Positions 1-64,000 of a stretch of DNA of 64,000 bases are shown one piece after another. The translations under genes were made by a program, and so were the position numbers. The notes beneath the pieces were generated by a model that did not search any database, was not told where the DNA came from, and worked only from the letters and a program-made list of their open reading frames with translations. Within the stretch, counting starts at the first letter, position 1; each line of letters opens with the position of its first letter. The DNA is from Candidatus Doudnabacteria bacterium (GTDB lineage: Bacteria > Patescibacteriota > Doudnabacteria > UBA920): positions 139,915 to 203,914 of the forward strand of contig CAWINB010000001.1 in assembly GCA_963837465.1 (NCBI GenBank), given 5' to 3'.

Positions 1-2
1 TG

Positions 3-635
3 ATGGGCATGATTTTCACCACTAAATTTTTGGACGGGCTGGACGGTCTTTGCGCCGGGGTGGCCTTTATCGGCGGTCTGACCATGTTCGCGCTGTCGCT
101 GGGGCCAAAAATCAACCAGCCCGAAACGGCCAGCATCGCCATAATTTTCAGCGGGGCGATATTGGGCTATTTAATTTACGCTTTTTATCCGGCCACTATT
201 TTTTTGGGCGAAGGCGGCAGTACTTTTTTGGGGTTTATGCTGGCCGTGCTGTCCATAATTTTAGGCGCCAAAATCGCCACCGCGCTTTTGGTTATGGGCA
301 TCCCGATATTGGATGTCGCCTGGGTCATAACGCTCAGGCTTTGGTACCACAGAAGCCCCTTTAAAGGCGACCGCCAGCATTTGCATTTTAGGCTGCTGGA
401 TATCGGCCTTAGCCAAAGACAAACTGTGCTGGTTTTATACGCTATTTCCGCTGTTTTTGGGGTCACGGCCGTGTTTTTGCAAAGCAGAGGCAAGCTTATT
501 GCCCTGCTAATTTTGCTGGGCGTAATGCTGGCCATGGCCATAACCGTAGTAATCCTGTTCAAAAAACGCCATCCCCACATTCCGGATTTGTTTGATTATC
601 GTTTGTCCCAAAAAAATGATAAAACCGGACGTTGA
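3..635 (+). CDS. Glycosyltransferase family 4 (MraY/WecA-like polyprenyl-phosphate N-acetylhexosamine-1-phosphate transferase), C-terminal part; 5' end outside window
   Basis: Multi-TM protein with GEGGSTFLGF and DRQHLHFRL motifs characteristic of the MraY/WecA family; ORF is open to the window edge. Confidence 0.6.
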   Translation: MGMIFTTKFLDGLDGLCAGVAFIGGLTMFALSLGPKINQPETASIAIIFSGAILGYLIYAFYPATIFLGEGGSTFLGFMLAVLSIILGAKIATALLVMGIPILDVAWVITLRLWYHRSPFKGDRQHLHFRLLDIGLSQRQTVLVLYAISAVFGVTAVFLQSRGKLIALLILLGVMLAMAITVVILFKKRHPHIPDLFDYRLSQKNDKTGR

Positions 636-753
636 CTAAATTGAGCATATTTGATAGAATATCAGGAGTTCGCTTAAATCTAATACATTTGTCCAGCAAA
701 AGATGCCAAATTAAAATTTTGGCTTCCAAGCAAAAACAAGGCCAAAATTTTAT

Positions 754-1041
754 ATGATAGCTATATTTGAATCCGGCGGAAAACAGTATCTGGTTTCCAA
801 AGGCGATAAAGTCCAGGTGGAAAAGCTGGAAGGCGAAGCCGGCAGTACTATTACTTTTGACAAAATTTTATTTTTTGACGGCACCATCGGCAAGCCTTAT
901 ATCAGCGGCGCCGCTGTTACAGCCAAAGTCCTAAAACAAGGCCGCGGCAAAAAAATCCACGTCCTGAAATACAAACCCAAAAGCAAATACCGCCGCAAAA
1001 TCGGCGCCAGACAGCACTTTACGGAAGTGGAGATTGCGTAA
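754..1041 (+). CDS. rplU: 50S ribosomal protein L21
   Basis: MIAIFESGGKQYLVSKGDKVQVEKL... is the canonical L21 N-terminus; ~95 aa. Confidence 0.9.
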   Translation: MIAIFESGGKQYLVSKGDKVQVEKLEGEAGSTITFDKILFFDGTIGKPYISGAAVTAKVLKQGRGKKIHVLKYKPKSKYRRKIGARQHFTEVEIA

Positions 1042-1043
1042 GC

Positions 1044-1077
1044 AAAAAAATCTCCGTCAACTGACGGAGATTTTTTT
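1044..1077 (+). terminator. Rho-independent terminator after rplU
   Basis: Perfect hairpin tctccgtca-ac-tgacggaga followed by a T7 tract. Confidence 0.65.
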
Positions 1078-1247
1078 ATGGATTAAGCATGCTTTAATGT
1101 CAGCTGCCTGACATCTTTTTGCAGCTGGACAATGTCTTTGGCAACGGCATTGCTGTTTTCTTTGCCGCGTTTGTCAATCCTGTTAACTTTTTCTTCAATA
1201 TTAGCCGTCTTGAATTTCAAAAAAACAAGATCTTCCTTATGCGGAAT

Positions 1248-1859
1248 TTAGTATTCCCTCCGCCCTTCCATCGCTCTCATTAAAGTAATGTCGTCCGCGT
1301 ATTCCAAGTCACCGCCCATAGGCAGGCCTCGGGCAATGCGGGTGATTTTTATTTCCGGGTTGGCGGATTTAATAAATTTTTGCAGGTGCATAGCGGTTGT
1401 TTCGCCTTCAAGGGACGGGTTCGTCGCGATAATGATCTCCATAATTCCTGATTCATAATTCCTGATTCTTTCCAGCAGACTTTCCACTTCCAAATTTTCC
1501 GGGCCAATCCCTTCCAGGGGATTGAGCACCCCGCCCAAAACGTGGAAAACGCCCTTAAACTGTCCGGACTTGTCTATGGCCTGGGCATCCAGCGGTTCTT
1601 CCACAACACAGACTATTGAATGGTCGCGTTTTGGATCGTTGCAGGTAGAACACGGATCAGCTTCGCCCATATTGTGGCAGACGGAACAAAAAACAATGCC
1701 GCTTTTTACCTGAGCCACCGCCTGGGACAGGTTCCCGATATCAATATCGTCTTTTTTCAGCAAATAAAAAGCCAGCCGCTGGGCGGTTTTTGGCCCAATG
1801 CCGGGAAGACGACTGAGCTCGTTGATTAATTTTTGGAGACTAGTTGGTAGTTTAGTCAT
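1248..1859 (-). CDS. recR: Recombination protein RecR
   Basis: HhH N-terminus (LPGIGPKTAQRLAF), C4 zinc finger CSVCHN...C, Toprim region. Confidence 0.9.
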   Translation of the reverse strand: MTKLPTSLQKLINELSRLPGIGPKTAQRLAFYLLKKDDIDIGNLSQAVAQVKSGIVFCSVCHNMGEADPCSTCNDPKRDHSIVCVVEEPLDAQAIDKSGQFKGVFHVLGGVLNPLEGIGPENLEVESLLERIRNYESGIMEIIIATNPSLEGETTAMHLQKFIKSANPEIKITRIARGLPMGGDLEYADDITLMRAMEGRREY

Positions 1860-1967
1860 TGTTCTTTAAAATTTTGCAGTTTTAATTTCAAATTTCCAAT
1901 TCCAAATATCAGATAAAGTCCTGATTCCTAAATTCAGCATTTGTCATTCATTTGAAATTTGAAATTA

Positions 1968-3356
1968 CTACCCCTGTTCCTCCGCGTTCATGCTCCCCAT
2001 AACCGTCTGCGGCGAAACGTCAAAAGTTTTATCCAGATTTTTAAATGATGTCTTGTCCGCGTCAAAGAACAAATCAATCTGGCCGGTGGGGCCGTTTCTG
2101 TGTTTTTTAATATGAATTTCCGCTATGTGCGGGCGCTGGGCATCCTTGCCTTTATACATTTCTTCGCGGTAAATGAACATAACCACGTCCGCGTCCTGTT
2201 CAATGGAACCGGATTCGCGCAAGTCCGCCAGCTGGGGAACTTTATCCGGACGGTTTTCCACTCCGCGCGACAACTGCGACAAAGCCAAAACCGGCACGTT
2301 TAATTCGCGCGCCAAAAGTTTCAGGGCCCGGGAGATTTCGGAAACCTCCTGCACGCGGTTTTCCTGGTTGCGTCCTTCCATTAGCTGCAAGTAGTCCACG
2401 ACTATCAGCCCGATATTATGCTCGCTGTGAAGCCGCCGGGCTTTGGTGCGGATTTCCATAATGTTGCTGCCCGCAGCATCGTCTATAAAAATGGGGGACT
2501 CGGACAATTCTCCCATGGCCTGTCCGATTTTTTCAAAATCGTCGTCATTTAAATTTCCGGTGCGGATTTTCCACAAATTAACATCGCTTTGGGAACTCAA
2601 TAAACGGTCAACTAATTGATCTTTGCTCATTTCCAGAGAAAAAATTCCCACCGGCGCTTTTAAATTTACGGCCACGTGGCGCATAATATCCAGCGCCAGC
2701 GAAGTTTTGCCCATAGACGGCCGGGCGGCCAAAATCACCAAATCCGATTTCTGCAACCCCCCGAGCAAATTATCCAAATCCACGTAACCGGTGGGCAGGC
2801 CGCGCAGCTTGCCTTTTTCGCGATGCAATTCGTCTATCCTTTCAAACGTGCTGTGCAGAATATTGCTGATGGAAATAAAATTCTGCTTGAGGTGTTTTTG
2901 GGAAATGTTAAACAATTTTTGTTCGGCCTGGTCTAAAATATCTTCAATCTCTCCTGCCTCGCCAAAACCCAAGTTGGTAATTTCGCCGGAGGCTTGGATG
3001 AGTTTTCTTAAGGTTCCTTTTTTGCGCACTATAAAAGCGTAGTGGCTGATGTGGGCGGCGCTTGGCACGCCGCTGACCAGCTGGGTTAAGTAACTGGCTC
3101 CGCCGACTTTTTCCAGCGTTTTATGCTCTTCCAGCCAGTTGGTGACGGTTAAAATATCCACGGAGGTATTTTTTTCGTACAAAGCCAGGGCGGCATCAAA
3201 AATTTGGGTGTGCCTTGGGTCGTAAAAATCATCGGACCTTATAACGTCGCCGATTTTTATAAACGCGTCTTTATCCAGCATCAAACAGCCCAAAACCGAC
3301 ATTTCGGCTTCCAGGCTTTGGGGCGGAATTCTTTGGATTGAAGTATTGTCCGGCAT
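1968..3356 (-). CDS. dnaB: Replicative DNA helicase DnaB
   Basis: Walker A ARPSMGKTSLAL, RecA-like C-terminal domain, DnaB N-terminal domain; 462 aa. Confidence 0.9.
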   Translation of the reverse strand: MPDNTSIQRIPPQSLEAEMSVLGCLMLDKDAFIKIGDVIRSDDFYDPRHTQIFDAALALYEKNTSVDILTVTNWLEEHKTLEKVGGASYLTQLVSGVPSAAHISHYAFIVRKKGTLRKLIQASGEITNLGFGEAGEIEDILDQAEQKLFNISQKHLKQNFISISNILHSTFERIDELHREKGKLRGLPTGYVDLDNLLGGLQKSDLVILAARPSMGKTSLALDIMRHVAVNLKAPVGIFSLEMSKDQLVDRLLSSQSDVNLWKIRTGNLNDDDFEKIGQAMGELSESPIFIDDAAGSNIMEIRTKARRLHSEHNIGLIVVDYLQLMEGRNQENRVQEVSEISRALKLLARELNVPVLALSQLSRGVENRPDKVPQLADLRESGSIEQDADVVMFIYREEMYKGKDAQRPHIAEIHIKKHRNGPTGQIDLFFDADKTSFKNLDKTFDVSPQTVMGSMNAEEQG

Positions 3357-3459
3357 ATATCGTCTTTGTATTATAGCTTGTTTTTGACTGCCGCGAAAGA
3401 TTAAAAATGCCCTGGTTTAGGGCATTTTGCGGGTTTGATGTGGAAGGACAGGGGATAGC

Positions 3460-4902
3460 TTAAGTTTTTATTATTTTACGGGTTTTCTGGCCCCCGGGCG
3501 TATCCATAATTTCGTAGCCCAGGTTTTGCGCTTGTTTCCTGAGTTCGTCGGCTTTTTTAAAATCTTTTTGTTCGCGGGCCTCCTGCCTTTGGCGGATTAA
3601 ATTTTTTATATCCCCGGGCAGTTCAATATCTTCGAAAATACTGGGCGAATCCGCCAAGTTAAAACCCAAAACCCGGTCCAGATTTTTTAAGATGGAATCC
3701 TGGGTATTTATATTAAGCTGTTTGTCGCCAACCGCTTCCCAAAGCAGCGCGGCCAAAGAGGGGATATTTAAATCATCGGCTAAAACCCCGGAAGCTTTAT
3801 CGGTATAATATTTCAGAAGCTCCTCCTGCGGCGGCTGGTTATCGCCGATGATTTTATGGGACTTAAGGATATTGTAGATTTTTTCCAGGGCCTTATAAGA
3901 AGCAATAAAGCTGTCCATTGTAAAATTCTGCCGGGCGCGATAGCCGCTCTGGCTGTATAAATGGCGCAAAACAATTCCGGCCAGCGGAACCTTGTCTTTT
4001 AAATCGCGGATGGTGTAAAAATTATTAAACCGTTTACCCATTCGCCCGCCATCCACCAAAATATGCTCGCTGTGCGTCCATTGGCGGACAAACTTCCCTT
4101 TGCCGAGCAGCCCCTGCGACTGCGCGATTTCGTTGGTATGGTGGGGGAATATCAAGTCCACTCCGCCGGTATGGATGTCCGTAACTTCGCCGCCGAACCC
4201 CATTTGGTTTATTGCCGAACATTCAATGTGCCAGCCCGGGCGCCCTCTGCCCAAAACCGGGTGCTCCCAAAAAATCTGTCCGTCGCTTTTTTCATCGCGC
4301 GCTTTCCACAAAGCAAAATCGCTGAGGTCGTCTTTGTCGTATTCGTCCACAGCTACCCGGGCGCCGACTTTTTTGCCCTCTATGAATTTTTGCCCCACCA
4401 GCTCGCCGTAGTCGCCAAAGTCCTTTTGGTATTTTTCAATGCTAAAGTAAGTGCTGCCGTCTTCGGCTTTGTAAGCGTATCCTTTGTCAATCAACCCCAC
4501 TACAAAATCCTGGATCCGCGGGATGACATCCGTTACCCGAATAAATTTTATTTCATCCTTTAAAACATTAACCTCAGCCAAATCATTTAAAAACTCTTTC
4601 AGATAAAAACCGGTAAATTCCCGCAAATCTTTTACGGTCGCGGAGGTCCCGTATTTGGCAACCGCCCCCTTAATGGTTTTATCGTCAACGTCAGTAATAT
4701 TCATTACCCAGCTGGGCTTATATCCCTGATGTTTTAAAGTCCGGTACAGAAAGTCGGCCGTAATGTAAGCCCGTAAATTGCCGATATGGGCGTAATTATA
4801 AACCGTCGGTCCGCAAGTATATAAATTTACTTTATTATCCTTAAGCGAATCAAACTGTTCATTTTTTTTTGTTAGAGTGTTATAAAGTTTTAACATAGAC
4901 AA
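3460..4902 (-). CDS. cysS: Cysteinyl-tRNA synthetase
   Basis: Class I aaRS HIGN motif (CGPTVYNYAHIGN), KMSKS-like GRMGKRF, CysRS zinc-binding Cys; 480 aa. Confidence 0.9.
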   Translation of the reverse strand: MSMLKLYNTLTKKNEQFDSLKDNKVNLYTCGPTVYNYAHIGNLRAYITADFLYRTLKHQGYKPSWVMNITDVDDKTIKGAVAKYGTSATVKDLREFTGFYLKEFLNDLAEVNVLKDEIKFIRVTDVIPRIQDFVVGLIDKGYAYKAEDGSTYFSIEKYQKDFGDYGELVGQKFIEGKKVGARVAVDEYDKDDLSDFALWKARDEKSDGQIFWEHPVLGRGRPGWHIECSAINQMGFGGEVTDIHTGGVDLIFPHHTNEIAQSQGLLGKGKFVRQWTHSEHILVDGGRMGKRFNNFYTIRDLKDKVPLAGIVLRHLYSQSGYRARQNFTMDSFIASYKALEKIYNILKSHKIIGDNQPPQEELLKYYTDKASGVLADDLNIPSLAALLWEAVGDKQLNINTQDSILKNLDRVLGFNLADSPSIFEDIELPGDIKNLIRQRQEAREQKDFKKADELRKQAQNLGYEIMDTPGGQKTRKIIKT

Positions 4903-5199
4903 ATTTTGGATGATAACTAAATTGGATGATTAATTGGCAGGGGAGTGAAAAATCAACGTTATTTCAATATATTCATCACGTCGCACAATGTATGTTCGGC
5001 GACTTCGTTGTAGTCTGATTACTGATAAATCCAGTTTTAACCCCAAACTAACAATTTAAGGCCTTTAACCGGAATTACTACCTTTTTATTTTACATCATT
5101 ATCTTTAAAACAAAAAGGGTTAAGCCTTATTTTAAATTTAAGCAGCTTAGCCTTTACTTACAGATACGCTGATTAAATACGTCCGCGCATCATTAAAAG

Positions 5200-6423
5200 T
5201 TATTTCGTTTCTCTAAGCTCCTTAACTATTTGTGGCAGAATTTTTACAAGGTAGTCCAGGTCGGCCTTGGTGCTGGCTTTGCCCAAACTAAACCTTATAC
5301 TGCTTTGCGCCTCTTGGCTTGTGCGGCCTATGGCTAAAAGCACGTGGGATGGGTCCAGGCTGCCTGTACTGCAGGCGCTGGCGGTTGAACAGGAAATGCC
5401 GTAAGCGTCCAGGTAAAGCATTAAGGCTTCGCCTTCCACGTTTTTGATTGTAAAATTAATATTGTTGGGCAGCCGTAAATTGCCGGCTTTAGATTTTAAT
5501 TCAGTGTTATCGGGACCATTTAAAAGTACATCCGGCACTTTCTGCTTTATTTTATTTATAAGATAGCAGGCTAATTCGTTAAGGCGAATATTCTCCGCGT
5601 CCTTATTTTTCTGAACCAACTCAAAAGCTTTGCTTAAGCCAACCGTTCCGGCCACATTTTGCGTGCCTGACCTTAAGCCCGATTCCTGGCCGCCGCCGTA
5701 AATTAGCGGTTTAATTTCAGTTCCCGATCGTAAGTACAAAAACCCCGTCTGTTTAGGGCCGTAAATTTTGCTGCCGTTTACGGACATTAAATCCACGCCA
5801 AGTTTTTCTACGTTAAGGTCCATAAACCCCGCGGCCTGGCAGGCATCGGTGTGGAAAAAAATTTTAGGCAGACCCTGGCTTAGCCTTTGGGCGTTTAGAT
5901 GTTTAAGCCATTTGCCGATTTCGGCTACGGGCTCAATAGCGCCGATTTCGTTATTGGCGAGCATTACCGAAACGAAAACAGTTTCCGGACGGACGGATTT
6001 TTTAAGCCCATCCAAATTTATAAATCCCCTGCCGTCAACTCCAATAAAAGTTGTTTCGCGGCCTTCCTGTTTTAGCGCGTTAAAAGAATTTATGACGCAG
6101 TGATGTTCAATGGCCGATGTTATAAAGCTCGCCGATGTTTTATGGCGGCGCGCCACGCCAAAAATTGCCAAATTTACGCTCTCGGTCCCGCCGGCGGTAA
6201 AAATAATTTCGGACGCTTTGGCATTTATTATGTCCGCGATGGTTTTTCTGGACGCGTCAATTGCCAGCTTTGCCTCCATCCCCTTTTGATAAAGCGCAAA
6301 CGGATTACCGAATTTTTCCGCCAAAAAAGGCGCCATGGCTTTTTTAACCGCCGGGACCAAATAAGTAGTCGCGGCGTGGTCCAGGTAAATATCTTTTTCC
6401 GATTTTTTTAGTTTGGGAAACAT
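5200..6423 (-). CDS. Cysteine desulfurase / class V aminotransferase (NifS/IscS/SufS-like)
   Basis: PLP fold-type I; lysine-containing SVNGSKIYGPKQ motif; ~407 aa. Confidence 0.8.
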   Translation of the reverse strand: MFPKLKKSEKDIYLDHAATTYLVPAVKKAMAPFLAEKFGNPFALYQKGMEAKLAIDASRKTIADIINAKASEIIFTAGGTESVNLAIFGVARRHKTSASFITSAIEHHCVINSFNALKQEGRETTFIGVDGRGFINLDGLKKSVRPETVFVSVMLANNEIGAIEPVAEIGKWLKHLNAQRLSQGLPKIFFHTDACQAAGFMDLNVEKLGVDLMSVNGSKIYGPKQTGFLYLRSGTEIKPLIYGGGQESGLRSGTQNVAGTVGLSKAFELVQKNKDAENIRLNELACYLINKIKQKVPDVLLNGPDNTELKSKAGNLRLPNNINFTIKNVEGEALMLYLDAYGISCSTASACSTGSLDPSHVLLAIGRTSQEAQSSIRFSLGKASTKADLDYLVKILPQIVKELRETK

Positions 6424-6471
6424 AGCGACATTATATATTAAAATACGCTCAAATCAAAAGCAAAGCCGCTT

Positions 6472-6631
6472 AGAGCCTGTTTAAAAATTCATTTTGGCCG
6501 CAATTTCAGGAATCCGGCCGCGAAAGCTTCATAAAAATTCACCGATACTTTGGCATCGCTTCATTTTCCTTCAGCTTTTTCGCTCGGATTCCTGAAATTT
6601 CGCTTCAAAAGCAATTTATTAAACAGGCTCT
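6472..6631. repeat. Nested palindromic intergenic element (agagcctgtttaa...ttaaacaggctct with inner gcaatttcaggaatccg/cggattcctgaaatttcgc)
   Basis: Perfect 13 bp outer and 17 bp inner inverted repeats read directly from the sequence; the gccgcaatttcag core recurs at 14938–14955. Confidence 0.55.
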
Positions 6632-6661
6632 GACGAAACAAAATCAGCGCCGCAAAAAAAG

Positions 6662-7087
6662 TCATCGCCTCGACTTTACAAACCCTGCCGCTTGCGCGGC
6701 CGTTTCCGTGCTAAAACACTGTTCCGGCTTTACTTTGGAGTAAAAAGCGCCCCCGGGAACGTGATAAATCTTTTTGCCCGAAGAAGCCGAAATATTGCCT
6801 TTTATTGGGCAATTATGGTCCGGAGCAGCGGATTTGGGGCTGGTTTTGGCCTTTGTACCGGTTCCCCGCGCCGGAGTTTGGTCGTTTTCCCTGGAAGTGT
6901 CGGGTAATGGCGCGACGTTTTGGTTTGTGGTATAATTAGCATATGTTTTTAAAACTGGCTCGGTGGATTTTTTATAATCCCCTGTCCCGAAACCAACCAA
7001 AAACACCAAAATAAAACTTACGCCAAGTACCAACTTATTTTTGTTCTCTTTTTGCGACAACCAGTCTTTTAAATTTTGATAATTCAT
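6662..7087 (-). CDS. Small membrane-anchored protein with a Cys-containing conserved C-terminal domain (CPIKGNIS...YH.PGG.Y...CF..E..A.AAGF)
   Basis: N-terminal TM helix, low-complexity linker, conserved C-terminal motif; function unknown. Confidence 0.45.
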   Translation of the reverse strand: MNYQNLKDWLSQKENKNKLVLGVSFILVFLVGFGTGDYKKSTEPVLKTYANYTTNQNVAPLPDTSRENDQTPARGTGTKAKTSPKSAAPDHNCPIKGNISASSGKKIYHVPGGAFYSKVKPEQCFSTETAAQAAGFVKSRR

Positions 7088-7174
7088 AGCTTGCTTAATT
7101 ATAGCAATAAAAAATTAATTCCGCAAGTTTAAGTAGTTTTAAGGGTTTGGTTATCTTAAACCCCTTTACTTTAT

Positions 7175-8542
7175 ATGCGTTACGCGTTTGTGTTGGGGAG
7201 GGTTTATACTTTGTCCGTTGCCGAACTGGCGGCTGTTTTGGAAGGCACGGACGTTTCTTTGGGCTTAACCGGCGAACCGGTTAAAATTTTGGAAGCTTCG
7301 GAAGAAATCCTGATCATCGAAGCTCAAAAACCTCTTAACGCCGAAAGGCTGCAAAAAAAACTGGGCGGCGTGATTAAAATTTTGGAAGTTGTGGATGTTA
7401 TAACCAAGCGCGAGCAGGACTCCATCAACTTCGCGCTTAAGCACTATTTTAAACCCGGCATTTTAAAGAAACATTTTTTCAAGGACTATAAAGGCAAGAC
7501 GCAGTTCGGCATCAGCGTTTACGTGCTGGATATGGATTTGCTAAAACGGCCGACTTTTGTACCTCCGGGCAAAGGGCAGCAAAACTCCCGCGGCTCATTT
7601 CCCCAATCTTTTAACTCGGTTTTCTCGGAGCCAAAAAGACTGGGTATGATGATAAAAAACGGCCTTACGGAAAGTGGTTTAAGCGTGCGCGTGGTTTTGC
7701 CGGAATTTAATTCCCTGTCGCTGGCTTCCGTAGTCGTAACCAAAAATTTATTGCTGCAAAAGGGCGCGGAAATTTGTATCTTAGCCGCCAAAGATAAAAT
7801 TTTTACGGCCAAGACTTTAACCGCGCAGGATTTTGAGGATTATGGACGCCGCGATTACCAAAGGCCGGCCAGGGATGAAAAACAGGGAATGATTCCGCCC
7901 AAGGTGGCGCAGATTATGCTTAACCTTTCGGGCTGTAAATCCGGCGAAACCATTTTGGATCCTTTCTGCGGCATTGGCACTCTGGTTCAGGAAGGTTTGC
8001 TGCTTGGTTTTAGGATGATAGGCAGCGACATCAATAAAACGGCCATAAAAGGCAGCGAGCAGAATTTGGAATGGTTCAGGAACCGCTATAAAGTCGCTCC
8101 GGGAAAATACGGTCTGGAAACCAGCGACGCCTGCAAAGTGGCGGAGCTGATAGAAAAATCCGGCCAAAAAATTAACGGTATTGTTACAGAGGGCACTTTG
8201 GGGCCTATTTATTCCCAATATCCAAAACCTGATGAAATTGCCAAAAACTTTAGGGATTTGGAAAGTTTGTATAAAAAAAGCTTTAAGGAATTCGCCAAAT
8301 TTCTGCCACAAAAAGCGCTGATTGTTATGTGTTTACCGGCCTATAAAAAAGGCCGCGAAGCTTATGAATACTTCCCCGGGCTTGACTTTGCCAAAGACTT
8401 AGGATATAATTTAGTGGATATTATTTCTCCGACGCTGGCTAAAAAGTTAAAGTTTTTACGGTTGACCGACAGGAAAACAGCAATCTACGATCGTAAAGAC
8501 CAGATAGTTGCGAGGGAAATAGTGATATTTGAAAAGAATTAA
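7175..8542 (+). CDS. Putative SAM-dependent RNA methyltransferase (Trm11/RlmL-like)
   Basis: Methyltransferase motif I DPFCGIGTL followed by an acidic motif II; 455 aa. Confidence 0.5.
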   Translation: MRYAFVLGRVYTLSVAELAAVLEGTDVSLGLTGEPVKILEASEEILIIEAQKPLNAERLQKKLGGVIKILEVVDVITKREQDSINFALKHYFKPGILKKHFFKDYKGKTQFGISVYVLDMDLLKRPTFVPPGKGQQNSRGSFPQSFNSVFSEPKRLGMMIKNGLTESGLSVRVVLPEFNSLSLASVVVTKNLLLQKGAEICILAAKDKIFTAKTLTAQDFEDYGRRDYQRPARDEKQGMIPPKVAQIMLNLSGCKSGETILDPFCGIGTLVQEGLLLGFRMIGSDINKTAIKGSEQNLEWFRNRYKVAPGKYGLETSDACKVAELIEKSGQKINGIVTEGTLGPIYSQYPKPDEIAKNFRDLESLYKKSFKEFAKFLPQKALIVMCLPAYKKGREAYEYFPGLDFAKDLGYNLVDIISPTLAKKLKFLRLTDRKTAIYDRKDQIVAREIVIFEKN

Positions 8543-8610
8543 TAAAGCGTTTAGCGGTTAGTACTTAACGTCTAGACGTTAACTCCCTAAACGCTAATCC
8601 CTACACCCAT

Positions 8611-8892
8611 ATGGCTCATAAAAAAGCAGGCGGCAGTACAGCTTTAGGCCGCGATTCAGTATCAAAAAGATTAGGCGTTAAAATTTTTGGCAACCAGGCC
8701 GTAAAAAAAGGCCAGGTTATTGTGCGCCAAAAAGGCACCAAATACCACCCCGGCAAAAACGTCGACATTGGCGGCGACAGCACTTTATACTCCCTGGCCG
8801 ATGGCTTAGTGCATTTTCAAAACAAGATGATGAAAAAATTCCACGGGAATTTACGCAGGACACGGATTGTGAATGTGGTAGCCGCAAAGTAA
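8611..8892 (+). CDS. rpmA: 50S ribosomal protein L27
   Basis: [16 protein letters not shown]...[19 protein letters not shown] is canonical L27. Confidence 0.9.
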
Positions 8893-8913
8893 ACCGCATC
8901 AATAAAAATTTTA

Positions 8914-8948
8914 AAACCCCGCCCATATGGGCGGGGTTTATTTTTCTA
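8914..8948. terminator. Rho-independent terminator (possibly bidirectional) after rpmA
   Basis: Hairpin ccccgcccatatgggcgggg followed by tttattttt. Confidence 0.65.
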
Positions 8949-9660
8949 TTAATTTAGATATCTTATCTCTCCATCTTCTAAGCTGAGCAAGTCGCATAGC
9001 ATCGTCTACAGGAGCTAAGACCTTTTTTAATTTATAATTCTTGGCCTTACCGGAGACCTGGCCTATGTCCACAAAATGAACTCTTTGCCCTGATTCAGAG
9101 CTCCCGTCCGATATTACAATATTCCCGGAGAACCTGGGGTTATGAAGAAAATTACCCAAAAAATATCTGGTATCGGAATATAAATCCGGAATTTTTCTAT
9201 CGGTTTCCCTTGCTTTTTTTATTATTTTTATACAGGCATTAACAAATTCTAGCAGCTCCGGGAGTAAGGTTGGATCACCATAAAGCTCTTGGTCACTTAA
9301 TGACTCTACCCTTTTACCCGAGATCGGCTTTTGGACTACGTAAGCCCGCGCGGGGTCAGATTCTTTATTCCTTGCTTTTATGAAACTGCTTTCTACGACA
9401 AATTTGCCGAAATCCGGATCGCCTTTATAAAATCGTAAAAAGCCTTAAGCTTCGGCATTTCTTTGTCATCCGCATATTCAGTGAGTCGATTTTCCTTTAA
9501 TATAATATCGACGTCCTTAGAAGTGCCACCCCTAACTTTAACTCCCAAAGAATAGACATCTGAGTCCTTCCCTGACTTTGCAAAAAGTTCAGAACTTTGG
9601 ATGTTAAAAGGTAACTTGTTTTCTGTCGGGTCTATTCCGCGATTTTTTTCGGGCGTAAAT
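8938..9660 (-). pseudogene. Decayed protein-kinase-like/phosphotransferase (Kdo/RIO/APH-like) gene remnant
   Basis: Only a 73-aa ORF (8938–9159) survives, carrying HNPRFSGNIVI...VHFVDIGQ (kinase catalytic loop and DFG-like motif); the remaining ~500 nt to pyrG lack a long ORF in any frame. Confidence 0.35.
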
Positions 9661-11358
9661 TTATTTCTTTAACTTTAACACAGCTTTCATAAACCCCGCG
9701 AACAAAGGATGCGGCGATAACGGGCGCGACAGGAATTCGGGGTGGAATTGGGTACCGATAAAAAAGGGATGGTTTTTGAGTTCAATTATTTCCACGAGTT
9801 TGCCGTCCGGAGTTGTACCCGCGATAGTTAGACCGGCTTTAACCAGCTGGTCGCGGTAGGCGTTGTTAAATTCAAAGCGGTGGCGGTGGCGCTCGCTTAT
9901 TTTTGGCTTGCCGGTTTTTTGTATCCATTTGCCTTCCAGGTAACATTTTTCCGTCAGCGTGCCGCGCTCCACCAGGCAATCCCAGGCGCCCAGGCGCATT
10001 GTCGCGCCGTATTCGCGGTTGAGCAATTTCTTTTCCTGGTCCGGCATAATGTGGATTACCGGATGCAGAGTATCGTCATCAACTTCGGTCGTGTTGGCGC
10101 CTTTAAGTCCGGCCACGTTGCGCGCGAATTCAATACTGGCCATTTGCATGCCGTAGCATAAACCTAAGTAAGGAATTTTATTTTCCCGCGCGTATTTTAT
10201 GGTTTCTATCATTCCTTCCGTGCCGCGCGTGCCGAAACCGCCCGGCACGACTATACCGTCAAAACCGGATAAAACCTTTTTGGCGCCCTGTTTTTCCACG
10301 TCAATGCTGGAGACCCACTCTAAATTTACCTTTACGTTATTGGCCCAGCTGCCGTGCTTAATGGCTTCCACCACTGAAACATAAACATCTCCAAGTTTGT
10401 AATCGCCTGTTTCGTAATATTTACCCACTACCGCTATGTTAATTTGGTCTTTATGGGAGTTAATTTTAGTTATTTTATCGGCCAGGTTTTTCCACTCGCC
10501 CAAGTTATTCTTTTTGGATTTCATGGAAAACTTAGCCAAAATTTTGTCCGTTAAATCCTGTTTGTCAAAATTCATCGGCACCTTATAGATACTGTCCGCG
10601 TTCGGAGCCGCGATAATATTTTCCGCCGGCACGTTGCAGGTCCAGGCCAAAGTTTCGCGCCTTCTGTCGTCTATGGGCAATTCGGCTCGGGCAATAATAA
10701 AATCGGGCTGGATGCCGCTGCCGATTAGCAGGCGTACGGAAGTTTGCGCCGGCTTGCTCTTCATTTCCCCCACGCTGGGCGGCGTTGGCAAATAGGCCAC
10801 ATGGACGTGGATAACGTCGCGGCCGTCGCGGTACTTCATTATCCGGTTGGCTTCCATAAACAAAATATTCTGGTACTCCCCCACCGTGCCGCCAATTTCG
10901 GCTATGACAAAATCCGCTTTTCTTTCCCGCGCGGCTTTTTCCAAACGCCGAATTATTTCTTCCGGCACATGCAAAGCCACCTCTACATCTTCTCCATCAT
11001 ACTCAAAATTCCGCTCTTTACGGATAATTTCCTGGTAAATTTGGCCGTTGGTCACGTAATTGGTGCTGGACAAATCGCTGTTTAAAAATCTTTCGTAATT
11101 TCCCACATCCTGGTCGGTTTCCACGCCATCTTTAGTTACAAAAACTTCCCCGTGTTCCTGCGGCCTTATGGTTCCGGCATCCACGTTTAAGTACATATCG
11201 CACTTAACCGGCGCCACTTTGTACCCGCGGCTTTCCAAAAGCGCGGCAATCGATGCCGTGGTAATCCCCTTGCCGACGGAACTAATAACTCCGCCGGAAA
11301 CAAAAATAAATTTAGTATCCAGCTTCTTGGCTTTGCGCGGTTTTATGTGATAGGACAT
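9661..11358 (-). CDS. pyrG: CTP synthase
   Basis: N-terminal synthetase domain (KFIFVSGGVISSVGKG) and C-terminal glutamine amidotransferase (GLCYGMQ, HPEF); 565 aa. Confidence 0.95.
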   Translation of the reverse strand: MSYHIKPRKAKKLDTKFIFVSGGVISSVGKGITTASIAALLESRGYKVAPVKCDMYLNVDAGTIRPQEHGEVFVTKDGVETDQDVGNYERFLNSDLSSTNYVTNGQIYQEIIRKERNFEYDGEDVEVALHVPEEIIRRLEKAARERKADFVIAEIGGTVGEYQNILFMEANRIMKYRDGRDVIHVHVAYLPTPPSVGEMKSKPAQTSVRLLIGSGIQPDFIIARAELPIDDRRRETLAWTCNVPAENIIAAPNADSIYKVPMNFDKQDLTDKILAKFSMKSKKNNLGEWKNLADKITKINSHKDQINIAVVGKYYETGDYKLGDVYVSVVEAIKHGSWANNVKVNLEWVSSIDVEKQGAKKVLSGFDGIVVPGGFGTRGTEGMIETIKYARENKIPYLGLCYGMQMASIEFARNVAGLKGANTTEVDDDTLHPVIHIMPDQEKKLLNREYGATMRLGAWDCLVERGTLTEKCYLEGKWIQKTGKPKISERHRHRFEFNNAYRDQLVKAGLTIAGTTPDGKLVEIIELKNHPFFIGTQFHPEFLSRPLSPHPLFAGFMKAVLKLKK

Positions 11359-11404
11359 AGGGAGTTTATGGTTTTAGATTTAGGATTGAAAATTAAAAAA
11401 AGGA

Positions 11405-12097
11405 TCATTCTGTAAATTTGAAACTGGAAAGCATTTGGTTTAAAATTTCATTGTTTATATTGATTGCCGCGGCTTGATCCTGTGTTTCCTGGGGCGTGGC
11501 ATCGCTTTTACCATTTTCCATTATCCCCAGATAGCCAGCCTCACGCCAATATATGTTGGAGTTCAAAATATAGCAATAACCATTGTGGATTATATGGTAT
11601 TCGCTTACAGTACCCCTGGCGCCGCCCATGGCATCGTCCGAAGTATTATCATATAAAACATAAAAGTTATTACCATTAATTTCCTTTGTCTCCGTTAAAT
11701 CTTTCGGATTGGCGCTGCCCGGATCGTCTTTTAGACACATGCTTAAGTTGACGCTGTTATTATCGGCAAAAACAGAAAATAAGGAGCTGTCAATATAGTT
11801 GCTTTTTCCGGAAAAACTCGCCACCTCAGAAATTTCATATTCAAAATACGGCTGTTTGCCTGGGCTGTCGTTTAACGAGTAGCTTGATGGGTACTTTAGC
11901 GTAAACCCATACTGGCTGTTGGTATAAGTTTTCCAATGGCTGGTTTCGCTCGGGACCTGGGTGTTCGCGGTTTCCAGTTCAATATCGGTTTTCTGCTCGT
12001 AGTACTCATTATAGTTTTTATAAACCAAAAGCCCAACGCCGCTGGTGAACAGGAAAACAATTACCAGGAAGAATATGGATTGTTGCCGGTTGGTCAT
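11405..12097 (-). CDS. Hypothetical secreted/membrane-anchored protein
   Basis: N-terminal TM helix; no recognisable domain. Confidence 0.4.
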   Translation of the reverse strand: MTNRQQSIFFLVIVFLFTSGVGLLVYKNYNEYYEQKTDIELETANTQVPSETSHWKTYTNSQYGFTLKYPSSYSLNDSPGKQPYFEYEISEVASFSGKSNYIDSSLFSVFADNNSVNLSMCLKDDPGSANPKDLTETKEINGNNFYVLYDNTSDDAMGGARGTVSEYHIIHNGYCYILNSNIYWREAGYLGIMENGKSDATPQETQDQAAAININNEILNQMLSSFKFTE

Positions 12098-12156
12098 AAT
12101 CAGTTAAAAGTTATCAAGTTGCGAGTTATAAAGTCTTGGAAAATTCATCTGATTAA

Positions 12157-12603
12157 CTACGAAGCTTCCACTTTAATGGTAATACCCGCGACAATATTCG
12201 GGCCCAGTTTCAGTTTAACTTTATGCTCGCCAAGCTCCTTAATGTGGCCGGTAATTTCCACTTGATTTTTCTCGATCATCGCGGACATTTTTTCGTTAAC
12301 CGCTTTGGCAATATCTTTTTCACGCACGCCGGAAAAAATCTGGCCCTTGTCCCCTACTTTGATTTTTACCGTAAAAGTGCGTTTTTCCAATTCCTGCTTC
12401 AACGTCCGTAATTTCTCAATATCCTTTAATATCTTAATATCCGCCTCTTTTTGCTCCTTGGCAATTTTAGCCTGAATTTCCGGCGTGGCCGTTTTAGCAA
12501 AGCCTTTGGCGATTAAAAAATTCATGGCGTAGCCGTCGCTTACGTCTTTAATTTCGCCCTTTTTACCAGTACCCGATAGCTCTTTTACAAAGATAACTTT
12601 CAT
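12157..12603 (-). CDS. rplI: 50S ribosomal protein L9
   Basis: [36 protein letters not shown] is the canonical L9 N-domain. Confidence 0.85.
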
Positions 12604-12724
12604 AAAATAAAAACTCTCCGATTATTTTCAGAGAGTCCTTTTGCCTTGTCTGCCCGTTGGCGGACCAAGGTTTTAACTACCCATTCTTGGGCTCTTTATA
12701 AGTATATTATATTGGGCTAAATTG

Positions 12725-13642
12725 TCAAATCTTAAGATACTTCCGTATAGCCAGCATTGTTGAAATAACCGACAAAATAATCGCTACAATAAAAAGCAGC
12801 AAAATCAGATACCAAAAGCTGAAAATATTGTGGCTGTAAACATTAACCTGCGGGTTAACATATTGCGTAACCTCGGGCAGGACTTTCGCGAACACGGGGA
12901 CAAATATCAGCCCCGTAATAATTGTCGAGCCTATGCTGTAAAGCAGGCTCTCCATTAAAAATGGCCCGCGGATGTACCAGTTGGTGGCGCCGACCAGCCG
13001 CATTATTTCCACCTCTTCTTTGCGGGTGTAAATAGTCAGGGTAATAGTGTTAAAAATAACCAGAACCGCGATAACCCCGAACACGGCCACCACTCCTATG
13101 CCAAAGGCGATAATAAATTTTAAAATCTGATCCAGCCGGTCTATAACCGCGCTGTTATCCTCGTAGTTGACCTTGTCTATAAAGTCCTTGTACTGGGCGC
13201 CGGACAGACTTTGGGCTATGGCCGGATAATCGCTCAGTCTGTAAGCCTTGACGTGCAGGGTGGCGGAGAGCGGGTTATTGTTAAGTTCGTTTAACGATTC
13301 GGAAATCAGCGGGTCGCTCTGGTGGCGGGCTTTAAAGTCGTCAAATGCCTGCTGGGCGGAAATGTAATCAACTTCCTCTACGCGCGGGTCTGCCGAGACA
13401 TCATTTTTAATCTGCGTAATTTGCCCTTCGTCCAGGCCGACTTTAAAGTAAACGCTGATATCCACGGTGTTTTGTATGGTGTGGATGGAATAAGTCGTCA
13501 GGACAAATACCAAAAACAGGGTGGCGAAAATGACCAGGGTTATAGTCATAACCATAGTGGCGGCCAAAGACAGCCAGATATTTCTGCCAAAATTTTTCAA
13601 TCCGGTTTTTATGATCCGCAAGAATGAAATGGAATCGAGCAT
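12725..13642 (-). CDS. ftsX: Cell division permease FtsX
   Basis: Four-TM FtsX topology with large periplasmic loop; sits next to ftsE. Confidence 0.85.
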   Translation of the reverse strand: MLDSISFLRIIKTGLKNFGRNIWLSLAATMVMTITLVIFATLFLVFVLTTYSIHTIQNTVDISVYFKVGLDEGQITQIKNDVSADPRVEEVDYISAQQAFDDFKARHQSDPLISESLNELNNNPLSATLHVKAYRLSDYPAIAQSLSGAQYKDFIDKVNYEDNSAVIDRLDQILKFIIAFGIGVVAVFGVIAVLVIFNTITLTIYTRKEEVEIMRLVGATNWYIRGPFLMESLLYSIGSTIITGLIFVPVFAKVLPEVTQYVNPQVNVYSHNIFSFWYLILLLFIVAIILSVISTMLAIRKYLKI

Positions 13643-13651
13643 GACGCAGAA

Positions 13652-13680
13652 CGATTAACAATTAACGATTTACGATTAAC
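13652..13680. repeat. 29 bp terminal inverted repeat (left) bounding the four-helix-bundle gene
   Basis: cgattaacaattaacgatttacgattaac is the reverse complement of 14068–14096 with one mismatch. Confidence 0.7.
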
Positions 13681-14066
13681 TAACTCTTTTTACCCTTGGA
13701 TAGATACACAGTAAACGCTGTAAGTTGTTTCGCGAGGTTTGAAGCTCTTACAAGAGAAGCCTCCAATTCTTGTTCGGGGATATAGTTATCATCTAACGCA
13801 CAATCAAGACAGGCAACAACCTCGTCTAAAGAGCAGTGACTCCTATTTATGTAAAGCCTCATATCTTTGTCAGAATTTTTATTTGTGCTTTCCGCGATAT
13901 TTAAGATAATTGAAGTTAAGGCCCTTTTAGCTTGGTCGCTTAATGCGTACTTTTCGTCGGATGGGAATTTTTTAATTAATTGGTTTATATCTTTACGAAA
14001 TTGCCTAGAATCTTTATACACCTGCCAATCCCTAAACCTAAATCCATGTTTGTCTTTTGTCTCCAT
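13680..14066 (-). CDS. Four-helix-bundle protein (TIGR02436-like; formerly 23S rRNA intervening-sequence protein)
   Basis: 128 aa, characteristic helical pattern; precisely fills the gap between the ftsE stop and the ftsX start. Confidence 0.75.
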   Translation of the reverse strand: METKDKHGFRFRDWQVYKDSRQFRKDINQLIKKFPSDEKYALSDQAKRALTSIILNIAESTNKNSDKDMRLYINRSHCSLDEVVACLDCALDDNYIPEQELEASLVRASNLAKQLTAFTVYLSKGKKS

Positions 14067-14067
14067 G

Positions 14068-14096
14068 GTTAATCGTCAATCGTTAATTGTTAATCG
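14068..14096. repeat. 29 bp terminal inverted repeat (right) bounding the four-helix-bundle gene
   Basis: gttaatcgtcaatcgttaattgttaatcg; partner of 13652–13680. Confidence 0.7.
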
Positions 14097-14098
14097 TA

Positions 14099-14800
14099 TT
14101 ACAGCTTATACTTTCCCTTTTCCTGTTCCATGGTAATTTTTCCGCCTTCTATGGTGATGACGCGTTTTTTTATTTTGTTAACCAGGTCAACGGCGTGGGT
14201 GGCTAAAATTACCGTTGTGCCGAGCTGGTTGATTTTCAGCAGCAAATCCAAAACTTCGGCCGCGTTCATTTCGTCCAGATTTCCGGTGGGCTCATCGGCC
14301 AAAAGCAGCACCGGTCTGTGCGAAAGCGCCCGGGCAATGGCAACTCTTTGTTTTTCGCCGCCCGACATTTCGTCCGGAAAGCTGTTTCGCTTATGCGCCA
14401 ATCCCACCAGTTCCAAAATTTTGGGCACGTCAACGGCAATTTTATCCCTTGAGTGACCGCAAACCTCCATGGCAAAAGCTATATTTTCAAAAGCCGTGGC
14501 TTTGGGCAAAAGTTTTATATCCTGGAACACCATACCGATTTTCCGGCGCAAATAAGGCAGGTCGCTTTTTTTGACTCTGGAGATGTCTATGTTATCAATT
14601 AAAATCTGGCCGCCGTCGATTTGCTCCTCGCCTATAATCAGCTTAAGCAAGGTGGATTTGCCCGCGCCCGAAAGCCCGACCAAAGAAATAAATTCTCCGT
14701 GGCGGATTTGCAGATTAATGCCGTCCAAAGCCGGTTGATGCCGGTCGTATTGTTTTATTACGTTTACGAACTTAATCATATTTCGATCCACGGAAGGCAC
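14099..14800 (-). CDS. ftsE: Cell division ATP-binding protein FtsE
   Basis: ABC ATPase: Walker A GLSGAGKST, signature MSGGEKQR, Walker B LLLADEPT. Confidence 0.9.
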   Translation of the reverse strand: MPSVDRNMIKFVNVIKQYDRHQPALDGINLQIRHGEFISLVGLSGAGKSTLLKLIIGEEQIDGGQILIDNIDISRVKKSDLPYLRRKIGMVFQDIKLLPKATAFENIAFAMEVCGHSRDKIAVDVPKILELVGLAHKRNSFPDEMSGGEKQRVAIARALSHRPVLLLADEPTGNLDEMNAAEVLDLLLKINQLGTTVILATHAVDLVNKIKKRVITIEGGKITMEQEKGKYKL

Positions 14801-14908
14801 GGATTAAATCGGATAACAACGATGTTAAAGGCGAATATTTGTACTAGCTTCAAATAAATTATTGCCTTTAAAGTATATCATAAAAAAAGGAATATAAAAA
14901 TTTTATCT

Positions 14909-14987
14909 AAAGAGGCTGTCCGAAAAGATCCGTTTCTGCCGCAATTTCAGAATTTCGCGACGAAAACGACTTTCCCGGCAGCCTCTT
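14909..14987. repeat. Palindromic intergenic element (aaagaggctg...cagcctctt) sharing the gccgcaatttcag core with 6472–6631
   Basis: Inverted repeat visible in sequence; core shared with the 6.5 kb element. Confidence 0.5.
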
Positions 14988-15106
14988 AACGGAGTCTTTG
15001 CCCGGATTCGGGATATTTTTTACGGCTGCCGAATCCATGTGACGTAAAAAATTTCCAGGACGACACATAGCCAGATTAGGTGTCGGTTCGGCGCAGGTAC
15101 CCGCGG

Positions 15107-16321
15107 CTAATCAGCGTTGTTTTCCAGGTATTTTTCCACAAACTCATCCAGTTCTCCGTTTAAGACGGATTCCGGGTCGGAGGTTTCCATTCCCGTGCGG
15201 TGGTCTTTGACCATTTTGTAGGGGTGGAGCACGTAACTGCGGATTTGGTTGCCCCATTCCGCGGACTTGAATTCGCCGCGGATTTCCTGTTTTTCTTTTT
15301 GCAGTTTTTGCTCTTCCAAAGTTTTTAGGCGGGACATTAAAATCTTCATAGCCAGTTCGCGGTTTTGGTGCTGGGAGCGTTCGTTTTGGATGCTGACTTT
15401 TATGCCGGAGGGGATGTGGGTTACGCGAATGGCCGAGTAGGTAGTGTTCACGCTTTGGCCGCCGTGGCCGCTGGCGGTGTTGGCTTCTATTTTCAAGTCC
15501 TTTTCATCCACCTTAAATTCCTCCTGTTGGTCCAAAAGCGGCAGCAGTTCCAAAAGCGCGAACGATGTCTCACGTGTATGCGCCGGATTAAACGGCGAAA
15601 GACGCACCAAGCGGTGCACCCCGGCCTCGCTTTTAAGCAAGCCGTAAGCGTACGGCCCGCGCGCTTCCACCACCGCGGTTTTTACGCCGCCCCTTTCGCC
15701 GCGCGACAGTTCAATAACGTCCGTGGAAAAGCCTTTTTTTTCACAATAGCGCAAAAACATCCGCAACAGCATATCGGCCCAATCCTGCGCGTCCACTCCC
15801 CCGGCGCCGGAATGGATGGAAAAGATGGCATTGTGATCGTCGTACTTTTTGCTTAATAAGGCAACAAAACGATTTTTACGATACAGAGTTTCCAGTTCAT
15901 CAAGTTTCTGTTTAAGATAGTCTTGGTCCGCGGGTTTTATACCACCTCCCCCCGCTTCGCGGGGTACTCCTCCTGTAAAAGGAGGAGAGCTCCGATGTTT
16001 ATCCCGGGATAACCGCGGAGCATCCCCTCCTGGTATAGGAGGGGTGGCCGCGTTAGCGGACGGGGCGGTAGAATCTTCCGCTAATTCCAAAGTCTCCTGA
16101 ACATCCTTTTCCAACCCCAGCCAAAAATCCACAAACTTTTTGAGCTGATTATATTCCTGGCTGACCTTTTGCGCGTTCTCGTTATCATTCCAAAAATCAC
16201 TTTCCCGCATCCTGCCTTCCATTTCCAAAATCCTCTGCTCCTTTTGCGGCAGGTTCAAATGGGATTTAAGATTTAAAATTTCCGATTTAAGGTTTTCTAA
16301 GCGCTTTATAAGGTCGTTCAT
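15107..16321 (-). CDS. prfB: Peptide chain release factor 2 (single continuous ORF, no +1 frameshift) carrying a ~40-aa low-complexity insertion
   Basis: SPF motif (RLSPFNPAH), GGQ motif (SGHGGQSVNTT); 404 aa versus ~365 typical; a GC-rich insertion lies in the inter-domain linker. Confidence 0.85.
   Translation of the reverse strand: MNDLIKRLENLKSEILNLKSHLNLPQKEQRILEMEGRMRESDFWNDNENAQKVSQEYNQLKKFVDFWLGLEKDVQETLELAEDSTAPSANAATPPIPGGDAPRLSRDKHRSSPPFTGGVPREAGGGGIKPADQDYLKQKLDELETLYRKNRFVALLSKKYDDHNAIFSIHSGAGGVDAQDWADMLLRMFLRYCEKKGFSTDVIELSRGERGGVKTAVVEARGPYAYGLLKSEAGVHRLVRLSPFNPAHTRETSFALLELLPLLDQQEEFKVDEKDLKIEANTASGHGGQSVNTTYSAIRVTHIPSGIKVSIQNERSQHQNRELAMKILMSRLKTLEEQKLQKEKQEIRGEFKSAEWGNQIRSYVLHPYKMVKDHRTGMETSDPESVLNGELDEFVEKYLENNAD
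15925..16080. repeat. GC-rich, multi-hairpin insertion inside the prfB reading frame
   Basis: Perfect hairpins ccccgcttcgcgggg, ctcctcctgtaaaaggaggag and cccctcctggtataggagggg in ~70% GC sequence embedded in ~40% GC coding DNA; encodes the ...PPIPGGDAPRLSRDKHRSSPPFTGGVPREAGGGG... stretch. Confidence 0.6.
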
Positions 16322-16411
16322 AAATGAATTATCGCAAAAATACAGGGACTAGTCCAGAAAAAATTAAGAACCGGCGAAAGAACAGTTAAGCCGGTTCACG
16401 ATTTTTTTTAT

Positions 16412-16609
16412 GGCTATTCATCGTGCATGCCGATGAATGGGCCTGTTGCCAAATGTCATTTTGGTTAAAAATTCATAATTTTGGTCATTCGACCAAAAAA
16501 ATTTATCAGCTTAACTAAAAGTTAAACGTCAAAATTTGTTTTGACCGACTGCCTCAAAATTCTTAATTTTTACCTCAAAAGCCCATTTGGCAACAGGCCC
16601 TGAATAGCC
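16412..16609. repeat. Long interrupted inverted repeat (ggctattca...gggcctgttgccaaatg / catttggcaacaggccc-tgaatagcc) enclosing ~125 nt; MITE-like or structured RNA
   Basis: 17 bp perfect plus 9 bp flanking inverted repeat read directly; lies between the stop of the thyX-like gene and the prfB start. Confidence 0.55.
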
Positions 16610-16674
16610 AGAGCAATGGGGCAAGTATATCAAAAAAGCCCCGGGAAATCCAGGGGCAATTTGTTTAAAGCAGG

Positions 16675-18360
16675 CTAATTTTTTTCAAATTTTTTATCCA
16701 GTCTTGCTTCCTTGACTCTTTGTTTTGCCTCACTGTCGGCACGGGACCAATAGTAGTCGTTATGGTCCACAAATTTCATTGCATCGGACATATTTGCGTT
16801 TCTTGATTCAATAAGCCTATGTATTTTTTGCGCGGCCAGACGATAATTAGGATGGCCTTGCGGAGTAGAGCGAAGCTCAAGCATATGCATAGCCTCACGA
16901 TCATTAAAAGCCATTGACCAGCGGACGTAGTGGCCGTGGAGAGCAGAGTACTGGGCAAGTAGCGGATTATGGGCAACTATAGCGTCAAAGAGCTCATCGG
17001 CTTTCTCCACGCATTTTTTTACCTGCTCCATCGCGCCAATTGCTTCCAGTTCCGGCGAATAATCAAAGCCAAGCTTCGTTGTAAATAGTTGCCTGGATTG
17101 GGTATTCATCCGATGTCGCGTTAAATCTTTATAAACTCCAAAATTAGTTACCATATCAAAAGTATAAGGATAGCCGTCTTCTAAAGCCCTGCCCGGACGG
17201 TCGCGGCGGGTTTTTCTTTGGCCGATGTAAGTGTGCGCCGCGCGGCTACGCTGATTGGAATCCATTTGCAATACTTTTTGGCGAAGATCGCCCATAGAAA
17301 TATTCGTATAGGGATAGAGCATGCAAGCCAGCATGGAAATTTCTTCATATTCGGTTAGCGCCTGCTTTGCGGAAACCCCTTCGCCGCGAATTCGTTTTTC
17401 CAAAAATTCTTCTCCCCTGTCCATTAAAACAAAATCAGGCAACTCCGGCGTTTGCGGTTTCACACCTTTAAATAATTCTTTTGCCAAAGCAAACATATTA
17501 TTTGTATTTTCGGCCGAGTACTCGCTACGCTGGGCGCGGCGGACATACTGCGGGATAATTTCCTTTAGCGCCATAGCGCACCCTTGGGCCATATTGTGGC
17601 TTTCGGGCAAGTCCGAAGTCAGCAAGTAGGATATCAGTCCCTGGTAAAAACGGCCGTTGCCGAACAGGCCTACGTTGGTTAATGTCGCTACCGGTAAAAG
17701 TGAGCGTAAAATATCACAGGCCTTGGCCCGCAAATCAAAAGTATAGGTTTGCTTAAAAGCTTTCTTTTGCTTATCGTCCGTCAGGTCGGCCATTTTTTCC
17801 TTTATACCATCGCCGTTTATATCGTACTCCGCTTCCAAAATTGGTTTTTGCGATTCCAAATGCTTTTTTAAAGGCTCAATCAGGTCCGCGTAAGTTTGGA
17901 AAATAAAATCCATGGTTTCAACATACTGCTCCCCAAAACCCGCTTCCATAACTTCGCTGCCACGATAGTAAAGCCACTGGCCCTGTTCATTTTTTTGATC
18001 ATACAAAACGTAACGGGTGGACTGCTCAATCGGGCTGCCGCCAATCCTGCGGTCCTCTATTTCCTTAGTAGCAAGCATGCTTATTTTTTCAAAACTAACA
18101 TGCGCGCCTTCTAATTCCCCTACACTATCATCTCCATAGGCAACTAACACACGCTGGATTAATTCGTCCGCGTGCTTTGGGTCAATATTCCCCCCCTCAA
18201 TAAATTCTTTCAGCAAAACTTCGCGGAAACCACCTTTAGCGCGGCTATACCTGGCGTAAGCCGCCCCCACCATACCCTCCATCCCTTTAACGGCAAAAAT
18301 ATTGGCCTCCGTTGATGTTACATATTTTTTTAGTATTTCTTTTTCCTGGTCTGTAAACAT
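16675..18360 (-). CDS. FAD-dependent thymidylate synthase ThyX-like, long form with tandem Thy1-like domains
   Basis: N-half has a degenerate ThyX motif (HVSFEKISMLATKEIEDRRIGGSPIEQSTRYV); C-half has TRHRMNTQSRQ (RHR...S motif); genomic context is tmk, dut and dCMP deaminase; 561 aa. Confidence 0.55.
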   Translation of the reverse strand: MFTDQEKEILKKYVTSTEANIFAVKGMEGMVGAAYARYSRAKGGFREVLLKEFIEGGNIDPKHADELIQRVLVAYGDDSVGELEGAHVSFEKISMLATKEIEDRRIGGSPIEQSTRYVLYDQKNEQGQWLYYRGSEVMEAGFGEQYVETMDFIFQTYADLIEPLKKHLESQKPILEAEYDINGDGIKEKMADLTDDKQKKAFKQTYTFDLRAKACDILRSLLPVATLTNVGLFGNGRFYQGLISYLLTSDLPESHNMAQGCAMALKEIIPQYVRRAQRSEYSAENTNNMFALAKELFKGVKPQTPELPDFVLMDRGEEFLEKRIRGEGVSAKQALTEYEEISMLACMLYPYTNISMGDLRQKVLQMDSNQRSRAAHTYIGQRKTRRDRPGRALEDGYPYTFDMVTNFGVYKDLTRHRMNTQSRQLFTTKLGFDYSPELEAIGAMEQVKKCVEKADELFDAIVAHNPLLAQYSALHGHYVRWSMAFNDREAMHMLELRSTPQGHPNYRLAAQKIHRLIESRNANMSDAMKFVDHNDYYWSRADSEAKQRVKEARLDKKFEKN

Positions 18361-18403
18361 AAATTTTCGTTAATGTAAGTTTATTGGTTAATTCAATCTT
18401 GAA

Positions 18404-19018
18404 TTATGTTTTTTTAACTGTTACTTTACCTGCTAACTCCTTGATTTTCTGCTCTGCCCGCGCGCGATCCCGTTCATAATTCAGTTCAGAAACTTTGGAG
18501 GATACGGGGGAATTAAATTCCGGCCGGGAAGAATCTAAAAACTTTCGATAAAGGCCAATGGCTTCAAAAGGACTTTCTTGTTCCACCGACTGTGCCAACA
18601 AAAAACATCCTTCGCCGTCACCCCCCAGTTCTACCGACTTCCTCAAATGCTCGATAAATTCCATTCTCCGGCCCGACATACCCGAATACATATTTGCCAG
18701 CTCGCCATAGGCGTTGGGGTTTTTTGGCTGAAGCTCCACTACTTTTTGCAAAAGTCTTTCGGCTATTGGATACATATCGCCAAAAGAGAGCGCTTGGCCA
18801 AGCTTAGTCAAGGCTTCAACATTGCCGGGGTTTTCCATAATAGATTCGGCGGCATCCAGATTTTCCCCCTTTAGCCGGGGAAGAGCCGAACGCAGTAAAT
18901 CTTCCATACTCATACCCTCTTGTTCTTGATCCCCGTTTCCACTTTCCGCTTCTATAAAATCCGCCTCTTGGGGTCCGTGGTAAAGTTCTATCGGACCATC
19001 TAAAAATTCTCCGTCCAT
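18404..19018 (-). CDS. Hypothetical acidic helical (TPR-like) protein
   Basis: No signal peptide or TM segment; helical repeats; no recognisable catalytic motif. Confidence 0.4.
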   Translation of the reverse strand: MDGEFLDGPIELYHGPQEADFIEAESGNGDQEQEGMSMEDLLRSALPRLKGENLDAAESIMENPGNVEALTKLGQALSFGDMYPIAERLLQKVVELQPKNPNAYGELANMYSGMSGRRMEFIEHLRKSVELGGDGEGCFLLAQSVEQESPFEAIGLYRKFLDSSRPEFNSPVSSKVSELNYERDRARAEQKIKELAGKVTVKKT

Positions 19019-19032
19019 AAAAATCTGAATAA

Positions 19033-19761
19033 TTATAATTTTAGCCCTTTTAAAGCAATACGGCGCGCCAATTCCCAGACTTTGTTATGGATTTCTTCGG
19101 GAGGCAATAGTTTGCCACTTTGCACGCATTCCACCAGTTTGGTATTGGGAAACAGTTTGGCGATTTCCAGGTAAATTTTTTCCGCGTTTTTTAAGTGGTC
19201 AATATCGGCTTCATGCAAATCTTTTTTTTTGTGGGCGGATTTTTCGTCCGCGTTTTCGCGCCGCTTATCCATCAGCTCCAGAGTTTTTTCCGCCGGGATG
19301 TGTAAAATAATATTCAGGTCCGGCTTTGGGATGCCAAAAATATCGTATTCCAGATTATTGAGCCACTTAAAGTATTTAAAGCGCTCAACGTCATCGGCGA
19401 TTTTACCGCCCTGGTGCCCGGCGTTGGCCGTAACATAGCGGTTTGAGATTACAATTTTTCCTTCCGTTAGCCACTGCCTTAATTTAAAAGAGGCGTCGAA
19501 CCTGTCTATGGCGTAAAAAATGGAAGCCGCCTGAGGATTTATCTGGCCGTACTTGCCGTCCAGATACTGCTCCACCATGCCCGCGGATTTTTGGCCGTAT
19601 TGAGGAAAATCCGTTTCCTCAACCTGGTAGCCGTTAAGCCGCATCTCGTCCACCAATAAAGCGGTCTGCGTGGCCTTACCGGTGCCATCGGTGCCGTCTA
19701 TAACAATAAACCGCCCGCGCTGGATTTGATTTTCCTTTTTGGTTTTGCCGAATTTTAACAT
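19033..19761 (-). CDS. tmk: Thymidylate kinase
   Basis: P-loop FIVIDGTDGTGKATQ, DR motif, LID region; carries a C-terminal extension. Confidence 0.85.
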   Translation of the reverse strand: MLKFGKTKKENQIQRGRFIVIDGTDGTGKATQTALLVDEMRLNGYQVEETDFPQYGQKSAGMVEQYLDGKYGQINPQAASIFYAIDRFDASFKLRQWLTEGKIVISNRYVTANAGHQGGKIADDVERFKYFKWLNNLEYDIFGIPKPDLNIILHIPAEKTLELMDKRRENADEKSAHKKKDLHEADIDHLKNAEKIYLEIAKLFPNTKLVECVQSGKLLPPEEIHNKVWELARRIALKGLKL

Positions 19762-19765
19762 ACTG

Positions 19766-20317
19766 TTAACGAAGTTTTTTAATAATCTCTTCCGCTTTTT
19801 GGTACAGCTCCTCCAGGCTGCCGGAATTATCTATTCTAAAATCCGCCAAAGCGCCCTGGCCGGGAATTTCTTTTTCTATCCATTCCTGTTCCTGGAGTAA
19901 AAATTGCTCCAAACTTTCCGTCCCATCTTCTTTTTTTTCTTTGCGCCGCAAAAATCTTTGGTAGCGAAGCTCCGGCGGCGCGGTAATATAAATAATTTTT
20001 CCGCCCAGGCTTTTGGCGTCGGCAAACTGGTCGGGACGGCGCAAGCCGTTAATAACCACCATGGGAGCGCCGGATTCAAGCGCCCTTTTTTTAACCGCCT
20101 CTCCGATGATATGCTGCCCGAACACCATTTCCATTCCGCGGCCGGCGTCTATCTCGTCGCGCCTGGTAACCGGCAATCGCAAAACGCCCAACAGTTCGTC
20201 TAAAATCTTACTGGCGCGAATATGTTCGGCGCCGTAGCGGCTGACCAAATATTCCGCCACCGTATCTTTGCCCGCGAGTTTTTCTCCCAAAATGCCAATA
20301 ACCATTTGCGGCGTCAA
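19766..20317 (-). CDS. P-loop nucleoside/deoxynucleoside monophosphate kinase-like protein
   Basis: Walker A GEKLAGKDT; small (183 aa) kinase fold; sits in the dTTP-supply cluster. Confidence 0.5.
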   Translation of the reverse strand: MTPQMVIGILGEKLAGKDTVAEYLVSRYGAEHIRASKILDELLGVLRLPVTRRDEIDAGRGMEMVFGQHIIGEAVKKRALESGAPMVVINGLRRPDQFADAKSLGGKIIYITAPPELRYQRFLRRKEKKEDGTESLEQFLLQEQEWIEKEIPGQGALADFRIDNSGSLEELYQKAEEIIKKLR

Positions 20318-20319
20318 AA

Positions 20320-20760
20320 TTAATTTTTATAACCCCCTGTTGACCCAATCCCGCCGCGGTCCACCGGCCGCAATTCCGAAACTTCTTCCCACTGTGCCTG
20401 CTCTACCGGCAAAAACAGCCCTTGCGCCAGGCGCTCCCCTTTTTTTACTTCCACTTCCTGCCTGCTGAAATTATGGACTATAATATGGATTTCGTCATTG
20501 GGGCCGGCGTAATCGGGGTCCACCACGCCAATGCCGTTGGCCATGTTCAGCCCTTTTTTAAAAGCCAGGCTGCTGCGGGCCGCTATAAGCAAAAAATGCC
20601 CCCTGGGCGCTTGTATAACCAATCCCGTGGGGACTTTTGCCACTTCTCCCGGCTGAATGACTACATCGCCGCTCGCGGCAATATCAAAGCCGGCGGATTC
20701 GGAGGTGTGATATTGGGGAAGCTGGATGTCAGGCGATTTTTTTTTAATAAGGACTATCAT
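20320..20760 (-). CDS. dut: dUTP diphosphatase
   Basis: dUTPase motifs AGFDI, GLVIQAPRG, GVVDPDYAG, RLAQGLF. Confidence 0.9.
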   Translation of the reverse strand: MIVLIKKKSPDIQLPQYHTSESAGFDIAASGDVVIQPGEVAKVPTGLVIQAPRGHFLLIAARSSLAFKKGLNMANGIGVVDPDYAGPNDEIHIIVHNFSRQEVEVKKGERLAQGLFLPVEQAQWEEVSELRPVDRGGIGSTGGYKN

Positions 20761-20777
20761 AGTGTTATCTCATGGCT

Positions 20778-20887
20778 TCCCATCCCGGAATTTTTCAGGG
20801 TTTTATCTGGAAAATATCCGGGATCCAGGTCGTCGCTTAGTTCTGAATCCCGGATATTTTTACAGCCCTAAAAATTCCGGGATGGGA
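20778..20887. repeat. Nested hairpin element (cccatcccggaatttttcaggg...ccctaaaaattccgggatggg with inner aaatatccgggat/atcccggatattt)
   Basis: Inverted repeats read directly; a half-copy recurs at 30736–30780. Confidence 0.55.
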
Positions 20888-20906
20888 ACACAACGCTTTG
20901 GCTTAT

Positions 20907-21464
20907 TTAAAAATTGATCGATTTCATTACCTCATCTATCCCCCCAAACAACTCCTCCAAACTTCCCTCATTGACAATCGTCCAGTCCGCGCGGGCGATT
21001 GGTCCCGCCTGGCGCAGATTTTCTATCTGGGAATAATCCCGCGATATTAATTGTTCGGAAGTCAGCGGGCGGAAAGGCCTTTTTTCCATGCGCGCGATCC
21101 GGGTTTTGGGGCTGGAATATATTGCCAGAACCTTAAAAGCATCGCCGAATTGTTTTTTTACCTCCAGATATTCCTCCCATGAGTACAGGCTTTCCAGGAT
21201 TACCGGCGATTTTTCAAACGCCGCTTTTATTTTCGGCATATTGGCGATTGCCATGGCCGCCAAACCATTTTTATCCCGGTACTCTTCGCGCACAGTTCTT
21301 TCGTTGGCCTCGTTCAGCGGCAGGTTTCTGTTCGCGACCTCGTCTATTATTGCCTGCCCGAAATAAATTTTGGGCCACATCACTTTTTTGATTAAATATT
21401 CCGTGGCTTCAGTCTTGCCAGCTCCGGGCAATCCGACAATGGCGAGAACTATTTTATCACTCAT
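20907..21464 (-). CDS. P-loop (d)NMP kinase-like protein (paralog of 19766–20317)
   Basis: Walker A GLPGAGKTE; 185 aa. Confidence 0.5.
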   Translation of the reverse strand: MSDKIVLAIVGLPGAGKTEATEYLIKKVMWPKIYFGQAIIDEVANRNLPLNEANERTVREEYRDKNGLAAMAIANMPKIKAAFEKSPVILESLYSWEEYLEVKKQFGDAFKVLAIYSSPKTRIARMEKRPFRPLTSEQLISRDYSQIENLRQAGPIARADWTIVNEGSLEELFGGIDEVMKSINF

Positions 21465-21505
21465 AAGTTTAAATTTAAAATGGATATTGAACCGGCTTCG
21501 TTGCT

Positions 21506-22123
21506 TTACGATTCACTCATTTTAACCTGCCCTTCATTTTCCCTTACGGGAATTTCTTCGCTAAAAATTTGGCCCAATTCGTCACGCCACCTGGAATTTT
21601 CGCCGTAAACTTCCACGCTGACTCCGGCCTCTTTAAGCATATCCAGGGCCTGGGGATTGCGGTAAACTTTGCCAATAACAACCCTTTTAACGCCGCAGGC
21701 GATAATGTATTTGGAGCAGTGGATGCAAGGGCTGTATTTGGTGTACATAGTTGACCCCTGGGTTGATGTGCCGCCCTGCCTCGCCGCCTGCAGAAGGGAA
21801 TTATGCTCGCCGTGAATGGTGCGCACGCAGTGGCCTTCTTCCAAAAGATGCCCCGCGTCGTCGCAGTGCGGCAGCCCGGCCGGAGAACCGTTATAACCGG
21901 TGGCGATTATCCGGTTATCCTTAACCAAAACCGATCCGGCGTACAGGCGGTCGCAGGTGCCGCGGGCGGCGATAATTTTGGCAATAGCCATAAAATAATC
22001 GTCCCAGGAAGGGCGGTAATGCTTTCTTTCTTCGGACATAAAGGACATAGTTAAAAGTTTCCGCTCAAGGCGGATCCGCCTTGGGCGGAAAAAGTAGAAA
22101 GTGAAAAGTGCCTTGATTGCCAA
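21506..22123 (-). CDS. dCMP deaminase (ComEB family); true start probably at the internal MSFMSEE Met (~22047)
   Basis: Zinc-binding HAEHNSL...PCIHCSKYI motifs. Confidence 0.85.
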   Translation of the reverse strand: MAIKALFTFYFFRPRRIRLERKLLTMSFMSEERKHYRPSWDDYFMAIAKIIAARGTCDRLYAGSVLVKDNRIIATGYNGSPAGLPHCDDAGHLLEEGHCVRTIHGEHNSLLQAARQGGTSTQGSTMYTKYSPCIHCSKYIIACGVKRVVIGKVYRNPQALDMLKEAGVSVEVYGENSRWRDELGQIFSEEIPVRENEGQVKMSES

Positions 22124-22234
22124 GTTAATCTATTTTACACCAATTTTACCGTGTTGACAAAAAGCCAAAGCAAAATCTATTACAACATACTTCTGCCAAA
22201 AACAAGGGGAATCCTTTTTTATATGTAGGCCAGA

Positions 22235-23987
22235 TTACGCAAACCCTCCCGCCTGTATCTGCCACAGTTTTTGGTAAGTCCCCTGCTCAACTTTCAGCAG
22301 TTCTTCGTGCCGGCCCTGCTCCGAAATTCTCCCGTTCTCCAACACCACAATCCTGTCCATTTGCATTATCGTAGATAGCCGGTGGGCGATGACCGCGACG
22401 GTTTTGCCGCTCATTAAATTTTTTAAAGCCTCCTGAATATACTGTTCGCTTTCGCTGTCCAAAGATGATGTGGCCTCGTCCAAAACCAAAATCGGGGCGT
22501 TTTTGAGTATTGCCCGGGCAATGGCCACGCGCTGGCGCTCGCCGCCGGAAAGTTTTACTCCCCGCTCCCCGACAAAAGTTTGGTAGTTTTGGGGAAATTT
22601 GGAAATAAATTCGTGGGCGCAGCGCCAGCCTGGCCGCCTGCAGAACCTCGTCGTCCGTGGCCGTCGGTTTGCCGTAACGGATATTTTCCATTAAGGAACG
22701 GTGGAATAAAATCGCCTCCTGCGGCACTAAGGCAATATTGGCGCGCAGGCTTTCCTGCGTGGCTTTGGCAATGTTTTGCCCGTCGATTAAAATTTCGCCG
22801 CCGTTAATGTCCACAAAACGCAAAAGCAATTTTACAATGGTGGATTTGCCGCCGCCGGAGGGGCCGATTAAAGCCACGCGTTCGCCCGGGTTTATTTTGA
22901 TGTTAAAATTTTCCAAAACCGGCGAATTATTTTCATAAGAAAAGCTGACATTTTTAAATTCCACCAGGCCTTTGGCCACTTTTAGTTCAAAGGCCTTGGG
23001 AGCGTCGGCGACTTCGTGCGGGGTTCGCAAAATCTCCGTCATCTCGTTGGCATCGGCCACGCTCTCATAAACGCGCCGCACAAAACGTCCAAAATTCCAG
23101 AGCTGGCTGAAAATCTGGATTAAGTAAGCTTGCAGCAAAGCAAAATCGCCAACAGTTAACTGGCCTTTTTTCCACAAAAGCACGGCGCCGTACATTACGC
23201 CGAATTCCAAAATTACCACCAAAAACCCCTGCACCGTTTCCGAAAGCGTGCCCAAATTCCAGCCCAGCCGCCTTAGCCGGAACAGCTCGTTGGTCTGGTC
23301 CTTAAAATCCCGCAGCTCTTTGCTAAAGCCGTTAAACAGTTTCAGGTTGATGTTGTTGCTCACGGTATCCGCCAGCTGTCCGCTGACTTTGGTATCCTGG
23401 GCGGCCCGCGCCACATCATATTTTATTTTCCAGATGGTAAAGCGGTAATTAAAATAAACGTAAATAGCCGACCAGATTAAAATTATCCAGGCCAAAGGCG
23501 GAAAATAAAAAAACAGCACGATGATTATGATGCCGATTTGCAGAGTGACCTGGCAGAGGTTTTGGAATAAAATATCGGCCAAATCCTCAAAGGTCCGGCT
23601 GTAGCGGTTGATTTTGCGCACCAGGCTGCCGGCAAAATTGTTGGAGAAAAAAGTATAGGAATGCTTTTGCATGTAGGCAAAGCAGGTGTTTAAAAGATCC
23701 GACATTACGCGGGCTTCGTACAAAGACAAAGCAAACCCCGAAAGCCTCCAGGCCGCCCAGGAGCCCAATCCCACCCAAAAAATCCACCAAACTATGCCAA
23801 GCATTTGCGGAACGGCAGATATATGGTTCGCTGCCAGCAAATTAAACAAATCCTTAAACAAAAACGGCTGATAAGTATCAAACCCCACCCCCACAGCCAA
23901 ACTCAAAAGCACCAAAGCCACAGTTTTGGCGTAAGGTTTAGAGTGTTCTTTGAATATGTTAAATGTCTGGCGGGTTAGGGACTGCAT
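22235..23987 (-). pseudogene. ABC exporter (fused permease and ATPase, MsbA-like) with a frameshift near 22610–22625
   Basis: The 566-aa ORF carries 6 TM helices plus Walker A (GPSGGGKST) and then runs into nonsense after QAARLA. The downstream frame continues correctly as [20 protein letters not shown]...[16 protein letters not shown]...VLDEATS...IAHRLST. Confidence 0.7.
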
Positions 23988-24405
23988 AAATAATCGGTGT
24001 TTAAAATATAGTTGATGACTAAAAAATTACAGTCATATAAAATTTCTTCATGTATCAAAATCTTAATGAGGATTCGGTGGTCGAAGAGGCCGCTGAAGAA
24101 TTTGAGAAAGAAGAAAAATCCGCTACCCGCCAACCCACCCTCATAGAACAATTTGTTAGTGGAGAACTAGGCGGGTCCTGTTACTCCGAGTAACATCCGG
24201 CGCAACACCTGCTCCATCATCTGCAATCATAATCATCTGCCGCTTTAACTTGATTAAGGCCCGCATATGAACATGAAGATGCTGGAGCAGGCATCACTTT
24301 ATTTACTATATATTGTAAAGGTTTTAACCATAAAATAAAAGCTCTAATTGACAGCCAATAAAAAAAGTTTATAATAAATATATAATTATTATTCAGCAAA
24401 TAAGT

Positions 24406-24624
24406 ATGCCTATATTAACAAAAGAATTTTTTGATGAACTGGAAGATGGACAAAAATTTAGTTACGGAAGCTCCCAATATATCAAAGGGGGGGGAGTTGT
24501 GAAAATGTTGGGTAAGTACCGGGCTGGAGCCGAAGGACCTTTTTCCGAATTACGCATAGAACAGCCCATGAGCCAATTACTGGGAAGGAATGTGGAGATC
24601 TTAACGGAATCTAAAAAAGATTAG
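24406..24624 (+). CDS. Small hypothetical protein (72 aa)
   Basis: Isolated ORF in an AT-rich intergenic region; weak support. Confidence 0.25.
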   Translation: MPILTKEFFDELEDGQKFSYGSSQYIKGGGVVKMLGKYRAGAEGPFSELRIEQPMSQLLGRNVEILTESKKD

Positions 24625-24691
24625 TTTGGCGTTAGAATTGTTGCTAATTACTGGCTCGCTCCCACTTTTATTTAGACCCTATATTAAGGCA

Positions 24692-25495
24692 TCAATTAAA
24701 CTTGAATCCACTTCTTAAAGTTTCATCAACCAACTCCCCTCTCAAATAATATATCCGGTTATTGTAAACGGCGGCGATGCCGTTGTTTTGTTGGGTGGTG
24801 GCGGAGAATTGGAGGGCCGGTTGGTTATTTAAAAATGTGTTGGAGATGCCGGTTACGTCGGGGCTGTTTTTTAGTTCGGCATAGATGTCAGTTAGAGTTT
24901 GGTTGGAAGTGTTGTTGTAAACTTCTATGTAGCCCACTTCCTGGCCGGTGGAGATGTCAAAAAAGTTAACCAGGTTGGGGCCGGAAGTTTGGGCTTGCCA
25001 GTCGGCAGGCAGAGTTATTTGGAAACCTAAAAGTGAATTTTGGTAAAGCGTTTGGCTGGGCTGCGATGGCGGCAAAACATAAGCCGGGGGTTTTTGCGGT
25101 AACGGAGAATTTGGGGTCAGGGGGCCGCGCGGCATTATGTAAGTATTGCCCGGCAAAGTTGCCGGAATGTAGGCCGGGGAAGACGTGGAAATCCCCTCCA
25201 CGGAACCGGTGGTGGATGTGCCGACCTGTAAAAAAATCTGGCGGATTTGGTTAATGCTCGGCAAGTTAACCGCTGAAGAAGATGAAGGTTGGGGTAAGGT
25301 AATTTTTCCGCCGCTTGTTACCCACGCGACCCCAAAAACCAAAACCAGCACAACCAAAGCGCCTGTGCCAAAAAGCAGCGCCTTGGATTTTTCGCTGGAC
25401 TTTGTAACCGTAACGACAGCCGGGTCCGAAGCGGGCCCGTCTGTTGTCTGCGCCTGGTCATCAATATTAGTTGGCGGAAGCGGGTGATCGGACAT
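24692..25495 (-). CDS. Hypothetical membrane-anchored Pro/Ser/Thr-rich protein
   Basis: N-terminal TM helix followed by a low-complexity extracellular region. Confidence 0.45.
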   Translation of the reverse strand: MSDHPLPPTNIDDQAQTTDGPASDPAVVTVTKSSEKSKALLFGTGALVVLVLVFGVAWVTSGGKITLPQPSSSSAVNLPSINQIRQIFLQVGTSTTGSVEGISTSSPAYIPATLPGNTYIMPRGPLTPNSPLPQKPPAYVLPPSQPSQTLYQNSLLGFQITLPADWQAQTSGPNLVNFFDISTGQEVGYIEVYNNTSNQTLTDIYAELKNSPDVTGISNTFLNNQPALQFSATTQQNNGIAAVYNNRIYYLRGELVDETLRSGFKFN

Positions 25496-25499
25496 AGTT

Positions 25500-27071
25500 T
25501 TATAATGCTATCAAACTCTCCCCTGTCATTGTTTCCGGTTTGGGGAGGTTAAGAAGTCGCAAAATTGTCGGAGCGATATCGGCCAGGGAACCTTTGGATT
25601 TAAGCGGGATTTTTTGCCCGGGTGCGTGGCCGGCTAAAATAAACGGCACTAAATTTAAAGTATGCGCCGTGTGCCTTTCGCCGGTTTCCGGATGCACATT
25701 GACCTCGGCGTTACCGTGATCAGCCGTAATTATAGCTGACCCGCCCAACGCCAGAACTTTTTCCGCCACCCTTTTAAGCTCCCTGTCCACGGTTTCCACG
25801 GCTTGGATGATTGCGGGTTTGTTGGCGCTGTGGCCGACCATATCGGCGTTGGCAAAATTAATCAAAATAAAATCATCGCCGTCATCCAGTCGTTTTAGGG
25901 CAGCATCCGCGATTTCCCGCGCGCGCATTTCCGGCGCCTGGTCGTGGGTTTTAATGTCCCTGCGGCTGTCGATTAAAATCTGTTCCTCGTTTTGGCAAGG
26001 CTCCCGGCGACCGCCGTTAAAAAAATAGGTTACGTGAGCGTATTTTTCCGTTTCGGCGATACGCGACTGTTTTAATCCGGCGGCTGAAATTTCCGCGGCC
26101 AGAGTGGTTTGGGGCAGGGCTTTGGGAAAAGCCACGCTGCTTTCTATGGCAGGGTCATATTCGGTCATGGTCACAAAATACAAATTTTGCTTTTTGGCCC
26201 GTTCGGCGATTTTTCGCGCAAGCTGGCGCGGTCGGTCGGTCCGGAAATTAAAAAAGAAGATGCCGTCATTGTCTTTTACAAAATCAGGCCGGCCGCCAGG
26301 ATCCAAAAAAATCGTCGGTTCCAGCAGTTCATCCACAACGCCCTGTTTATAAAATTCGGCCATGGCTTCCGAGGGATTTTTTTCCGAGACCTGTCCTTTT
26401 CCCGTAAAAACCGCGTCCTCGGCTTTTTGGGTACGGTCCCAGTTTTTGTCGCGGTCCATGGCAAAGTAACGTCCTGTTGCCGAGGCGATAAAGCCCACGC
26501 CAAGATCCCCAATTATTTTTTCAAGCTCCCGCAAATACTCCGCCGCCTTTTGCGGAGCCACGTCCCGGCCGTCGGTAAAAACATGGATGGTAATTTTTTT
26601 CAGGCCGGCTCGTTTGGCCGCGCGCAAAAACCCGTAAAGATGTTCGCTGTGGCTGTGCACGCCGCCGTCGCTTAATAATCCCGCAATATGCAAAACGGAA
26701 TCATATTTTTTTACATGCTCAAATAAAGCCGTAAAAGCCGGATTCGCGTCAAAGCCTCCATTGAGCATATTTTTGGTAATGCGGACCAAATCGGTGTCTA
26801 TTACTCTGCCGGAACCCATGGTCATATGGCCGATTTCGCTGTTGCCAATCACGCCTTCCGGCAAGCCCACAAACTCCTCGCTGGCGTTTAATAAAGTATG
26901 GGGGTAATTTTGCCAGAGCCGGTCAAAAAACGGCGTGCGCGCCTCAAAAATAGCATTATGTTCGTGCTCCGGCCTGTATCCCCAGCCGTCTAAAACTATC
27001 AAGCAAATTGGATGTTTTATTGGTTGCATTTTTATGATTATAGCAGGAATACAAAATCCTATAAACAACAA
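25500..27071 (-). CDS. gpmI: 2,3-bisphosphoglycerate-independent phosphoglycerate mutase
   Basis: Conserved iPGM N-terminus (PICLIVLDGWGY), metal-binding ADHGN motif; 523 aa. Confidence 0.9.
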   Translation of the reverse strand: MLFIGFCIPAIIIKMQPIKHPICLIVLDGWGYRPEHEHNAIFEARTPFFDRLWQNYPHTLLNASEEFVGLPEGVIGNSEIGHMTMGSGRVIDTDLVRITKNMLNGGFDANPAFTALFEHVKKYDSVLHIAGLLSDGGVHSHSEHLYGFLRAAKRAGLKKITIHVFTDGRDVAPQKAAEYLRELEKIIGDLGVGFIASATGRYFAMDRDKNWDRTQKAEDAVFTGKGQVSEKNPSEAMAEFYKQGVVDELLEPTIFLDPGGRPDFVKDNDGIFFFNFRTDRPRQLARKIAERAKKQNLYFVTMTEYDPAIESSVAFPKALPQTTLAAEISAAGLKQSRIAETEKYAHVTYFFNGGRREPCQNEEQILIDSRRDIKTHDQAPEMRAREIADAALKRLDDGDDFILINFANADMVGHSANKPAIIQAVETVDRELKRVAEKVLALGGSAIITADHGNAEVNVHPETGERHTAHTLNLVPFILAGHAPGQKIPLKSKGSLADIAPTILRLLNLPKPETMTGESLIAL

Positions 27072-27244
27072 GTTATCGCGAAAATTAATTTAAAATTAAG
27101 CTTAATGCGCTATGGTTTTTATGGGCAATTCGGAGGAGTTGGAGGGATTGCCCTTACTATACTATCATTATTATTTAGGTTTTACGGATAGTTATTTATT
27201 TTTGTTTTGACTCATCCTAAAATCCTAAAGAAAGGAAAAATTAT

Positions 27245-27433
27245 ATGTGGCAACAATGGATAAACGGCATTTTAGGTTTGTGGGTACTTATTGCCTCCTA
27301 TTTGTATGTACCGTCCGGAGGCGACCGTGTGGCAATGCTGATTACAGGCATTGTAGTGGCCCTATTGGGCTTTTGGGGAGCGGCGAGCTCGAACGAATCC
27401 CAAAGCTCCAGCCGAAACCAAATGCAGCATTAA
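27245..27433 (+). CDS. Small two-TM membrane protein
   Basis: 62 aa, two hydrophobic helices. Confidence 0.35.
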   Translation: MWQQWINGILGLWVLIASYLYVPSGGDRVAMLITGIVVALLGFWGAASSNESQSSSRNQMQH

Positions 27434-27505
27434 TTTACAGCCACATGAGCCCGCGTTACGCGAAAATCGTGCCCATCGGCACGATTTTCGCTATGCTGTT
27501 AGAAT

Positions 27506-28000
27506 CTATTTTCCATCCGGTGTTTTGTTTTCCGGTTCTTCCGCCAGCCGTTTAATGCCTTCCATCTGCTTTTTGATTAACCGGTTATACAGGGGCGACA
27601 GCGCGCGGACCAGCATTTTGCTTCCGGGGCCGCCGTCAACAACTTCCAAGTTCAGCACGAGTTTGGTCGTGTTCTCGTCGACTTCGGTAAAGTGGTAAAA
27701 AACAGTGTTTTTCAGCTTGCCATGCCTTTGGCCTACGCCGAGTAATTCCGGTTTTTTATAGGCGATAACCTCGCCCTCAACTTCAATAACGCCGTTAATT
27801 TTTTGGCGGTATCTTGTTCCCACGGGGTTTTCGGGGTCCTTGAGGTTTTCATAAACCGTGTGCAGGTCCCCGCCCATCCAGCGCCTGATTTTATCGTCGT
27901 CATCCACACAGGCAAACGCCTTTCCTATGGGCGCGTTTATGATAATACTGTATTTTTTTTCCATAAAATAAGCGTAATAAGTAATGACTTTATCCCCCAC
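27506..28000 (-). CDS. SRPBCC (START/Bet v1/AHSA1-like) domain protein
   Basis: Size and beta-rich pattern typical of SRPBCC ligand-binding proteins. Confidence 0.5.
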   Translation of the reverse strand: MGDKVITYYAYFMEKKYSIIINAPIGKAFACVDDDDKIRRWMGGDLHTVYENLKDPENPVGTRYRQKINGVIEVEGEVIAYKKPELLGVGQRHGKLKNTVFYHFTEVDENTTKLVLNLEVVDGGPGSKMLVRALSPLYNRLIKKQMEGIKRLAEEPENKTPDGK

Positions 28001-28105
28001 TCTGGCTACAGTATACCAAAAAAATTCCCAAATAGAAAAATAAAGCCTTGGCAGCAGGCGGAGCCGCGGCCTTTCCCGGTTTATGGCTTATGTTTGCGGT
28101 TAGCT

Positions 28106-28495
28106 CTACTTTATTAAGCTATAAGGCCAAGGTACGGATAGCATGTACATCATAAGAACGGCTCCCAGCAGAGCCAGGTTTTTGTAGAAATTCACCCGGT
28201 TGCCCATTTTCATGTTTGGGTCGGTATCATTCCAATAAGCGTGCATCATAAAAGTTACGGGCAGCAGGAAAATTACCAACAGGGCCAGAGCGAAGCGCGC
28301 GTAAGCGCCGAGTAAAACTCCCAACCCTCCAAGGAGCAGCAACAAGCCGGTAAATCCTATGGCCAGCTTGGGCATTGGCACTTTTTTTGAAGCGGCGTAG
28401 CCGCTCATGCTGTTCAAGTTCTTAAAATGACCATAGCCGCTCATTATGAAAAAGCCGCCGAACAGCGCTCTTCCCAGGAGAAAAATGTATTCCAT
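28106..28495 (-). CDS. DoxX family membrane protein
   Basis: Four-TM, 129 aa; DoxX-like N-terminus (LGRALFGGFFIMSGYGHF). Confidence 0.65.
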   Translation of the reverse strand: MEYIFLLGRALFGGFFIMSGYGHFKNLNSMSGYAASKKVPMPKLAIGFTGLLLLLGGLGVLLGAYARFALALLVIFLLPVTFMMHAYWNDTDPNMKMGNRVNFYKNLALLGAVLMMYMLSVPWPYSLIK

Positions 28496-28622
28496 AAATT
28501 TATTTTATTTGCTAATGGATTAATACGTACATTACGGTGGTTGCGAAACTATAGTTTGACCCGATAAAATCGGCCGCTTAATGAGTTTTGCAACCATCTA
28601 ATATTGCGGAGATTCAATTATT

Positions 28623-29099
28623 CTAGCTCCGCTCGTCGGCGGAGGGGCCGTAAATAGAGGGTACTTTGGCTCCCATGGCCCGAAGGTAAGTTGTCAGCTG
28701 GCCGCGGTGGTGGATGGCGTCAAACAAAAAACCCCAGGCCATATCATACTTTTTTGTTTTCCATATTTCCCCCATATTGGCTTCGCCGTTCTCCCAGTCG
28801 CTTTCGGAAATGGCCGCAACGTCGTTCTGCAATTGATTTATTCCTTGGTCAAACTTGGCCAGCATATCAGCTTTACTTTGAGAACCCATTTCATGCGGAT
28901 TGAAGTCCGGGGCTCCTTTGGTTAAAATACCGGAAACAGCTTTCCATTGCGCGGCAATTTGCGCGGCAATATTTCCCGCTTCGCGGGATTTTTCATGGAC
29001 CTTATGGGTATGCTTGTCTTCCGGCAAAGCCTCTATGGCTTTTCTGAACCTTGGCGCTTCGTCTTTTAGCACCTTGGCAAAAAAATCTTTTGTCGTCAT
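28623..29099 (-). CDS. DinB/YfiT-like metal-dependent hydrolase superfamily protein
   Basis: Helical bundle with conserved His residues (H..H...HHRGQ). Confidence 0.5.
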   Translation of the reverse strand: MTTKDFFAKVLKDEAPRFRKAIEALPEDKHTHKVHEKSREAGNIAAQIAAQWKAVSGILTKGAPDFNPHEMGSQSKADMLAKFDQGINQLQNDVAAISESDWENGEANMGEIWKTKKYDMAWGFLFDAIHHRGQLTTYLRAMGAKVPSIYGPSADERS

Positions 29100-29432
29100 A
29101 TATTGTTGCTTTCTCGATTAATTTTTAGACTACCTTCATCCTAACAAATCCGGCCTCTCCTGCCAAGAAAACAAACTAAAACCTTACCAGCCAGAACTGC
29201 CTCCGGAGCAGTTAACACTTTTCCCAAAAAAAGATAATAAGGTACAATTTAAAAACTTCAAAAAATAAAGCTGTGTCCGTCCTTGCTCAAAGGCTTGGAG
29301 CGGAACACGGCATGGCATACGGTTGCATTTTACTTGAGTCTTCGAAAGACCCAAATCATGAGCAATCCGCCAGCGGCATCAACAATAAGGTTAGACTCTG
29401 CTATTGACTTTCGCCAATTAGATTGAATAGTC

Positions 29433-29906
29433 TTAAACATAGAGTACCGAGGCTCTCAGAAATCCCCGTAACAGTTCCCGGTCATTCCTGATTTTACGAT
29501 AACTCCTGCCAACCGCGGCCTTTAACAGCGGCAAGCCTTTGGGCCGCAGGTTGCATAAATGTTTGTTCTTCATAGCGGACCACAGGTATTCGGCCGGGTT
29601 GAGTTCCGGCGCGTAAGCCGGAAACCGCTCCACCTTCAGCCAATGCTTTTGAGTTTTGAGGTATTCTATCGTCGCTTTAGCCTTATGCGCCGATAGTCCG
29701 TCCCAAAACAACAACAGCTTCTTACCCTTTAAGTGGCGTTTCAGTTCTTTTAAATAGTCAATAACATCGGGAAATTTGACGCTATGGGGCAGGCTTTTTA
29801 AAAACAACCGGGGATTATTGCCTTTAGGGGTACAAACAATTGTCCCGGAAAGGCTCATTGTCGCCCAAGAGCCCGTGGATTGTATTATCGGCGTCCTGCC
29901 CACCAC
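29433..29906 (-). CDS. IS630 transposase, C-terminal DDE part (orfB)
   Basis: DDE_3 motifs (LLFWDGLSAHK...ERFPAYAPELNPAEYLW). Confidence 0.8.
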   Translation of the reverse strand: MVGRTPIIQSTGSWATMSLSGTIVCTPKGNNPRLFLKSLPHSVKFPDVIDYLKELKRHLKGKKLLLFWDGLSAHKAKATIEYLKTQKHWLKVERFPAYAPELNPAEYLWSAMKNKHLCNLRPKGLPLLKAAVGRSYRKIRNDRELLRGFLRASVLYV

Positions 29907-29982
29907 AGACCAGGTTCTTCTGACAGTAGGTTTTTCAGAAATTCCCGACTCATCGTGGAAGCCCAGTAAATACAGGTGTTTA

Positions 29983-30480
29983 TCAGCCCATTTTTTTTAA
30001 GGCCGGAAAGCTTTGAACTTTCCAGGCTTTGATGGCTGACTCATCGCGTTCTTTGGCTCTGGTTTCAGGCTTTTGGCAGGAAAAGCCCAAAGAGATGAGA
30101 ATTTTCCAGACATGGCCCGGGTGGTAGTTAACCTTACTGATGCTTTTAATTACCTTGCCGATCCTTTGAAGTGTCCATAAGTCGGTGGAATAACCCAGGG
30201 CTTTGGGGCCCTTTAAGATAGCGGCTTTGAGCTTTCTCCGGTCTTCATTATCCAGTTGAGGCTTGGGGCCGGGCCTGCCCTTGCTTTTTAAGCCCTCTAA
30301 ACCGCCATCTTTATAGAGCTCCACCCAGTTACTGACCGCCTCAAAGCTGACTTTTAGCTTTTTGGCTATAAAATACTGGCTTTTGCCCTGGCTATGGAGC
30401 CTGATGGCTTGTCTGCGGCGCGACTCCAGCGCCTGTGGATCCCGTTTGCGAGACCCTGAAGATATATGTTTGTTTTTCAT
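29983..30480 (-). CDS. IS630 transposase, N-terminal HTH part (orfA)
   Basis: HTH/winged-helix transposase N-domain; frameshift-coupled to the downstream DDE ORF. Confidence 0.8.
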   Translation of the reverse strand: MKNKHISSGSRKRDPQALESRRRQAIRLHSQGKSQYFIAKKLKVSFEAVSNWVELYKDGGLEGLKSKGRPGPKPQLDNEDRRKLKAAILKGPKALGYSTDLWTLQRIGKVIKSISKVNYHPGHVWKILISLGFSCQKPETRAKERDESAIKAWKVQSFPALKKMG

Positions 30481-30735
30481 ATACCTTCATGGTAGCACAA
30501 AATTAATCCATATTCAAGCTAATTGGCGAAGGTCAATAGGAGATTGAACGGCATCGGATTTTCCAGCAGAGGGTGCTTAACATCAAGGAGAAAATTGACG
30601 TCAAAGATGTTGAGCTAAAAAGCTACACAAAATATGTGTTGGAGCATGGCAGTATTGTTGAGAAGCGGAATATTTTAAGCTGCTTAAAATCAAGACTAAT
30701 TTTTAAAGACAAAATTGTAACATTACTGTGATCTG

Positions 30736-30780
30736 GATCCCGGATATTTTTCAGATAAAGCCCTGAAAAATTCCGGGATG
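30736..30780. repeat. Half-copy of the 20778–20887 hairpin element (atcccggatatttttcag...ctgaaaaattccgggat)
   Basis: Near-identical to the right half of the 20.8 kb element; forms a hairpin. Confidence 0.5.
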
Positions 30781-30913
30781 ACGCCATCAGGCATAAACAA
30801 AAATACGGCCATCGCTGGTCGTACTTTTGTTTTCGGTAAAGGCATCTTTTATCGAGCTTAGGTCTAGAACTTAAAACTCCGCGCGCGCCTCGATAACTCG
30901 ATAAAAAATGTCT

Positions 30914-30987
30914 TGGCAGGGGCGGTAGGAATCGAACCTGCGCTAACGGTTTTGGAGACCGTTGTACTGCCATTATACGACGCCCCT
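30914..30987 (-). tRNA. tRNA-Trp (anticodon CCA), CCA encoded
   Basis: Cloverleaf folded by hand: acceptor AGGGGCG/CGCCCCT, anticodon stem ACGGT/ACCGT with loop CTCCAAA, T-loop TTCGATT. Confidence 0.75.
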
Positions 30988-31317
30988 ATACAAACATTTG
31001 ACCTTTGACTTTTAACAATTAACTTTTCGGTCAAATGTCAGGCGTCAAAGGTCAAATGTTGCTAAACTATTTCGTTTCCTTGTGCAAAGTTTTCTTTTTG
31101 CAGAATTTGCAGAATTTTTGGAGTTCCAGGCGTTTTTGCGTGTTCTTTTTGTTCTTTTTGCTCTGGTAGTTCAGATTGTGACAAATTGCGCACTCCAGGT
31201 TTATGAGATGATCTTGGGACATTTTTTAAGAACCTTTGACATATGACATTTAACATTTAACCCTCTGCAGCGACAGGCGTTAATTGTTAATTGTCAATGA
31301 TTAATTGTTTGCTATAT

Positions 31318-31393
31318 TGGAGCCGGCTGTCGGACTTGAACCGACCACCTACGGTTTACAAAACCGTTGCTCTACCAGATGAGCTAAGCCGGC
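31318..31393 (-). tRNA. tRNA-Thr (anticodon TGT), CCA encoded
   Basis: Acceptor GCCGGCT/AGCCGGC, D-stem GCTC/GAGC, anticodon loop TTTGTAA, T-arm GTCGG-TTCAAGT-CCGAC. Confidence 0.8.
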
Positions 31394-31592
31394 ATTGGTT
31401 ACCTTAAACAGCAGGTAACTCAAAATATTTTACCATAAACCCAAAAAAAAATCCAGCGGTTCGTATAAAGACCAAAAACTGGATAAAACCGCCCCAATAT
31501 GATAAAATTGCCTATATTGTTAGGTTAATTGTTTCCGTCAAAGGCGGATCCGCCTTTGACGGAAAAGATAAAAGATTAAGGATAATTTTTAC

Positions 31593-31667
31593 GGCGCTAT
31601 CGTCTAACGGTTAGGACAAGTGGTTCTCATCCACTAAATCGGAGTTCGATTCTCCGTAGCGCTACCA
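31593..31667 (+). tRNA. tRNA-Glu (anticodon CTC), CCA encoded; 3' end overlapped by the recombinase gene
   Basis: Acceptor GGCGCTA/TAGCGCT, anticodon stem AGTGG/CCACT with loop TTCTCAT, T-arm CGGAG-TTCGATT-CTCCG. Confidence 0.8.
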
Positions 31668-33153
31668 AGACCAAACTTTCAGACAATTTAGATTTGTTCA
31701 CAAGGGCTGCCTTAAGGGCAGCCCATTGTGTTTGTGGGACAAATTCTATTTTTTGATTTTTTAAAAACAGGTTCGAACCGAAGATTTTTTGTGCAGCCGA
31801 TTTTTTGGGGTGCAATTCTGCGCCCTGCGTGATTGCGCCCAGGTTTTCTGCGTCTTTGAGCCATTGTGTCAGGGGTTCAAACCAGGCATCCCGCTTTTGT
31901 TCAAGACGGGCAATTTGCTCCTCCAAAGACTTCTTTTCCAAGACGAGCTTATTCTTTTCTTCTCGGTACTTCTCCCTCTCAATATCCTGGTCTAAATACA
32001 TATTCTGTAGTCTTTGGAGCCTGCGGTCAATGCCCTCAATTTTTGACCGCAGGTCTTTGACAAAAGCCGACGTGGACTGTGCGGACTGCTGCCGTTTCTG
32101 CTGGGCCATAGCTAAAAGCTTTTCTGCCCAGCCCTTGGGCATAATAAATTGTTTTAATGTTTCTGACAGCTGGTTGATTAAAACCTCGTCCCTAACAAAG
32201 GGCTGTGAGCAGACAACGTTTCTCTTGGTGCAATGGTAATAAACATAACGGTGAACGTTGCCGTTTTTTTGGCGCTTTTCCCTTTGCTCAGCAGTAACAC
32301 CCCGGCCGCACTCTCCGCAGTGGAATAATCCACAAAGCAATTGGGGGTTATTTTTAGTTTCCTTGTGCGGCCTGCCCCGATACTTTAAAACTTCTTGGAC
32401 TTTATCAAACAATTGCTTGCTAACGATTGGCTCGTGCTTGCCTTGATACAATTCGCCACCAAAGCGGAATAGTCCACAGTATATAGGGTTAGAAAGCATG
32501 TAGGAAATTTTATCCCGTTTGAAAAGTTTGCTGCCACGGGAAATTAATCCCTGACTTTTAAAAAATTCTCCTACATCCTCCAAACGGTACTGGTCTTTGG
32601 CATACAGCTCAAAAGCGGCTTTGACGATTGGCGCTTTGTTTTTATCAACAGCTATAGTTTTAGTCCTTAAGTCATTAATGTAGCCGATTGGAGCGAGGCC
32701 TGGGTATTCACCGCGCTTGGCTTTTTCGTACATGCCGCGTTTTGTGTTAGTGCTTAAATCTCTAACATACTGATTGGCAATACCAAACTCCATTTGCATC
32801 ATCAAAACATTATCAGCAGAATAATAACTTTTGTCATGGGTTTGAATATGCTGGATTGTGCCCTCTTGCAGCATCCAGCTAATTTGAGCAGCGTCCACAG
32901 GATTACGAGCTAATCTATCCAACTTCCAGCAGACTATGCCTTGGGCTTCACCTTTGTTAATACGGGCAAGCATATCAGTAAATACAGGGCGCCCGGGTCT
33001 TTTGGCCGACTGTTTTTCAACAAATTCGGAGGCAATATTTAAGCCCTGTTCTTTTGCTAAGGTCCTCAAAACAGCAAGCTGATCTTCAATAGACCGGACT
33101 TGCTTGTCTTCTACATCTGTGGATTTACGGGCGTATAAAAAGTAGCCTGGCAT
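31627..33153 (-). CDS. Large serine recombinase (integrase), intact
   Basis: N-terminal resolvase catalytic motif YARKSTD...Q, recombinase domain, zinc-ribbon cysteines (C..C...C..C), coiled-coil; the stop lies 40 nt inside tRNA-Glu. Confidence 0.9.
   Translation of the reverse strand: MPGYFLYARKSTDVEDKQVRSIEDQLAVLRTLAKEQGLNIASEFVEKQSAKRPGRPVFTDMLARINKGEAQGIVCWKLDRLARNPVDAAQISWMLQEGTIQHIQTHDKSYYSADNVLMMQMEFGIANQYVRDLSTNTKRGMYEKAKRGEYPGLAPIGYINDLRTKTIAVDKNKAPIVKAAFELYAKDQYRLEDVGEFFKSQGLISRGSKLFKRDKISYMLSNPIYCGLFRFGGELYQGKHEPIVSKQLFDKVQEVLKYRGRPHKETKNNPQLLCGLFHCGECGRGVTAEQREKRQKNGNVHRYVYYHCTKRNVVCSQPFVRDEVLINQLSETLKQFIMPKGWAEKLLAMAQQKRQQSAQSTSAFVKDLRSKIEGIDRRLQRLQNMYLDQDIEREKYREEKNKLVLEKKSLEEQIARLEQKRDAWFEPLTQWLKDAENLGAITQGAELHPKKSAAQKIFGSNLFLKNQKIEFVPQTQWAALKAALVNKSKLSESLVLVALRRIELRFSG
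31663..31790. repeat. IR-a, copy 1 (~120 bp; encodes the recombinase C-terminus and ends exactly at the tRNA-Glu 3' tACCA)
   Basis: Reverse complement is near-identical to 33590–33709. Confidence 0.8.
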
Positions 33154-33244
33154 AGCTTTTTGGTTTAAATGTTAAAATCTGTTATCATGATATTGATAGA
33201 ATATCATAACATTATCATACTATCAAATTAATAATATTACCGCA

Positions 33245-33445
33245 ATGCAAAATACTATTGGAGACAACATTAAAAAGAGACGTCTAAAACTCAAACTATC
33301 TCAAGAAGAGTTTGCCCAAAAGTCCGGCGTTAAATATACAACTCTAACAAAAATTGAGAGCGGGGTCATTAAAACTCCTTCGGTTTTAATTGCTGCTAAA
33401 ATAGCAAAAGGCCTAGCAATTTCTATTGAGGAGTTAATAAAGTAA
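33245..33445 (+). CDS. XRE-family HTH transcriptional regulator
   Basis: 66 aa; canonical HTH_3 (LSQEEFAQKSGVKYTTLTKIE). Confidence 0.75.
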   Translation: MQNTIGDNIKKRRLKLKLSQEEFAQKSGVKYTTLTKIESGVIKTPSVLIAAKIAKGLAISIEELIK

Positions 33446-33589
33446 CTTCTACAATTTTTTTATCAGGGAGCCCATAGCCTAAAGCTGCGCGAACTGGGAG
33501 GGTGGGTTAGCGGCTTTTCATTACTTAATTTTTTTGTTTCCTCTGCGTCTTGCGTTCTTGCGCCCTGCGTCCCCCAAAAAATCTTCCCT

Positions 33590-33709
33590 GGTTCCGAACC
33601 TGCTTTTAAAAAATCAAAAAATTGAATTTGTCCCACAAACACAATGGGCTGCCCTTAAGGCAGCCCTTGTGAACAAATCTAAATTGTCTGAAAGTTTGGT
33701 CTTGGTACC
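33590..33709. repeat. IR-a, copy 2 (inverted); gives rise to a 72-aa chimeric ORF at 33534–33752
   Basis: Near-identical inverted copy of 31663–31790; abuts IR-b at ggta/ccc. Confidence 0.8.
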
Positions 33710-34061
33710 CTTATTCGATATTTTACAAACCTATTATACCCAAAACAGCTGACCTTGGCTACCCTAAAACAGCTCTTGCTTAGGGCTGTTTTTTGATTTA
33801 AAATGGGGGTACAAACTAGTTGAACAGCTAGTTGAATCCGGGTTCAACTAGTAAAGTTCCTAAACACCCTAATTCCATTACCTTTTCTTAAACCACAAAC
33901 CTTGACTATCACCACGATTTCCACTGGCAGACAAAGAAAAATAATGGAAAGAAATACTAACTACTAAAATACTTAAAATACTACTATCTATATACTCTAA
34001 AAATATACTAAAATACCAAACTAAAAACTAACCAAAAACAGAAACAAAACAGGGTGCAAAA
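33706..34061. repeat. IR-b, copy A (~357 bp)
   Basis: Exact reverse complement of 45832–46189 over its full length as far as could be read. Confidence 0.85.
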
Positions 34062-34116
34062 TGGGGGTGGAAAAATTTTTGTGTCTTAACCGCCGCGATG
34101 AGCGGCGGGACAGGGG

Positions 34117-36909
34117 GTGGAAAAAACTAAGTTTGCTTTTATGTCAATCCCAAAACTCGCCTTGGCTTATCCGACAACTCACCCTGTAGCCCACAAAGTT
34201 CTATCCCCCGCAGCTAGCACCAAGGGTGCCGATTTTTTCACCGGTCCCCTGTATGCCAGTACCATTGGCAACCTTCCTGCGTGGGAGCGGACGACTTCAA
34301 ACATAGCGGGCTGCCTGTTCCTCGTAGTGATTGGCTACACTGTGCTCCACAAACTTGGCTTCTTCCCCAAACACGCCTTTGAAAAGATAAAGCTAAAAAG
34401 CAAGGACGTAGACAAATGGCTAGAGAACACTGTGTACTTTGAAATCACCATCCCCAAGAACTCCCAGGCCACGGCCTTTCAAATCCAGCAAAAGATATTA
34501 AAGGCCTTCCACTCAATATATATTGATCCGGTGGAAGGCGCACATAACTTTAGCAGCCTTTGGGAGTTTGTCTACTACTTCCAAAAGCTCTGGAGAAGAA
34601 GCAAAGTCAAACGCTCCCAAAAGACTTTCTTTAGTATGCAAATCTGGGCCCAGCACCCGTTCATTTCTTTTAGGCTCCAAGTCCACGAAGCTGACTTTAC
34701 CCGGGTGGAAAAAGCCATTTTTAACGCCTACCCAGCGGCAGAGATTACCATGTTAGACAAGTCCCAACCCCTTAAGGAAATTACCCAATTTTCCCAAGAC
34801 TTTTTAGCATATGGGGAGACAACTATAGAGGGGCCATTTTACCACAGACTGAAAACCTTTAAGGACGTATCTAGCGAGCCTGTAGATTCTATGGTCTCGG
34901 TCATGGAAGGCCTAAAGAAGGGCGAGTTTATGGTCTACAATGTCCTAATTTCTCCCTCTTCCCATTACTTTAACCAAATCCTCCATTACCTCATAGAAGA
35001 GCAGGAACAAATGGGAGCGGTAGATATGGGCAGACGCAGGTTGACTATCCAAAAGCGGGGCTCAGGCTCGGAATTGGCCAACGCTTTAAACTCGGCCATG
35101 ATTGAAAAGATGAAAGCTCCACTGTTCCAAACCATAATATCCTACTGGACGATAGCCGAAACCAAGAACGAGGCTGAGAATAAACTCCGCAGCATCCAAG
35201 GGGCTTTGACCGAGCTGAACCAAAAAAATATGAACACGCTTAAGTCTAAGCTGCTGTTTACCAAGCAGGTACAGAAACTTGAGCGTAAGGGCAAGCTGGC
35301 TGGCATAGTCAGCCAAAAGCCGGTGTTCAAGTTAAGACGTTTTCCGTTTTGGCCCTTTGCTAAGTTTAAAAACTATGGGCAAAAAATTTCTGACGGGGAG
35401 CTTTACTCCTTTTGGCATTTGCCTAATACCCAAGATGGGACGGTATCGTCCATTAACCTAACCAGATTTAAAAAGCTCCCGGCCAGTCAGCAAATCAGGC
35501 GCTACCCTAAGGACTTCTTTCTGTCCTTAGGCCATAGTAATTTCCGTATGCAGGATAACGCCCCCATTGGCATTGCCACTTGGGATGACTTAAAAAAGCA
35601 CGTTTACATCTTAGGGGGAACAGGAGCGGGGAAGTCCGAAACCTTGAAAACTATCTTAAATAGCCTGTTACAAAAACAAGGCCAGGAAAAGTGTGCCCTG
35701 CTCATCGTCGACCCCAAGAATGACTTTGCCACGGATTTGCTAACTATGATACCGGAAGACCGCAAAGCTGACGTAGTATATTTTAACCCCCAGAGACAAA
35801 AAGACCGCCCGTTGGCTTTTCCGTTCTTCTCCAAGTTTTCAGGACAAAAGACCGATGACGAAAAACTGGAGTTTTTAATCTCCATAATGAAAAGGTTTGT
35901 CCAGATAGATTCCGCTTTTTCCTGGGGGCCGGAGCTCGAAAATATCCTGCGCCAATTATTTGCTACGGCCTACATACTGCCCCAGCAGTCCCTGTCCGGC
36001 CTTGACCTGCTCCTGCACCAACCCGAGCAAATCGGCAGGATGATTCCCTTTTTACCCCCAAGACTTCAAAACTTCTGGTCTAACTCCATATTAAAGCGCA
36101 GCAGCAATGATTTGGCTAAGTATCTAGCCACTACCAACAACAAGCTGGGTAAGTTTTTGGATTACCCGGAGTTTATGAATATCGTGGACAGGCAAAACAC
36201 TAAAATTTCCTTTGAGGATATGATTAACCAAGGCAAGATATTTATCGCAAACCTTGGCTCCAGTAGCGAGCAGATGAAAAAATATTATTCTGTTTATCTC
36301 TCTGCCCACATTGCCGAGGCTATCTTTGGGCAGGCCAGACTTTCCAGCGAAAACAGAAAACCCACGGTCTTTGTGGTGGACGAGTTTCAAAGGGTGGCCA
36401 GTGATATCTTTGAAACCCTATTTTCCGAAGTTAGAGCTTTCAATACTGCTTTGGTAATCAGCAACCAATTCATGGGACAATTAGACCCAAGAATCCAAAA
36501 ATCCATAGAGTCCAACATTGCCACTAAAATCTTTATGCGTACCCAGTCGGTGGATGACGCAGAGATTGCCGAAAAGATTTTAGGCGGCAAGGCCTTAGTG
36601 GAGGACATTATCAACCTGCCCACTGGCACGGCTTACATTAAAACCTTAGTTTCGGGTGTGCCGCAGGACGCAATGTCGATAAACATTAAAAAGACCGAGC
36701 ACCACAGGGAAAACGCCAAAGAAACCGAGGATTATTTTATTCAGCAGACTATGGAAAAATACGGCACGCCGCAGGACGATATTATCTGGGAACGCACCGC
36801 CGTAAATTCCATATACTATTCAGGTGACAACGAGGAACAGTTTAGTAAAGCTATGAGTCAAAAAAAGACGACTGCCGAGACGGCAGGTGAAGCGGAGAAG
36901 CAGCCTTAA
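34117..36909 (+). CDS. Membrane-anchored P-loop ATPase, TraD/VirD4/TcpA-like (AAA-like/DUF87) conjugative coupling-type protein
   Basis: N-terminal TM helices; Walker A ILGGTGAGKSE; Walker B VFVVDEFQRV; 930 aa. Confidence 0.5.
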   Translation: MEKTKFAFMSIPKLALAYPTTHPVAHKVLSPAASTKGADFFTGPLYASTIGNLPAWERTTSNIAGCLFLVVIGYTVLHKLGFFPKHAFEKIKLKSKDVDKWLENTVYFEITIPKNSQATAFQIQQKILKAFHSIYIDPVEGAHNFSSLWEFVYYFQKLWRRSKVKRSQKTFFSMQIWAQHPFISFRLQVHEADFTRVEKAIFNAYPAAEITMLDKSQPLKEITQFSQDFLAYGETTIEGPFYHRLKTFKDVSSEPVDSMVSVMEGLKKGEFMVYNVLISPSSHYFNQILHYLIEEQEQMGAVDMGRRRLTIQKRGSGSELANALNSAMIEKMKAPLFQTIISYWTIAETKNEAENKLRSIQGALTELNQKNMNTLKSKLLFTKQVQKLERKGKLAGIVSQKPVFKLRRFPFWPFAKFKNYGQKISDGELYSFWHLPNTQDGTVSSINLTRFKKLPASQQIRRYPKDFFLSLGHSNFRMQDNAPIGIATWDDLKKHVYILGGTGAGKSETLKTILNSLLQKQGQEKCALLIVDPKNDFATDLLTMIPEDRKADVVYFNPQRQKDRPLAFPFFSKFSGQKTDDEKLEFLISIMKRFVQIDSAFSWGPELENILRQLFATAYILPQQSLSGLDLLLHQPEQIGRMIPFLPPRLQNFWSNSILKRSSNDLAKYLATTNNKLGKFLDYPEFMNIVDRQNTKISFEDMINQGKIFIANLGSSSEQMKKYYSVYLSAHIAEAIFGQARLSSENRKPTVFVVDEFQRVASDIFETLFSEVRAFNTALVISNQFMGQLDPRIQKSIESNIATKIFMRTQSVDDAEIAEKILGGKALVEDIINLPTGTAYIKTLVSGVPQDAMSINIKKTEHHRENAKETEDYFIQQTMEKYGTPQDDIIWERTAVNSIYYSGDNEEQFSKAMSQKKTTAETAGEAEKQP

Positions 36910-36955
36910 TTTTTTTCAAATTTAATTTTAAAATTTTTACTCATTTAAAACAAAT

Positions 36956-37837
36956 ATGGAACTTCAACTGACCCCGCGACAGGAACTTAAAGCCTACAAC
37001 ATCAGGCTCAACCAAGGCACCTTGGAAATTTTGACTTTGGTGTTTGAATTTAAAATTGCGGCAGCGTGGCACATTTCCAGGCTTCTGTCCGGGCGTGACC
37101 AAAGCAAGTATGTTTATCTCAAGCTCCGCCGGATGTGGCAGGCTGGCTACTTGGACAGCTTTAAACTATTTACCGGCTCTATGGCAGGAGTGCCTTTGTA
37201 CTACATGCTCTCAAAATCTGGCCTAAAAGTTTTACTTAAAGAAAACCTCTACAGTCCTAGCCAAATATCCAAGTACCCGTCTCCCCAGATTTTGTTTTCT
37301 TCCGGGCTATTTGAGCATGAAAAGGATGTGGTGGAACTGGCCAGCAAGGAAGCCAAAAATCAGACCAAGGATTTAAAGATTAAGTTTAAGGGCGAGATAG
37401 CCTCTCAAGGCACGGACTTTATGGACGACAAGACCATTGAAGCCTTAACCCCCGACTATACGGTGCTATATACTTATCCAAACCAAACACAAATCGTTTA
37501 CAGCGAACTGGAACGCACCCAAAAGGGCAAGCAGGCCATGCTCCGCAAGGTAGAGCGTTACAAAAATTTCCTGAAACCCGAGCAGCTTAAAAACAGAACT
37601 TTAAGGCTTATTTTTCAAACGCCAGAAATGGAAGCCAGCTTTTGGCTGAACATTTATACTAACCGACCCGGGCTTTTAAATACCATTAGGCTAGTAACCA
37701 CCAATACTTTACTGCTTAAAGACCATAACAAATTTGTGGAAGAAATTTATGCTACCCACAAAACAATTAAGCTATCCAAGCCTGTGAGGTTAGTAGTAGA
37801 CACTTCTAAAAGGATAAAGCTGTTTGAGTTTTTGTAA
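36956..37837 (+). CDS. Hypothetical protein, possibly replication-relaxation family (winged-helix N-terminus)
   Basis: Weak resemblance only; adjacent to the coupling-type ATPase. Confidence 0.3.
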   Translation: MELQLTPRQELKAYNIRLNQGTLEILTLVFEFKIAAAWHISRLLSGRDQSKYVYLKLRRMWQAGYLDSFKLFTGSMAGVPLYYMLSKSGLKVLLKENLYSPSQISKYPSPQILFSSGLFEHEKDVVELASKEAKNQTKDLKIKFKGEIASQGTDFMDDKTIEALTPDYTVLYTYPNQTQIVYSELERTQKGKQAMLRKVERYKNFLKPEQLKNRTLRLIFQTPEMEASFWLNIYTNRPGLLNTIRLVTTNTLLLKDHNKFVEEIYATHKTIKLSKPVRLVVDTSKRIKLFEFL

Positions 37838-37952
37838 AGACGTTAGGTTAAAAAATTTTAATCAGTTTTTTAACGCCCAAACTAATTGCTCTATTATCTT
37901 ATCGCCCATGAATTTAGCCACCCTTTTCAGAGTGGCTAAATCTTGTATAGGA

Positions 37953-38114
37953 TTAAACTTCAAAGTATTTTTTGATGTTTAAATTGCTGGGGCCGCAACC
38001 CGGACAGGTAACGGTGTCCAGGTCAATGACTTCTTCCCGGCTGGCGCTCCAGCAATTCTGGCAGTTAGGGCAAGTGATTAAATACTGAAAGTAAGCTGTT
38101 AGTGTTTTTAGCAT
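37953..38114 (-). CDS. Small zinc-ribbon protein (53 aa; CPNC...CPGC)
   Basis: Translated by hand from the minus strand; too short for the ORF track; two CxxC pairs. Confidence 0.35.
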   Translation of the reverse strand: MLKTLTAYFQYLITCPNCQNCWSASREEVIDLDTVTCPGCGPSNLNIKKYFEV

Positions 38115-38224
38115 TGTTTTAAAGTTAGTTGTTTAAGAAAGATTTTTGTTTTGGTATTAGTTTAAATTGTGTATCATTCTCCTTTCCTTTGGCTTAATTA
38201 TCATGGCCAAATAGCACTGGCCGA

Positions 38225-38320
38225 AAGTTTTAGGTGTCAACGGGATTGAAAATATTTTATGCCCCACGGGAAATAAATTATTTTCACCCTTGAGCATCCT
38301 AAAAACCGGACAGTATAATG
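38225..38320. repeat. Promoter-bearing ~96 bp repeat, copy 1 (ggtgtcaacggga...tataat)
   Basis: Shares ggtgtcaacggga, the tttatg stretch, gataaa and the -35/-10 layout with 39603–39698. Confidence 0.5.
38290..38319 (+). promoter_or_regulatory. Sigma70-like promoter (TTGAGC-18-TATAAT) inside repeat copy 1, upstream of the 229-aa ORF
   Basis: -35 and -10 hexamers read directly. Confidence 0.45.
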
Positions 38321-38379
38321 AGGGCAGATAAGGAAGCAAAGGAAAAGCTGTTCCCATTTAGTTTTATTTTTGATATATT

Positions 38380-39069
38380 TTGAACATGAATACATTACCA
38401 ACAATGCACACTGGCGGAGTAGAATTTTTTAGGTTTGCCGACCTGCAGTCGCTAGACGAGGCCAGGTATTTTGAATGCATGGATTCGCTAAGGCCGCTTT
38501 TTGAAAATCCTGATTTCAAAAATTCAACCCCGGGGTTTTACATAAACTACATTTCCAACCAGCCGGACGACGGCTTAATTTCCTTACGCCTAACTTACTA
38601 CACCATCGACCCTGCCAAAACCCAAGAGAATATAACAAAATTTGTTAGCAATAACAAAAACGGCCTCGCTCTGTTTGACTCCAAATGGACTGGTCGTCCC
38701 GAAGCAAATCAAATTTTGAGCATGCCCGAAAAGGAGGAGATGGATTTTAGAAATTTTTTAAACCGCAATACCCAAATCGCTTTAGAGGTATTAAAAAGTT
38801 TTGGGGTAAAACAATTTCGGGACTTAGTTTTAAACTATCGCCATAGGCAATTACTGCAAGGAGTACCACCCGCGGTCATCTTTAAGCAAGTCTTTGAACA
38901 GCATAGCGGCTATTACAGCCAGCTAAAAAAAGACTTCTTGGCAAGCGAATATTGGACTGGCTTGATCCGACTTTTCCATGGGCAAAATCCAGGGCTACAT
39001 TTTTTGGTAAATATGCTAGCCTTACCTGAAGCCCAATATTATTCAGCTTCTCCCGAAGCCATTTTATAA
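38380..39069 (+). CDS. Hypothetical protein (229 aa)
   Basis: No recognised domain. Confidence 0.4.
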   Translation: MNMNTLPTMHTGGVEFFRFADLQSLDEARYFECMDSLRPLFENPDFKNSTPGFYINYISNQPDDGLISLRLTYYTIDPAKTQENITKFVSNNKNGLALFDSKWTGRPEANQILSMPEKEEMDFRNFLNRNTQIALEVLKSFGVKQFRDLVLNYRHRQLLQGVPPAVIFKQVFEQHSGYYSQLKKDFLASEYWTGLIRLFHGQNPGLHFLVNMLALPEAQYYSASPEAIL

Positions 39070-39073
39070 TTTT

Positions 39074-39556
39074 CTACATCAGCCCTTTATCTCTAAAGCT
39101 GGCATAAAATTCAGCTGTTACAATCACGTGATCTAAAACTTCTATGCCAAGAAGTTTTCCGGCATCTTTCAGACGCTTGGTAACTGCGAGGTCTTCGTCA
39201 GATGGCTCCAGACTGCCGCTGGGATGGTTGTGAGCAACAATCACTGAGCAGCAGTTTTTTAATATAGCTGTCCTGAATGTTTCCCTTGGATGAATTAAGC
39301 TGGCGTTTAATGTGCCAATGCTTATTACTTCCTTACCTGTTATTTTGTTTTGAGTGTCAAGAAAAAAGACGCAAAAGTATTCTTTTTTAGCTTTTCTGAA
39401 ACTCTTGCATTTTTCAGCCACTTGAGCTGGGCTGTAAACACCTTCTGGCATAGGCTTAATTTGCAAGTTTTCGTTAACATAATTTTTGGCTTTTTCGTTA
39501 GCCTCGGATTCGTTCTCCGCGGTAAACTGATAATTGATGTTAATTTGGTATTCCAT
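39074..39556 (-). CDS. RadC-like JAB/MPN-domain protein
   Basis: JAMM motif HNHPSGSLEPSDED, conserved Ser and Asp; 160 aa. Confidence 0.85.
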   Translation of the reverse strand: MEYQININYQFTAENESEANEKAKNYVNENLQIKPMPEGVYSPAQVAEKCKSFRKAKKEYFCVFFLDTQNKITGKEVISIGTLNASLIHPRETFRTAILKNCCSVIVAHNHPSGSLEPSDEDLAVTKRLKDAGKLLGIEVLDHVIVTAEFYASFRDKGLM

Positions 39557-39602
39557 AAAACTCCTTTTTGTTTACTTGTTATGGAGCAAGCAAACCGACC
39601 GC

Positions 39603-39698
39603 AGGTTTTTGGTGTCAACGGGACTAAAACCGATTTTATGGCTTACGGCAGATAAAGAGGTTTTACCCTTGCACACCCAAAAAACGGCCGGTATAATC
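39603..39698. repeat. Promoter-bearing ~96 bp repeat, copy 2 (TTGCAC-17-TATAAT), followed ~70 nt later by a terminator
   Basis: As copy 1; near-consensus sigma70 spacing. Confidence 0.5.
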
Positions 39699-39767
39699 TA
39701 AAACCCACAAGGAAACAAAAAGTTTTTGGTTTAAATTGGCGCGCCTAATGCTTTATCATTGAAATAG

Positions 39768-39799
39768 AAAAAACCATCCAGCAAATTGGATGGTTTTTT
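39768..39799. terminator. Bidirectional rho-independent terminator (aaaaaaccatccagcaaattggatggtttttt)
   Basis: Perfect 8 bp stem with A- and T-tracts on both sides; lies 3' of the giant minus-strand gene. Confidence 0.7.
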
Positions 39800-39835
39800 C
39801 TTACGCGCTCGAGCGAGGACGTTTTTGTAGTTCTT

Positions 39836-42800
39836 TTACTTTAGGCTGTTAATAAAGTTCCGGGTTAAGGTATCTAGCGCGCCAGTAGCGGCACTAATAC
39901 CGATTTGAGTTTTGTATTGGCTCTGAAATTTCTTTAAAGCGGCTTTGGTTGCAAGACCAAACAAAGTGGTTTCGTGGCCTGGGGAGCCAATTACTCCATT
40001 TGGCGCGACTGGGAAATTATTTTGGTTTAAAAATTGCTGCAAGGCAGTGACGTCTGCGCCTTTGCTTAAGTAACCAAGATTTCTGGCAAAGGTCATGGAC
40101 GGAGGAACGAGGCCGGTTGCCTGATTGGTTGCAGAAGTAGCAGAACTGGAAGTTTGACCCAGTATTTGGCCAGCAATTTGAGATTGTATTGTGTAAGGGG
40201 CTTTAGTGCCTTTTAGTACGGTTAACTTCTCCCCACTCTGGCCTTGGTAGGTTTGGAAGCTTGAAAAAGTATCAAAAGGATACAAACCACTTGGCTTAAC
40301 CAGGTAAATGGTAGGATTTCCTTTAAACTGCAATAACTGCCCATCGTGAACATTATAGGGCAGAACTATGGTAACAGTACTTGGGTTATTGGTAGTTGGT
40401 AGGGTAATCCCTATGGGTGGAAATGGTAATGTCTGTGGTGGGGTTGATGTAGGGGTGGAAGTTGAAGCAGGTGGCAAGGTTACCACAGTTCCTGCCGCGG
40501 CTAGAGTGGTAAATATGTAATCCCCTGAGGCATTAAACTGTAAGTTAGGGTCTTTAACCCTAAAATGGTAAGTGGTGGCAGGGTTTAGGCTGGTTAGGGC
40601 AAGACTGTGGTTTGTTACAGATGTAGAACTGGAAACTATGGAGCCGTAACTATTAGTTAAACCATAGTCTATGGCAGAGCCAATTTGGTAATTAGTCTGC
40701 CAAGTAACAATGGTTGATGTTGCCGTTGTGGAAGCAACCGTAACATTACTAAAGCTGGCATAGGTCGCTCCGCCTCCGCCTCCTGAGCTGACAACATTGG
40801 TAGTGCAGGAAACGGATACATTGGTAATGTTAGATGAGGCTACTGTACCGGTGCCGTTAGTGATATTGCAAGTCTGGCCGGACGGCTGAGTTAAAACCGT
40901 GACGCTATATGTACCGCCGGTGCTAGTGGCCGTGGCGAAAATAAAGCTAGTATTAGTTGTGGTGCTTATATTATCCCCGCCATTGTTTTGCAAAACCACG
41001 GTGCCGGTTAAGCCAGAAATACTGCCGCCAATTGTGTAAGTTGGATTATTGGAACACGAAACTGAAACATTGCTAACATTTGCCGAAGACACTGTACCGC
41101 TGCCGTTAGTTACATTACAGGTCTGTCCAGAAGGCTGCGTTAAAACCGTAACGGAGTAACTGGCACTATTATTTAAAGCTGTAGCAAAAGTAAAAGTACC
41201 ATTAGTCGAAGTGCTATAGTTATCGCCACCGTTATCTTGCAACACCACTGTACCCGAGAGACCCGATATGGTGCCGCCGATAGTGTAAGTTGTTAGCGCT
41301 ACATATTGATACGCGCCCATGTCCCAAGGTCCTGTTGTTGGTCGACTATTGCCAGCCGCATCGGTTGTGGGCAGCCCTGCTGATGTTAATACACTAGTAA
41401 GATTTGTTCCTGTTTGGTAGGCTGGCGAAGCAGAGGAAGATAATTGTAAATTGGTAGAACTAATAAATTTTGGATCCGCGTTAGCCCCGTGTGACTCTTG
41501 ACTATTACAGGTCGCAGATAAATATAAGGGCCAATTTCCCCAGCAACCAGTCAACCCGGTCAAACGAACTGGATTACTTATATTTGTCCATCCATAAAAA
41601 TCATCATAATCAGATGACCAACCTGCGGTGGTGGTTGCGTCTTCAGAATATATAGCAGCTTGAGAGCCAGCGAAAATGTTATTCCTAACAGTGAGACTGG
41701 GAACAGGCCCGCCTGCAAGGCCAGCTGTTATAAGTCCTTGCCAAGCAGCCTGGGGGCTACTGGTGTCCATGTTGAAAGAATTATTATAAATATAGGCTTG
41801 TCCACCAGGAACAGTATAAATATTCATATAATTCATCTCAATCACAGTTCCTCCATTTGAAGCGGAATCCCATCCATGATTATTATAAATGTAGACCGGT
41901 CCTGCCGTACCAGAAAAATACATAAAAGCAGTCACGCCAGTTTCCGCAGGAGGATTGGCTCCAGAGGTGGAAATACTAGAAGATTGTGTCCAGCTTGTAC
42001 CCGTTGTTATTGGCGTGGAATTTTGTTTATAAAGCGTACTGCTCTCCCCCGCGGTACTAAAATACACATTCCATCCTGAAACTGGTGAACATTCCGGAGG
42101 AGAAGAAACTTGGATGGCCTGATTCGGAGCGGATGTGGTAATTGAAGCCTCGGGAGAAAAATTACTTTCACTTACGCCTACGCAGGTCGTCTCAACATAA
42201 TAAGTTCCAGCAACAGGAGCTGCTCCGGAAACACTAATAAGCGCTGGCGTAGTTGTTGGGAACTGTACATAGTTGCTCCAGTTCCCATAAAAATAATTAT
42301 TATAAATAAACTCATTTGTAGTGTAAGACGATGGGTCGTTTGACACAGAAGAGAAAGTAAAAATACCGTCAGTATGATATCCCGCGCTGGCCATCTGATT
42401 GTGAAAATCGTGAATTAAGTTATCATGAATAGATACCCCATTTATTACGGTATTGGCATAAGGAGTTGAGATTGCGATACCCCACGTACAGTTTGAAATA
42501 TCGTTGCCACTAAATGTGATGTTTTGTAACGTTTTTGAAGTACCGTCACCGGGTCGGTAATAAATAGCAATCCTTGCGTATACTGACAAAACCATATTCT
42601 TCACTGTTATATTTGAGCTGGAGCCTTGAATTACGACAGCTTCATTGCCTTGGTTTATTCCTACCACTCCGATATTTTGCAGTTGTAGATTGTCCATTGT
42701 AATATATGAGCCCGTGATCAAAAAGTACCCGTTCATTTGCGAAGGAGATACGGTATTTTGGCTTCCTCCATCAAAAATAGGCCGTGTCCAAGAACCTCCT

Positions 42801-45229
42801 GAATACCAGCTTTTGTTTATACCATAATAATCCGGCGTCCCGGATGCTCCAGAATTAGTTATATTCCACGGTGCAATAGTGTTATCCCAAGTTATTCCAC
42901 CCCTGAATATAAATTGGTCGCCAGGATTATGTGTGTAGGTTCCGGAAAATCCCTGCATACCAGGCGCGCGCTGCCAGGGCGTGGAGGTAGAAGTCCCATT
43001 ATTTGAGTCACTTCCGTTTTGAAAATCAATATAATAAATTCTTGCCTGTGTTGTTGCAGTTGCTGTAGTGCTGCTCGCAGATGTATTTCCAATTGCATCA
43101 AAAGCATCCACATAATAACTATAAGTGGTGCTGGCATTAAGTCCGGTGTCAGAATAAGAGGTTAGCGAGGTAGTGGCTATGTGTAAATTGTTTCGGTAGA
43201 TATCATAACCGGTCACGCCAACATTATCCGTAGAGGCGTTCCAAGTAATATTAATTTGGCTGGCGGATGTTGTTGAAGCGGTAAGGCTAGCGGGAACGGA
43301 TGGAGGCTGAGTATCTATATAAAATGTGCCATCAGTCGTGGTGGCAACATTACTTTGGGCATCAGTTGAGGAAATTTGGTAATGATAGGTGGTATTATTA
43401 GTAAGACCGGTTAAGGTAATGGAATGGCTAGTCACCAGAGCCGGAGTGGACGAAGACGAACCATAACCTGAACTAGTACCATAATTTATTAGCGAGTTAG
43501 CGGAATGATTTGTGGTCCAGCTAAAAGTGGCCGTGGATGATGCGGTGGTAGTGGAAACACCTGAAATTATAATCGGATTTTCAATATTGACCGTCGTTGA
43601 GGCGGTGGAAGTATTGCTTGAGGTATCGGTAGATAAAGCCCAGAGAGTGGTTGAGCCATTGGCAACAGCAGTTGTGTTCCAAAGTATGGAATAAAGATTA
43701 CCACTTGGGGTAGTAGTTGAATTTATTAGAGTACTGGAGGCAAATGTGCCGCCATAACTCCCGTAGTAGAAAGCCACGCTCCCTACCGCTACGTTATCTG
43801 TAGAAGAAGCGGTTAAGGTAGTCGAACCTGAAATAAGGGCGTTATTGGCAGGAGAAGTCCAGGCAACATTAGGAGCCGTAAGGTCTGGCACAAAATATTG
43901 GTCAGCGCCAATGTCCCATGTACTGCCGCGGCTTTGACCGTCTATGTCTGTGGTAAAATTTAATGGAGATGAATCACCAGAAGTATTAGTACCCACACCT
44001 TTTAGAGCCGAACCAGATGTTATGTGATAATCTTCACTCCCAGGAGTAACATTTATAAATGTGGCAGTGCTGGTAGCAATTCCGGTTAAGCCTGCTGTTC
44101 CACTAGCATCTCGACTTGCACAGGTGGTTTTTGTAATCGTCCCAAAATAATCACTAAGCGCCCCTCCGCCAGCATAAGTGTTTTTGCATACTACTGTTCC
44201 GCCCGTTTGCCTTATGCCAACACGGGCATTAATCACAGTTGAGCTATAAATGTTAACGGAATTTGAACTGCTTGTAAGAATCCCAGTCTCGTTAGATAAA
44301 TTTGGTACAAAGTTGAATAGGATTGTATTCCAAATATTTACTTTAGCATTTGCAGCACTAATATTTATACCGTTTTGATTATAGGTTGGGTCACCGCTTG
44401 CTTTAATAATAGAATTTGATAAATCGGCTTCGTTAAATGCGCCATTATCCAAAAAATTTAAAATATTGCGGTTTACGACTGTAGGACTTACATTTGTTAA
44501 TTGTAATCCATCTAGTTTTATAAAGTCTATGCTTCCAACGTTGATAGCATAATTATCCGTCGGTGACAAATACCATTTAGTTGTATCCCATTTTCCGGCG
44601 GCTCGCTGGCTTTGATTGACTTCAGCCGTAGTGCTTGTTGGTGTATAAATTCGAATGTAATGGGTAGCATCGGTGGTTAAACTTTGAGCATTCACTCCTG
44701 TTGTGTCCGGTCCGGTATCATAATAAACAGGAACATTCAAAACCACATCAGCGGAAACAAGGCTTGTGGTCGCTATATGATTAGTATCAGAAGCCTTAGG
44801 CGTTCCATTGAATACATTGTTCAAACTAGAAAATGCGTGGGCAATAGAATTTACAGTGGCGTTACTTACATTACTGCAAGGAGCGCCCAGGGCTGTAACT
44901 AAATTCCAGACAGAAGTGGATGTTTTAGAAGCTATGTAACAGATGGAAGAAGTGTTAAAGGTGACCTGATCTCCTACACCGAGGTTGGTGGCAGTCTGAG
45001 CATAGTTGAAAGTAGCTTGCCCCGCTCCTCCGGCAATAGTCATGGTGCAGGCACCCGTGGTTGAACAAGTGGCTCCTCCAGCTCCAATACTATGGTCGCT
45101 GGTATTTTGCCCGACAGAATAATATACATTGGCCGTGGCAGAGGCTTTCCCAGCCAGAGAAAAACCACACCCTATAAACACCACAAAAAATGCCAGTAAG
45201 GTTAATTTGTTTTTTAAAAATTTAGTCAT
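39836..45229 (-). CDS. Giant secreted surface protein (1797 aa): signal peptide, parallel beta-helix (pectate-lyase-like) region, Ig/FN3-like repeats, C-terminal peptidoglycan-binding domain
   Basis: N-terminal signal/TM (LLAFFVVFIGCGFSLAG); repeated TYTIGG(T/S)ISGL(S/T)GTVVLQ(D/N)NGGDN modules; beta-helix style N..I..N repeats; C-terminal GADVTALQQFL...PNGVIG...T..A..KFQ (PG_binding_1-like). Confidence 0.8.
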   Translation of the reverse strand: MTKFLKNKLTLLAFFVVFIGCGFSLAGKASATANVYYSVGQNTSDHSIGAGGATCSTTGACTMTIAGGAGQATFNYAQTATNLGVGDQVTFNTSSICYIASKTSTSVWNLVTALGAPCSNVSNATVNSIAHAFSSLNNVFNGTPKASDTNHIATTSLVSADVVLNVPVYYDTGPDTTGVNAQSLTTDATHYIRIYTPTSTTAEVNQSQRAAGKWDTTKWYLSPTDNYAINVGSIDFIKLDGLQLTNVSPTVVNRNILNFLDNGAFNEADLSNSIIKASGDPTYNQNGINISAANAKVNIWNTILFNFVPNLSNETGILTSSSNSVNIYSSTVINARVGIRQTGGTVVCKNTYAGGGALSDYFGTITKTTCASRDASGTAGLTGIATSTATFINVTPGSEDYHITSGSALKGVGTNTSGDSSPLNFTTDIDGQSRGSTWDIGADQYFVPDLTAPNVAWTSPANNALISGSTTLTASSTDNVAVGSVAFYYGSYGGTFASSTLINSTTTPSGNLYSILWNTTAVANGSTTLWALSTDTSSNTSTASTTVNIENPIIISGVSTTTASSTATFSWTTNHSANSLINYGTSSGYGSSSSTPALVTSHSITLTGLTNNTTYHYQISSTDAQSNVATTTDGTFYIDTQPPSVPASLTASTTSASQINITWNASTDNVGVTGYDIYRNNLHIATTSLTSYSDTGLNASTTYSYYVDAFDAIGNTSASSTTATATTQARIYYIDFQNGSDSNNGTSTSTPWQRAPGMQGFSGTYTHNPGDQFIFRGGITWDNTIAPWNITNSGASGTPDYYGINKSWYSGGSWTRPIFDGGSQNTVSPSQMNGYFLITGSYITMDNLQLQNIGVVGINQGNEAVVIQGSSSNITVKNMVLSVYARIAIYYRPGDGTSKTLQNITFSGNDISNCTWGIAISTPYANTVINGVSIHDNLIHDFHNQMASAGYHTDGIFTFSSVSNDPSSYTTNEFIYNNYFYGNWSNYVQFPTTTPALISVSGAAPVAGTYYVETTCVGVSESNFSPEASITTSAPNQAIQVSSPPECSPVSGWNVYFSTAGESSTLYKQNSTPITTGTSWTQSSSISTSGANPPAETGVTAFMYFSGTAGPVYIYNNHGWDSASNGGTVIEMNYMNIYTVPGGQAYIYNNSFNMDTSSPQAAWQGLITAGLAGGPVPSLTVRNNIFAGSQAAIYSEDATTTAGWSSDYDDFYGWTNISNPVRLTGLTGCWGNWPLYLSATCNSQESHGANADPKFISSTNLQLSSSASPAYQTGTNLTSVLTSAGLPTTDAAGNSRPTTGPWDMGAYQYVALTTYTIGGTISGLSGTVVLQDNGGDNYSTSTNGTFTFATALNNSASYSVTVLTQPSGQTCNVTNGSGTVSSANVSNVSVSCSNNPTYTIGGSISGLTGTVVLQNNGGDNISTTTNTSFIFATATSTGGTYSVTVLTQPSGQTCNITNGTGTVASSNITNVSVSCTTNVVSSGGGGGATYASFSNVTVASTTATSTIVTWQTNYQIGSAIDYGLTNSYGSIVSSSTSVTNHSLALTSLNPATTYHFRVKDPNLQFNASGDYIFTTLAAAGTVVTLPPASTSTPTSTPPQTLPFPPIGITLPTTNNPSTVTIVLPYNVHDGQLLQFKGNPTIYLVKPSGLYPFDTFSSFQTYQGQSGEKLTVLKGTKAPYTIQSQIAGQILGQTSSSATSATNQATGLVPPSMTFARNLGYLSKGADVTALQQFLNQNNFPVAPNGVIGSPGHETTLFGLATKAALKKFQSQYKTQIGISAATGALDTLTRNFINSLK

Positions 45230-45315
45230 CGTAAAAAAATAAAAAGCCCGTCAAAAACGGAGCTTAATTAGAAATATTAAGTTTGTATAATCGCAAAACT
45301 GGCGAGCGTGTTTTA

Positions 45316-45337
45316 CTCTCTCTCTCTCTCTCTCTCT
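45316..45337. repeat. (CT)11 dinucleotide microsatellite in the 5' region of the giant surface-protein gene
   Basis: ctctctctctctctctctctct read directly, ~90 nt upstream of the start at 45229 (minus strand). Confidence 0.9.
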
Positions 45338-45364
45338 GCTAGCGCGTTTAAGATTTTGGACATT

Positions 45365-45667
45365 TTAGTTTTTTTCTGGTAATTTTTGTAAGGCTCGGGC
45401 TTTAATCTCTTCTAGGGTGTCGGCCGGTACTGACTTGCCGAGAATCCTTTCAGCCAGTTCCAGCATTTTATTTAAGCTTGGTTGACTTTTAAATTTATCC
45501 GCTATGATTTCCTGAGCACCTTCTTGGGCAGGAGTTTTATCCTCAACAGTTATCCCGGATAAGTGAAGCATTGAGACATAGGCGGATAAAAGTCTGGCAC
45601 ATTCTTCCAGATAAGCCGGGCTGTCTTCGGGCTTAGGGACCAATTCTAGTCTATTAGGATAATCCAT
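45365..45667 (-). CDS. Hypothetical protein (100 aa)
   Basis: No recognised domain. Confidence 0.4.
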   Translation of the reverse strand: MDYPNRLELVPKPEDSPAYLEECARLLSAYVSMLHLSGITVEDKTPAQEGAQEIIADKFKSQPSLNKMLELAERILGKSVPADTLEEIKARALQKLPEKN

Positions 45668-45831
45668 AATTACTACAGCTCTTTATACAAATATTATAGT
45701 ATATTTTACGATTTAAAGCCAGGATTGACTAAGTATTAGATTTGCTAGACATTTTGGGCCTTGTTTATTGGTCAGTTTTCCCGTATTTTTCTATGTTTTT
45801 TGCTTTTCTCCACCACCCCCACCCCCCCTGT

Positions 45832-46189
45832 TTTTGCACCCTGTTTTGTTTCTGTTTTTGGTTAGTTTTTAGTTTGGTATTTTAGTATATTTTTAGAGTA
45901 TATAGATAGTAGTATTTTAAGTATTTTAGTAGTTAGTATTTCTTTCCATTATTTTTCTTTGTCTGCCAGTGGAAATCGTGGTGATAGTCAAGGTTTGTGG
46001 TTTAAGAAAAGGTAATGGAATTAGGGTGTTTAGGAACTTTACTAGTTGAACCCGGATTCAACTAGCTGTTCAACTAGTTTGTACCCCCATTTTAAATCAA
46101 AAAACAGCCCTAAGCAAGAGCTGTTTTAGGGTAGCCAAGGTCAGCTGTTTTGGGTATAATAGGTTTGTAAAATATCGAATAAGGGTACC
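45832..46189. repeat. IR-b, copy B (inverted); overlaps the last 30 codons of the second recombinase
   Basis: Reverse complement of 33706–34061. Confidence 0.85.
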
Positions 46190-47703
46190 ATCGGCGATTT
46201 TAGAGCGGGTTGCAATCAGATCGAAGGGAGAACTCGGCGTGATCTCCAGGAGTTTTCCGTTCAGTACCCGGTTCGAGGTCAGAGAATCTACCATTTCGCG
46301 TTTTTCCGGCATGATGCCGACTTTGTACGCTGAATACGCGGTGTTCGCGCGTTCGAGAATTTCTAGCAGCTCATCGGCGACATTGCGGTTGCCGCTTTCC
46401 CAGCCAGAGAGTGTTTCCGACGTTTCCAGGCGCTCCGTGAGGAGCGCCGTTTTTCGTTGCTCGAACAGATCCTTTTCGACCAGCCGGTCGATGTAGGCAT
46501 CGGTGAGGCGGTTCAGCCGGTCGTCAATCTGGCCGAGCTTCAGCTTGAGGGCGGCGATGGCATCCTCGGTTTGCTTGTGACTGTCAGCTTTCAACCGGCG
46601 GAGTTCCTGCCAGCAGTATTGCTGCTCATCGGGAAGCAGCCGTAGTTGAAGGAGGGTTTCGAGAAATGAATTCTCGGCAACCTCTTCCCGGATCGCTGTT
46701 GTGGGACACTCGCGAGTTTGGCAGCGGTAGTAGACGAACCCCTTGTGAGTTTCGCCGATCAGGGTATGGCCGCAACCTTTGCAACTCAGCCTGCGGCGAA
46801 ACAGAAAATCATGGCGGTTGGTCCGCGTGTTGGTTTTTCCGTGGAGCACATCCTGGACGCGCTGAAAGAGCGCCTTGGAGATTAGAGGCTGGTGAGCTCC
46901 GAGGAAGGACTGACCGGAAACCTTGATGTGGATGAGGCCCATGTAGAAAGTATTGTTCAGCAATTTGGTCAGGCCGTTCATGGTGACCTGCTTGCCACTG
47001 CGCCCGCGCAAGCCGATGCGTTCGGCTTCGTGAAGTAGATCGTGAAAATTGGCCGTGCCGGTGGAATACTTTTCAAACAGATGGCGCACCAGGGGCGCAG
47101 TCTTGGGGTCTGGCTCCTTAGGTTTGCCGCTGCTGATGTTCCGATACCCCAGCGGGGCTGGCATGGGCAATATGCCTTGCTTGAGCCGTCCATAGAATCC
47201 CTTCTTGGTTTCTTCTTTGAGGTTGCGGATGAAATCGGATGCCACAACCGCTTGGATGTCCGCCGAGAGTCGTCCGCCGCGAGAATTGAGGTCCAGACCT
47301 TCGTTGGCGAAGTGGACTTCGACGCCACGGTCGATGATTTCGCCGAGGTCAGCCCAATCCTTGAGGTTGCGGGCGGAGCGGTCGATCTTGTGAATGACCA
47401 CACCGCGAACCGTGCCAGATCTCAGCCGCCTGATCATCTGGGTGAACACCGGGTGTCGGACGGCAAGAGGAAGCCATCACAGTCCCAGCAATCCGGCGTA
47501 GTCGCTCCGGGTGGCAACACGTACGGGGAAGTATCGAAAATAGACCGCTCCCTCTCATGCTTCGGGCCGTAAACGACCAAGTGCTCTGCGGTCTGATTTG
47601 TGCACTGGCCCCAGCCGCGTCCGCGGAGAATACGGAATGGCGGACGAATCAGGTCTCCATAATCCAGATCGAACAACAGCATGTCCTCCGCTCGGCACTT
47701 CAT
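46097..47703 (-). pseudogene. Second large serine recombinase with a disrupted N-terminal catalytic region
   Basis: The 450-aa ORF (46097–47449) starts inside the resolvase domain (GVVIHKIDRSARNL) and keeps the recombinase, zinc-ribbon (C..C...C...C) and coiled-coil parts. The upstream catalytic segment is scattered across three frames (...VRVATRSDYAGLLGL* ; ...DCDGFLLPSDTRCSPR*). Confidence 0.55.
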
Positions 47704-47754
47704 GCTTCGCTCTCAGATCACCGATCATATTGCTACGGACGAGTCGTCGCGTGG

Positions 47755-48471
47755 CTAAGGTTGCCACCGCCAGTTGGACCGGTATACATCAACGACGCCA
47801 AATTCTTTACCTGGGCTCCAACTACGTGACTCCCACATGAGCTGGCGAGCGCTACCGCCAAATTTACTACTGTCCAACATCACGTCGAATACTGCCTTGG
47901 TAATGTATGTAGAGAAGCCGACCTCCCGGATCGCGCTGAGCTTCGCCGCAATGTTCGGGGCTCGGCCTACCCACACCAGATCATTATTATTGCGAATTCC
48001 GCTCCGAACTACCATTATTTTGCTCGTGTCTATGCCAACGGTTTGACTCAATGGCAGGCCAGAGGGAAACGACCCCTTATAGAACGCATTAAATTCCGGG
48101 GTCAAAATTTGATTAAAAAAATAATTGATCTTGAGGCCCGCTTCGACCGCGTTCGTATTTTTCGCGCCCTCGATAAAGACGCCCATAACCCGGTCACCGT
48201 CAAAGCTTCGAATCTCACCCCCCAGCGCACGAATAATTCTCGTAGTGCCCATTAGATACGCCTTGAACACTTCAGCCGCGACCGACTGGTTAGCAATGGC
48301 CAGCCGAGTGGAGTCGTGCAGATCAGCATAAACGAAGGTAGCATCCAGGTTGACGCCCTCGTTGCCAAGGGCGAGGTCTTCGGTCTCAGGAACCACCGTC
48401 CCGTCCCGGCGTGTCCAGGCATCATGGACGACTTTGGCGGTTTCATTCTTAAGATCGTCGAGAAGAGTCAT
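47755..48471 (-). CDS. Class III nucleotidyl cyclase (CHD) domain protein, candidate Pycsar PycC-like cyclase
   Basis: Motifs ATFVYADLHDST and GDRVMGVF typical of the adenylyl/guanylyl cyclase catalytic domain; ~238 aa from the internal Met; one-nucleotide gap to the upstream TM gene. Confidence 0.55.
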   Translation of the reverse strand: MTLLDDLKNETAKVVHDAWTRRDGTVVPETEDLALGNEGVNLDATFVYADLHDSTRLAIANQSVAAEVFKAYLMGTTRIIRALGGEIRSFDGDRVMGVFIEGAKNTNAVEAGLKINYFFNQILTPEFNAFYKGSFPSGLPLSQTVGIDTSKIMVVRSGIRNNNDLVWVGRAPNIAAKLSAIREVGFSTYITKAVFDVMLDSSKFGGSARQLMWESRSWSPGKEFGVVDVYRSNWRWQP

Positions 48472-48472
48472 A

Positions 48473-48988
48473 TTAGTGAAATAGGGTTGAACGGGTTGGA
48501 GCTGTATACGCCGCAAATAACGCGAGCGCGGCAAGCCATGGAAGGAGAGCCAGCGCGAGAAACGTGAAGGCCGCTTTTAGCGCATCAAACTTTGCTGTCA
48601 GTATTTCCGAATTCCGCCACACCTGTGCCAAGAGATCGTTAACGTGCCCGTCTTCATTCTGCTGCTTGAATTGTTCGATAAAGTGGTGCTCCGTACGACC
48701 TGCTATCTGTCGAAAATAAACCAAGGACGAATTGCCTCCCTTAAGACTGGGGAATGCGCCACGATACAAAAACACAATGCTCACGCCCAAGAGAACCACA
48801 CAGATACCGGCGGACGTTGACATCGGCCAGGTTAACGCTTTGAGTGGTGGTGCGTCGGTAGCCAACACGGCTAACATTCCCGTATCTACCGCGAGTATCA
48901 CAGAAAGCTTTGAATCTACACGCGGGAAAAAGCTCAATACTCGATCGAGTTGATCTTTGCTCGCAGCGTATATAGTTTCAGTCTTCAT
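48473..48988 (-). CDS. Small transmembrane protein (2 to 3 TM), candidate cyclic-nucleotide-activated effector
   Basis: 171 aa; hydrophobic helices at ~30–75 and 140–165; translationally coupled to the cyclase. Confidence 0.45.
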   Translation of the reverse strand: MKTETIYAASKDQLDRVLSFFPRVDSKLSVILAVDTGMLAVLATDAPPLKALTWPMSTSAGICVVLLGVSIVFLYRGAFPSLKGGNSSLVYFRQIAGRTEHHFIEQFKQQNEDGHVNDLLAQVWRNSEILTAKFDALKAAFTFLALALLPWLAALALFAAYTAPTRSTLFH

Positions 48989-49153
48989 ATAGGCTTGGGG
49001 CGCAGCCTAGCAAATGCGTCTGCGCAGTAAATATGTTAAATTGCGCTCAGACAAAAGATATTATTAGAATCATAACTCTCGAATTCCGAGGCGTCAAGAA
49101 CTCAAGGCCGCATATTTGAAAGGCGAACTCGCTCGAAGTCCCGCTGGGTTCAC

Positions 49154-49477
49154 TCATGTCCGAGGAATAAACACGCCGAAAATCTTTACGATGTCCGAAC
49201 GTTCAAGCGGCTTGTCGGTCAAGTTGAACACATGCATGATGGTCGACCAGTGACACGCGAGGTTGTCCGCGAGCAACTGGGCTTGAGTGGCGAATGGCTC
49301 AAAGGGCACGCTGCGACGACTCAGAGCCGAGACACGCGTTTCAGCCAAGTGCCACTGGCCATATAGATCCTCGGGAGGACGCACGAGGACCAGATTCCAG
49401 CCTTCCCGATCCCGCGCGTTTTCGTTGATCTCAATATAACCACCATGTGCGACATGACGCCGCTCCAAAGTTGTCAT
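49154..49477 (-). CDS. Hypothetical protein (107 aa), operon gene 3
   Basis: Start overlaps the stop of the upstream gene. Confidence 0.4.
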   Translation of the reverse strand: MTTLERRHVAHGGYIEINENARDREGWNLVLVRPPEDLYGQWHLAETRVSALSRRSVPFEPFATQAQLLADNLACHWSTIMHVFNLTDKPLERSDIVKIFGVFIPRT

Positions 49478-49893
49478 CCTGCCAGGAACAATAGGATTTG
49501 CAAACAGCTCGCCACGATGAAAGAACCGGACACGTAAGGCCCGCCCACCAAAGCGGTATTTTTTCCGTCCGCAGCGGTAGCTGTGACGATCTTGGTTTCC
49601 GCGAGATGCCTATTGATCTCCTCGACGATCTCGTCAACCATCGCAATCAACTCCTCTTCTTTGTATCGATTCCTAGCAGCCGTGTCCCTTTCGGACTTCG
49701 CAATCCGCTGCTGCTCAAGTGTCGCCGCTTCGACCGCGTCGTGGTGTTGGCGCATCCTGGCGGCTAGCGCACCGATGGCGGATTCCCTTGGGGCCGGAGC
49801 AGTCTCCAGGCATCCAGAACCTCCCGCGCTGTTTGGTGACGGGCACGCGGATCCTTGGTCAAGAGCCTCTTGCCCAACTTTCCGGTTAAACAT
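49474..49893 (-). CDS. Hypothetical protein (139 aa), operon gene 2
   Basis: Overlaps the downstream gene by 4 nt (translational coupling). Confidence 0.4.
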   Translation of the reverse strand: MFNRKVGQEALDQGSACPSPNSAGGSGCLETAPAPRESAIGALAARMRQHHDAVEAATLEQQRIAKSERDTAARNRYKEEELIAMVDEIVEEINRHLAETKIVTATAADGKNTALVGGPYVSGSFIVASCLQILLFLAG

Positions 49894-49941
49894 TCACCAA
49901 TCATAAGATTTTTCTAAAAGATAGCAGCACAAGGCCCGACG

Positions 49942-51015
49942 TCAATCCCCCCTTTCGGCGCCGCCATCGAAACAAACACTGCCGTTCGAAGCCAGGGTAT
50001 CTCTAAAGTATGTTGCCAGATCGGCATTCCACACGAAGAAAGCCTGTGCTATAAGGCTGAAGGCGTCGCGATCAATCGGCTCGTCGATCCTGAAGATTTT
50101 CATCCGTACTCCGGTTTTCCCGAGTTTTCTGAGATGATCTTTCTGCCGTTCTTCAAATTGCTCGCCGTTGTAAATCCTCAGCGCCCCGTCGAAATGCGTA
50201 ATGGATTGGCTGCCCGGATCGTAAATCGCGTGAAGGTAACGGGCACCGGCGAATGGGATACGATCCCTGGGTGGAAGCTCCTCACAGACGAAATGGATTC
50301 CATCGCCACGTGGGCTCCAGCAGAATTCGGTAACTTGACTCCTGTCCCACGGCTTATCGGCCCGCATTTGCCCGAAGTGCTGTTCTCTCAATCGACCTAT
50401 GTCGTTCCAGGTCAGCGGCGCGGCATACACAATCATCTTGTACATGGTCTGCGGGAAAGAATCGCACGGACCCCAAAGAAATGGGTCGAGCCGGACGCTG
50501 ACGGAATTGGCGACACCCTGCTCATAAAACGACCGTAGTAGCCAATAAGTTGAATTGGGAGATTCGGTAGTTGTACAGACCGTGAAGTCGAACCCGTTGG
50601 CCTCAAGGGTTGAATTGTTGTAACTAAACTCCGCCAGTCTGACCATACCTTCACCATCCACGGTGACGCCGCGCAGACAATCGGCGGTGTAAGGTAGTGT
50701 CTGCGCGGAAGAGAAGGTTTCCGCTAGGATCTCCAATCGGCGGCGCGCCGCTTCATTGGTGAGGAGCGCATCTGCGACCCAGATCCGTGCAAGGCGTTCA
50801 TTCTTTCCGTGAAGTGCAAGGAAGGTCGGGTCCTGGAAGGCGGCCTCGACCGCCTTCGTCGGCAAACTCGAAAGTAACCGCGACAGGTCGGGATACAGGG
50901 ACCACGTCGACTCATTTGAGTTTTTAAGCAATTTGTCGAACGGGGCGAGCGGATCGGAAGCAAAGTCGCGCACGAGATCTTCCGGAAGCTTCACCCGTAT
51001 CCCATTGAACTGCAT
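49942..51015 (-). CDS. Hypothetical protein (357 aa), first gene of an unknown three-gene operon
   Basis: High GC; no recognised motif. Confidence 0.4.
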   Translation of the reverse strand: MQFNGIRVKLPEDLVRDFASDPLAPFDKLLKNSNESTWSLYPDLSRLLSSLPTKAVEAAFQDPTFLALHGKNERLARIWVADALLTNEAARRRLEILAETFSSAQTLPYTADCLRGVTVDGEGMVRLAEFSYNNSTLEANGFDFTVCTTTESPNSTYWLLRSFYEQGVANSVSVRLDPFLWGPCDSFPQTMYKMIVYAAPLTWNDIGRLREQHFGQMRADKPWDRSQVTEFCWSPRGDGIHFVCEELPPRDRIPFAGARYLHAIYDPGSQSITHFDGALRIYNGEQFEERQKDHLRKLGKTGVRMKIFRIDEPIDRDAFSLIAQAFFVWNADLATYFRDTLASNGSVCFDGGAERGD

Positions 51016-51199
51016 AGTCTTCTTGCCTTTCTAGTTCCAGCATATCCTGGACGCGTCCCGCTGTCCAGAAGAGCTCTAAACGGCAGTTCAACATCGCGTT
51101 TGTCGATACCTCCATCGAACACGCCCGTTCATTTGACAAGACTTCTAGGGCGGACCATTATATAAGTAGAATTAGAATATCTATTAACGTCAGCGTTTT

Positions 51200-51649
51200 A
51201 TGGTCGCTCTCGAATTTACATTAGGACACGTACACCTCAAGGTGAAAGACGTTGAAAGGGCAACTGCCTTCTATACAAATGTTTTCGGGCTTAAGGTTGC
51301 CGAGCGGGTCGGCAACTATGTATTCCTCTCGTTTGGCCAGAGGTATCATCACGACTTGGCCATACACGAAGTTCCGGCGGACGCGGCAGTGCCCGGCCTT
51401 AAAGATGTAGGCCTTTATCATTTTGCCCTTGAAGTTGCCGACATTCGGCAACTCGCATTGTTGTACCGCAAGCTAAAGCAATTAAATGTGGCCGTCAAGC
51501 CGGTTGATCACGGAATCAGCAAGGTGATATATTTCAGCGACCCCGACGGCAATGGCATAGAGGTCTACGTTGACACACGAAGTGAAACCGGACAGCAGGA
51601 ATGGCAAGGAAAATCCACGCCGCTAAACCTTGAGGATGTCATGGTGTGA
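51200..51649 (+). CDS. VOC (glyoxalase / bleomycin-resistance / dioxygenase) superfamily protein
   Basis: HVHLKVKDVERATAFYTNVFGL...HHDLA...HFALEV pattern. Confidence 0.7.
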   Translation: MVALEFTLGHVHLKVKDVERATAFYTNVFGLKVAERVGNYVFLSFGQRYHHDLAIHEVPADAAVPGLKDVGLYHFALEVADIRQLALLYRKLKQLNVAVKPVDHGISKVIYFSDPDGNGIEVYVDTRSETGQQEWQGKSTPLNLEDVMV

Positions 51650-52428
51650 GAAGAAAAACTGTAATAAACCTCGCCACCGGCCTTGGCTTTTTTGGGTTTT
51701 CTACCCTATCTGGCTGGGCGCTTCACTCGCCCGTCGCGGCACTCGTAACGGGTTTCGGCATTGTAATCATCCGTCTTCTAGTAGACATCAGGCTGAATCT
51801 ACATACAAAGATTCCGGTGGAGGTATCTTTCCTCAATAGCTACACTAAGCTGCGAGAGAGCCAATGTGAACTCTTTCGGGAGGCGGCAGCCGTAAAGCTA
51901 CGGTCTGTGACTGCCTACTTCGACAGTTTGGCAGGTGGCCATTTGCCGGTTGACAATCAGAATGAGGTCTTCGATTTACTTGAGCTTTTGTTCTGTGACA
52001 TTGATTTTGTAAGACAAATTCGTACGACTAGCTTTGGGGAAATTGAAGAGTGGGGAAATTGGTGGGGCAAGCGATATTTGGGTATCCACAAAGAGGCGAA
52101 GAAGAGAGGAGTGAAGGTACATCGCGTTTTCATCCTTCAGTCCGACGACGACGTTCAGGCGGGAGCCGATATCATGCGCGCCAACGCTGCTGAGGGCGTG
52201 GCGGTAAAGTATGTATCGCGGCGTGTGATTTCTCTGGGAGATTTCAATACCGGCAACAACTGTATGCTGTTCTATGACCGAAACGGGGTTCCAGTATATG
52301 CTCTCACGGCCGTGCACGACGAAAAAGGCGGATTTTTGGCAGCGATAATCTATAACGACGCAGCCCACATCAAACCCGTAGTTGATGCATACAGCCATAT
52401 CGATGCCCTTGCCGTCGAGTTTAGATAA
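51646..52428 (+). CDS. Hypothetical membrane protein (260 aa); start overlaps the VOC gene stop
   Basis: N-terminal TM segments; unknown C-terminal domain. Confidence 0.4.
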   Translation: MRRKTVINLATGLGFFGFSTLSGWALHSPVAALVTGFGIVIIRLLVDIRLNLHTKIPVEVSFLNSYTKLRESQCELFREAAAVKLRSVTAYFDSLAGGHLPVDNQNEVFDLLELLFCDIDFVRQIRTTSFGEIEEWGNWWGKRYLGIHKEAKKRGVKVHRVFILQSDDDVQAGADIMRANAAEGVAVKYVSRRVISLGDFNTGNNCMLFYDRNGVPVYALTAVHDEKGGFLAAIIYNDAAHIKPVVDAYSHIDALAVEFR

Positions 52429-52479
52429 CGGTGGACTTGGGACAAGCTTGTCCACCGTCTCGCAGAAAAAATGGACTTC

Positions 52480-52700
52480 CCGCCAAGTTTTCCCTCCTAT
52501 ACAAACCTTTAAGTTCTGCTATTCTATCTTTGCCACGATCAAAGCCGCCGAGCGGGGTGCTGGCCGCGCGGCAGGCTTGATCGATGAGCAAACTCATGCC
52601 GCAATCTTTTCTTTCGACTCTTGTTTGCGTTGGAGCAAATCCATTATCGCGGGCAGAAGGCGCTTCCACGTTCGATGTATGTCCCGTCTCGGGCTACCAA
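52480..52700. repeat. R-family ~230 bp repeat, copy 1 (core ctattctayctttgccacgatcaaagc...gcttccacgttcgatgtatgtcccgtctcgggctacca)
   Basis: Copies at ~55195–55430, ~59085–59345 and a truncated one at ~60105–60235. Confidence 0.75.
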
Positions 52701-52874
52701 AATGATTCAGCAGCGTAAAGCTGCTGTTTTTATTTGCTAAAACGATTCAAGGAAAACGAACCATGCGGAGGGAGAAATTCCGGTCCGCATATTTAAAAGG
52801 CAAAATCGTTCGATTCCCCAATGGGGTCGAAATTAATTCCAGTAAGTAAGAACACAATACGGGCGACATCTTAG

Positions 52875-54290
52875 TTACTTAGCGACCGCCATCAGATTGC
52901 TTGGCGGGGGGAGTGTGGAGGGTGACGTAGAACCTTTTACCATCGCATCTGTGATAATCAAAGAACTACATGTAGACCCTGGGCACGTTAGGAGCGACGC
53001 AGGCACCGGAAACGCATCGGTAAATACGTAGCCCAGTGAAGTAAATGCCGTAGCAGTAGCGAAACCCGCAATTTGACCGTCCGACACGACATAATAGGTG
53101 CTATTGGTTGCGCATCCGTGCCCGCTCGAATCGAGAGTGCAAAGAATCGAACCTTCGCGATATGGCAACGTATAGTTCCGGAACGTTGGATCTTCCAGCA
53201 ATGTGGCCGTCGACTGTTGTTGTATATCACTCCAGCGAAATCCCACGCCGTCGAATATCAATTGTGACGTGATACCTCGCTTATAATGCTGATCGGTTAC
53301 CTCGTAGATGGTACCGCCATCATTCACCAAGAACGCTGCCGGCGGCGGCCCTAACAGACTTCCTTGGGGAAGCGCCTGAATCTCTTGAAGCCCCACACTT
53401 ATGACTTTGCCGAAATCAAAGCCGTACGCGTAGAACACGGCGGGCGACGGTATCCCGCGAAGTTTACCGGCCTGTATGAGGTACACCGTGCCATTGTAAG
53501 AAACCAGCGAACCGTCGGGGTGCCAGATTACGTTTGGCGCGGCCGTTCTCGCCGGTGCCCAAAGAGTGGTGCTTCGGACTGTCCTCGGGTCCAGATACCT
53601 CCCTTGCCACCCATAGGGGTCAACCGGAACTCCGTTATAGCGTACCTCGAAGTGGAGGTGCGGGCAGGGAGAGTCCGTGGTACAGACTCCAACGCTACCG
53701 CTAACCCCGATCATATCTCCTGCGCTCACTGCCCGTCCTTCGACGGTGTTTGGATCAACCCAACTGGAGAGGTGCAAATAATATGTTTTATAGCAATTGC
53801 CATGGTCAATGTAAAGTGCATGGCAGCACTTTTCACCGGTATCCACGTGCAGTGTGCCGCTGGCGGCGGCATAGACTGGTATTTCGCCACTAGGGTCCTG
53901 ATCCGTAGTTTTGTAATCGATTCCGGGGTGCCCATCATAGTTGAGAAATGTTGGCGTGCCCGCGCCGATATACTGTCCGTTTATCACGAAAGGGATTCCA
54001 GGCATGTTCTGAAAGGAGAAGAACGTTTGGCCGTTGATCGTCGTAGCATACTCGGGATTTAGATTGGCCAACTCGCCGGTGAATCCAATCACCACGTTGT
54101 CAGATGTGTAGGAGTTGGTCATGGAGTGATCCATGACCGAGTTGATGCTCGCGGAATAGGCGGTTCTGTTTGGCAAGGGGAACTTTGACAAGTAGAACGC
54201 TGAAGAGGGTTGCGAGGGGCAGGTAGACTGAGCAAGGAGCAGTACGTCTGCGTGCAGTGCGCAAATCGCGAAACAAAGCCAAAAACGCAT
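52875..54290 (-). CDS. Secreted M23 (LytM) family metallopeptidase
   Basis: Signal peptide (MRFWLCFAICALHA); HPGIDY...D and HLHFEV zinc-binding motifs. Confidence 0.8.
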   Translation of the reverse strand: MRFWLCFAICALHADVLLLAQSTCPSQPSSAFYLSKFPLPNRTAYSASINSVMDHSMTNSYTSDNVVIGFTGELANLNPEYATTINGQTFFSFQNMPGIPFVINGQYIGAGTPTFLNYDGHPGIDYKTTDQDPSGEIPVYAAASGTLHVDTGEKCCHALYIDHGNCYKTYYLHLSSWVDPNTVEGRAVSAGDMIGVSGSVGVCTTDSPCPHLHFEVRYNGVPVDPYGWQGRYLDPRTVRSTTLWAPARTAAPNVIWHPDGSLVSYNGTVYLIQAGKLRGIPSPAVFYAYGFDFGKVISVGLQEIQALPQGSLLGPPPAAFLVNDGGTIYEVTDQHYKRGITSQLIFDGVGFRWSDIQQQSTATLLEDPTFRNYTLPYREGSILCTLDSSGHGCATNSTYYVVSDGQIAGFATATAFTSLGYVFTDAFPVPASLLTCPGSTCSSLIITDAMVKGSTSPSTLPPPSNLMAVAK

Positions 54291-54408
54291 GGTAACTCCA
54301 GTTGCCACCAGCGTACTACAGGCCTCGCCGAAAATCAAAGGGGCTCCCCGCTCCGCCCTACCCATCAGACCAGCAAGCTTGACCGGCTCTCCGACGTTTG
54401 TAATAATG

Positions 54409-55070
54409 CAATGGCTTCAATAATTAATCTGATTGTTCTAATGAAGAGGTACTTGTTTATCTTTGTAATGAGCTGTCTTTCTGCGGGTTGCAGTCGGGTA
54501 AACGTGGCGACAAATGAACCGGCGGTTCAGCCCGACGTTCGACTGAACCCGCCCCGGAACGCTTCTAAATCGCCGGTCAGCTTGATGGGTGTAACAGCCA
54601 ATGGCACCACTACGCAGGACTCTCAACCCGGCGATTGGACTACATACACGGACACTGCTTATGGCTTTAGCCTGAACATTCCAGCCGGATACGTTTATGC
54701 CACGTCGACAGCGGAGCGCGGATGGTCGCCTGTGCTAATTGTCTACGACCCAGAGAATTTACCCATAGCCAGTGAGCCAGCTGTTACTGTTTATGTTTCA
54801 ACAATCACTAGCAAGGAGCAGGAATCGCCTTCTTATCTGCTTCAGCAAGAAGGCATACCCCCGGCAGCGGCTACAGTCACCCCAACAAGGTTTGCGGGAT
54901 GCCTAGCCACCCAAATTATTATCGAGAACACGGACGGAGGATACCCGGTTGAGGACCAGATGTTCGTAGCCCACGACGGTCTTGAATATTCAATCAGATA
55001 TACCGCGCGCGACAATACGACATTCGCAAGGATTGCTTCGTCCTTTGTATTCCTCGCAACTGGTTGTTGA
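54409..55070 (+). CDS. Putative lipoprotein (lipobox LSAGC)
   Basis: Signal peptide plus lipobox; the 3' 240 nt is duplicated at 59751–59987. Confidence 0.5.
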
Positions 55071-55282
55071 CTCTTAGCTTGATACTCCGCTTCACCTTCA
55101 AAGGATGATGGCGTTTTCGTGGGGTTGAGTCCGATTAGCCCAGAGCGAAAAGAATTGGCAAGAGCTCAAGATATCCACCGAGCGGGTCAATTCTTGGAAG
55201 TTGAGCCAATGTTTCCCTCCTTTGCAAGCGTCTGAGTTCTTGCTATTCTACTTTTGCCACGATCAAAGCAGCCGCGCAGGGT
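54835..55282. repeat. ~448 bp direct repeat, copy D1 (3' end of the lipoprotein gene plus downstream R repeat)
   Basis: Near-identical to 59751–60199 apart from a diverged ~70 nt patch. Confidence 0.8.
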
Positions 55283-55430
55283 GCTGGCCGCACGGCATGC
55301 TTGATCGAGGAGAACCATTTAGGCCGCAATCTTTTCTGTAGACTCTTGTTTGCGTTGGAGCAAGCTCAGCATCCTGGGCAGAAGACGCTTCCACGTTCGA
55401 TGTATGTCCCGTCTCGGGCTACCAGGAATC
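55195..55430. repeat. R-family repeat, copy 2
   Basis: See copy 1. Confidence 0.7.
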
Positions 55431-55650
55431 CCATTCAACTTTTCCCTCCCTAAAAGAAGAATTCACCCGCAGAAATGCGGGTTTTTCATTGGCGCAGATT
55501 CAGCCCTTGGCCAGAATTGTCCACAGGCCATTGGGGAATCGAACTGACAGGCGGTTTCCCGCATGGGAAAGCGTAGTAGTGGTGCAGATTTGACACCCAC
55601 ACAAAAGGTGTGTAAACTACAAATATAAGATCATTAACCTAGAAACTTCC

Positions 55651-55920
55651 ATGAGCAAACGTATTAACATCATGCTGCCGGAAAGAACCCTGGCCGTGCT
55701 GGACCGGGTGGCTTCCAAAGGCAACCGCAGCCAGTTTGTGTCTAGGGCCGTGCTCCACTACGTGGAAATCCAGGGCAAACAAAGCCTGCGCCAGCAGCTT
55801 AAAGCCGGCTATATGGCCAATGCCGATGAGAACCTAAAGATTGCCGCGGAGTGGTTTCCCCTTGAGGAACAAGCATGGCAAAAGTCCCGCACCAGCCAAA
55901 AGGCCAAAAGCAAAAAGTAG
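55651..55920 (+). CDS. Ribbon-helix-helix (CopG-like) antitoxin
   Basis: KRINIMLPERTLAVLDRVASKGNRSQFVSRAV is the RHH fold signature. Confidence 0.7.
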   Translation: MSKRINIMLPERTLAVLDRVASKGNRSQFVSRAVLHYVEIQGKQSLRQQLKAGYMANADENLKIAAEWFPLEEQAWQKSRTSQKAKSKK

Positions 55921-56273
55921 AAGGCATCCGAAGGGGTGAAGTCTACCTCTGCTCTTTTGACCCGACGGTCGGCCACGAAATCAAGAAGACCCGGCCCGCC
56001 CTGGTCGTCCAAAACGATGTCGGCAATCGCTATGGTCCCCTGACGATTGTCGCGGCAATCACTTCCAGCGTTTCCCCTGTCCCCTATCCGGTCGAGGTTG
56101 TCGTTGAACCGACCGCCGCCAACGGCCTGGATGTCCGCTCTTCCGTTCGCCTGGACCAGATCCGCACCATAGACCGGCAGCGCCTGATTCGTCATTTGGG
56201 CGTAGTGGATTCCGCCACCATGGCCAGGGTCGATGAGGCCATCAAGATTAGCTTGGGGCTGATTAGAGTTTAG
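55875..56273 (+). CDS. MazF/PemK-family endoribonuclease toxin
   Basis: RGEVYLCSFDPTVGHEIKKTRPALVVQNDVGN is the PemK/MazF signature; overlaps the antitoxin gene. Confidence 0.8.
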   Translation: MAKVPHQPKGQKQKVEGIRRGEVYLCSFDPTVGHEIKKTRPALVVQNDVGNRYGPLTIVAAITSSVSPVPYPVEVVVEPTAANGLDVRSSVRLDQIRTIDRQRLIRHLGVVDSATMARVDEAIKISLGLIRV

Positions 56274-56278
56274 TATCT

Positions 56279-56995
56279 ATGTCGATTCACTCATTGGTCC
56301 CGGACGCGCCGACGCTCCTTGCCCTTGAACCGGAAGAACTCGCAGGCGTAGTGCTGCAATATCTAAACTCGCTACCGCCCGACGCCTCTGAGTTAAACCG
56401 ACACAACTTCAGTTTGCCCCATACGGTTCAGGAGTATCCCAGGGAATATCAGCGACAGTTGAGGAGCGCACTTATGGAAGCCTGGGTATGGCTGGAGCGG
56501 GAAGGACTTATCGCTCCGAACCCAGAACAAGGCACTGATTGGCGGTTTATTACAAGGCGCGGCCGACTACTGAAGACGGCGCCCGAGGTCGCGGCATACC
56601 GGAAGGCCGAGATGCTGCCAAAGGCGCTCTTGCATCCTACTATCGCGACTAAGGTTCATGCGGCCTTTCTGCGCGGCGAATATGACACTGCCGTATTTCA
56701 GGCTTTTCGAGAAGTCGAAATCGCCGTACGCACCGCCGGCAAGTTTAAGGCCACGGACCTTGGAGTGGATCTAATGGATAAGGCCTTCAACAAGACCAGC
56801 GGCCCGTTAACGGATTTGGCCGTCCCCGACAGTGAACGAGAAGCGACGCGGCTCATGTTTCGAGGCATAATCGGTCGTTACAAAAACCCTCATAGCCACC
56901 GGGCCGTGGCAATCATTGATCCGTCCGAAGCCATCGAACTCTTGATGCTGGCCACGCATTTACTCCGCATCATTCAGGCCGCCGCCGTGGCTTAG
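56279..56995 (+). CDS. Hypothetical protein with an Abi-associated (TIGR02391-like) C-terminal domain
   Basis: C-terminal FRGIIGRYKNPHSHR resembles the conserved motif of the TIGR02391 abortive-infection-associated family; tentative. Confidence 0.35.
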   Translation: MSIHSLVPDAPTLLALEPEELAGVVLQYLNSLPPDASELNRHNFSLPHTVQEYPREYQRQLRSALMEAWVWLEREGLIAPNPEQGTDWRFITRRGRLLKTAPEVAAYRKAEMLPKALLHPTIATKVHAAFLRGEYDTAVFQAFREVEIAVRTAGKFKATDLGVDLMDKAFNKTSGPLTDLAVPDSEREATRLMFRGIIGRYKNPHSHRAVAIIDPSEAIELLMLATHLLRIIQAAAVA

Positions 56996-57009
56996 CAGGA
57001 ATTAACCTT

Positions 57010-57879
57010 ATGATTGACGATCCAGGCGAACAATTCAAAGAGCAGCTCGACAATGCAATGAGTCACGGTAATGGTCCGAAAGCCGCCCGTTTTGCGTTGG
57101 CCTGCCTAGGCGTGATTCCCGGCGTCGGCGGGGCAATCGCCGGCATTGCTGGCTCGTGGTCAGAACGAGAGCAGGCCGAGTTTAACCGTATCTTTTCCGC
57201 TTGGCTCAAGCTCCAAGAGGATGAAATTCGGGAGATCGGCATGACCATATTCGAAGTCATGAACCGTCTCGACCAAAATGATGAAGAAATCCGAAAGCGC
57301 ATTGAAAGCCCGGAATACCTCAAGCTGGTTAAAAAATGCTTCCGGGATTGGTCGGCAGCCGAAAGTGAAGAGAAGCGCGCCCTAATCAGAAATCTTCTCA
57401 GTAATGCGGCAGCGACCAAGCTCTGCTCCGATGACGTCATTCGAATGTTCATCGAGTGGATCGATAAATATTCTGAACCGCATTTTGCGGTCATCAGGCA
57501 CATTTTTAAGACACCCGGCTCGACGCGCCGTGAAGTTTGGGCTGAAATCCACGGTGCCGACGTTCGCGAGGATTCTGCTGAGGCCGACCTCTTCAAGCTC
57601 TTGGTTCACGATTTGAGTACCGGCCATGTGATTCGTCAGCACCGGGAGAAGGATTACTATGGCAACTTCGTTAAAAGAGAACCACAGAGGAAGGGCCGCG
57701 GGGAGGCAAGCCGCGTCATGACATCTGCATTCGATGACGACAAACAATACGAACTCACGGAACTCGGCAAGCAGTTCGTACACTACACGATGAATGAAAT
57801 CGTGCCGAAGATTGCCGCTCCGAGCGCAAATCCAGTGGCGAGCGAGCAAGGCCGCGCCGCCGCACCAAGCCAGTCATAG
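57010..57879 (+). CDS. Hypothetical protein (289 aa)
   Basis: No recognised domain; adjacent to the Abi-like gene. Confidence 0.4.
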   Translation: MIDDPGEQFKEQLDNAMSHGNGPKAARFALACLGVIPGVGGAIAGIAGSWSEREQAEFNRIFSAWLKLQEDEIREIGMTIFEVMNRLDQNDEEIRKRIESPEYLKLVKKCFRDWSAAESEEKRALIRNLLSNAAATKLCSDDVIRMFIEWIDKYSEPHFAVIRHIFKTPGSTRREVWAEIHGADVREDSAEADLFKLLVHDLSTGHVIRQHREKDYYGNFVKREPQRKGRGEASRVMTSAFDDDKQYELTELGKQFVHYTMNEIVPKIAAPSANPVASEQGRAAAPSQS

Positions 57880-57907
57880 AATATTAAACTTCCTACACAG
57901 AGGCAAT

Positions 57908-58837
57908 ATGAATTCATCATTGAAACAACAACCTCTAATAGCGGAGGTCCTTCCTGGCCTCGCCGTGCTGGCGGTTCTCGCTGTATCATATTGCGTCACC
58001 CACCCTCAGCAGCTGAGCGAGCTCTTGCACCTGCCGAGCGCTGGCGTGATCGTGACCGGGATCGGTGTTGGAGGATTCTTTTTATCCTGGATCATCGGGA
58101 CCTTTTTGGACGCGGTTAGAAATGCTTGCGAAGCACTTTTGGACATGCGCTGGCCCATCGACTGGAGTTTCCTGTTTACGGCCTCAGTAGATGAAATCAA
58201 GAAACTCGACGATTCTTTTCTTGCATACTATTTTCTTGACGGGAACTATGTAGCCGGATTTGCCATTCTCCTCATCCTCAAGGGCCTTGGCCTGGTTCAC
58301 ATCCCGCTACTGCCACTCGGTATTGTTTTCCTCATCTTTCTAGCCAATGCCACATTCCTTAGAATCGAAATCAAAAATCTGATAGACCGCCAAAACGAGC
58401 AACGCGGCAATGTAGGGCCTCATTGGCCCCACATTGGGGTCTATACCCGGTTGGCACCGTCGCAGATACACCAGGGTGGAATCGGGGTGATGGCCATTCG
58501 GGACATCAAAGAAGGCACCTCTGTATTTGAACCCGATGACGACGATATGGTCTGGGTTGAGTCTGGGGTCGTAGGCGCATTGCCGGCACAGTTGCGGAAA
58601 CTCTATGACGACTTCGCGGTTATCCACGACCACCGTTACGGATGTCCCCGCAGTTTCAACAAGCTTACAATCGCCTGGTACTTAAATTCATCGAAGAATC
58701 CCAATGTGGCAAGCGATGCGGATTATAAGTTTTATGCAGTTCGTGATATTGCTCAGGGTGAAGAATTGACCGCAGACTACGATACTTATAGCGATGCACC
58801 GGAATCACTTCCAAAAACGCCCGCCAGTGTTGAGTGA
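57908..58837 (+). CDS. Membrane-anchored SET-domain protein
   Basis: 4 to 5 N-terminal TM helices, then SET motifs (GIGVMAIRDIKEGTSVFEP; YLNSSKNPN; EELTADYD). Confidence 0.6.
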   Translation: MNSSLKQQPLIAEVLPGLAVLAVLAVSYCVTHPQQLSELLHLPSAGVIVTGIGVGGFFLSWIIGTFLDAVRNACEALLDMRWPIDWSFLFTASVDEIKKLDDSFLAYYFLDGNYVAGFAILLILKGLGLVHIPLLPLGIVFLIFLANATFLRIEIKNLIDRQNEQRGNVGPHWPHIGVYTRLAPSQIHQGGIGVMAIRDIKEGTSVFEPDDDDMVWVESGVVGALPAQLRKLYDDFAVIHDHRYGCPRSFNKLTIAWYLNSSKNPNVASDADYKFYAVRDIAQGEELTADYDTYSDAPESLPKTPASVE

Positions 58838-59084
58838 GCCAAAAACCTGTAACCATAGGGGCTATTCCAGAATTTCGTCGTTTCGCTGGGATGCCGGCCA
58901 TTCCTTACCCTCTACCTTGAGCCGGTCGTAGATCCTAACGATCACGGCCAGGTACCGCCTGAGGTTGTCGCGGGCAATCCGCAGCTTGTCATCGGTCATG
59001 TGTGGGTAGAGTTTACGGATGTCGTCTAGATTGTCTTCTTCATATGGGACCATTCCGGGAGCCTACAGGAATGTCCCCCGTCTA

Positions 59085-59345
59085 GGCAAGATATCCACCG
59101 CATAAGCAAAGGTTACGGAACTTCCGCCAACTTTTCCCTGTTATTCAAAACCTTTGAGTACTGCTATTCTACTTCTGCCACGATCAAAGCCGCCATGCGG
59201 AAATGTTGTCGCACAGCGTGCTTGATCTAAGAAATAAAATCAGGCCGCAATCTCTTCTGTAGACTCTTGTTTGCGTTGAAGCAAGCTCAGCATCCTGGGC
59301 AGAAGACGCTTCCACGTTCGATGTATGTCCCGTCTCGGGCTACCA
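59085..59345. repeat. R-family repeat, copy 3
   Basis: See copy 1. Confidence 0.7.
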
Positions 59346-59525
59346 CGAGTTTCCGTTATCGAGGGATGTTGAAGCATCAAGCTGCCTAGAAAAGTTCTAG
59401 TCGTTGATGCGTCACAAAATCCAATCAATAGTGTAAGCTCGCAAAAACACGACCAACGTTGATCATGTTTTTGTTAAAATAATTACAAAATTTTAAAATT
59501 GTGGGTTTGACAAACAAGCCAGATT

Positions 59526-59987
59526 TTGGTAAACTATATATACAAAGTGCTATTTCGGCACTTTCTTTTTTTAAGAAACAAAATGCCTAACTCTTTATCA
59601 CAAGTCGCTGTAAAAGAGATTGTTCCTACAGGTCTAACCAAGCTCGACTATGGAACTTTTGACATATTGCTGGAAAAGTCCAATCCCTTTTCTGCCGAGA
59701 ACCCAGTTTTTGATTTAACGGGAATTACCAGGACCAGGAATCACCCTCATATCTGCTTCAGCAAGAAGGCATACCCCCGGAAGCGGCTACAGTCACCCCA
59801 ACAAGGTTTGCGGGATGCCCGGCCACCGAAATTATCGCCAAAAACACTGCCGGAAGGATACCCGGTTGAGGACCAGATGTTCGTAGCCCACGACGGTCTT
59901 GAATATTCAATCAGATATACCGCGCGCGACAATACGACATTCGCAAGGATTGCTTCGTCCTTTGTATTCCTCGCAACTGGTTGTTGA
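59526..59987 (+). pseudogene. Duplicated 3' fragment of the 54409–55070 lipoprotein gene fused to an unrelated 5' leader
   Basis: The last ~45 aa are identical to the lipoprotein (GYPVEDQMFVAHDGLEYSIRYTARDNTTFARIASSFVFLATGC); upstream reading is frame-shifted relative to D1. Confidence 0.5.
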
Positions 59988-60199
59988 CTCTTAGCTTGAT
60001 ACTCCGCTTCACCTTCAAAGGATGATGGCGTTTTCGTGGGGTTGAGTCCGATTAGCCCAGAGCGAAAAGAATTGGCAAGAGCTCAAGATATCCACCGAGC
60101 GGGTCAATTCTTGGAAGTTGAGCCAATGTTTCCCTCCTTTGCAAGCGTCTGAGTTCTTGCTATTCTACTTTTGCCACGATCAAAGCAGCCGCGCAGGGT
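59751..60199. repeat. ~448 bp direct repeat, copy D2 (includes the truncated R copy 4)
   Basis: See D1. Confidence 0.8.
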
Positions 60200-60236
60200 A
60201 CTCTGTGCGCGCGGCAAGCTTGATCGATGAGCAAAC

Positions 60237-60575
60237 TTGGGAGTGGCAAAATCTTTTATGAAAACTATTATAAAAACCGCCCTGTTTAATTCTCTCTCAA
60301 CGGCAGTTTATGTAGCGCTGGTAGGGTCGTTTTTTTACTTAGCCGGGCAAAAAAAATTCGGCGATGGACATACTGTGTTTATCCCTATTTTCCTTTTAAT
60401 GCTCTTGGTATTTTCCGTCGCGCTAACGGGAGCGTTAATTTTTGGCCGGCCCGTGCTTTGGTATTTGGAAGGCAAAAAGCAAGACGCTCTGTCGCTACTG
60501 GTTTATACCTTAGGAAGCTTTTTTATTATCACATTGCTCGCGTTCCTTGGTATGATAATCTTTATACACCCATAG
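60237..60575 (+). CDS. Small three-TM membrane protein
   Basis: 112 aa; host-like AT-rich composition. Confidence 0.45.
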   Translation: MGVAKSFMKTIIKTALFNSLSTAVYVALVGSFFYLAGQKKFGDGHTVFIPIFLLMLLVFSVALTGALIFGRPVLWYLEGKKQDALSLLVYTLGSFFIITLLAFLGMIIFIHP

Positions 60576-60803
60576 TGGATTGGGAAAATTAATTAAGAAC
60601 CTAATTCTTAAATTCCGCCTACGAATTATTTTTTTAAATAGGTTCTATTTTTTTGGGCTAATTGTCAATCGTAAATTGTCAATTGTTGTTTACTCGTGGC
60701 TGGCTTCAGGGAGTTTCAGACTATATTAATTAAACTTAAACTAAAACCCTGCTAATCTTTTGGCCGGATTTTATGGTATCAAGATTACGCTTTTGCAATA
60801 AAT

Positions 60804-63467
60804 TTACTGCAGCCTGGCATCGTTTAAAGTCATCAGCGGGAGCATGGGGAAGGACAGGTCGTAGCTGTTGGCCGGGACTATGTAACCGGCTTGGCCGCCG
60901 TTGCTTAGGAATATGGCCCAGCTTGGGACAGGGATAAGGCCATTGGGAGTGATAAAGTAAACAGTGGAGCCGCTAAGCAACCAGCTGCCGCGGGGGTGGG
61001 CGCCGTCGGCCGTTACCACAATTTTACCGGATAAAGGCAACCCGGAGTTGCTGACAGTTCGCACGTTGGCAAAACTGAAACCCAATCCCAAAAATGCCGG
61101 GGCGTTGGCAAAGGGAGTCTTGGTATTTTGGTAGACAATGGAGATGGTGCCGTTTTCGTTAATCAACTCGCCATTGTTGTATGTAGTGGGCGCGCTGCCG
61201 ACCGCGGGAACAGACAGGCTGGGGGCGCCGGGAATGGTTAAAGAGCCGGCCGGATTTACGGCAAGGGTGAAGTTTAAACTTTGGTTGGTGCCGCCGCTGT
61301 CCGCTACTTCCAGAGTAAAACTGTAACTACCCTCAACGGTTGGCGTGCCCGTAATAAGTCCGCCGGACGAAAGAGTCAGCCCGGCCGGCAAAGCGCCGGA
61401 AGTTAAGGAATAATTATAACTGCCCAAGCCGCCCTGGGCCGCCAGCTGGAAACTGTAACTTTGGTTTAAAGTCGCGGCCGACAGGCTGGCGCTGGTAAAA
61501 CTTACCGAACCCGAACTGGTTGCGGATGTTCCGGTAGTGTTTACCGTTACGTTTAAACTGGCGCAGGCGGAACCGCCCGTTTGGCATATGCTTACGGACG
61601 AACTTCCAAGACTTGTGCCCGTAAGATTAAGCAGTGAACCGCTTAAATTTAAACTGACCACGCCGGGATTGCTGATGCTGGAAATGTAGTAACTGCTGCT
61701 GTTGCCGCCGCTGATAGTAATGCTTTGGCTCTGGCCCACGGTCATTACCGGAGCGCTGTTGCTAAAGCTGATAATTCCCGTGCCCGTAGATGAAGTGCCT
61801 ACTGTTACCAATAAAGTGCTGCAAATGGAACTGTTGCTGTTATCGCAAACACTAACACTGCTTGAACCGGAATTAAGCCCCGTAGTATAAATGTTCGCGC
61901 CCTGTATGGAAACAGCCGCCGCGGAAGGATTGGTATTACTGGAAACGTAATAAGTCCCGCTGCCGCCCGTAATGGTTACCGTGGAACTTTGGTTTTGCGC
62001 CACATTGAGGCTGCTGGGGTTAAGGGTTAAGCCGCTGCCGGACCCGTTGACCGTCACATACAAAGTTCCACAAACAGTGCTTGAGGTCTGGCAAATTGTG
62101 ATGCTGCTGCTGCCGAGATTTTGCCCGACTAAATAAAGTGAGCTTCCGCTCAGGCTCAAGCTGGCAACATTGGCGCTGGAGTTGTTGGAAACAGAATAAG
62201 TGCTGACGCCGTTTGTGGAATAAATGGCAATGCTCTGGCTTTGCCCAATCGTCATTACCGGATTCGGTACGCTAAAACTAATGCCGCCGCTTGAACTGCC
62301 GCTGCTGTTGCTGCCGACTTGGACATAAAGGTAAACACATCCCGAGGAACTGCCTACCGGGCAAATAGTCAGCGTACTGCTGCCGGGAGCCTGGGCGTAA
62401 ACCGTAACGGTTTGGGAGGTCTGGCCGCTTACATTGCTGACGCTGGCGGAAACTTCGGAGGAATTGGAATTGTTGGTAATGGCTACAGCTCCAACAGTAT
62501 TGCTGATCGTGGCGCTGCCTGTGTTGCCGACCGTTAAAGTCAGCGTGTTCGGACTTATACTCATTCCGCCGGAGCCGTTACTTCCCACAGTCACCGTAAC
62601 CGTGCCGCAATAACTTGGGTTGGATTGGCAAATGGTAAGGGTAGAAGTACCCGGCACGCCTCCGGAAAAATAAAGGGTCGACCCGGAAATACTCGGGCTT
62701 GTCACAACGTTGGAATTGGAATTACTGGAAATATAGTAGTTTGAGGAATTGGTGTTGCTCGGGCTGAAAATAGTGATGTTGGAACTTTGGCCGGCTATAA
62801 CAATCGGGTTTTGGTTGCTGAAATTTAATGTAGTGGAACTGCCGCCGTTAACAGATACAAAAATACTGCCGCACTGGCTTGTTGAAGTTGTGGAGCATAC
62901 AGTCACGGTCGTACTGCCGGTAACCTCTCCGGTGATAATAATGGAATCACTGCTGGCAAAAACATTGGCTACCGAACTGTTGGTATTGCCGGTAACGTAA
63001 ACACTGCCGCCGCCGGACGGGGAAGCGGTAACGGTTATACTGCTCGGACTGTTTATGGCAACACTGGTCTGGCTTAAGCTCAGGGTGCCCGAGGCGCAGC
63101 CAGACGCGCAGGTGCCGGGAGGGATTTGCAGGGGCGTGCTCGGGTTTGGAAACGAAACCCCGTTAACCATCACATACAAAAGCACCGGATTGGGACTGCC
63201 GTCAAAATTAATGGTCTGGGACGGACTGGTAAAATTACCGTTGCCGTCGGTACTGCCCAAGCTGGCGCTCTCGGTAAAATTAGAGGCGCTTTGGCGCTGG
63301 AACAAATAAACCGGGGAGCCAGCTCCGGCGCCGCTTATGGATAAAGTTATGGAATTGCCGTTTTGGGTAACCGAAAGCACGGGTGTGGAGGCCAAAGCTA
63401 CCCCCGCTCCTGTCAGCAAAGGAGCCAAAAGAACCGCGGCGGCCAGGATTTTTGTCAATTTTTTCAT
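60804..63467 (-). CDS. Secreted Ser/Thr/Gly-rich surface protein with Ig-like repeats (887 aa)
   Basis: Signal peptide; repeated (S/T)VT(I/V)...GSSSV...C modules; C-terminal region resembles the tail region of the 1797-aa protein. Confidence 0.7.
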   Translation of the reverse strand: MKKLTKILAAAVLLAPLLTGAGVALASTPVLSVTQNGNSITLSISGAGAGSPVYLFQRQSASNFTESASLGSTDGNGNFTSPSQTINFDGSPNPVLLYVMVNGVSFPNPSTPLQIPPGTCASGCASGTLSLSQTSVAINSPSSITVTASPSGGGSVYVTGNTNSSVANVFASSDSIIITGEVTGSTTVTVCSTTSTSQCGSIFVSVNGGSSTTLNFSNQNPIVIAGQSSNITIFSPSNTNSSNYYISSNSNSNVVTSPSISGSTLYFSGGVPGTSTLTICQSNPSYCGTVTVTVGSNGSGGMSISPNTLTLTVGNTGSATISNTVGAVAITNNSNSSEVSASVSNVSGQTSQTVTVYAQAPGSSTLTICPVGSSSGCVYLYVQVGSNSSGSSSGGISFSVPNPVMTIGQSQSIAIYSTNGVSTYSVSNNSSANVASLSLSGSSLYLVGQNLGSSSITICQTSSTVCGTLYVTVNGSGSGLTLNPSSLNVAQNQSSTVTITGGSGTYYVSSNTNPSAAAVSIQGANIYTTGLNSGSSSVSVCDNSNSSICSTLLVTVGTSSTGTGIISFSNSAPVMTVGQSQSITISGGNSSSYYISSISNPGVVSLNLSGSLLNLTGTSLGSSSVSICQTGGSACASLNVTVNTTGTSATSSGSVSFTSASLSAATLNQSYSFQLAAQGGLGSYNYSLTSGALPAGLTLSSGGLITGTPTVEGSYSFTLEVADSGGTNQSLNFTLAVNPAGSLTIPGAPSLSVPAVGSAPTTYNNGELINENGTISIVYQNTKTPFANAPAFLGLGFSFANVRTVSNSGLPLSGKIVVTADGAHPRGSWLLSGSTVYFITPNGLIPVPSWAIFLSNGGQAGYIVPANSYDLSFPMLPLMTLNDARLQ

Positions 63468-63551
63468 AAAATCAGGTTAATGTTTATTTTGGTTTATTAT
63501 AGCATAAATTATACGATAATGGTTGGTTTTTGGTGCGGAACAGCTCATAAA

Positions 63552-63596
63552 AATAAAAAGGATTCCCCTTACAACAAAGGGGAATCCTTTTTATTT
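63552..63596 (-). terminator. Rho-independent terminator after the FMN-reductase-like gene
   Basis: Hairpin aaaggattcccctt-acaaca-aaggggaatccttt followed by a T-tract on the minus strand. Confidence 0.6.
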
Positions 63597-63602
63597 TCAG
63601 GT

Positions 63603-63959
63603 TTATAATTTTCCGGCTAATTGTCCAAGCTTATCCACCATGGCGTTGGCGTTTTTGGCGTGGAAATCCCCGTTAACCAAAACTCCTTTTTCATCAAAGG
63701 CTTGCCAGACAGTGGGGATAAGAACCTGGTCGCGAATATCGTACATTTGCAGTTCCGCGGCCACCTGGCGCAGGTGTTCCGCGGCTCTGGAGCCGCCAGC
63801 GTAACCTCCGTAAGCCACAAAACCCACGGGCTTGCCGTTCCATTGTTTGTAGCCGTAATCAATGGCGTTTTTTAAAACCGAAGAATAACTGTGATTGTAT
63901 TCGGGAGTAATAATTACAAAACCCCGGGCCGCGCTGACTTTTTCCAGCCACTGTTCCAC
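63603..63959 (-). CDS. NAD(P)H-dependent FMN reductase / flavodoxin-like fold protein; N-terminus outside window
   Basis: Flavodoxin-like motifs (GFVAYGGYAGG); ORF runs to the window edge. Confidence 0.55.
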   Translation of the reverse strand: MEQWLEKVSAARGFVIITPEYNHSYSSVLKNAIDYGYKQWNGKPVGFVAYGGYAGGSRAAEHLRQVAAELQMYDIRDQVLIPTVWQAFDEKGVLVNGDFHAKNANAMVDKLGQLAGKL

Positions 63960-64000
63960 TGTCTGGTTGGGATGTTTGCCCGCGCGGTTTTTTACTTCAT

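What the first reader, a model, noticed from the sequence alone, without database searches (positions are those of the whole stretch)
33706..46189. 11.7 kb segment bracketed by ~357 bp perfect inverted repeats, each lying next to a serine recombinase
33706–34061 is the exact reverse complement of 45832–46189. The far copy contains the 3' end of the second recombinase. The near copy abuts the inverted copy of the first recombinase's 3' end. Inverted repeats this long and this similar, flanking a gene block and coupled to serine recombinases, suggest a large recombinase-invertible segment or a mobile element with unusually long terminal inverted repeats. The giant adhesin gene and a promoter-bearing repeat lie inside the segment.
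Basis: seen in the sequence. Interest (0 to 1): 0.8.

Follow-up and report, generated by a model that had tools for sequence, protein, structure and literature searches.

The report
tRNA-inserted mobile element with spare inverted attP
The long inverted repeat is real; it is one attachment-site arm of a 14.5-kb mobile element inserted at the end of a tRNA-Glu gene plus an intact upside-down second copy of that site, an apparently undescribed layout shared by many relatives in ultra-small (Patescibacteria) bacteria.

Summary
The repeat is confirmed: 33703-34061 and 45832-46190 are 359 bp, 100% complementary. It is half of a larger pattern. A second inverted pair (31663-31791 / 33575-33707, the 3' end of recombinase 1) abuts it. 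All three repeat junctions share the 5-nt core TACCA, the 3' end of tRNA-Glu(ctc).

Best reading: a 14.5-kb integrative element (31663-46190) was inserted by large serine recombinase 1 at the tRNA-Glu 3' end. attL is at 31663, attR at 46190. An intact, inverted copy of the element's attP lies at 33575-34070.

"Recombinase 2" is not a partner. It lacks its catalytic N-terminus and is the relic of an older element that the insertion pushed away from the tRNA.

The layout is family-wide. Among 139 non-redundant relatives, a tRNA abuts the recombinase 3' end in 78 of 103 testable loci (28 anticodons). The inverted copy of the gene's 3' end is present in 47 of 59 loci with enough flank. Ten loci show the second abutting pair.

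The tRNA half-site and the element half-site share a GAAC motif offset by 4 nt, as in known serine-integrase attB and attP sites.

What the spare inverted attP does is unresolved. I found no evidence for a phase-variation switch. The architecture looks undescribed.

The parts
31593..31667 (+). tRNA-Glu(ctc). Its 3' end is the chromosomal (attB-type) half-site; the T-arm CGAAC lies at +15..+19 from the junction.
   Evidence: ARAGORN; Rfam tRNA, 60.6 bits; half-site logo.
31663..31667 (+). S1 core TACCA: attL junction (tRNA | A arm).
   Evidence: Read directly from the sequence. The same 5 nt occur at S2 (inverted) and S3.
31663..31791 (-). A arm: the last ~45 codons of recombinase 1, serving as the element-side arm of attL. 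It contains a GC-rich hairpin at 31704-31724, 42 nt from the junction.
   Evidence: Inverted repeat with 33575-33707; hairpin.
31627..33153 (-). Recombinase 1: a complete large serine recombinase, 508 aa. Its last 12 codons read antisense through tRNA-Glu.
   Evidence: Pfam Resolvase + Recombinase + Zn_ribbon_recom; Ser11 invariant in the family alignment; translation.
33245..33445 (+). Xre-type HTH protein (66 aa), divergent from recombinase 1. The pairing recurs in relatives.
   Evidence: Pfam HTH_3, E=6.7e-16; the same gene pair in P0004's contig and in 7 loci by tblastn.
33575..33707 (+). A' arm: inverted, non-coding copy of recombinase 1's 3' end, identical to A for the first 84 nt from the core.
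   Evidence: mismatch positions read from the sequence.
33703..33707 (-). S2 core (TGGTA on the plus strand): centre of an intact, inverted attP copy (A' | B).
   Evidence: S2 is exactly the element-side arm of attR + core + the element-side arm of attL, reverse-complemented.
33703..34070 (+). B arm (the near arm of the reported repeat). It holds the P-type half-site CAAACCTATTA at +19..+29, a terminator-like hairpin at 33766-33792, short iteron-like repeats at 33952-34039, and a promoter-like site at 33918-33945 facing the ATPase operon.
34117..36909 (+). Cargo: 930-aa FtsK/HerA/VirD4-like DNA-translocase ATPase.
   Evidence: Pfam DUF87, TrwB_AAD_bind, FtsK_SpoIIIE, TraG-D_C. NCBIfam hits to CedD, TraD, VirD4-like and TraB are all below their cut-offs.
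36956..39069 (+). Cargo: two ORFs of unknown function (293 aa at 36956-37837; 229 aa at 38380-39069).
   Evidence: No Pfam or NCBIfam hits.
39074..39556 (-). Cargo: RadC-like JAB-domain protein.
   Evidence: Pfam RadC, E=6.6e-43; NCBIfam.
39836..45229 (-). Cargo: 1797-aa surface protein (fn3, Big_7, peptidoglycan-binding domain).
   Evidence: Pfam.
45365..45667 (-). Cargo: 100-aa ORF, first gene downstream of the B' arm.
   Evidence: ORF list; no family hit.
45823..46190 (-). B' arm (the far arm of the reported repeat): the element-side arm of attR. Same content as B, facing the 100-aa ORF and the surface-protein operon.
46186..46190 (+). S3 core TACCA: attR junction (B' | relic of recombinase 2).
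   Evidence: Sequence; GC step from 0.42 to 0.55 exactly here.
46191..47449 (-). Outside the element: recombinase 2 relic. It lacks about 56 N-terminal residues, including the catalytic Ser, and its native last 35 residues.
   Evidence: Pfam match starts at profile position 52. Intact homologs are 510 aa. Joining 46191 to the tRNA reconstructs ...KIADGSATENRTPI*, matching integrated homologs ...DGSATGNRTPI.

Best explanation
The window holds a 14.5-kb integrative element (31663-46190) that large serine recombinase 1 inserted at the 3' end of tRNA-Glu(ctc).

The crossover lies within the 5-nt core TACCA. attL (S1, 31663) joins the tRNA to the recombinase gene's own 3' end (arm A). attR (S3, 46190) joins the element's other arm (B') to what used to lie next to the tRNA.

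That former neighbour was the 3' part of an older, unrelated-clade recombinase gene (recombinase 2). Its element had used the same tRNA and is now a dead relic.

The element also carries an intact second copy of its attP region (A'.core.B, 33575-34070) in inverted orientation, between the recombinase/HTH module and the cargo. The reported 359-bp repeat (B/B') and the adjacent 113-133-bp repeat (A/A') are therefore the two halves of one duplicated attP region of about 490 bp. Integration has split one of the two copies.

Shown here: the repeats, the shared core, the tRNA junction, the status of recombinase 2, and the family-wide recurrence.

Inferred: that recombinase 1 catalysed the insertion, and that excision would give a circle with two inverted attP copies.

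Unresolved: what the spare copy is for. My favoured inference is that it is a conserved functional site whose arms are kept alike by recombination between them. The cargo block would flip freely (neutral), while the recombinase module is held in one orientation by selection. Under canonical rules the spare site remains available to any attB-type tRNA end.
For: 1. Three junctions share TACCA in the pattern expected of attL, inverted attP and attR: gcgc[TACCA]agacc, aggg[TACCA]agacc (reverse complement of S2), aggg[TACCA]tcggc.

2. Recombinase 1 has the complete large-serine-recombinase domain set and the catalytic Ser.

3. Family recurrence. A convergent tRNA abuts the recombinase 3' end in 78 of 103 non-redundant loci (28 anticodons). 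Homolog C-termini are antisense-tRNA peptides.

4. Half-site logic over 54 loci. GAAC lies at +16..19 on the tRNA side and at +20..23 on the B side. This matches the 4-5 bp attB/attP offset of serine integrases (PMC11722253). The window's B arm fits (CAAACCTATTA at +19..29).

5. The inverted A' copy is present in 47 of 59 loci with more than 3 kb upstream. Arm length peaks at 150-169 nt (54 of 94 arms). The 50 nt nearest the core are two to three times better conserved than the middle.

6. A second pair abuts A' with a 3-5 nt overlap in 10 independent assemblies.

7. The un-split form exists. L079 and L074 carry two intact inverted A.core.B copies flanking the recombinase module, with no tRNA at either copy and only accessory genes.

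8. Recombinase 2. It is colinear with recombinase 1, and the two junctions align (aa 420 against aa 497). The reconstructed tRNA-fused tail matches integrated homologs at 10 of 11 residues. L162 shows that family at tRNA-Glu(ctc) with the same core.

9. GC steps from 0.42 to 0.55 exactly at 46190.
Against: - No empty site, circular junction or alternative orientation of this particular element could be found. Exact searches for the B arm found nothing in the metagenome and viral collections. The source contig's DNA could not be retrieved.
- The insertion target was not a virgin attB. It was tRNA | recombinase-2 arm, an attL of another element, which canonical serine integrases are not expected to use.
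- If both attP copies were equivalent, both orientations of the recombinase module should be common. Yet the tRNA abuts the recombinase-proximal arm in 61 loci and the distal arm in 1.
- About a fifth of relatives with enough flank lack the inverted copy, and the recombinase 2 family lacks it. It is therefore not needed for integration, and it could be a tolerated duplication.
- Circularity of L079 and L074 was not shown.
- The cargo is not shared with relatives.
Confidence: 0.78

Rival explanations
1. The 11.7-kb block is a recombinase-driven invertible (phase-variable, shufflon-like) segment. Flipping would switch expression of the giant surface protein or other cargo.
For: Perfect 359-bp inverted repeats flank the block, with a serine recombinase close by. 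B pairs are more similar than A pairs in 10 of 10 loci, which fits frequent exchange between B arms.
Against: - Both cargo operons, and both copies of their upstream B region, lie wholly inside the block. Inversion rewires nothing except the read-through tail of a dead gene.
- The recombinase is a 508-aa integrase type, not a ~190-aa invertase.
- The sites at the two ends are attP-type and attR-type, a pair that canonical serine integrases do not recombine.
- Relatives carry unrelated cargo, including defence genes, in the same frame. In L015 the arms enclose only 373 bp.
Confidence: 0.08
2. Two nested, independently mobile units, each bounded by long terminal inverted repeats (A...A' of 2 kb; B...B' of 12.5 kb). 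Each would excise through its own two ends as a circle with a palindromic junction, like a serine-transposase element.
For: In the window the shared core contains the palindromic dinucleotide TA (GGTACC at S2), which would allow end-to-end joining. Many short contigs consist of just a recombinase module bounded by inverted arms (L004, L062, L081).
Against: - In L040 (core CACC) and L054 (core CTCC) the shared core has no palindromic dinucleotide. S2 is therefore truly inverted relative to S1 and S3, and end-to-end excision is chemically excluded there.
- The A and B half-sites are unrelated in sequence, so one recombinase would not treat both as the same kind of end.
- The B...B' unit has no recombinase of its own.
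- The short contigs are what assemblers produce at any repeat longer than the k-mer.
Confidence: 0.05
3. The inverted repeat is an assembly artefact (chimeric or fold-back join).
For: Inverted repeats longer than the read or k-mer length are a known source of mis-joins. Many related contigs break at these arms.
Against: - The same two-pair geometry, with a 3-5 nt overlap at a tRNA-derived core, recurs in at least 10 independent assemblies. Their sequences, arm lengths and arm identities (94-100%) all differ.
- The arms end exactly at a biologically meaningful junction.
- The window's recombinase is recorded on a 699-kb contig.
Confidence: 0.02
4. The internal A'.B copy is a functionless leftover of a past rearrangement, merely tolerated and slowly decaying.
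For: - A' has no coding role and is 85-93% identical to A in many loci.
- About 20% of relatives, and the whole recombinase 2 family, do without it.
- Orientation bias of 61:1 suggests it is rarely used for integration.
Against: - It is present in 80% of loci across a family whose recombinases have diverged to about 50% identity. Arm length is sharply defined (~160 nt).
- The 50 nt nearest the core are two to three times better conserved.
- The B-side motif is conserved at fixed spacing.
- A GC hairpin sits 41-45 nt from the junction in 75 of 94 arms, with 35 different sequences.
- The two arms of a locus are 84-100% identical to each other while the recombinases themselves have diverged to about 50-60% protein identity. 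This implies ongoing homogenisation rather than decay; arm-to-arm identity between loci was not measured.
Confidence: 0.15

Closest known systems
Large serine integrase elements (prophages SPbeta, A118, phiC31, Bxb1; SCCmec with CcrAB)
   Same: - The same three-domain recombinase. The best NCBIfam similarities are CcrB and XisF, both below their cut-offs.
- A short common core.
- attP next to or overlapping the integrase gene.
- A B-type against P-type half-site offset of 4-5 bp.
   Different: - The target is the extreme 3' end of tRNA genes, with 28 anticodons across the family. That is the classical habit of tyrosine integrases. In the one survey I read, the attB sites reported as overlapping t(m)RNA genes were all tyrosine-integrase sites (PMC10654092).
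- The recombinase ORF runs across the crossover into antisense tRNA.
- A second, inverted, intact attP is kept inside the element.
Yeast 2-micron-type plasmids (FLP/FRT). Comparison from general knowledge, not tested here.
   Same: The predicted excised form, and the un-split contigs L079 and L074, have two long inverted repeats. Each repeat contains the recombinase's target. They divide the molecule into two unique segments, one of which encodes the recombinase.
   Different: - Serine recombinase, not tyrosine.
- The element integrates into a chromosome through one of the repeat-borne sites.
- No replicon was identified.
- attP x attP exchange is not expected for canonical serine integrases.
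Phage P1 Cin / Mu Gin / Salmonella Hin invertible segments. Comparison from general knowledge, not tested here.
   Same: Inverted repeats lie inside the segment and end exactly at the crossover sites. P1's C segment also has repeats of several hundred base pairs. The Hin gene lies inside its invertible segment, as recombinase 1 lies between A and A'.
   Different: Those systems use small invertases that need an enhancer. Their inversion swaps gene ends or a promoter connection. Neither feature is seen here.
Recombinase 2 family: tRNA-Glu-targeting large serine recombinases on plasmid- or ICE-like contigs (L162-L165)
   Same: The same target logic. The crossover lies inside the recombinase gene's 3' end at a TGGTA core of tRNA-Glu(ctc), and integrated forms end in antisense-tRNA residues.
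   Different: Only 26% identical to recombinase 1. The examples examined have a single attP and no inverted duplicate.

Membership tests
Large serine recombinase (integrase) integrative element | One ~450-600 aa protein with a resolvase catalytic domain, a 'recombinase' domain and a zinc-ribbon domain. | tested here: met
   Pfam PF00239 (E=1.6e-23), PF07508 (3.5e-17) and PF13408 (4e-8) in recombinase 1.
Large serine recombinase (integrase) integrative element | Catalytic serine near the N-terminus. | tested here: met
   YARKS11TD. Ser11 is invariant in the 25-sequence alignment. Recombinase 2 lacks this region.
Large serine recombinase (integrase) integrative element | attL and attR share only a short core with each other; element-derived arms lie on the inner sides. 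| tested here: met
   A 5-nt TACCA core at 31663 and 46186. Cores differ between relatives and follow the tRNA end.
Large serine recombinase (integrase) integrative element | The outer (DBD2) recognition motif lies 4-5 bp closer to the centre in attB half-sites than in attP half-sites. | tested here: met
   GAAC at +16..19 (tRNA side) against +20..23 (B side) over 54 loci. Rule taken from PMC11722253.
Large serine recombinase (integrase) integrative element | Demonstrated integration and excision; directionality factor. | not testable with these tools
   No empty site or circle junction of this element was found. No candidate directionality factor was identified.
Hin/Gin/Cin-type invertase switch | Small (~190 aa) serine recombinase with a C-terminal HTH. 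| tested here: not met
   Recombinase 1 is 508 aa with integrase-type C-terminal domains.
Hin/Gin/Cin-type invertase switch | Inversion reconnects a promoter or alternative gene ends across the boundary. | tested here: not met
   All cargo ORFs and both B-arm upstream regions are internal. Only the non-native tail of the dead recombinase 2 crosses a boundary.
Hin/Gin/Cin-type invertase switch | Both orientations coexist. | tested here: inconclusive
   Read data were not available. Among relatives the recombinase module is oriented 61:1. No pair of close relatives showed a clean flip.
2-micron-type inverted-repeat plasmid | A circle divided by two long inverted repeats, each carrying the recombinase target. 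| tested here: inconclusive
   The geometry follows from joining attR to attL. It is seen un-split in L079 and L074. Circularity and autonomous replication were not shown.
2-micron-type inverted-repeat plasmid | The recombinase exchanges the two repeat-borne sites. | not testable with these tools
   Canonical serine integrases synapse attP with attP but are thought not to recombine them.
Transposon bounded by terminal inverted repeats with a serine transposase (IS607 / Tn4451 type) | The two ends recombine with each other to excise a circle, which needs the same core polarity at both ends. | tested here: not met
   S2 has the opposite core polarity to S1 and S3. The cores CACC (L040) and CTCC (L054) contain no palindromic dinucleotide.
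Integrative conjugative or mobilisable element | Coupling protein or DNA translocase, relaxase, mating-pore genes. | tested here: inconclusive
   A 930-aa FtsK/VirD4/TraB-like ATPase passes the Pfam cut-offs. All NCBIfam equivalog scores are far below their cut-offs. No relaxase or pore genes were detected. Three cargo ORFs have no hits.

The most novel reading that the evidence does not exclude
The conserved inverted second attP is a working part. Either (a) it makes the excised element a two-isomer circle whose recombinase, acting outside canonical attP x attB rules, flips the segments, for example for 2-micron-like copy amplification. Or (b) it keeps a live docking site inside the integrated element. 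That site could recombine with any other compatible tRNA 3' end, capturing tRNA-bearing DNA or driving rearrangements between tRNA genes. The tangled arrangements in L015, L034 and L076 hint at this.
Probability: 0.15. Interest if true: 0.85.

Novelty: new variant of a known kind. Interest (0 to 1): 0.6.

Why it matters
- It defines a large, apparently undescribed family of serine integrases in Patescibacteria. They target the 3' ends of many different tRNA genes through a T-arm motif, and their attP arm mimics that motif 4 nt further out. This is a natural series of retargeted serine integrases, relevant to genome-engineering tools. It is also relevant to genetics in a phylum that has almost none.

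- It shows a conserved design for an integrative element, with a spare, inverted, intact attP. This has no counterpart among characterised serine-integrase elements and poses a clear, testable question.

- It explains why assemblies of these genomes break at these recombinase genes.

- It shows stacking of elements at one tRNA. These elements carry defence genes, a DNA translocase and a giant surface protein.

Tried and rejected
- **Shared protein tail.** I asked whether the repeat encodes a C-terminal tail common to both recombinases. It does not: the reading frames differ across the junction.
- **B arm as a tRNA fragment.** It does not fold or align as one. Only the CGAAC motif is shared.
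- **Exact 24-mer of the B arm.** No hits in the metagenome or viral collections.
- **Context look-ups.** Neither recombinase 1 nor its 90% homolog P0001 has a record, and P0004's contig has no DNA available.
- **Viral collection.** Nothing with the single protein, and nothing above 33% identity with a 25-sequence alignment. These elements are not recognised phages.
- **Flipped segments between close relatives.** L054 and L055 are colinear. The all-against-all search gave only two pairs. The L014/L110 difference cannot be reduced to a simple flip.
- **L076.** A tRNA abuts the distal arm, but the proximal arm is followed by neither a tRNA nor a canonical B side. I do not count it as a clean flipped isomer.
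- **Cargo homologs in relatives.** Essentially none.
- **Literature.** Eight full-text searches found no description of serine recombinases targeting tRNA in Patescibacteria, or of inverted double-attP elements.
- **A-arm hairpin as a terminator.** This holds in the window, where a T-rich tail follows it. It does not hold generally: T content after the hairpin is 0.30 against 0.28 overall.

Full report
**1. Observation**

The reported inverted repeat is real. Self-BLAST of the window gives 33703-34061 against 46190-45832: 359 bp, 100% identity, no gaps. Ungapped extension gives 368 bp at 99%.

A second inverted pair lies directly beside it: 31663-31791 against 33707-33575 (133 bp at 95.5%; the core-proximal 113 bp at 98%). 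Its left arm is the 3' end of recombinase 1 (31627-33153, minus strand). That protein is a complete large serine recombinase with resolvase, recombinase and zinc-ribbon domains.

"Recombinase 2" (46097-47449, minus strand) matches the resolvase profile only from position 52. Nothing upstream supplies the missing catalytic region.

**2. Anatomy**

tRNA-Glu(ctc) occupies 31593-31667 on the plus strand. I call the arms A (31663-31791), A' (33575-33707), B (33703-34070) and B' (45823-46190).

The three repeat boundaries are:
- S1: ...gtagcgc[TACCA]agaccaaac (tRNA | A)
- S2, reverse complement: ...gaataaggg[TACCA]agaccaaac (B' sequence | A sequence)
- S3: ...gaataaggg[TACCA]tcggcgatt (B' | recombinase 2)

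This is the textbook pattern of attL, attP and attR sharing a short core, with one difference: the attP copy lies inside the element and is inverted.

The two inverted pairs are therefore the two halves of one duplicated attP region of about 490 bp. One copy has been split by integration into the tRNA end. The internal copy is pristine. B equals B' over 359 nt, and A' equals A for the first 84 nt from the core.

The element is 31663-46190 (14.5 kb). Its content:
- recombinase 1 and a divergent Xre-type HTH gene;
- a 930-aa FtsK/VirD4-like ATPase;
- two ORFs of unknown function;
- a RadC-like protein;
- a 100-aa ORF;
- a 1797-aa surface protein

.

**3. What recombinase 2 is**

GC content steps from about 0.42 to 0.55 exactly at 46190 and stays high to about 58 kb. 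The left host flank and the element are both 0.40-0.47.

Recombinases 1 and 2 are only 26% identical but colinear to the end. The S3 junction (recombinase 2 aa 420) aligns with the S1 junction (recombinase 1 aa 497).

Intact homologs of recombinase 2 are 510 aa and continue ...ADG|SPRRDIHRT... past the junction. A second class of 486 aa ends ...DGSATGNRTPI. Joining 46191 directly to the tRNA-Glu end in silico gives ...KIADGSATENRTPI*.

One such homolog sits at a tRNA-Glu(ctc) gene with the same TGGTA core (L162).

So recombinase 2 once abutted this tRNA as the end of an older, compositionally foreign element. The present element then inserted between them. The 31 codons that recombinase 2 "shares" with the repeat are read-through into element DNA.

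**4. The family**

Two collection scans with recombinase 1 returned 160 loci, 139 of them non-redundant, almost all from Patescibacteria assemblies.

*tRNA targeting.* A convergent tRNA gene abuts or overlaps the recombinase 3' end in 78 of 103 loci that have downstream sequence. These cover 28 anticodons and 16 amino-acid specificities. Homolog proteins end in antisense-tRNA peptides such as RRIEP and GIEPTT.

*The inverted A' copy.* It is present in 91 of 139 loci, and in 47 of 59 with more than 3 kb upstream.
- Median arm length is 160 nt; 54 of 94 arms fall in 150-169 nt.
- Median identity between arms is 93%.
- Mismatches run at about 2% in the 50 nt nearest the core, against 4-11% further in.

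*The B pair.* In 10 loci with enough flank a second pair abuts A' with a 3-5 nt overlap, exactly as in the window. Many other contigs stop about one k-mer length beyond A', which would fit B being a repeat there too.

*The core.* The overlap is the tRNA's own 3' terminus and differs with the tRNA: TACCA, GAGC, AGC, CACC, CTCC.

*Un-split forms.* L079 and L074 show both A.core.B copies intact and inverted, with no tRNA at either. They carry only accessory or defence genes.

*Cargo.* It is not conserved between relatives.

*Control family.* The recombinase 2 family uses the same kind of target but has no inverted duplicate in the examples examined.

**5. Mechanistic support**

I anchored 54 non-redundant loci at the junction and compared the half-sites.
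- tRNA side consensus: Cc.......GGa.tcGAACC, with GAAC at +16..19. This is the T arm.
- B side consensus: ....T.ta..a.....C.cGaAC.taTTTca, with GAAC at +20..23.

The same motif lies 4 nt further from the crossover on the element arm. Structural work on large serine integrases states that the DBD2 motif lies 5 bp (4 bp in SPbeta) closer to the centre in attB half-sites than in attP half-sites. It also states that this offset is what makes the two site types functionally different (PMC11722253).

The window's B arm fits the pattern (CAAACCTATTA at +19..29). This identifies the tRNA end as a B-type half-site and B/B' as a P-type half-site. It makes S2 a bona fide attP by sequence logic.

The same paper concludes that attP x attP synapses are probably blocked from recombining. 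Under canonical rules S2 would therefore be silent unless an attB-type tRNA end is offered.

**6. Other features of the arms**

- 75 of 94 A arms contain a perfect GC-rich hairpin of at least 7 bp, starting 41-45 nt from the junction. There are 35 different hairpin sequences. Only 2.4% of shuffled arms have such a hairpin.
- In the window this hairpin is at 31704-31724, with its inverted twin at 33646-33666. Both score as terminator-like and point into the recombinase module.
- B and B' carry a second terminator-like hairpin 60-90 nt from the core. It is placed to stop a recombinase transcript that reads A then B. They also carry short iteron-like repeats, and a promoter-like site facing each cargo operon.
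- Within every one of the 10 loci with both pairs, the B arms are more alike than the A arms.

**7. Interpretation and its limits**

The structural reading is well supported: an integrated element with attL, attR and a spare inverted attP, beside the displaced relic of an older element.

The role of the spare site is not established.

Points favouring a function:
- retention in about 80% of a family diverged to about 50% protein identity;
- a sharply defined arm length;
- better conservation near the core;
- a fixed-position hairpin that covaries in sequence;
- arms within a locus that remain 84-100% identical while the recombinases have diverged to about 50-60% protein identity, which implies continuing exchange between them (arm identity between loci was not measured).

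Points against an essential role:
- a fifth of members lack it;
- the tRNA abuts the recombinase-proximal copy 61 times and the distal copy once.

My working inference has three parts. Exchange between the perfect B arms flips the cargo block without consequence. Flips of the recombinase module are selected against. The spare attP remains competent.

A phase-variation switch is unlikely, because inversion rewires nothing. A terminal-repeat transposon is excluded where the core lacks a palindromic dinucleotide. An assembly artefact is excluded by recurrence in independent assemblies.

**8. Novelty**

Eight full-text searches found no description of serine recombinases targeting tRNA 3' ends in Patescibacteria, or of integrative elements with an inverted second attP.

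In the one survey I read, 16 of 23 tyrosine-integrase attB sites overlap t(m)RNA genes, and no such overlap is reported for the six serine-integrase sites (PMC10654092).

I rate the finding a new variant of a known kind. The enzyme class and the integration chemistry are familiar. The target choice and the double-attP architecture are not.

Comparisons with 2-micron plasmids and with the P1 Cin, Mu Gin and Hin systems rest on my general knowledge. They are analogies of geometry, not claims of membership.

Noticed in passing
window 45316-45337: A perfect (CT)11 dinucleotide tract lies between the 100-aa ORF and the start of the 1797-aa surface-protein gene (start at 45229). A terminator-like hairpin follows at 45247-45261. 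This could be a slipped-strand phase-variation site for the surface protein.
   Followed up: no
window 46191-58000: A GC-rich block (0.52-0.55, against 0.45 for the host) begins with the dead recombinase 2. It carries a Pycsar-effector-like protein (48473-48988), a glyoxalase, an M23 peptidase, a Hypoth_Ymh protein and a SET-domain protein. Named recombinase 2 homologs at 65-68% identity are annotated as Bryobacteraceae; the hosts of the closest ones (89%) are not given. This suggests an old island acquired from a GC-richer donor.
   Followed up: partly
window 52475-52699, 54814-55424, 59120-59345, 59730-60237: A family of direct repeats. One pair (54814-55312 / 59730-60231) is 502 bp at 95%. 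There are also several 190-230 bp copies at 82-87%. Nature unknown.
   Followed up: no
window 29433-30480: An IS630-like transposase split into two ORFs: DDE_3 at 29433-29906 and HTH domains at 29983-30480. It lies just left of the tRNA cluster.
   Followed up: no
window 31704-31724 and 33646-33666; A arms of 75 of 94 related loci: A GC-rich perfect hairpin (median stem 8 bp) starts 41-45 nt from the crossover. It lies inside the recombinase coding sequence, where it encodes palindromic peptides such as WAALKAAL. There are 35 different sequences across the family. It could be a protein-binding palindrome, an RNA structure, or a terminator supplied for the tRNA gene.
   Followed up: partly
A arms of related loci, ~110-119 nt from the junction (window: 114 nt): A T-arm-like motif [TC]CG[AG]A[CT]C lies on the recombinase-sense strand in 52 of 94 arms. 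It coincides with the conserved peptide FGSN. A second copy lies at 210-229 nt in 55 of 94. It may be only protein-level conservation, or an accessory site.
   Followed up: partly
L015 5496-7126 and 11359-11979: A third inverted pair (5496-5657 / 11817-11979, 87%) abuts the distal B arm on one side and the 3' end of a second tRNA (tRNA-Glu(ttc), 11743-11815) on the other. The B arms here are 473 bp and enclose only 373 bp. This hints at exchanges involving two tRNA genes.
   Followed up: partly
L034 2245-2653, 5142-5549, 11487-11872, 15056-15441: Four copies (two direct, two inverted) of a ~350-400 bp B-like sequence. One follows the recombinase 3' end directly, with no tRNA. A 64%-identical HTH homolog and tRNA-Leu lie 3-4 kb downstream.
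   Followed up: no
window 38188-38319 and 39566-39697: A ~100-130 bp direct repeat (70-75% identity) flanks the 229-aa ORF and RadC gene pair inside the cargo.
   Followed up: no
window 30991-31311 and 31537-31564: The spacers of the tRNA cluster hold short 7-9 nt tandem repeats and small inverted repeats. A perfect 12-bp-stem hairpin (ccgtcaaaggcg gatc cgcctttgacgg) lies just upstream of tRNA-Glu.
   Followed up: no
L022, L032, L046, L131, L144 (downstream of the recombinase end): The sequence after the A arm looks like antisense tRNA (acceptor and T arm, GGATTCGAACC), but ARAGORN calls no tRNA. These may be intron-containing or unusual tRNA genes, so the count of tRNA-abutting loci is a lower bound.
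   Followed up: no

Follow-up and report, generated by a model that had tools for sequence, protein, structure and literature searches.

The element and its integration site

The stretch of DNA analysed here (the window, 64 kb) contained an element of about 14.5 kb (31663-46190) at the CCA end of a tRNA-Glu(CTC) gene, with TACCA as the core and junctions consistent with attL and attR (Table 1). The left junction read tRNA...GCGC-TACCA-AGACC and the right junction ...AAGGG-TACCA-TCGGCG, and base composition changed exactly at the latter, from a GC content of about 0.42 to 0.54. The reconstructed attB had no match in metagenome contigs. All ORFs listed in the initial annotation were present where it had placed them. 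The element comprised a large serine recombinase gene, an Xre-type regulator gene, a rightward operon of an ATPase and a MOB_C gene, and a convergent leftward operon encoding a 100-aa protein, a 1797-aa surface protein and RadC. Its relatives were all found in Patescibacteria MAGs and the source contig was 699,532 bp long, in agreement with the small-genome, host-associated type of bacterium that had been proposed.

The recombinase, found as an exact protein on the source contig, is presumed to be the integrase of the element. Its cassette is bounded by an inverted repeat, the left arm of which carries the 3′ end of the recombinase gene. The same inverted-repeat layout was seen in the related loci L001, L010, L013, L029 and L040, and in six other loci a repeat arm began at the (N)CCA terminus of a tRNA or tmRNA; for L001, in which ARAGORN detected no tRNA gene, this relies on a sequence that resembles a tRNA 3′ end. 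An HTH gene was also carried by L001 and L036. The truncated recombinase at the right flank, in which the Pfam Resolvase match began at profile position 52 and the upstream frames were closed, belongs to a neighbouring, older and GC-rich island. A Pycsar system detected by PADLOC also adjoins the element, in a separate island of distinct GC content.

A second, longer inverted repeat, here called the D module, flanks the segment that follows the cassette. Copy 1 contained a pseudo-tRNA arm and core, a terminator-like hairpin (33766-33792), a triple repeat (CTAGTTGAAC-N2-CTAGTTGAA-TCCGGG-TTCAACTAG, 33814-33852) and an A/C-rich tract with ATACTA repeats. Copy 2 terminated in the core TACCA (46186-46190), which is attR in the junction sequence. 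Since the conserved upstream D module also occurred beside unrelated cargo, in L052, it is not specific to transfer genes. The GC hairpin just upstream of the ATPase start was kept in 21 of 28 loci; RNAalifold predicted eight pairs, five of them with double changes, and compensatory changes were present in the relatives.

Table 1. Features of the element and its flanks (window coordinates)
Feature	Position	Strand	Basis
tRNA-Glu(CTC), integration target	31593..31667	+	ARAGORN, Rfam
Large serine recombinase, 508 aa	31627..33153	-	Pfam Resolvase 1.6e-23, Recombinase 3.5e-17, Zn_ribbon_recom 4e-8
attL crossover core TACCA, last 5 nt of tRNA-Glu	31663-31667		junction sequences
Left arm (R), recombinase-cassette inverted repeat	31663..31775	.	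repeat search: 113 nt, 98%
Xre-type HTH regulator, 66 aa	33245..33445	+	NCBIfam and PHROGs repressor families
Right arm (R'), recombinase-cassette inverted repeat; ends in inverted core TGGTA (33703-33707)	33595..33707	.	
D module copy 1, upstream of ATPase operon	33703..34070	+	repeat search: 368-nt inverted repeat with copy 2, 99%
GC hairpin CCGCCGC-GATGA-GCGGCGG	34090..34108	+	
T4CP-like (VirD4/TraD/TrwB-type) membrane-anchored P-loop ATPase	34141..36909	+	domains, linkage to MOB_C and T4SS in relatives
MOB_C/Replic_Relax-family relaxase candidate, 293 aa	36956..37837	+	
Zinc-ribbon ORF CxxC...CxxC, 53 aa	37953..38114	-	tblastn
229-aa protein, family uncharacterised	38380..39069	+	
RadC-like JAB protein, 160 aa	39074..39556	-	PF04002 6.6e-43
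Secreted/surface protein, 1797 aa	39836..45229	-	Big_7, fn3 x2, PG_binding_1
100-aa protein, first gene of leftward cargo operon	45365..45667	-	
D module copy 2 (inverted), upstream of 100-aa/1797-aa operon	45823..46190	-	as copy 1
5′-truncated large serine recombinase, outside element, sets right flank (attB' side)	46097..47449	-	

The ATPase and the relaxase candidate

The ATPase ORF (34117-36909) encodes 930 aa when read from the GTG at 34117, although translation probably starts at M9, giving 922 aa as in the public-record copy. The protein had one strong hydrophobic segment (residues 59-84, an N-terminal TM segment), a Walker A motif (GGTGAGKS at 500) and a Walker B motif (VFVVDE at 751). 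Four Pfam families matched above their curated cut-offs, namely DUF87/HerA (1e-13), TrwB_AAD_bind (7.5e-12), FtsK_SpoIIIE (1.6e-6) and TraG-D_C (6.5e-6). These T4CP-type domains bore out its initial description as a TM-anchored TraD/VirD4/TcpA-like ATPase. It is nevertheless an atypical member: some 400 aa at the N terminus form an extra, conserved domain, and only one TM segment is clear. It scored far under every NCBIfam T4CP equivalog cut-off, resembled solved T4CP, FtsK and HerA structures at the P-loop level only, and gave a poor AF2 model (pLDDT 51).

The 293-aa protein encoded downstream had no direct Pfam match above threshold, whereas 24 of its 30 aligned homologues (46-81% identity) matched PF13814, Replic_Relax; its identity to proteins with that match was 46-60%. 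As this family is the MOB_C class, a relaxase candidate is present, and the statement in the initial annotation that no relaxase was evident was wrong, while its guess at a replication-relaxation protein held up. The protein also matched the PHROG category “replication initiation by nicking” (6.7e-7). Its AF2 model (pLDDT 85.5) combined an N-terminal PadR-like winged HTH with a restriction-endonuclease-like, PD-(D/E)XK-like domain, for which the Foldseek matches to nucleases had E > 1e-3. Residues T165-P166-D167-Y168 and E184/E186...K190 were invariant in the family alignment. Profile-based scans such as the Patescibacteria T4SS survey may have overlooked the window copy, since it falls short of the Pfam threshold.

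Could this pair serve defence or maintenance instead? The ATPase would then be of the HerA or MADS type and the 293-aa protein an effector, or the replication initiator of the excised element. DUF87/HerA was the top Pfam match, PADLOC reported mad8 (3.5e-21) and weaker HerA matches, the name Replic_Relax originally referred to the replication and relaxation of plasmids (PMC3424549), and a Pycsar system lies next door. We consider this very improbable, as MADS is an eight-gene operon (bioRxiv 10.1101/2023.03.30.534895) of which no other mad gene was present, the HerA partners NurA, Sir2 and DUF4297 were absent, and the Pycsar genes sit in another island with its own GC content. In addition, relatives of the pair head T4SS operons.

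Related loci, conserved genes and cargo

Directly after the same ATPase-MOB_C pair, 20 related Patescibacteria loci carried a T4SS operon, in the order 161-aa gene, TrbC/VirB2-like pilin gene, 313-aa and 432-aa genes, PrgI and VirB4. Wherever the upstream side of a related locus was present, a serine recombinase abutted a tRNA or tmRNA. These 20 loci are a family of integrative conjugative elements (ICEs). DUF87/HerA is nominally the top match of the ATPase, but a non-conjugative HerA or FtsK protein without transfer-associated neighbours was not what the homologous loci revealed, because the T4SS operon stands after the same gene pair.

VirB4, VirB2/TrbC and PrgI were not found in the 64-kb window by tblastn with the T4SS proteins of a related locus, so that the reported absence of VirB4 and pilus genes held. 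The loci lacking a T4SS (the window, L001, L003, L036/37, L038/39, L033 and L035) grouped as a single clade in the ATPase tree and again in the MOB_C tree. This clade has diversified, its ATPases being 69-88% identical to that of the window. Comparison of the window with L001 and L003 gave pN of about 0.12 against pS of about 0.69, and dN/dS of about 0.07-0.10 for the ATPase, MOB_C and RadC genes. The conserved 53-aa zinc-ribbon gene, overlooked initially, had dN/dS of 0.05-0.13. Strong purifying selection acts on these four genes in a long-lived clade devoid of T4SS.

Loss of the T4SS operon from a former ICE, with the ATPase and relaxase genes persisting as eroding, functionless leftovers, would also explain why the operon of the 20 relatives is missing in the window. 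The neighbouring island is truly decayed, as its 5′-truncated recombinase testifies. A VirB4 search with an ICE-type query returned at least 49 proteins and, among the matches listed, none was on the source contig. Decay is unlikely for the element itself, in which all ORFs, the recombinase and both att junctions were intact and dN/dS was 0.07-0.09 for the ATPase, MOB_C and RadC genes (window, L001, L003). Moreover, the loci lacking a T4SS are a diversified clade (69-88% ATPase identity) and not scattered recent deletions.

The zinc-ribbon ORF was found by tblastn at 67-90% identity in L001, L003, L008, L009, L035 and L038. RadC, identified as such in the initial annotation, had copies 68-81% identical in L001, L003, L008-L010, L035, L038 and L039, and is a conserved accessory gene of the element family. 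The 229-aa protein, probably starting at 38404 (221 aa), belongs to a small uncharacterised family of 82 cluster representatives; neither it nor 36 relatives had a Pfam or PDB match, and it was absent from the related loci by tblastn. The 100-aa protein had no match in Pfam, NCBIfam, PHROGs or PADLOC, and the exact protein occurred on the source contig only. Both keep their earlier label of unknown proteins. The 1797-aa protein had the Ig-like and peptidoglycan-binding domains previously noticed (Big_7, fn3, fn3-like Pur_ac_phosph_N and C-terminal PG_binding_1), together with a choice-of-anchor Q domain, a beta-helix-like region and an N-terminal, Sec-type signal-peptide-like segment. No related locus encoded a homologue. 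The 1797-aa, 229-aa and 100-aa proteins are lineage-specific cargo.

The initial annotation had also offered a remnant put to use for surface-protein delivery, in which the ATPase would export the 1797-aa protein or help to display it. Both genes lie between the same inverted repeats, and in L040 a 1949-aa ORF is found downstream of the pair. This reading is scarcely credible. The Sec-type signal peptide and peptidoglycan-binding domain indicate ordinary secretion, the gene lies in a separate convergent operon with its own upstream region, and the giant protein of L040 is unrelated to the 1797-aa protein, which the related loci lack. The ATPase and relaxase genes are, besides, under purifying selection.

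Proposed mobilization and comparison with known systems

We suggest that the element is probably an integrative mobilizable element (IME) that encodes both its coupling protein and its MOB_C relaxase, resembling MobB/MobC of CloDF13. It is derived from the Patescibacteria ICE family, in which the same ATPase-relaxase pair precedes a monoderm-type T4SS operon. As only two DNA-processing conjugation genes are retained, this 14.5-kb mobile island at a tRNA gene end in an ultra-small Patescibacteria bacterium most likely spreads by means of another element's secretion machine. Such borrowing is a known strategy, found here in a little-studied phylum. The recombinase would excise the element as a circle, and the MOB_C protein would bind and nick its origin of transfer, with candidate sites upstream of the ATPase gene. 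Through the element's own coupling ATPase, the complex of DNA and protein would then dock with a T4SS acting in trans. This T4SS would belong either to an ICE of the same family resident in the same cell or to the chromosomal kind common in the phylum. In the recipient, the circle would re-integrate at the CCA end of a tRNA. The MAG palsa_1336 carries both an element lacking a T4SS (L001) and a full T4SS element (L005), a co-residence that points to a possible helper.

Transfer without a helper is quite unlikely. The ATPase alone would have to move DNA, as does the FtsK-like TraB of Streptomyces plasmids and AICEs, or use a conduit other than a T4SS (type IV pili or competence machinery). One translocase-type ATPase and one DNA-binding, nuclease-like protein are all that is encoded, and the large extra N-terminal domain may fit such a role. 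A second ATPase-MOB_C module (L033), tentatively attributed to the same source genome, also seems to be without a T4SS. The ATPase weakly matched plasmid_TraB (7.3e-5) and CedD, an archaeal DNA-translocating ATPase (1.5e-11), but its scores were far under the family cut-offs (21.5 vs 800 and 43.6 vs 600 bits, respectively). The homologues nearest to the ATPase lie inside canonical T4SS operons, and TraB systems have no relaxase, whereas MOB_C is strictly linked here.

Mobilizable plasmids and putative Streptococcus IMEs that have their own VirD4-type coupling protein also encode MobC relaxases (PMC5704250, PMC7431656). Of the initial “minimal or novel transfer module”, “minimal” is supported in one particular, previously known form, a T4CP-like ATPase and a MOB_C candidate on a serine-recombinase island with no mating-pore genes. 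“Novel” is not supported, because a VirD4-like coupling protein and MobC without a T4SS have been described for CloDF13 and Streptococcus IMEs (PMC7431656, PMC5704250). By analogy, the mobilizable IME proposed here resembles CloDF13 (MobB and MobC, MOBC1 mobilizable plasmids) in having its own VirD4-family ATPase beside a restriction-endonuclease-like MOB_C relaxase and no mating-pore genes, the T4SS being expected from another element (PMC7431656, PMC12857230). CloDF13 is a plasmid, whereas the window element is chromosomally integrated by a serine recombinase, resides in a monoderm Patescibacterium and has an ATPase of about 920 aa, of which roughly 400 aa make up the extra N-terminal domain, and in which one TM segment is clear. 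The putative Streptococcus IMEs (Coluzzi et al. 2017, PMC5357655; Guedon et al. 2017, PMC5704250) likewise combine a coupling protein with MOB_C (PF13814), lack a T4SS and have monoderm hosts. The window element differs in phylum, integration at a tRNA CCA end, a recombinase cassette flanked by inverted repeats, and ancestry in a Patescibacteria ICE.

The survey of Quinonero-Coronel et al. 2025 (PMC12102498) covered the types of VirB4, PrgI/VirB3 and VirB2-like pilins that relatives of the element carry. Its tally for the phylum was 58 MOB_C relaxases; 39 relaxase genes lay close to a t4cp gene and 15 close to virB4. Its conclusion was that the majority of Patescibacteria T4SSs have no relaxase and have been repurposed. 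It describes neither element boundaries nor serine recombinases, tRNA targets or a sub-lineage lacking a T4SS, and the word “recombinase” has zero occurrences in its text. Finally, TraX of pAD1, the prototype MOB_C relaxase, is predicted to have an N-terminal winged HTH and a PD-(D/E)XK-type catalytic domain (PMC12857230), as in the model of the 293-aa protein, although the conjugative plasmid that encodes TraX also has a T4SS, which the window element lacks. TraX binds five direct repeats 70-120 bp from nic (PMC12857230), and the short direct repeats upstream of the transfer genes in the window may be analogous to these.

The T4CP-like ATPase and the 293-aa relaxase candidate

All of the ORFs named in the initial annotation were present at the locus, and the 930-aa protein that it had described as a TM-anchored TraD/VirD4/TcpA-like ATPase was confirmed as T4CP-like by profile search, with TrwB_AAD_bind (PF10412; 7.5e-12, 45.3 bits, cut-off 20.5) and TraG-D_C (PF12696; 6.5e-6, 26.5 bits, cut-off 22) both above their curated Pfam cut-offs. 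The DUF87/HerA central domain scored slightly higher (1e-13, 52.4 bits, above cut-off), and FtsK_SpoIIIE also passed its Pfam cut-off (1.6e-6). Walker A (GGTGAGKS, residue 500) and Walker B (VFVVDE, residue 751) were invariant in 23 homologues. The N-terminal TM segment expected of a T4CP was found as the single strong hydrophobic stretch (residues 59-84). As T4CPs typically possess two or three TM helices, this topology is atypical. Curated T4CP equivalogs (TraD_Ftype, CD1115 VirD4-like, SXT TraD) gave 19-34 bits against cut-offs of 250-521, and the NCBIfam matches (CedD, CD1115 VirD4-like, F-type TraD, EccC and plasmid TraB) were all below threshold. Judged by its sequence, the ATPase is most consistently placed in a distinct T4CP subfamily. 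A PDB profile search returned P-loop-level matches alone (HerA, DotL, FtsK) and thus did not separate T4CP from HerA or FtsK; the AF2 model (mean pLDDT 50.8) was left out of the fold search.

The ATPase gene adjoins the MOB_C gene in every locus reaching far enough, with a T4SS operon next in 20 loci; in the window, the linkage expected of a T4CP holds for the relaxase gene only. TraB-like or other T4SS-independent transfer is quite improbable, as its support is far sub-threshold only (plasmid_TraB, 21.5 bits against a cut-off of 800) and the ATPase is linked to a relaxase-family gene, unlike TraB-type dsDNA transfer, which involves no relaxase. The similarity of the ATPase to HerA and mad8 (PADLOC, 3.5e-21) could also point to a defence role of the ATPase/293-aa pair. 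However, MADS is an eight-gene operon (mad1-mad8) and the partner genes are missing: none of the ten proteins scanned from the element and its surroundings, a set without the 1797-aa protein, the serine recombinase and the Xre regulator, matched another mad model. The PADLOC mad8/HerA matches were dropped as a system assignment, MADS membership was rejected, and we consider a defence role very improbable.

No relaxase had been evident in the initial annotation, but five lines of evidence make the 293-aa protein a relaxase candidate. The window copy itself had no match to PF13814 or the rest of Pfam at E <= 0.01, and neither it nor the 229- and 100-aa proteins had a direct Pfam or NCBIfam match. 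PHROG 9381 ("replication initiation by nicking") matched it at 6.7e-7. It has 173 database homologues, mostly of ~298 aa with PF13814 (Replic_Relax) pre-annotated. Scanned singly, 24 of 30 aligned members (46-81% identity) matched PF13814, the best at 1.6e-12, and the copy in related locus L002 reached 42.1 bits (cut-off 25.3). PF13814 membership was therefore assigned by transitive homology, since the homologues match where the window copy does not. PF13814 defines the MOB_C relaxase class (PMC5357655, Table 1) and belongs to the PD-(D/E)XK family (PMC3424549; PMC12857230). Two motifs, T165-P166-D167-Y168 and E184-x-E186-R-T-x-K190, were invariant in the 30 aligned sequences, and their residues form a putative catalytic set.

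Structure prediction, proposed earlier as a check for a relaxase or replication-relaxation fold, gave a good AF2 model of the 293-aa protein (pLDDT 85.5) and weak Foldseek fold matches (all E > 1e-3). They placed a PadR-type wHTH at the N-terminus (probability 1.0), followed by similarity to the PaqCI, FokI and XisH nucleases (probability up to 0.97), and included no MOB_C structure among the PDB matches. The tentative layout of wHTH plus nuclease-like domain would agree with that reported for the MOB_C prototype TraX, which combines a winged HTH with a restriction-endonuclease-like domain (PMC12857230).

Element boundaries, recombinase cassette and D module

Three junctions share a TACCA core (see the table). 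J1 and J3 appear to act as the attL and attR sites of an element covering 31663-46190. GC content rises from ~0.42 to 0.54 exactly at J3, which adjoins the 3′ part of a second, 5′-truncated serine recombinase from an older, GC-rich island. Insertion apparently took place between tRNA-Glu and this resident island. The element carries its own presumed integrase, an intact large serine recombinase with att junctions at the tRNA-Glu end. The reconstructed empty site attB was not found in metagenome contigs.

An IS630-type IS lies directly upstream of the tRNA-Trp/Thr/Glu cluster, its transposase split into separate ORFs by a frameshift or programmed slippage. The GC-rich island (0.52-0.55), from 46191 to about 58000, includes PycC and PycTM, a complete Pycsar defence pair, and further encodes DUF6879, an M23 peptidase and a SET-domain protein; its composition suggests that it is foreign in this small genome.

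Coordinates of features in the window and, where a locus number is given, in related loci
Feature	Position	Description
IS630-type IS	29397-30543	33-nt, 91% inverted repeats
IS630 transposase, DDE_3 part	29433-29906
IS630 transposase, HTH part	29983-30480
Serine recombinase	31627-33153	508 aa, minus strand
J1	31663	tRNA-Glu...GTAGCGC/TACCA/AGACCAAAC
Recombinase cassette	31663-33707	between 113-nt inverted repeats
Transfer/cargo segment	33703-46190	between 368-nt inverted repeats, 99% identity
D module, first copy	33703-34070	terminator-like hairpin, triple repeat, short ATACTA repeats in A/C-rich tract, G-run
J2, read in reverse	33705	...GAATAAGGG/TACCA/AGACCAAAC
Triple repeat	33814-33852	CTAGTTGAAC-N2-CTAGTTGAA-TCCGGG-TTCAACTAG
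GC hairpin	34090-34108	CCGCCGC-loop-GCGGCGG, between D module and ATPase start
T4CP-like ATPase	34117-36909	930-aa ORF; 922 aa in public record, from M9 (34141)
MOB_C relaxase candidate	36956-37837	293 aa, plus strand
Zinc-ribbon ORF	37953-38114	53 aa
229-aa protein	38380-39069	plus strand
RadC	39074-39556	minus strand
1797-aa protein	39836-45229	minus strand
100-aa protein	45365-45667	minus strand
D module, second copy	45823-46190	inverted
J3	46190	...GAATAAGGG/TACCA/TCGGCGATT
5′-truncated serine recombinase	46097-47449	head of GC-rich island
PycC cyclase	47755-48534	1.8e-82
PycTM 2TM effector	48473-48988	5e-54
Hypoth_Ymh/HEPN-like	56279-56995	GC-rich island
Cassette, L001	6720-9569
Cassette, L010	5097-9473
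Cassette, L013	7611-9584
Cassette, L029	7330-9518
Cassette, L036	1-3731
Cassette, L040	3285-5493
109-aa gene and 1949-aa ORF, L040	10249-14739+	after ATPase-MOB_C pair
D-like module, L052	about 6230-6650	ahead of unrelated cargo

At J2 the attP junction recurs inside the element in inverted form, and the recombinase cassette and the transfer/cargo segment are each bounded by inverted repeats. The cassette architecture was kept in five related loci (L001, L010, L013, L029 and L040; repeats of 127-239 nt, 97-100% identical within a locus). With L036 included (84 nt, 100%), the repeats were near-identical inside each locus (84-239 nt, 97-100%) and diverged between loci. The left arm encodes the recombinase C-terminus and begins where a tRNA or tmRNA ends in (N)CCA in the window, L010, L013, L029 and L040; in L001 its start is a tRNA-like 3′ end not called by ARAGORN, and in L036 the contig end cuts it, leaving no tRNA in view. 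The right arm adjoins a pseudo-tRNA arm, and its outer flank mimics a tRNA T-loop (GGTTCGA). The cassette of L036 is oriented opposite to those of the other loci, which could be the assembler's choice. Short-read assemblers are unable to orient segments between repeats longer than the k-mer, and this orientation was therefore not counted as proof of inversion. The recombinase protein that an inverted cassette would encode had no exact match in the database.

The only truly unusual feature of the element is the inverted-repeat cassette together with the inverted attP copy inside it. This arrangement might represent an undescribed integration architecture which, if the recombinase flips the segments, would act as a Hin-like switch coupling integration state, recombinase expression and transfer/cargo expression, though we hold this to be doubtful. 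Were it true, the switch would sit in mobile elements showing that Patescibacteria T4SSs still conjugate. A recombinase at least 90% identical to that of the window was found on an 868-kb contig (database protein P0250), and a MOB_C just 59% identical to that of the window (P0091), listed on a contig of equal length, was recovered from sample ERR10755945. If these two belong to one genome, they would hint that recombinase cassettes and transfer modules are exchanged in a modular way.

Three candidate oriT sites for the 293-aa protein lie upstream of the ATPase: the triple repeat, the ATACTA repeats and the GC hairpin. The triple repeat was present in 10 loci, with concerted change in L036 and L038. 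Each of the two D copies lies upstream of an inward-facing operon (ATPase/MOB_C and 100-aa/1797-aa, respectively), and a terminator-like hairpin, the triple repeat and a promoter-like site are common to both. In another locus, L052, a similar module stands ahead of unrelated cargo, beside a non-recombinase flank. Since the module also precedes unrelated cargo there and at the second window copy, the D module and its triple repeat, at first considered for the oriT, are better read, on present sequence comparisons, as a putative att-proximal regulatory module than as an established oriT. The GC hairpin, which precedes the ATPase start by ~30-50 nt, was kept in 21 of 28 loci, with compensatory changes in 5 of 8 pairs (variants CGCCCCGAC/GTCGGGGCG and CCGCCAC/GTGGCGG). 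It is flanked by GGGGGTGG runs and was absent from the second D copy. We consider it a candidate oriT part or 5′-UTR structure.

In most public assemblies of L005-L025, and also of L041-L043, the contig stops 0-200 nt upstream of the ATPase gene, within the low-complexity, A/C-rich part of the D module. The pattern suggests a stretch that many genomes carry in several copies or that is difficult to assemble from them. An identical ATPase protein is encoded in L040 and in L041/L042, with the region assembled through in L040 and broken in L041/L042.

Related loci and the lineage lacking a T4SS

Close ATPase homologues (73 proteins, 57-88% identity) came without exception from Patescibacteria-type sources. 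A scan of one genome per species yielded 30 loci in Doudnabacteria, Magasanikbacteria, Yanofskybacteria and unclassified Patescibacteria MAGs. In 19 of these 30, and in L043, the ATPase-MOB_C pair was directly followed by a 161-aa gene, a TrbC/VirB2-like pilin, a 313-aa gene, a 432-aa gene, PrgI and a VirB4/TraC-like ATPase. On the upstream side, where present, a large serine recombinase lay between a tRNA/tmRNA gene and the ATPase. Because of this T4SS operon after the pair and the recombinase at the tRNA/tmRNA, the T4SS-bearing loci have the appearance of integrative conjugative elements whose T4SS is of the monoderm type. This reading fits the counts of a survey of Patescibacteria T4SSs, in which 58 MOB_C relaxases were recorded and 39 relaxase genes were near a t4cp (PMC12102498). 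The window element appears to derive from this Patescibacteria-specific ICE family.

The initial annotation had seen no evident VirB4 or pilus genes in the invertible segment, and searches of the whole 64-kb window for VirB4, pilin, PrgI and the 161-, 313- and 432-aa proteins gave no match. With VirB4-type ATPase and mating-pore genes absent here though present in related loci, the element does not qualify as a self-transmissible ICE. A T4SS was likewise lacking in L001/L004, L003, L036/L037, L038, L039, L033 and L035; there, the genes right after MOB_C are RadC or others. These loci formed one clade with the window in neighbour-joining trees of both the ATPase and MOB_C. A second, small T4SS-less clade consisted of L022/L027/L030. 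Between the window and L001 or L003, pN was ~0.12 and pS ~0.65-0.70, giving dN/dS of 0.07-0.09 for the ATPase, MOB_C and RadC, and the conserved zinc-ribbon ORF had dN/dS of 0.05-0.13 (all approximate, with dS near saturation). These low values indicate that the four genes are maintained, not decaying. A decaying ICE remnant is unlikely in view of the selection and clade data.

The MAG palsa_1336 contains both a T4SS-less element (L001) and a full T4SS element (L005), the latter being a possible helper for the former. A search for a helper VirB4 of the window element, in which 8000 candidates were scored, listed 49 proteins, none of them on the 699,532-bp source contig. L033, a Logan contig from ERR10755945, holds a second ATPase-MOB_C module (MOB_C P0095, 59% identical to that of the window), assigned tentatively to the source genome since P0095 is also listed on a contig of 699,532 bp. 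Behind this module come a reverse transcriptase (RVT_1) gene and a bAvd gene in place of a T4SS, an apparent diversity-generating retroelement.

The RadC assignment was unambiguous (6.6e-43). The 1797-, 229- and 100-aa proteins had no counterpart in any related locus and were therefore regarded as cargo. The profile search suggested for the 229-aa protein found no Pfam or PDB link; it belongs to an uncharacterised family with 82 cluster representatives. The 1797-aa protein contains Big_7, fn3, purple-acid-phosphatase N-terminal (fn3-like), PG_binding_1 and choice-of-anchor Q domains behind a signal-peptide-like N-terminus. That the ATPase serves to deliver this surface protein, as had been proposed, is hardly credible, given the Sec signal and the lack of conservation of the giant protein. 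In L040, a 109-aa gene and a 1949-aa ORF with a charged N-terminus follow the ATPase-MOB_C pair; the ORF had no Pfam domain and no relation to the 1797-aa protein. Giant ORFs may recur as cargo in this element family.

Probable mobilisation in trans

The window element is probably an IME with its own coupling protein and a MOB_C relaxase candidate, mobilised by a T4SS acting in trans. Of the proposed transfer module, a mobilisation module of known type stands, and its novelty does not. The gene families, the synteny with T4SS operons in relatives, the lack of any T4SS in the window, the purifying selection and the junction logic all speak for this reading, and the gene content, a MOB_C candidate with no mating-pore genes, is that of an IME. 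How the element is excised, nicked and docked, and which helper serves it, we infer as follows. The serine recombinase would excise the element and integrate it at a tRNA CCA end, the MOB_C protein would process an oriT on the element, and the element's own coupling ATPase would hand the substrate to the T4SS supplied in trans.

Together, the elements of the window and its relatives form a coherent tRNA-integrating, serine-recombinase family in which a dedicated coupling ATPase is paired with a MOB_C relaxase candidate; some members possess a full T4SS, and one long-lived sub-lineage lacks it. Such a distribution suggests that genes still move by conjugation and mobilisation in this phylum of tiny genomes. 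A recent study argued, from the rarity of relaxases, that the T4SSs of Patescibacteria have been repurposed for epibiotic growth (PMC12102498), and the family qualifies the view of these systems as relaxase-free. Profile-based censuses may undercount relaxases in the phylum, since the window MOB_C and 5 of 29 aligned homologues fell below the PF13814 threshold. Candidate genetic tools for these hard-to-manipulate bacteria could be the recombinase plus its att site and, combined with an oriT, the putative relaxase.

There are precedents for a T4SS-less module of coupling protein plus MOB_C such as that of the window element. CloDF13, which relies on the T4SS of a co-resident element, encodes the MobB T4CP and the MobC relaxase (PMC7431656). 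A VirD4 coupling protein and MobC are likewise encoded by two putative Streptococcus IMEs (PMC5704250).

Follow-up and report, generated by a model that had tools for sequence, protein, structure and literature searches.

A perfect (CT)11 microsatellite in front of a giant surface-protein gene, a contingency-locus candidate on a predicted mobilizable element of a CPR bacterium

Introduction

CPR bacteria are thought to be attached to host cells and to be dependent on large surface proteins, and to our knowledge barely anything is known of how they vary or regulate these proteins. Stochastic phase variation is known from host-adapted bacteria with small genomes, including Neisseria, Haemophilus, Helicobacter, Campylobacter and Mycoplasma. 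The locus described here raises the question of whether a simple-sequence repeat (SSR) could play a comparable part in the CPR: in a 64-kb stretch of DNA (the window, by which we mean the whole stretch analyzed), a long dinucleotide tract lies in the gap before a gene for a predicted giant surface protein. Through slipped-strand mispairing, a perfect 11-unit dinucleotide tract should gain or lose 2-bp units at high frequency, and the original prediction for this site was indeed one of slipped-strand phase variation, acting on promoter spacing or on translation. As argued below from its sequence context, the locus is a plausible candidate for a contingency locus of a known kind.

Results

A single long microsatellite lies between two co-oriented genes

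A direct reading of the sequence, Tandem Repeats Finder and our own scan agree on a perfect (CT)11 repeat of 22 nt on the + strand (Table 1), which confirms the perfect 22-nt dinucleotide tract originally claimed. The tract and its flanks read ...GTGTTTTA(CT x11)GCTAGCGCG..., the + strand around it being ...GCGTGTTTTA(CT)11GCTAGCGCG..., and on the − strand, the coding strand of both neighboring genes, the tract is (AG)11. It is located in a 135-nt gap between the stop codon of a 100-aa ORF (TAA at 45367-45365) and the ATG of the giant gene at 45229, at a distance of 27 nt from the former and 86 nt from the latter, so that the figure of ~90 nt given in the original prediction for the distance to the start codon was right. 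This gap makes up 0.2% of the window.

Under a first-order Markov model of the window, the expected number of 22-nt CT/AG tracts is 3e-10. Apart from (CT)11, no dinucleotide run in the 64 kb is longer than 4.5 units, and no other candidate SSR was found in the window. Among 17 fetched CPR loci (249 kb in total, of which ~100 kb are non-redundant), the longest dinucleotide run has 4 units. The tract is far beyond chance and is a strong outlier in this genome; with one long SSR only in 64 kb, no genome-wide contingency-locus strategy is evident. From general knowledge of slipped-strand mispairing at such lengths, we infer that the tract is quite probably length-unstable. Its 11 perfect units are well above the length from which dinucleotide tracts are called as phase-variation candidates, at least 6 units (PMC6321876).

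The tract is also flanked by an imperfect direct repeat, with ACGCGCTAGC adjoining it on the upstream side and ACACGCTCGC starting 4 nt past it on the downstream side (8/10 positions shared). Exact matches to ACRCGCTMGC occur in the 64 kb at these two flanks only, this pattern having been defined post hoc from them; once one mismatch is tolerated, there are as many matches as chance predicts. The flanking repeat is only marginally unlikely, and we treat it as a lead and not as evidence.

Table 1. Positions of the features discussed, in window coordinates
Feature	Position	Strand	Remark
tRNA-Glu(CUC)	31593..31667	+	element abuts its 3′ end; common core TACCA/TGGTA
Large serine recombinase, 508 aa	31627..33153	−	
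XRE-type HTH protein	33245..33445	+	
368-nt inverted repeat, left arm	33703..34070	.	5′ of the coupling-ATPase/relaxase operon
Transfer module	34117..37837	+	coupling ATPase and replication-relaxation protein
FtsK/TraG-like coupling ATPase, 930 aa	34117..36909	+	
Replication-relaxation family protein, 293 aa	36956..37837	+	
229-aa ORF			between replication-relaxation protein and RadC in gene order
RadC	39074..39556	−	
Giant secreted surface-protein gene (predicted), 1797 aa	39836..45229	−	signal peptide; Big_7, fn3, Pur_ac_phosph_N-like and PG_binding_1 domains; no Shine-Dalgarno
135-nt spacer	45230..45364	−	100-aa ORF to giant gene; holds the tract
Terminator-like hairpin and T-run	45233..45261	−	6 pairs, 3 of them G-C; ends 4 nt before the giant ATG
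Promoter-like pair A	45267..45296	−	TTGCGA (45296-45291), 18-nt spacer, TCTAAT (45272-45267); 9/12 matches, permissive scan, prediction
Promoter-like pair B	45276..45305	−	TCGCCA (45305-45300), 18-nt spacer, CTTAAT (45281-45276); 8/12 matches, permissive scan, prediction
Direct repeat, downstream copy ACACGCTCGC	45302..45311	−	imperfect; 4 nt past the tract
Hypothetical 16-codon uORF, MSKILNALAERERERE then stop	45313..45363	−	reads through the tract
Perfect (CT)11 microsatellite	45316..45337	−	(AG)11 in the coding direction of both genes
Direct repeat, upstream copy ACGCGCTAGC	45338..45347	−	imperfect; adjoins the tract
100-aa all-helical ORF	45365..45667	−	directly 5′ of the giant gene, same strand
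Promoter-like TAGTCA-17-TAAAAT, then TATAAT	45703..45731	−	5′ of the 100-aa gene; stricter scan
368-nt inverted repeat, right arm	45823..46190	.	5′ of the 100-aa/giant pair
Second serine recombinase, N-terminally truncated	46097..47449	−	

The giant gene encodes a predicted surface protein

The N terminus of the giant protein, MTKFLKNKLTLLAFFVVFIGCGFSLAGKASA, is a typical signal peptide and starts at residue 1. It is followed by domains of the Big_7, fn3 and Pur_ac_phosph_N-type beta-sandwich kinds and by a C-terminal PG_binding_1 domain. On the strength of the signal peptide, the beta-sandwich domains and PG_binding_1, the protein is predicted to be secreted and wall-associated, that is, a peptidoglycan-binding surface protein, which makes plausible the surface protein that the original prediction had seen in the gene product; the domains are of surface/adhesin type. 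Its nearest homologs, with 34-42% identity over ~25% of the length, belong to Candidatus Moranbacteria and to other Parcubacteria/Patescibacteria, and no ortholog is present among the best 120 of 170 homologs. The description of the genome as CPR-like is supported as well, the best homologs of both the giant protein and the element genes (see below) being from Candidatus Moranbacteria, Parcubacteria, Magasanikbacteria and Patescibacteria and the source contig having a length of 699,532 bp.

The 100-aa protein encoded upstream has no match in Pfam or PHROGs. Its AF2 model is all-helical and of mediocre quality (pLDDT 69), and a Foldseek search of the PDB with this fold returned nothing at E < 1. 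One relative only was found, P0002, with 84% identity and located on an 868-kb contig; none of the best 120 of 170 homologs of the giant gene comes from that contig. A Shine-Dalgarno-like motif is present in 8 of the 48 window genes, the giant gene being without one, and −10 boxes in this genome often lie ~6-25 nt before the ATG. Initiation here seems to take place on short AU-rich leaders, for which coupling to an upstream gene would not be needed.

Promoter-like hexamers lie to one side of the tract

The original prediction saw the tract as a possible modulator of promoter spacing and proposed locating the −35 and −10 elements relative to it. A stricter scan found no sigma-70 promoter in the 135-nt gap, and the weak pairs that a permissive scan returned lie wholly downstream or wholly upstream of the tract. 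Two of them (pairs A and B in Table 1) are located between the tract and the giant gene, and from their hexamers we infer a weak internal promoter at this position: pair A would leave 19 nt between the tract and the −35 hexamer that follows it, and the tract would then span about −56 to −77; for pair B the distance would be 10 nt and the span about −47 to −68. The −10 region of pair B resembles the TATAATATTTGTA box 5′ of the 100-aa gene, the two sites belonging to one family (D7) with TAGAAATATTA at 45269-45279 and TACAAATATTA at 45686-45696. The permissive scan gave a third candidate pair, CTTACA-19-TAAAAT, within the terminal part of the 100-aa ORF. The classical mechanism, in which the repeat forms the −35/−10 spacer, is excluded, since no hexamer pair brackets the tract, every pair lying wholly to one side, and since 22 nt is longer than any workable spacer. 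The role in promoter spacing thus has to be given up in this form.

Read-through transcripts that include the tract are likely to start from the promoter-like site 5′ of the 100-aa gene, which was found by the stricter scan. No terminator was found between the 100-aa stop codon and the tract and, with no convincing terminator after the 100-aa gene, read-through RNA would carry the tract as (AG)11. It is probably also transcribed, therefore, as (AG)n in an intercistronic operon RNA. The hairpin just before the giant ATG was considered as a terminator and rejected, as it is weak and of chance frequency (1 terminator-like hairpin found versus 1.1 expected in shuffles); it is more likely a part of the AU-rich leader. 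The minimum free energy of the leader is −24.8 kcal/mol versus a shuffled mean of −26.3 (z = +0.44), and the leader has no Rfam match at E ≤ 1. With no structure above shuffles and no Rfam family, a structured leader or riboswitch is excluded.

A change of reading frame does not extend the giant ORF either: at every repeat number from n = 7 to n = 15, all frames stop before the ATG, which excludes a frameshift or N-terminal extension. There is, however, a hypothetical uORF through the tract, with a single base between the TAA that closes the 100-aa gene and the ATG of the uORF (45363). The distance from its stop codon to the giant ATG depends on the repeat number and is 83 nt at n = 11, 34 nt at n = 12 and 21 nt at n = 10 and n = 13.

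The locus is part of a predicted integrated mobilizable element

The locus is placed by its gene content and repeats in an integrated mobilizable element at the tRNA-Glu gene. The components by which an ICE/IME is recognized are all present, namely an integrase located at a tRNA gene, a coupling protein and a protein of the relaxase type. The order of genes ends with a region of clearly higher G+C (0.52-0.55 versus 0.40-0.46) that contains a complete Pycsar system. A 113-nt inverted repeat (31663-31775 and 33595-33707, 98% identical) encloses the recombinase/HTH module. The arms of the 368-nt inverted repeat are 99% identical and enclose 11.75 kb, in which both the giant gene and the transfer genes are located; the right arm holds the recombinase-gene terminator together with an iteron-like regulatory region. 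Being located behind a 99% copy of the regulatory region of the element, the 100-aa/giant pair is likely an expressed unit. Furthermore, three junctions share a TGGTA core, and sequence similarity changes partner there; these junctions would fit tandem integration at tRNA-Glu, and an internal inverted attP-like copy also appears to be present.

A related element, L007 (GCA_003151625.1), has ~77% DNA identity and the same backbone and transfer module. The inverted repeat at its recombinase end is 148 nt long and 97% identical, and its TGGAG core matches the adjacent tRNA-like 3′ end. L007 has neither the giant gene nor the 100-aa gene nor a dinucleotide SSR. Since its backbone is without them, the giant gene and the tract would be variable cargo of an integrative mobilizable/conjugative element of the CPR. 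A more distant element, L008, has the same transfer module and a full Gram-positive-type T4SS.

Searches for other copies of the locus

A second copy of the locus was sought with the flank pattern GAGCGTGTTTTA-N{0,30}-GCTAGCGCGTTTAA, and none was found in metagenome, genome or viral contigs. A protein-guided search with the alignment of the 100-aa protein likewise returned nothing in genome, viral and metagenome contigs. Exact-protein look-ups gave no record for the giant protein, for the 100-aa protein or for P0002, and no plasmid or phage was matched by the region in blastn. At homologous giant genes and related elements (L001-L018) no upstream SSR was found, dinucleotide runs having at most 4 units. 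Logan contig L018 (run ERR10755945) comes from a related genome and is without the 100-aa gene. Contig L006, from the same Logan run, is 100% identical to positions 35088-39162 of the window and ends 6 kb short of the tract; this run contains the strain.

Discussion

The phase-variation reading holds in so far as the tract is intergenic, lies directly 5′ of a gene for a predicted secreted giant protein, exceeds the length threshold and is an outlier in its genome; it does not hold for the −35/−10 spacer, for the frame of the giant gene or for a structured leader. Our reading is that the tract is a genuine microsatellite, which would have arisen by replication slippage in the gap before the giant gene, and that it might act as a spacer of variable length just upstream of the weak internal promoter, 10-19 nt from the −35. 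Each unit change would then shift the upstream DNA and rotate it, by about 69 degrees, relative to RNA polymerase, the DNA moved including the A-tract-rich end of the 100-aa gene and the ACGCGCTAGC half of the direct repeat. The outcome would be a graded tuning of giant-gene transcription and not a clean on/off switch, and as part of the intercistronic RNA the tract might add an effect of its own. By analogy with the systems compared below, we put this forward tentatively, as a real possibility. In its favor we counted the classical position, length and rarity of the tract, the downstream hexamers, the lack of a terminator and the expressed-unit context, as well as a flanking repeat that recalls the conserved flanks of vlhA (PMC6258824) and the NadR operators around the nadA TAAA repeat (PMC2791445). 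Counted against it were the weak promoter calls (8-9 of 12 matches, with 18-nt spacers), the empty result of the stricter scan in the gap, the SSR being a lone one, its lack in L007, and the post hoc definition of the flanking repeat.

Known repeat switches differ in where the repeat is located. The work of van Ham et al. (1993) on Haemophilus influenzae hifA/hifB is listed in PMC11868660. The (TA)n repeat of these genes reportedly lies in their overlapping promoter spacer, between −35 and −10. Our locus resembles hifA/hifB in having a dinucleotide repeat 5′ of a gene for a (here predicted) surface structure, but the defining trait, a repeat between the −35 and −10 hexamers, is absent. In Helicobacter pylori oipA, a (CT)n repeat in the signal-peptide coding region acts by frameshift, and 5-9 units are enough for switching (PMC6327388). 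The CT/AG unit tied to a gene for a surface or outer-membrane protein is shared with oipA; unlike in oipA, the tract here is separated from the start codon by 86 nt, and the ORF is not lengthened at any repeat number. The (ATCTTTC)n repeats of Haemophilus influenzae hmw1A/hmw2A are transcribed in the 5′-UTR and modulate the level of expression; they pair with a G-rich partner to give a long hairpin, which RNase III processes (PMC12721329). The likeness to hmw1A/hmw2A is that an adhesin gene (here adhesin-like) of very large size has an SSR between its promoter (here predicted) and its start codon, whereas the leader here is unstructured relative to shuffles and offers (AG)n no pyrimidine-rich stretch to pair with. 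The defining features of the promoter-spacer family (hifA/B, porA, opc), of the intragenic-frameshift family and of the hmw-type structured 5′-UTR thus fail at this locus.

Distal-promoter repeats are closer. Mycoplasma gallisepticum vlhA (pMGA) has a variable (GAA)n repeat ~40 nt upstream of the transcription start, with conserved flanks, and expression is reported at exactly 12 GAA units only (PMC6258824). Both vlhA and our locus have a purine-rich coding-strand repeat 5′ of a (here predicted) core promoter of a surface-protein gene, outside the −35/−10 spacer and outside the ORF, in a small-genome, host-dependent bacterium; vlhA, however, is a multigene family with a trinucleotide repeat, whereas we deal with a dinucleotide at a single locus, a predicted promoter and a marginal flanking repeat. 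In Neisseria meningitidis nadA, a (TAAA)n repeat is located upstream of the −35, between NadR operators, and its number alters the spacing of distal elements, which gives graded expression and not a strict on/off (PMC2791445). Here, too, an SSR lies upstream of the core promoter (predicted in our case) of an adhesin or adhesin-like gene, although the nadA repeat is a tetranucleotide, NadR is its defined repressor and an IHF site is present, and no such regulator or operator is assigned at our locus. Because the promoter-like hexamers are 10-19 nt downstream of the tract and because no convincing read-through stop is present, the locus is compatible with nadA and vlhA as its closest analogs, and not with hifA/B.

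The main rival to graded tuning is that the tract is a neutral by-product, a chance slippage expansion in a non-essential spacer of recently acquired cargo, and this we regard as possible and as only slightly less likely than graded tuning. The tract may in that case sit at a module junction and may be length-polymorphic, with neither an effect on expression nor selective maintenance. Such an origin is suggested by the single tract without companions, by the fact that no recognizable promoter element overlaps it and by the lack of RNA structure and of any known RNA motif. All three features, the giant gene, the 100-aa gene and the tract, are furthermore missing from L007, so that no conservation argues for selection, and the 100-aa gene has its 84% relative while no giant-gene ortholog is among the best 120 of 170 homologs, which would place the tract at the boundary of modules with different histories. 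Long perfect SSRs are, however, otherwise absent from the 64 kb and from ~100 kb of related DNA, and slippage expansions would therefore be rare or removed in such genomes; a perfect, uninterrupted run of 11 units speaks for a tract that is either very young or maintained, and the position directly before a giant surface-protein gene, in a gap that is so small a part of the window, is the classical one. A quite different doubt is whether the tract, or its exact length, is absent from the organism. Unit counts of dinucleotides can be miscalled, especially in long-read consensus, and the sole independent contig, L006, stops at 39162, before the locus. Nonetheless, 22 nt is shorter than typical assembly k-mers, the tract lies in unique and otherwise ordinary flanking sequence, with an intact ORF on either side in a single 699-kb contig, and both flanking proteins have been deposited from this same contig; an artefact is hardly credible.

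Two further mechanisms would keep a function for the tract. Ribosomes that have completed the 100-aa gene could restart at the ATG at 45363 and read (AG)n as (Glu-Arg)n, with n setting the frame and the stop in a three-phase switch. The TAAaATG arrangement and the three computed stop positions would suit this, as would the frame change brought by a dinucleotide unit, as in the CT repeats of H. pylori oipA (PMC6327388), and the giant gene is without a Shine-Dalgarno in a window in which 8 of 48 genes have an SD-like motif, so that a stop near its ATG would favor re-initiation. We nevertheless consider this improbable, because an ATG-started open frame over a stop-free (AG)n is expected by chance in about 1 of 3-4 cases by our estimate, because the uORF has no SD or other initiation signal and because translation in this genome apparently starts on short AU-rich leaders with no need of coupling. 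The other mechanism is structural, with the 22-bp polypurine/polypyrimidine run forming an H-DNA triplex or binding a protein, and affecting transcription, replication or recombination through its structure and not its length. By its sequence, the (AG)n/(CT)n run forms a perfect mirror repeat, and for Mycoplasma a regulatory role has been suggested for triplexes of (AG)n (PMC4516964). No specific support for it was found at this locus, and the other promoters in the window have no tract of this kind, which makes a structural element very improbable.

In its strongest form, our reading would make this the first simple-sequence contingency locus in CPR/Patescibacteria, at which (AG)n on a self-transmissible or mobilizable element stochastically varies a giant surface protein, and in this form we consider it unlikely. 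No relevant report on SSRs or slipped-strand phase variation in CPR/Patescibacteria was found in the literature searched, within which a verified case would be the first, through a mechanism that is itself of a known kind. Should the tract vary and alter expression, phase variation would extend to a huge and mostly uncultured radiation; should it be invariant, it would be a curiosity only. The boldest version is that of a repeat-containing uORF which is coupled to the preceding gene and whose stop moves with n modulo 3, a mechanism that would lie outside the classical SSR switches. If the tract does vary and alter expression, the switch would travel on a mobile element and could spread together with the adhesin; in the strongest form of the reading, the giant protein could supply the adhesin, for mating or for host attachment, that is missing from the conjugation-type systems of the CPR. 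That the giant gene appears to be cargo of an integrated mobile element had been missed in the original prediction.

Inverted repeats and junctions of the element

The window contains two sets of long inverted repeats, one nested with the other, which enclose the transfer-plus-cargo segment and the serine recombinase module of the integrated element (see table). One arm of the shorter pair, adjoining tRNA-Glu, consists of the recombinase gene's 3′ end. A TGGTA core is common to all three junctions, and similarity changes partner at this core (X-core-tRNA, X-core-Y and Z-core-Y). The arrangement fits a tandem integration at tRNA-Glu together with an internal, inverted attP-like copy, and possibly also a self-inverting module. 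Assembly error as the source of the recombinase-end repeat is ruled out because the same repeat is present in L007, the related element from GCA_003151625.1, which makes it a feature of the element family. The core of the L007 repeat matches a tRNA-like 3′ end.

Coordinates of repeats, modules and other features (window positions unless a locus is named)
Feature	Position	Strand	Details
Longer inverted repeat	33703-34070 and 45823-46190		368 nt, 99% identical; encloses 11.75-kb transfer-plus-cargo segment
Shorter inverted repeat	31663-31775 and 33595-33707		113 nt, 98% identical; encloses serine recombinase/HTH module
L007 recombinase-end inverted repeat	L007 3930-4077 and 6632-6779		148 nt, 97%
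Coupling ATPase/PF13814 module	34117-37837; L007 7211-10882; L008 4557-17640
Iteron-like repeats	33952-34013 and 45883-45941		TACTAAAATAC-type units, 11- and 24-bp periods; inside both 368-nt arms
G7TG5 stretch	45815-45830	-	homopolymeric G-rich; upstream of 100-aa/giant gene pair
G9 run	L007 7137-7145		homologous place, upstream of coupling-ATPase gene
Second large serine recombinase	46097-47449
G+C-rich island	about 46000-58000		G+C 0.52-0.55
Pycsar system	47755-48988	-	complete
IS630-type transposase	29433-30480	-	two ORFs: HTH domains (165 aa) and DDE_3 (157 aa)
7-bp-period arrays	13650-13680, 14068-14097, 16263-16295, 30993-31060, 31231-31309, 60660-60686, 1884-1911
(CAATTTC)4.6 repeat	e.g. 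L002 25559-25590		Moranbacteria locus

The longer arms carry iteron-like repeats, which are also found at the homologous place in L007; they probably serve the element as a binding array of the operator or origin type. In the window, a G-rich stretch is located at the inner end of the regulatory region and, with the G run of L007, it is possibly a second slippage-prone site in the element family.

Transfer module and candidate relaxase

The element belongs to a widespread CPR family whose members encode a large serine recombinase alongside an FtsK/TraG-like coupling ATPase and a PF13814 protein of the replication-relaxation family. The more distant member L008 additionally encodes a T4SS pilin, PrgI-like and VirB4/TraC-like proteins and an M23 hydrolase. 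In a 2025 survey, a recognisable relaxase was reported to be absent from most Patescibacteria T4SS clusters, and a PrgB-like adhesin was not found (PMC12102498). Candidates are the PF13814 protein for the missing relaxase and the giant wall-binding protein of the window for the adhesin.

Neighbouring G+C-rich island and IS630-type transposase

The second large serine recombinase is probably inactive, since about the first 50 residues of its catalytic domain are absent (the Pfam match begins at profile position 52). G+C rises sharply at this gene from ~0.40-0.46 to 0.52-0.55, and the recombinase and the G+C-rich DNA suggest an older, decayed element or an island of different origin beside the first element. 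Inside this island of a CPR-type genome lies an anti-phage Pycsar system, with overlapping genes for a PycC cyclase (E = 1.8e-82) and a 2TM PycTM effector (E = 5e-54). Furthermore, a split IS630-type transposase, probably a frameshifted or decayed IS, adjoins the tRNA-Trp/Thr/Glu cluster.

Initiation signals and short repeats

Across the 48 gene starts of the whole window, only eight genes have a Shine-Dalgarno-like motif, and many have a TATAAT-like box ~6-25 nt upstream of the ATG. Together, the few motifs and the boxes near the ATG imply a genome with very short or absent leaders and Shine-Dalgarno-independent initiation.

Imperfect 7-bp-period arrays (3.9-4.7 copies) occur repeatedly in intergenic gaps beside gene starts and tRNA genes; they are built from variants of TTRAYNG or TTGACNN, as in TTAATCG TCAATCG TTAATTG TTAATCG. 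They look like a genome-wide regulatory or binding-site array, and the (CT)11 tract has no such array nearby.

A heptanucleotide repeat, (CAATTTC)4.6, was observed close to the end of the 2252-aa giant-protein gene of the Moranbacteria locus, where it is kept, with identical copy number, in all four independent assemblies (L002-L005).
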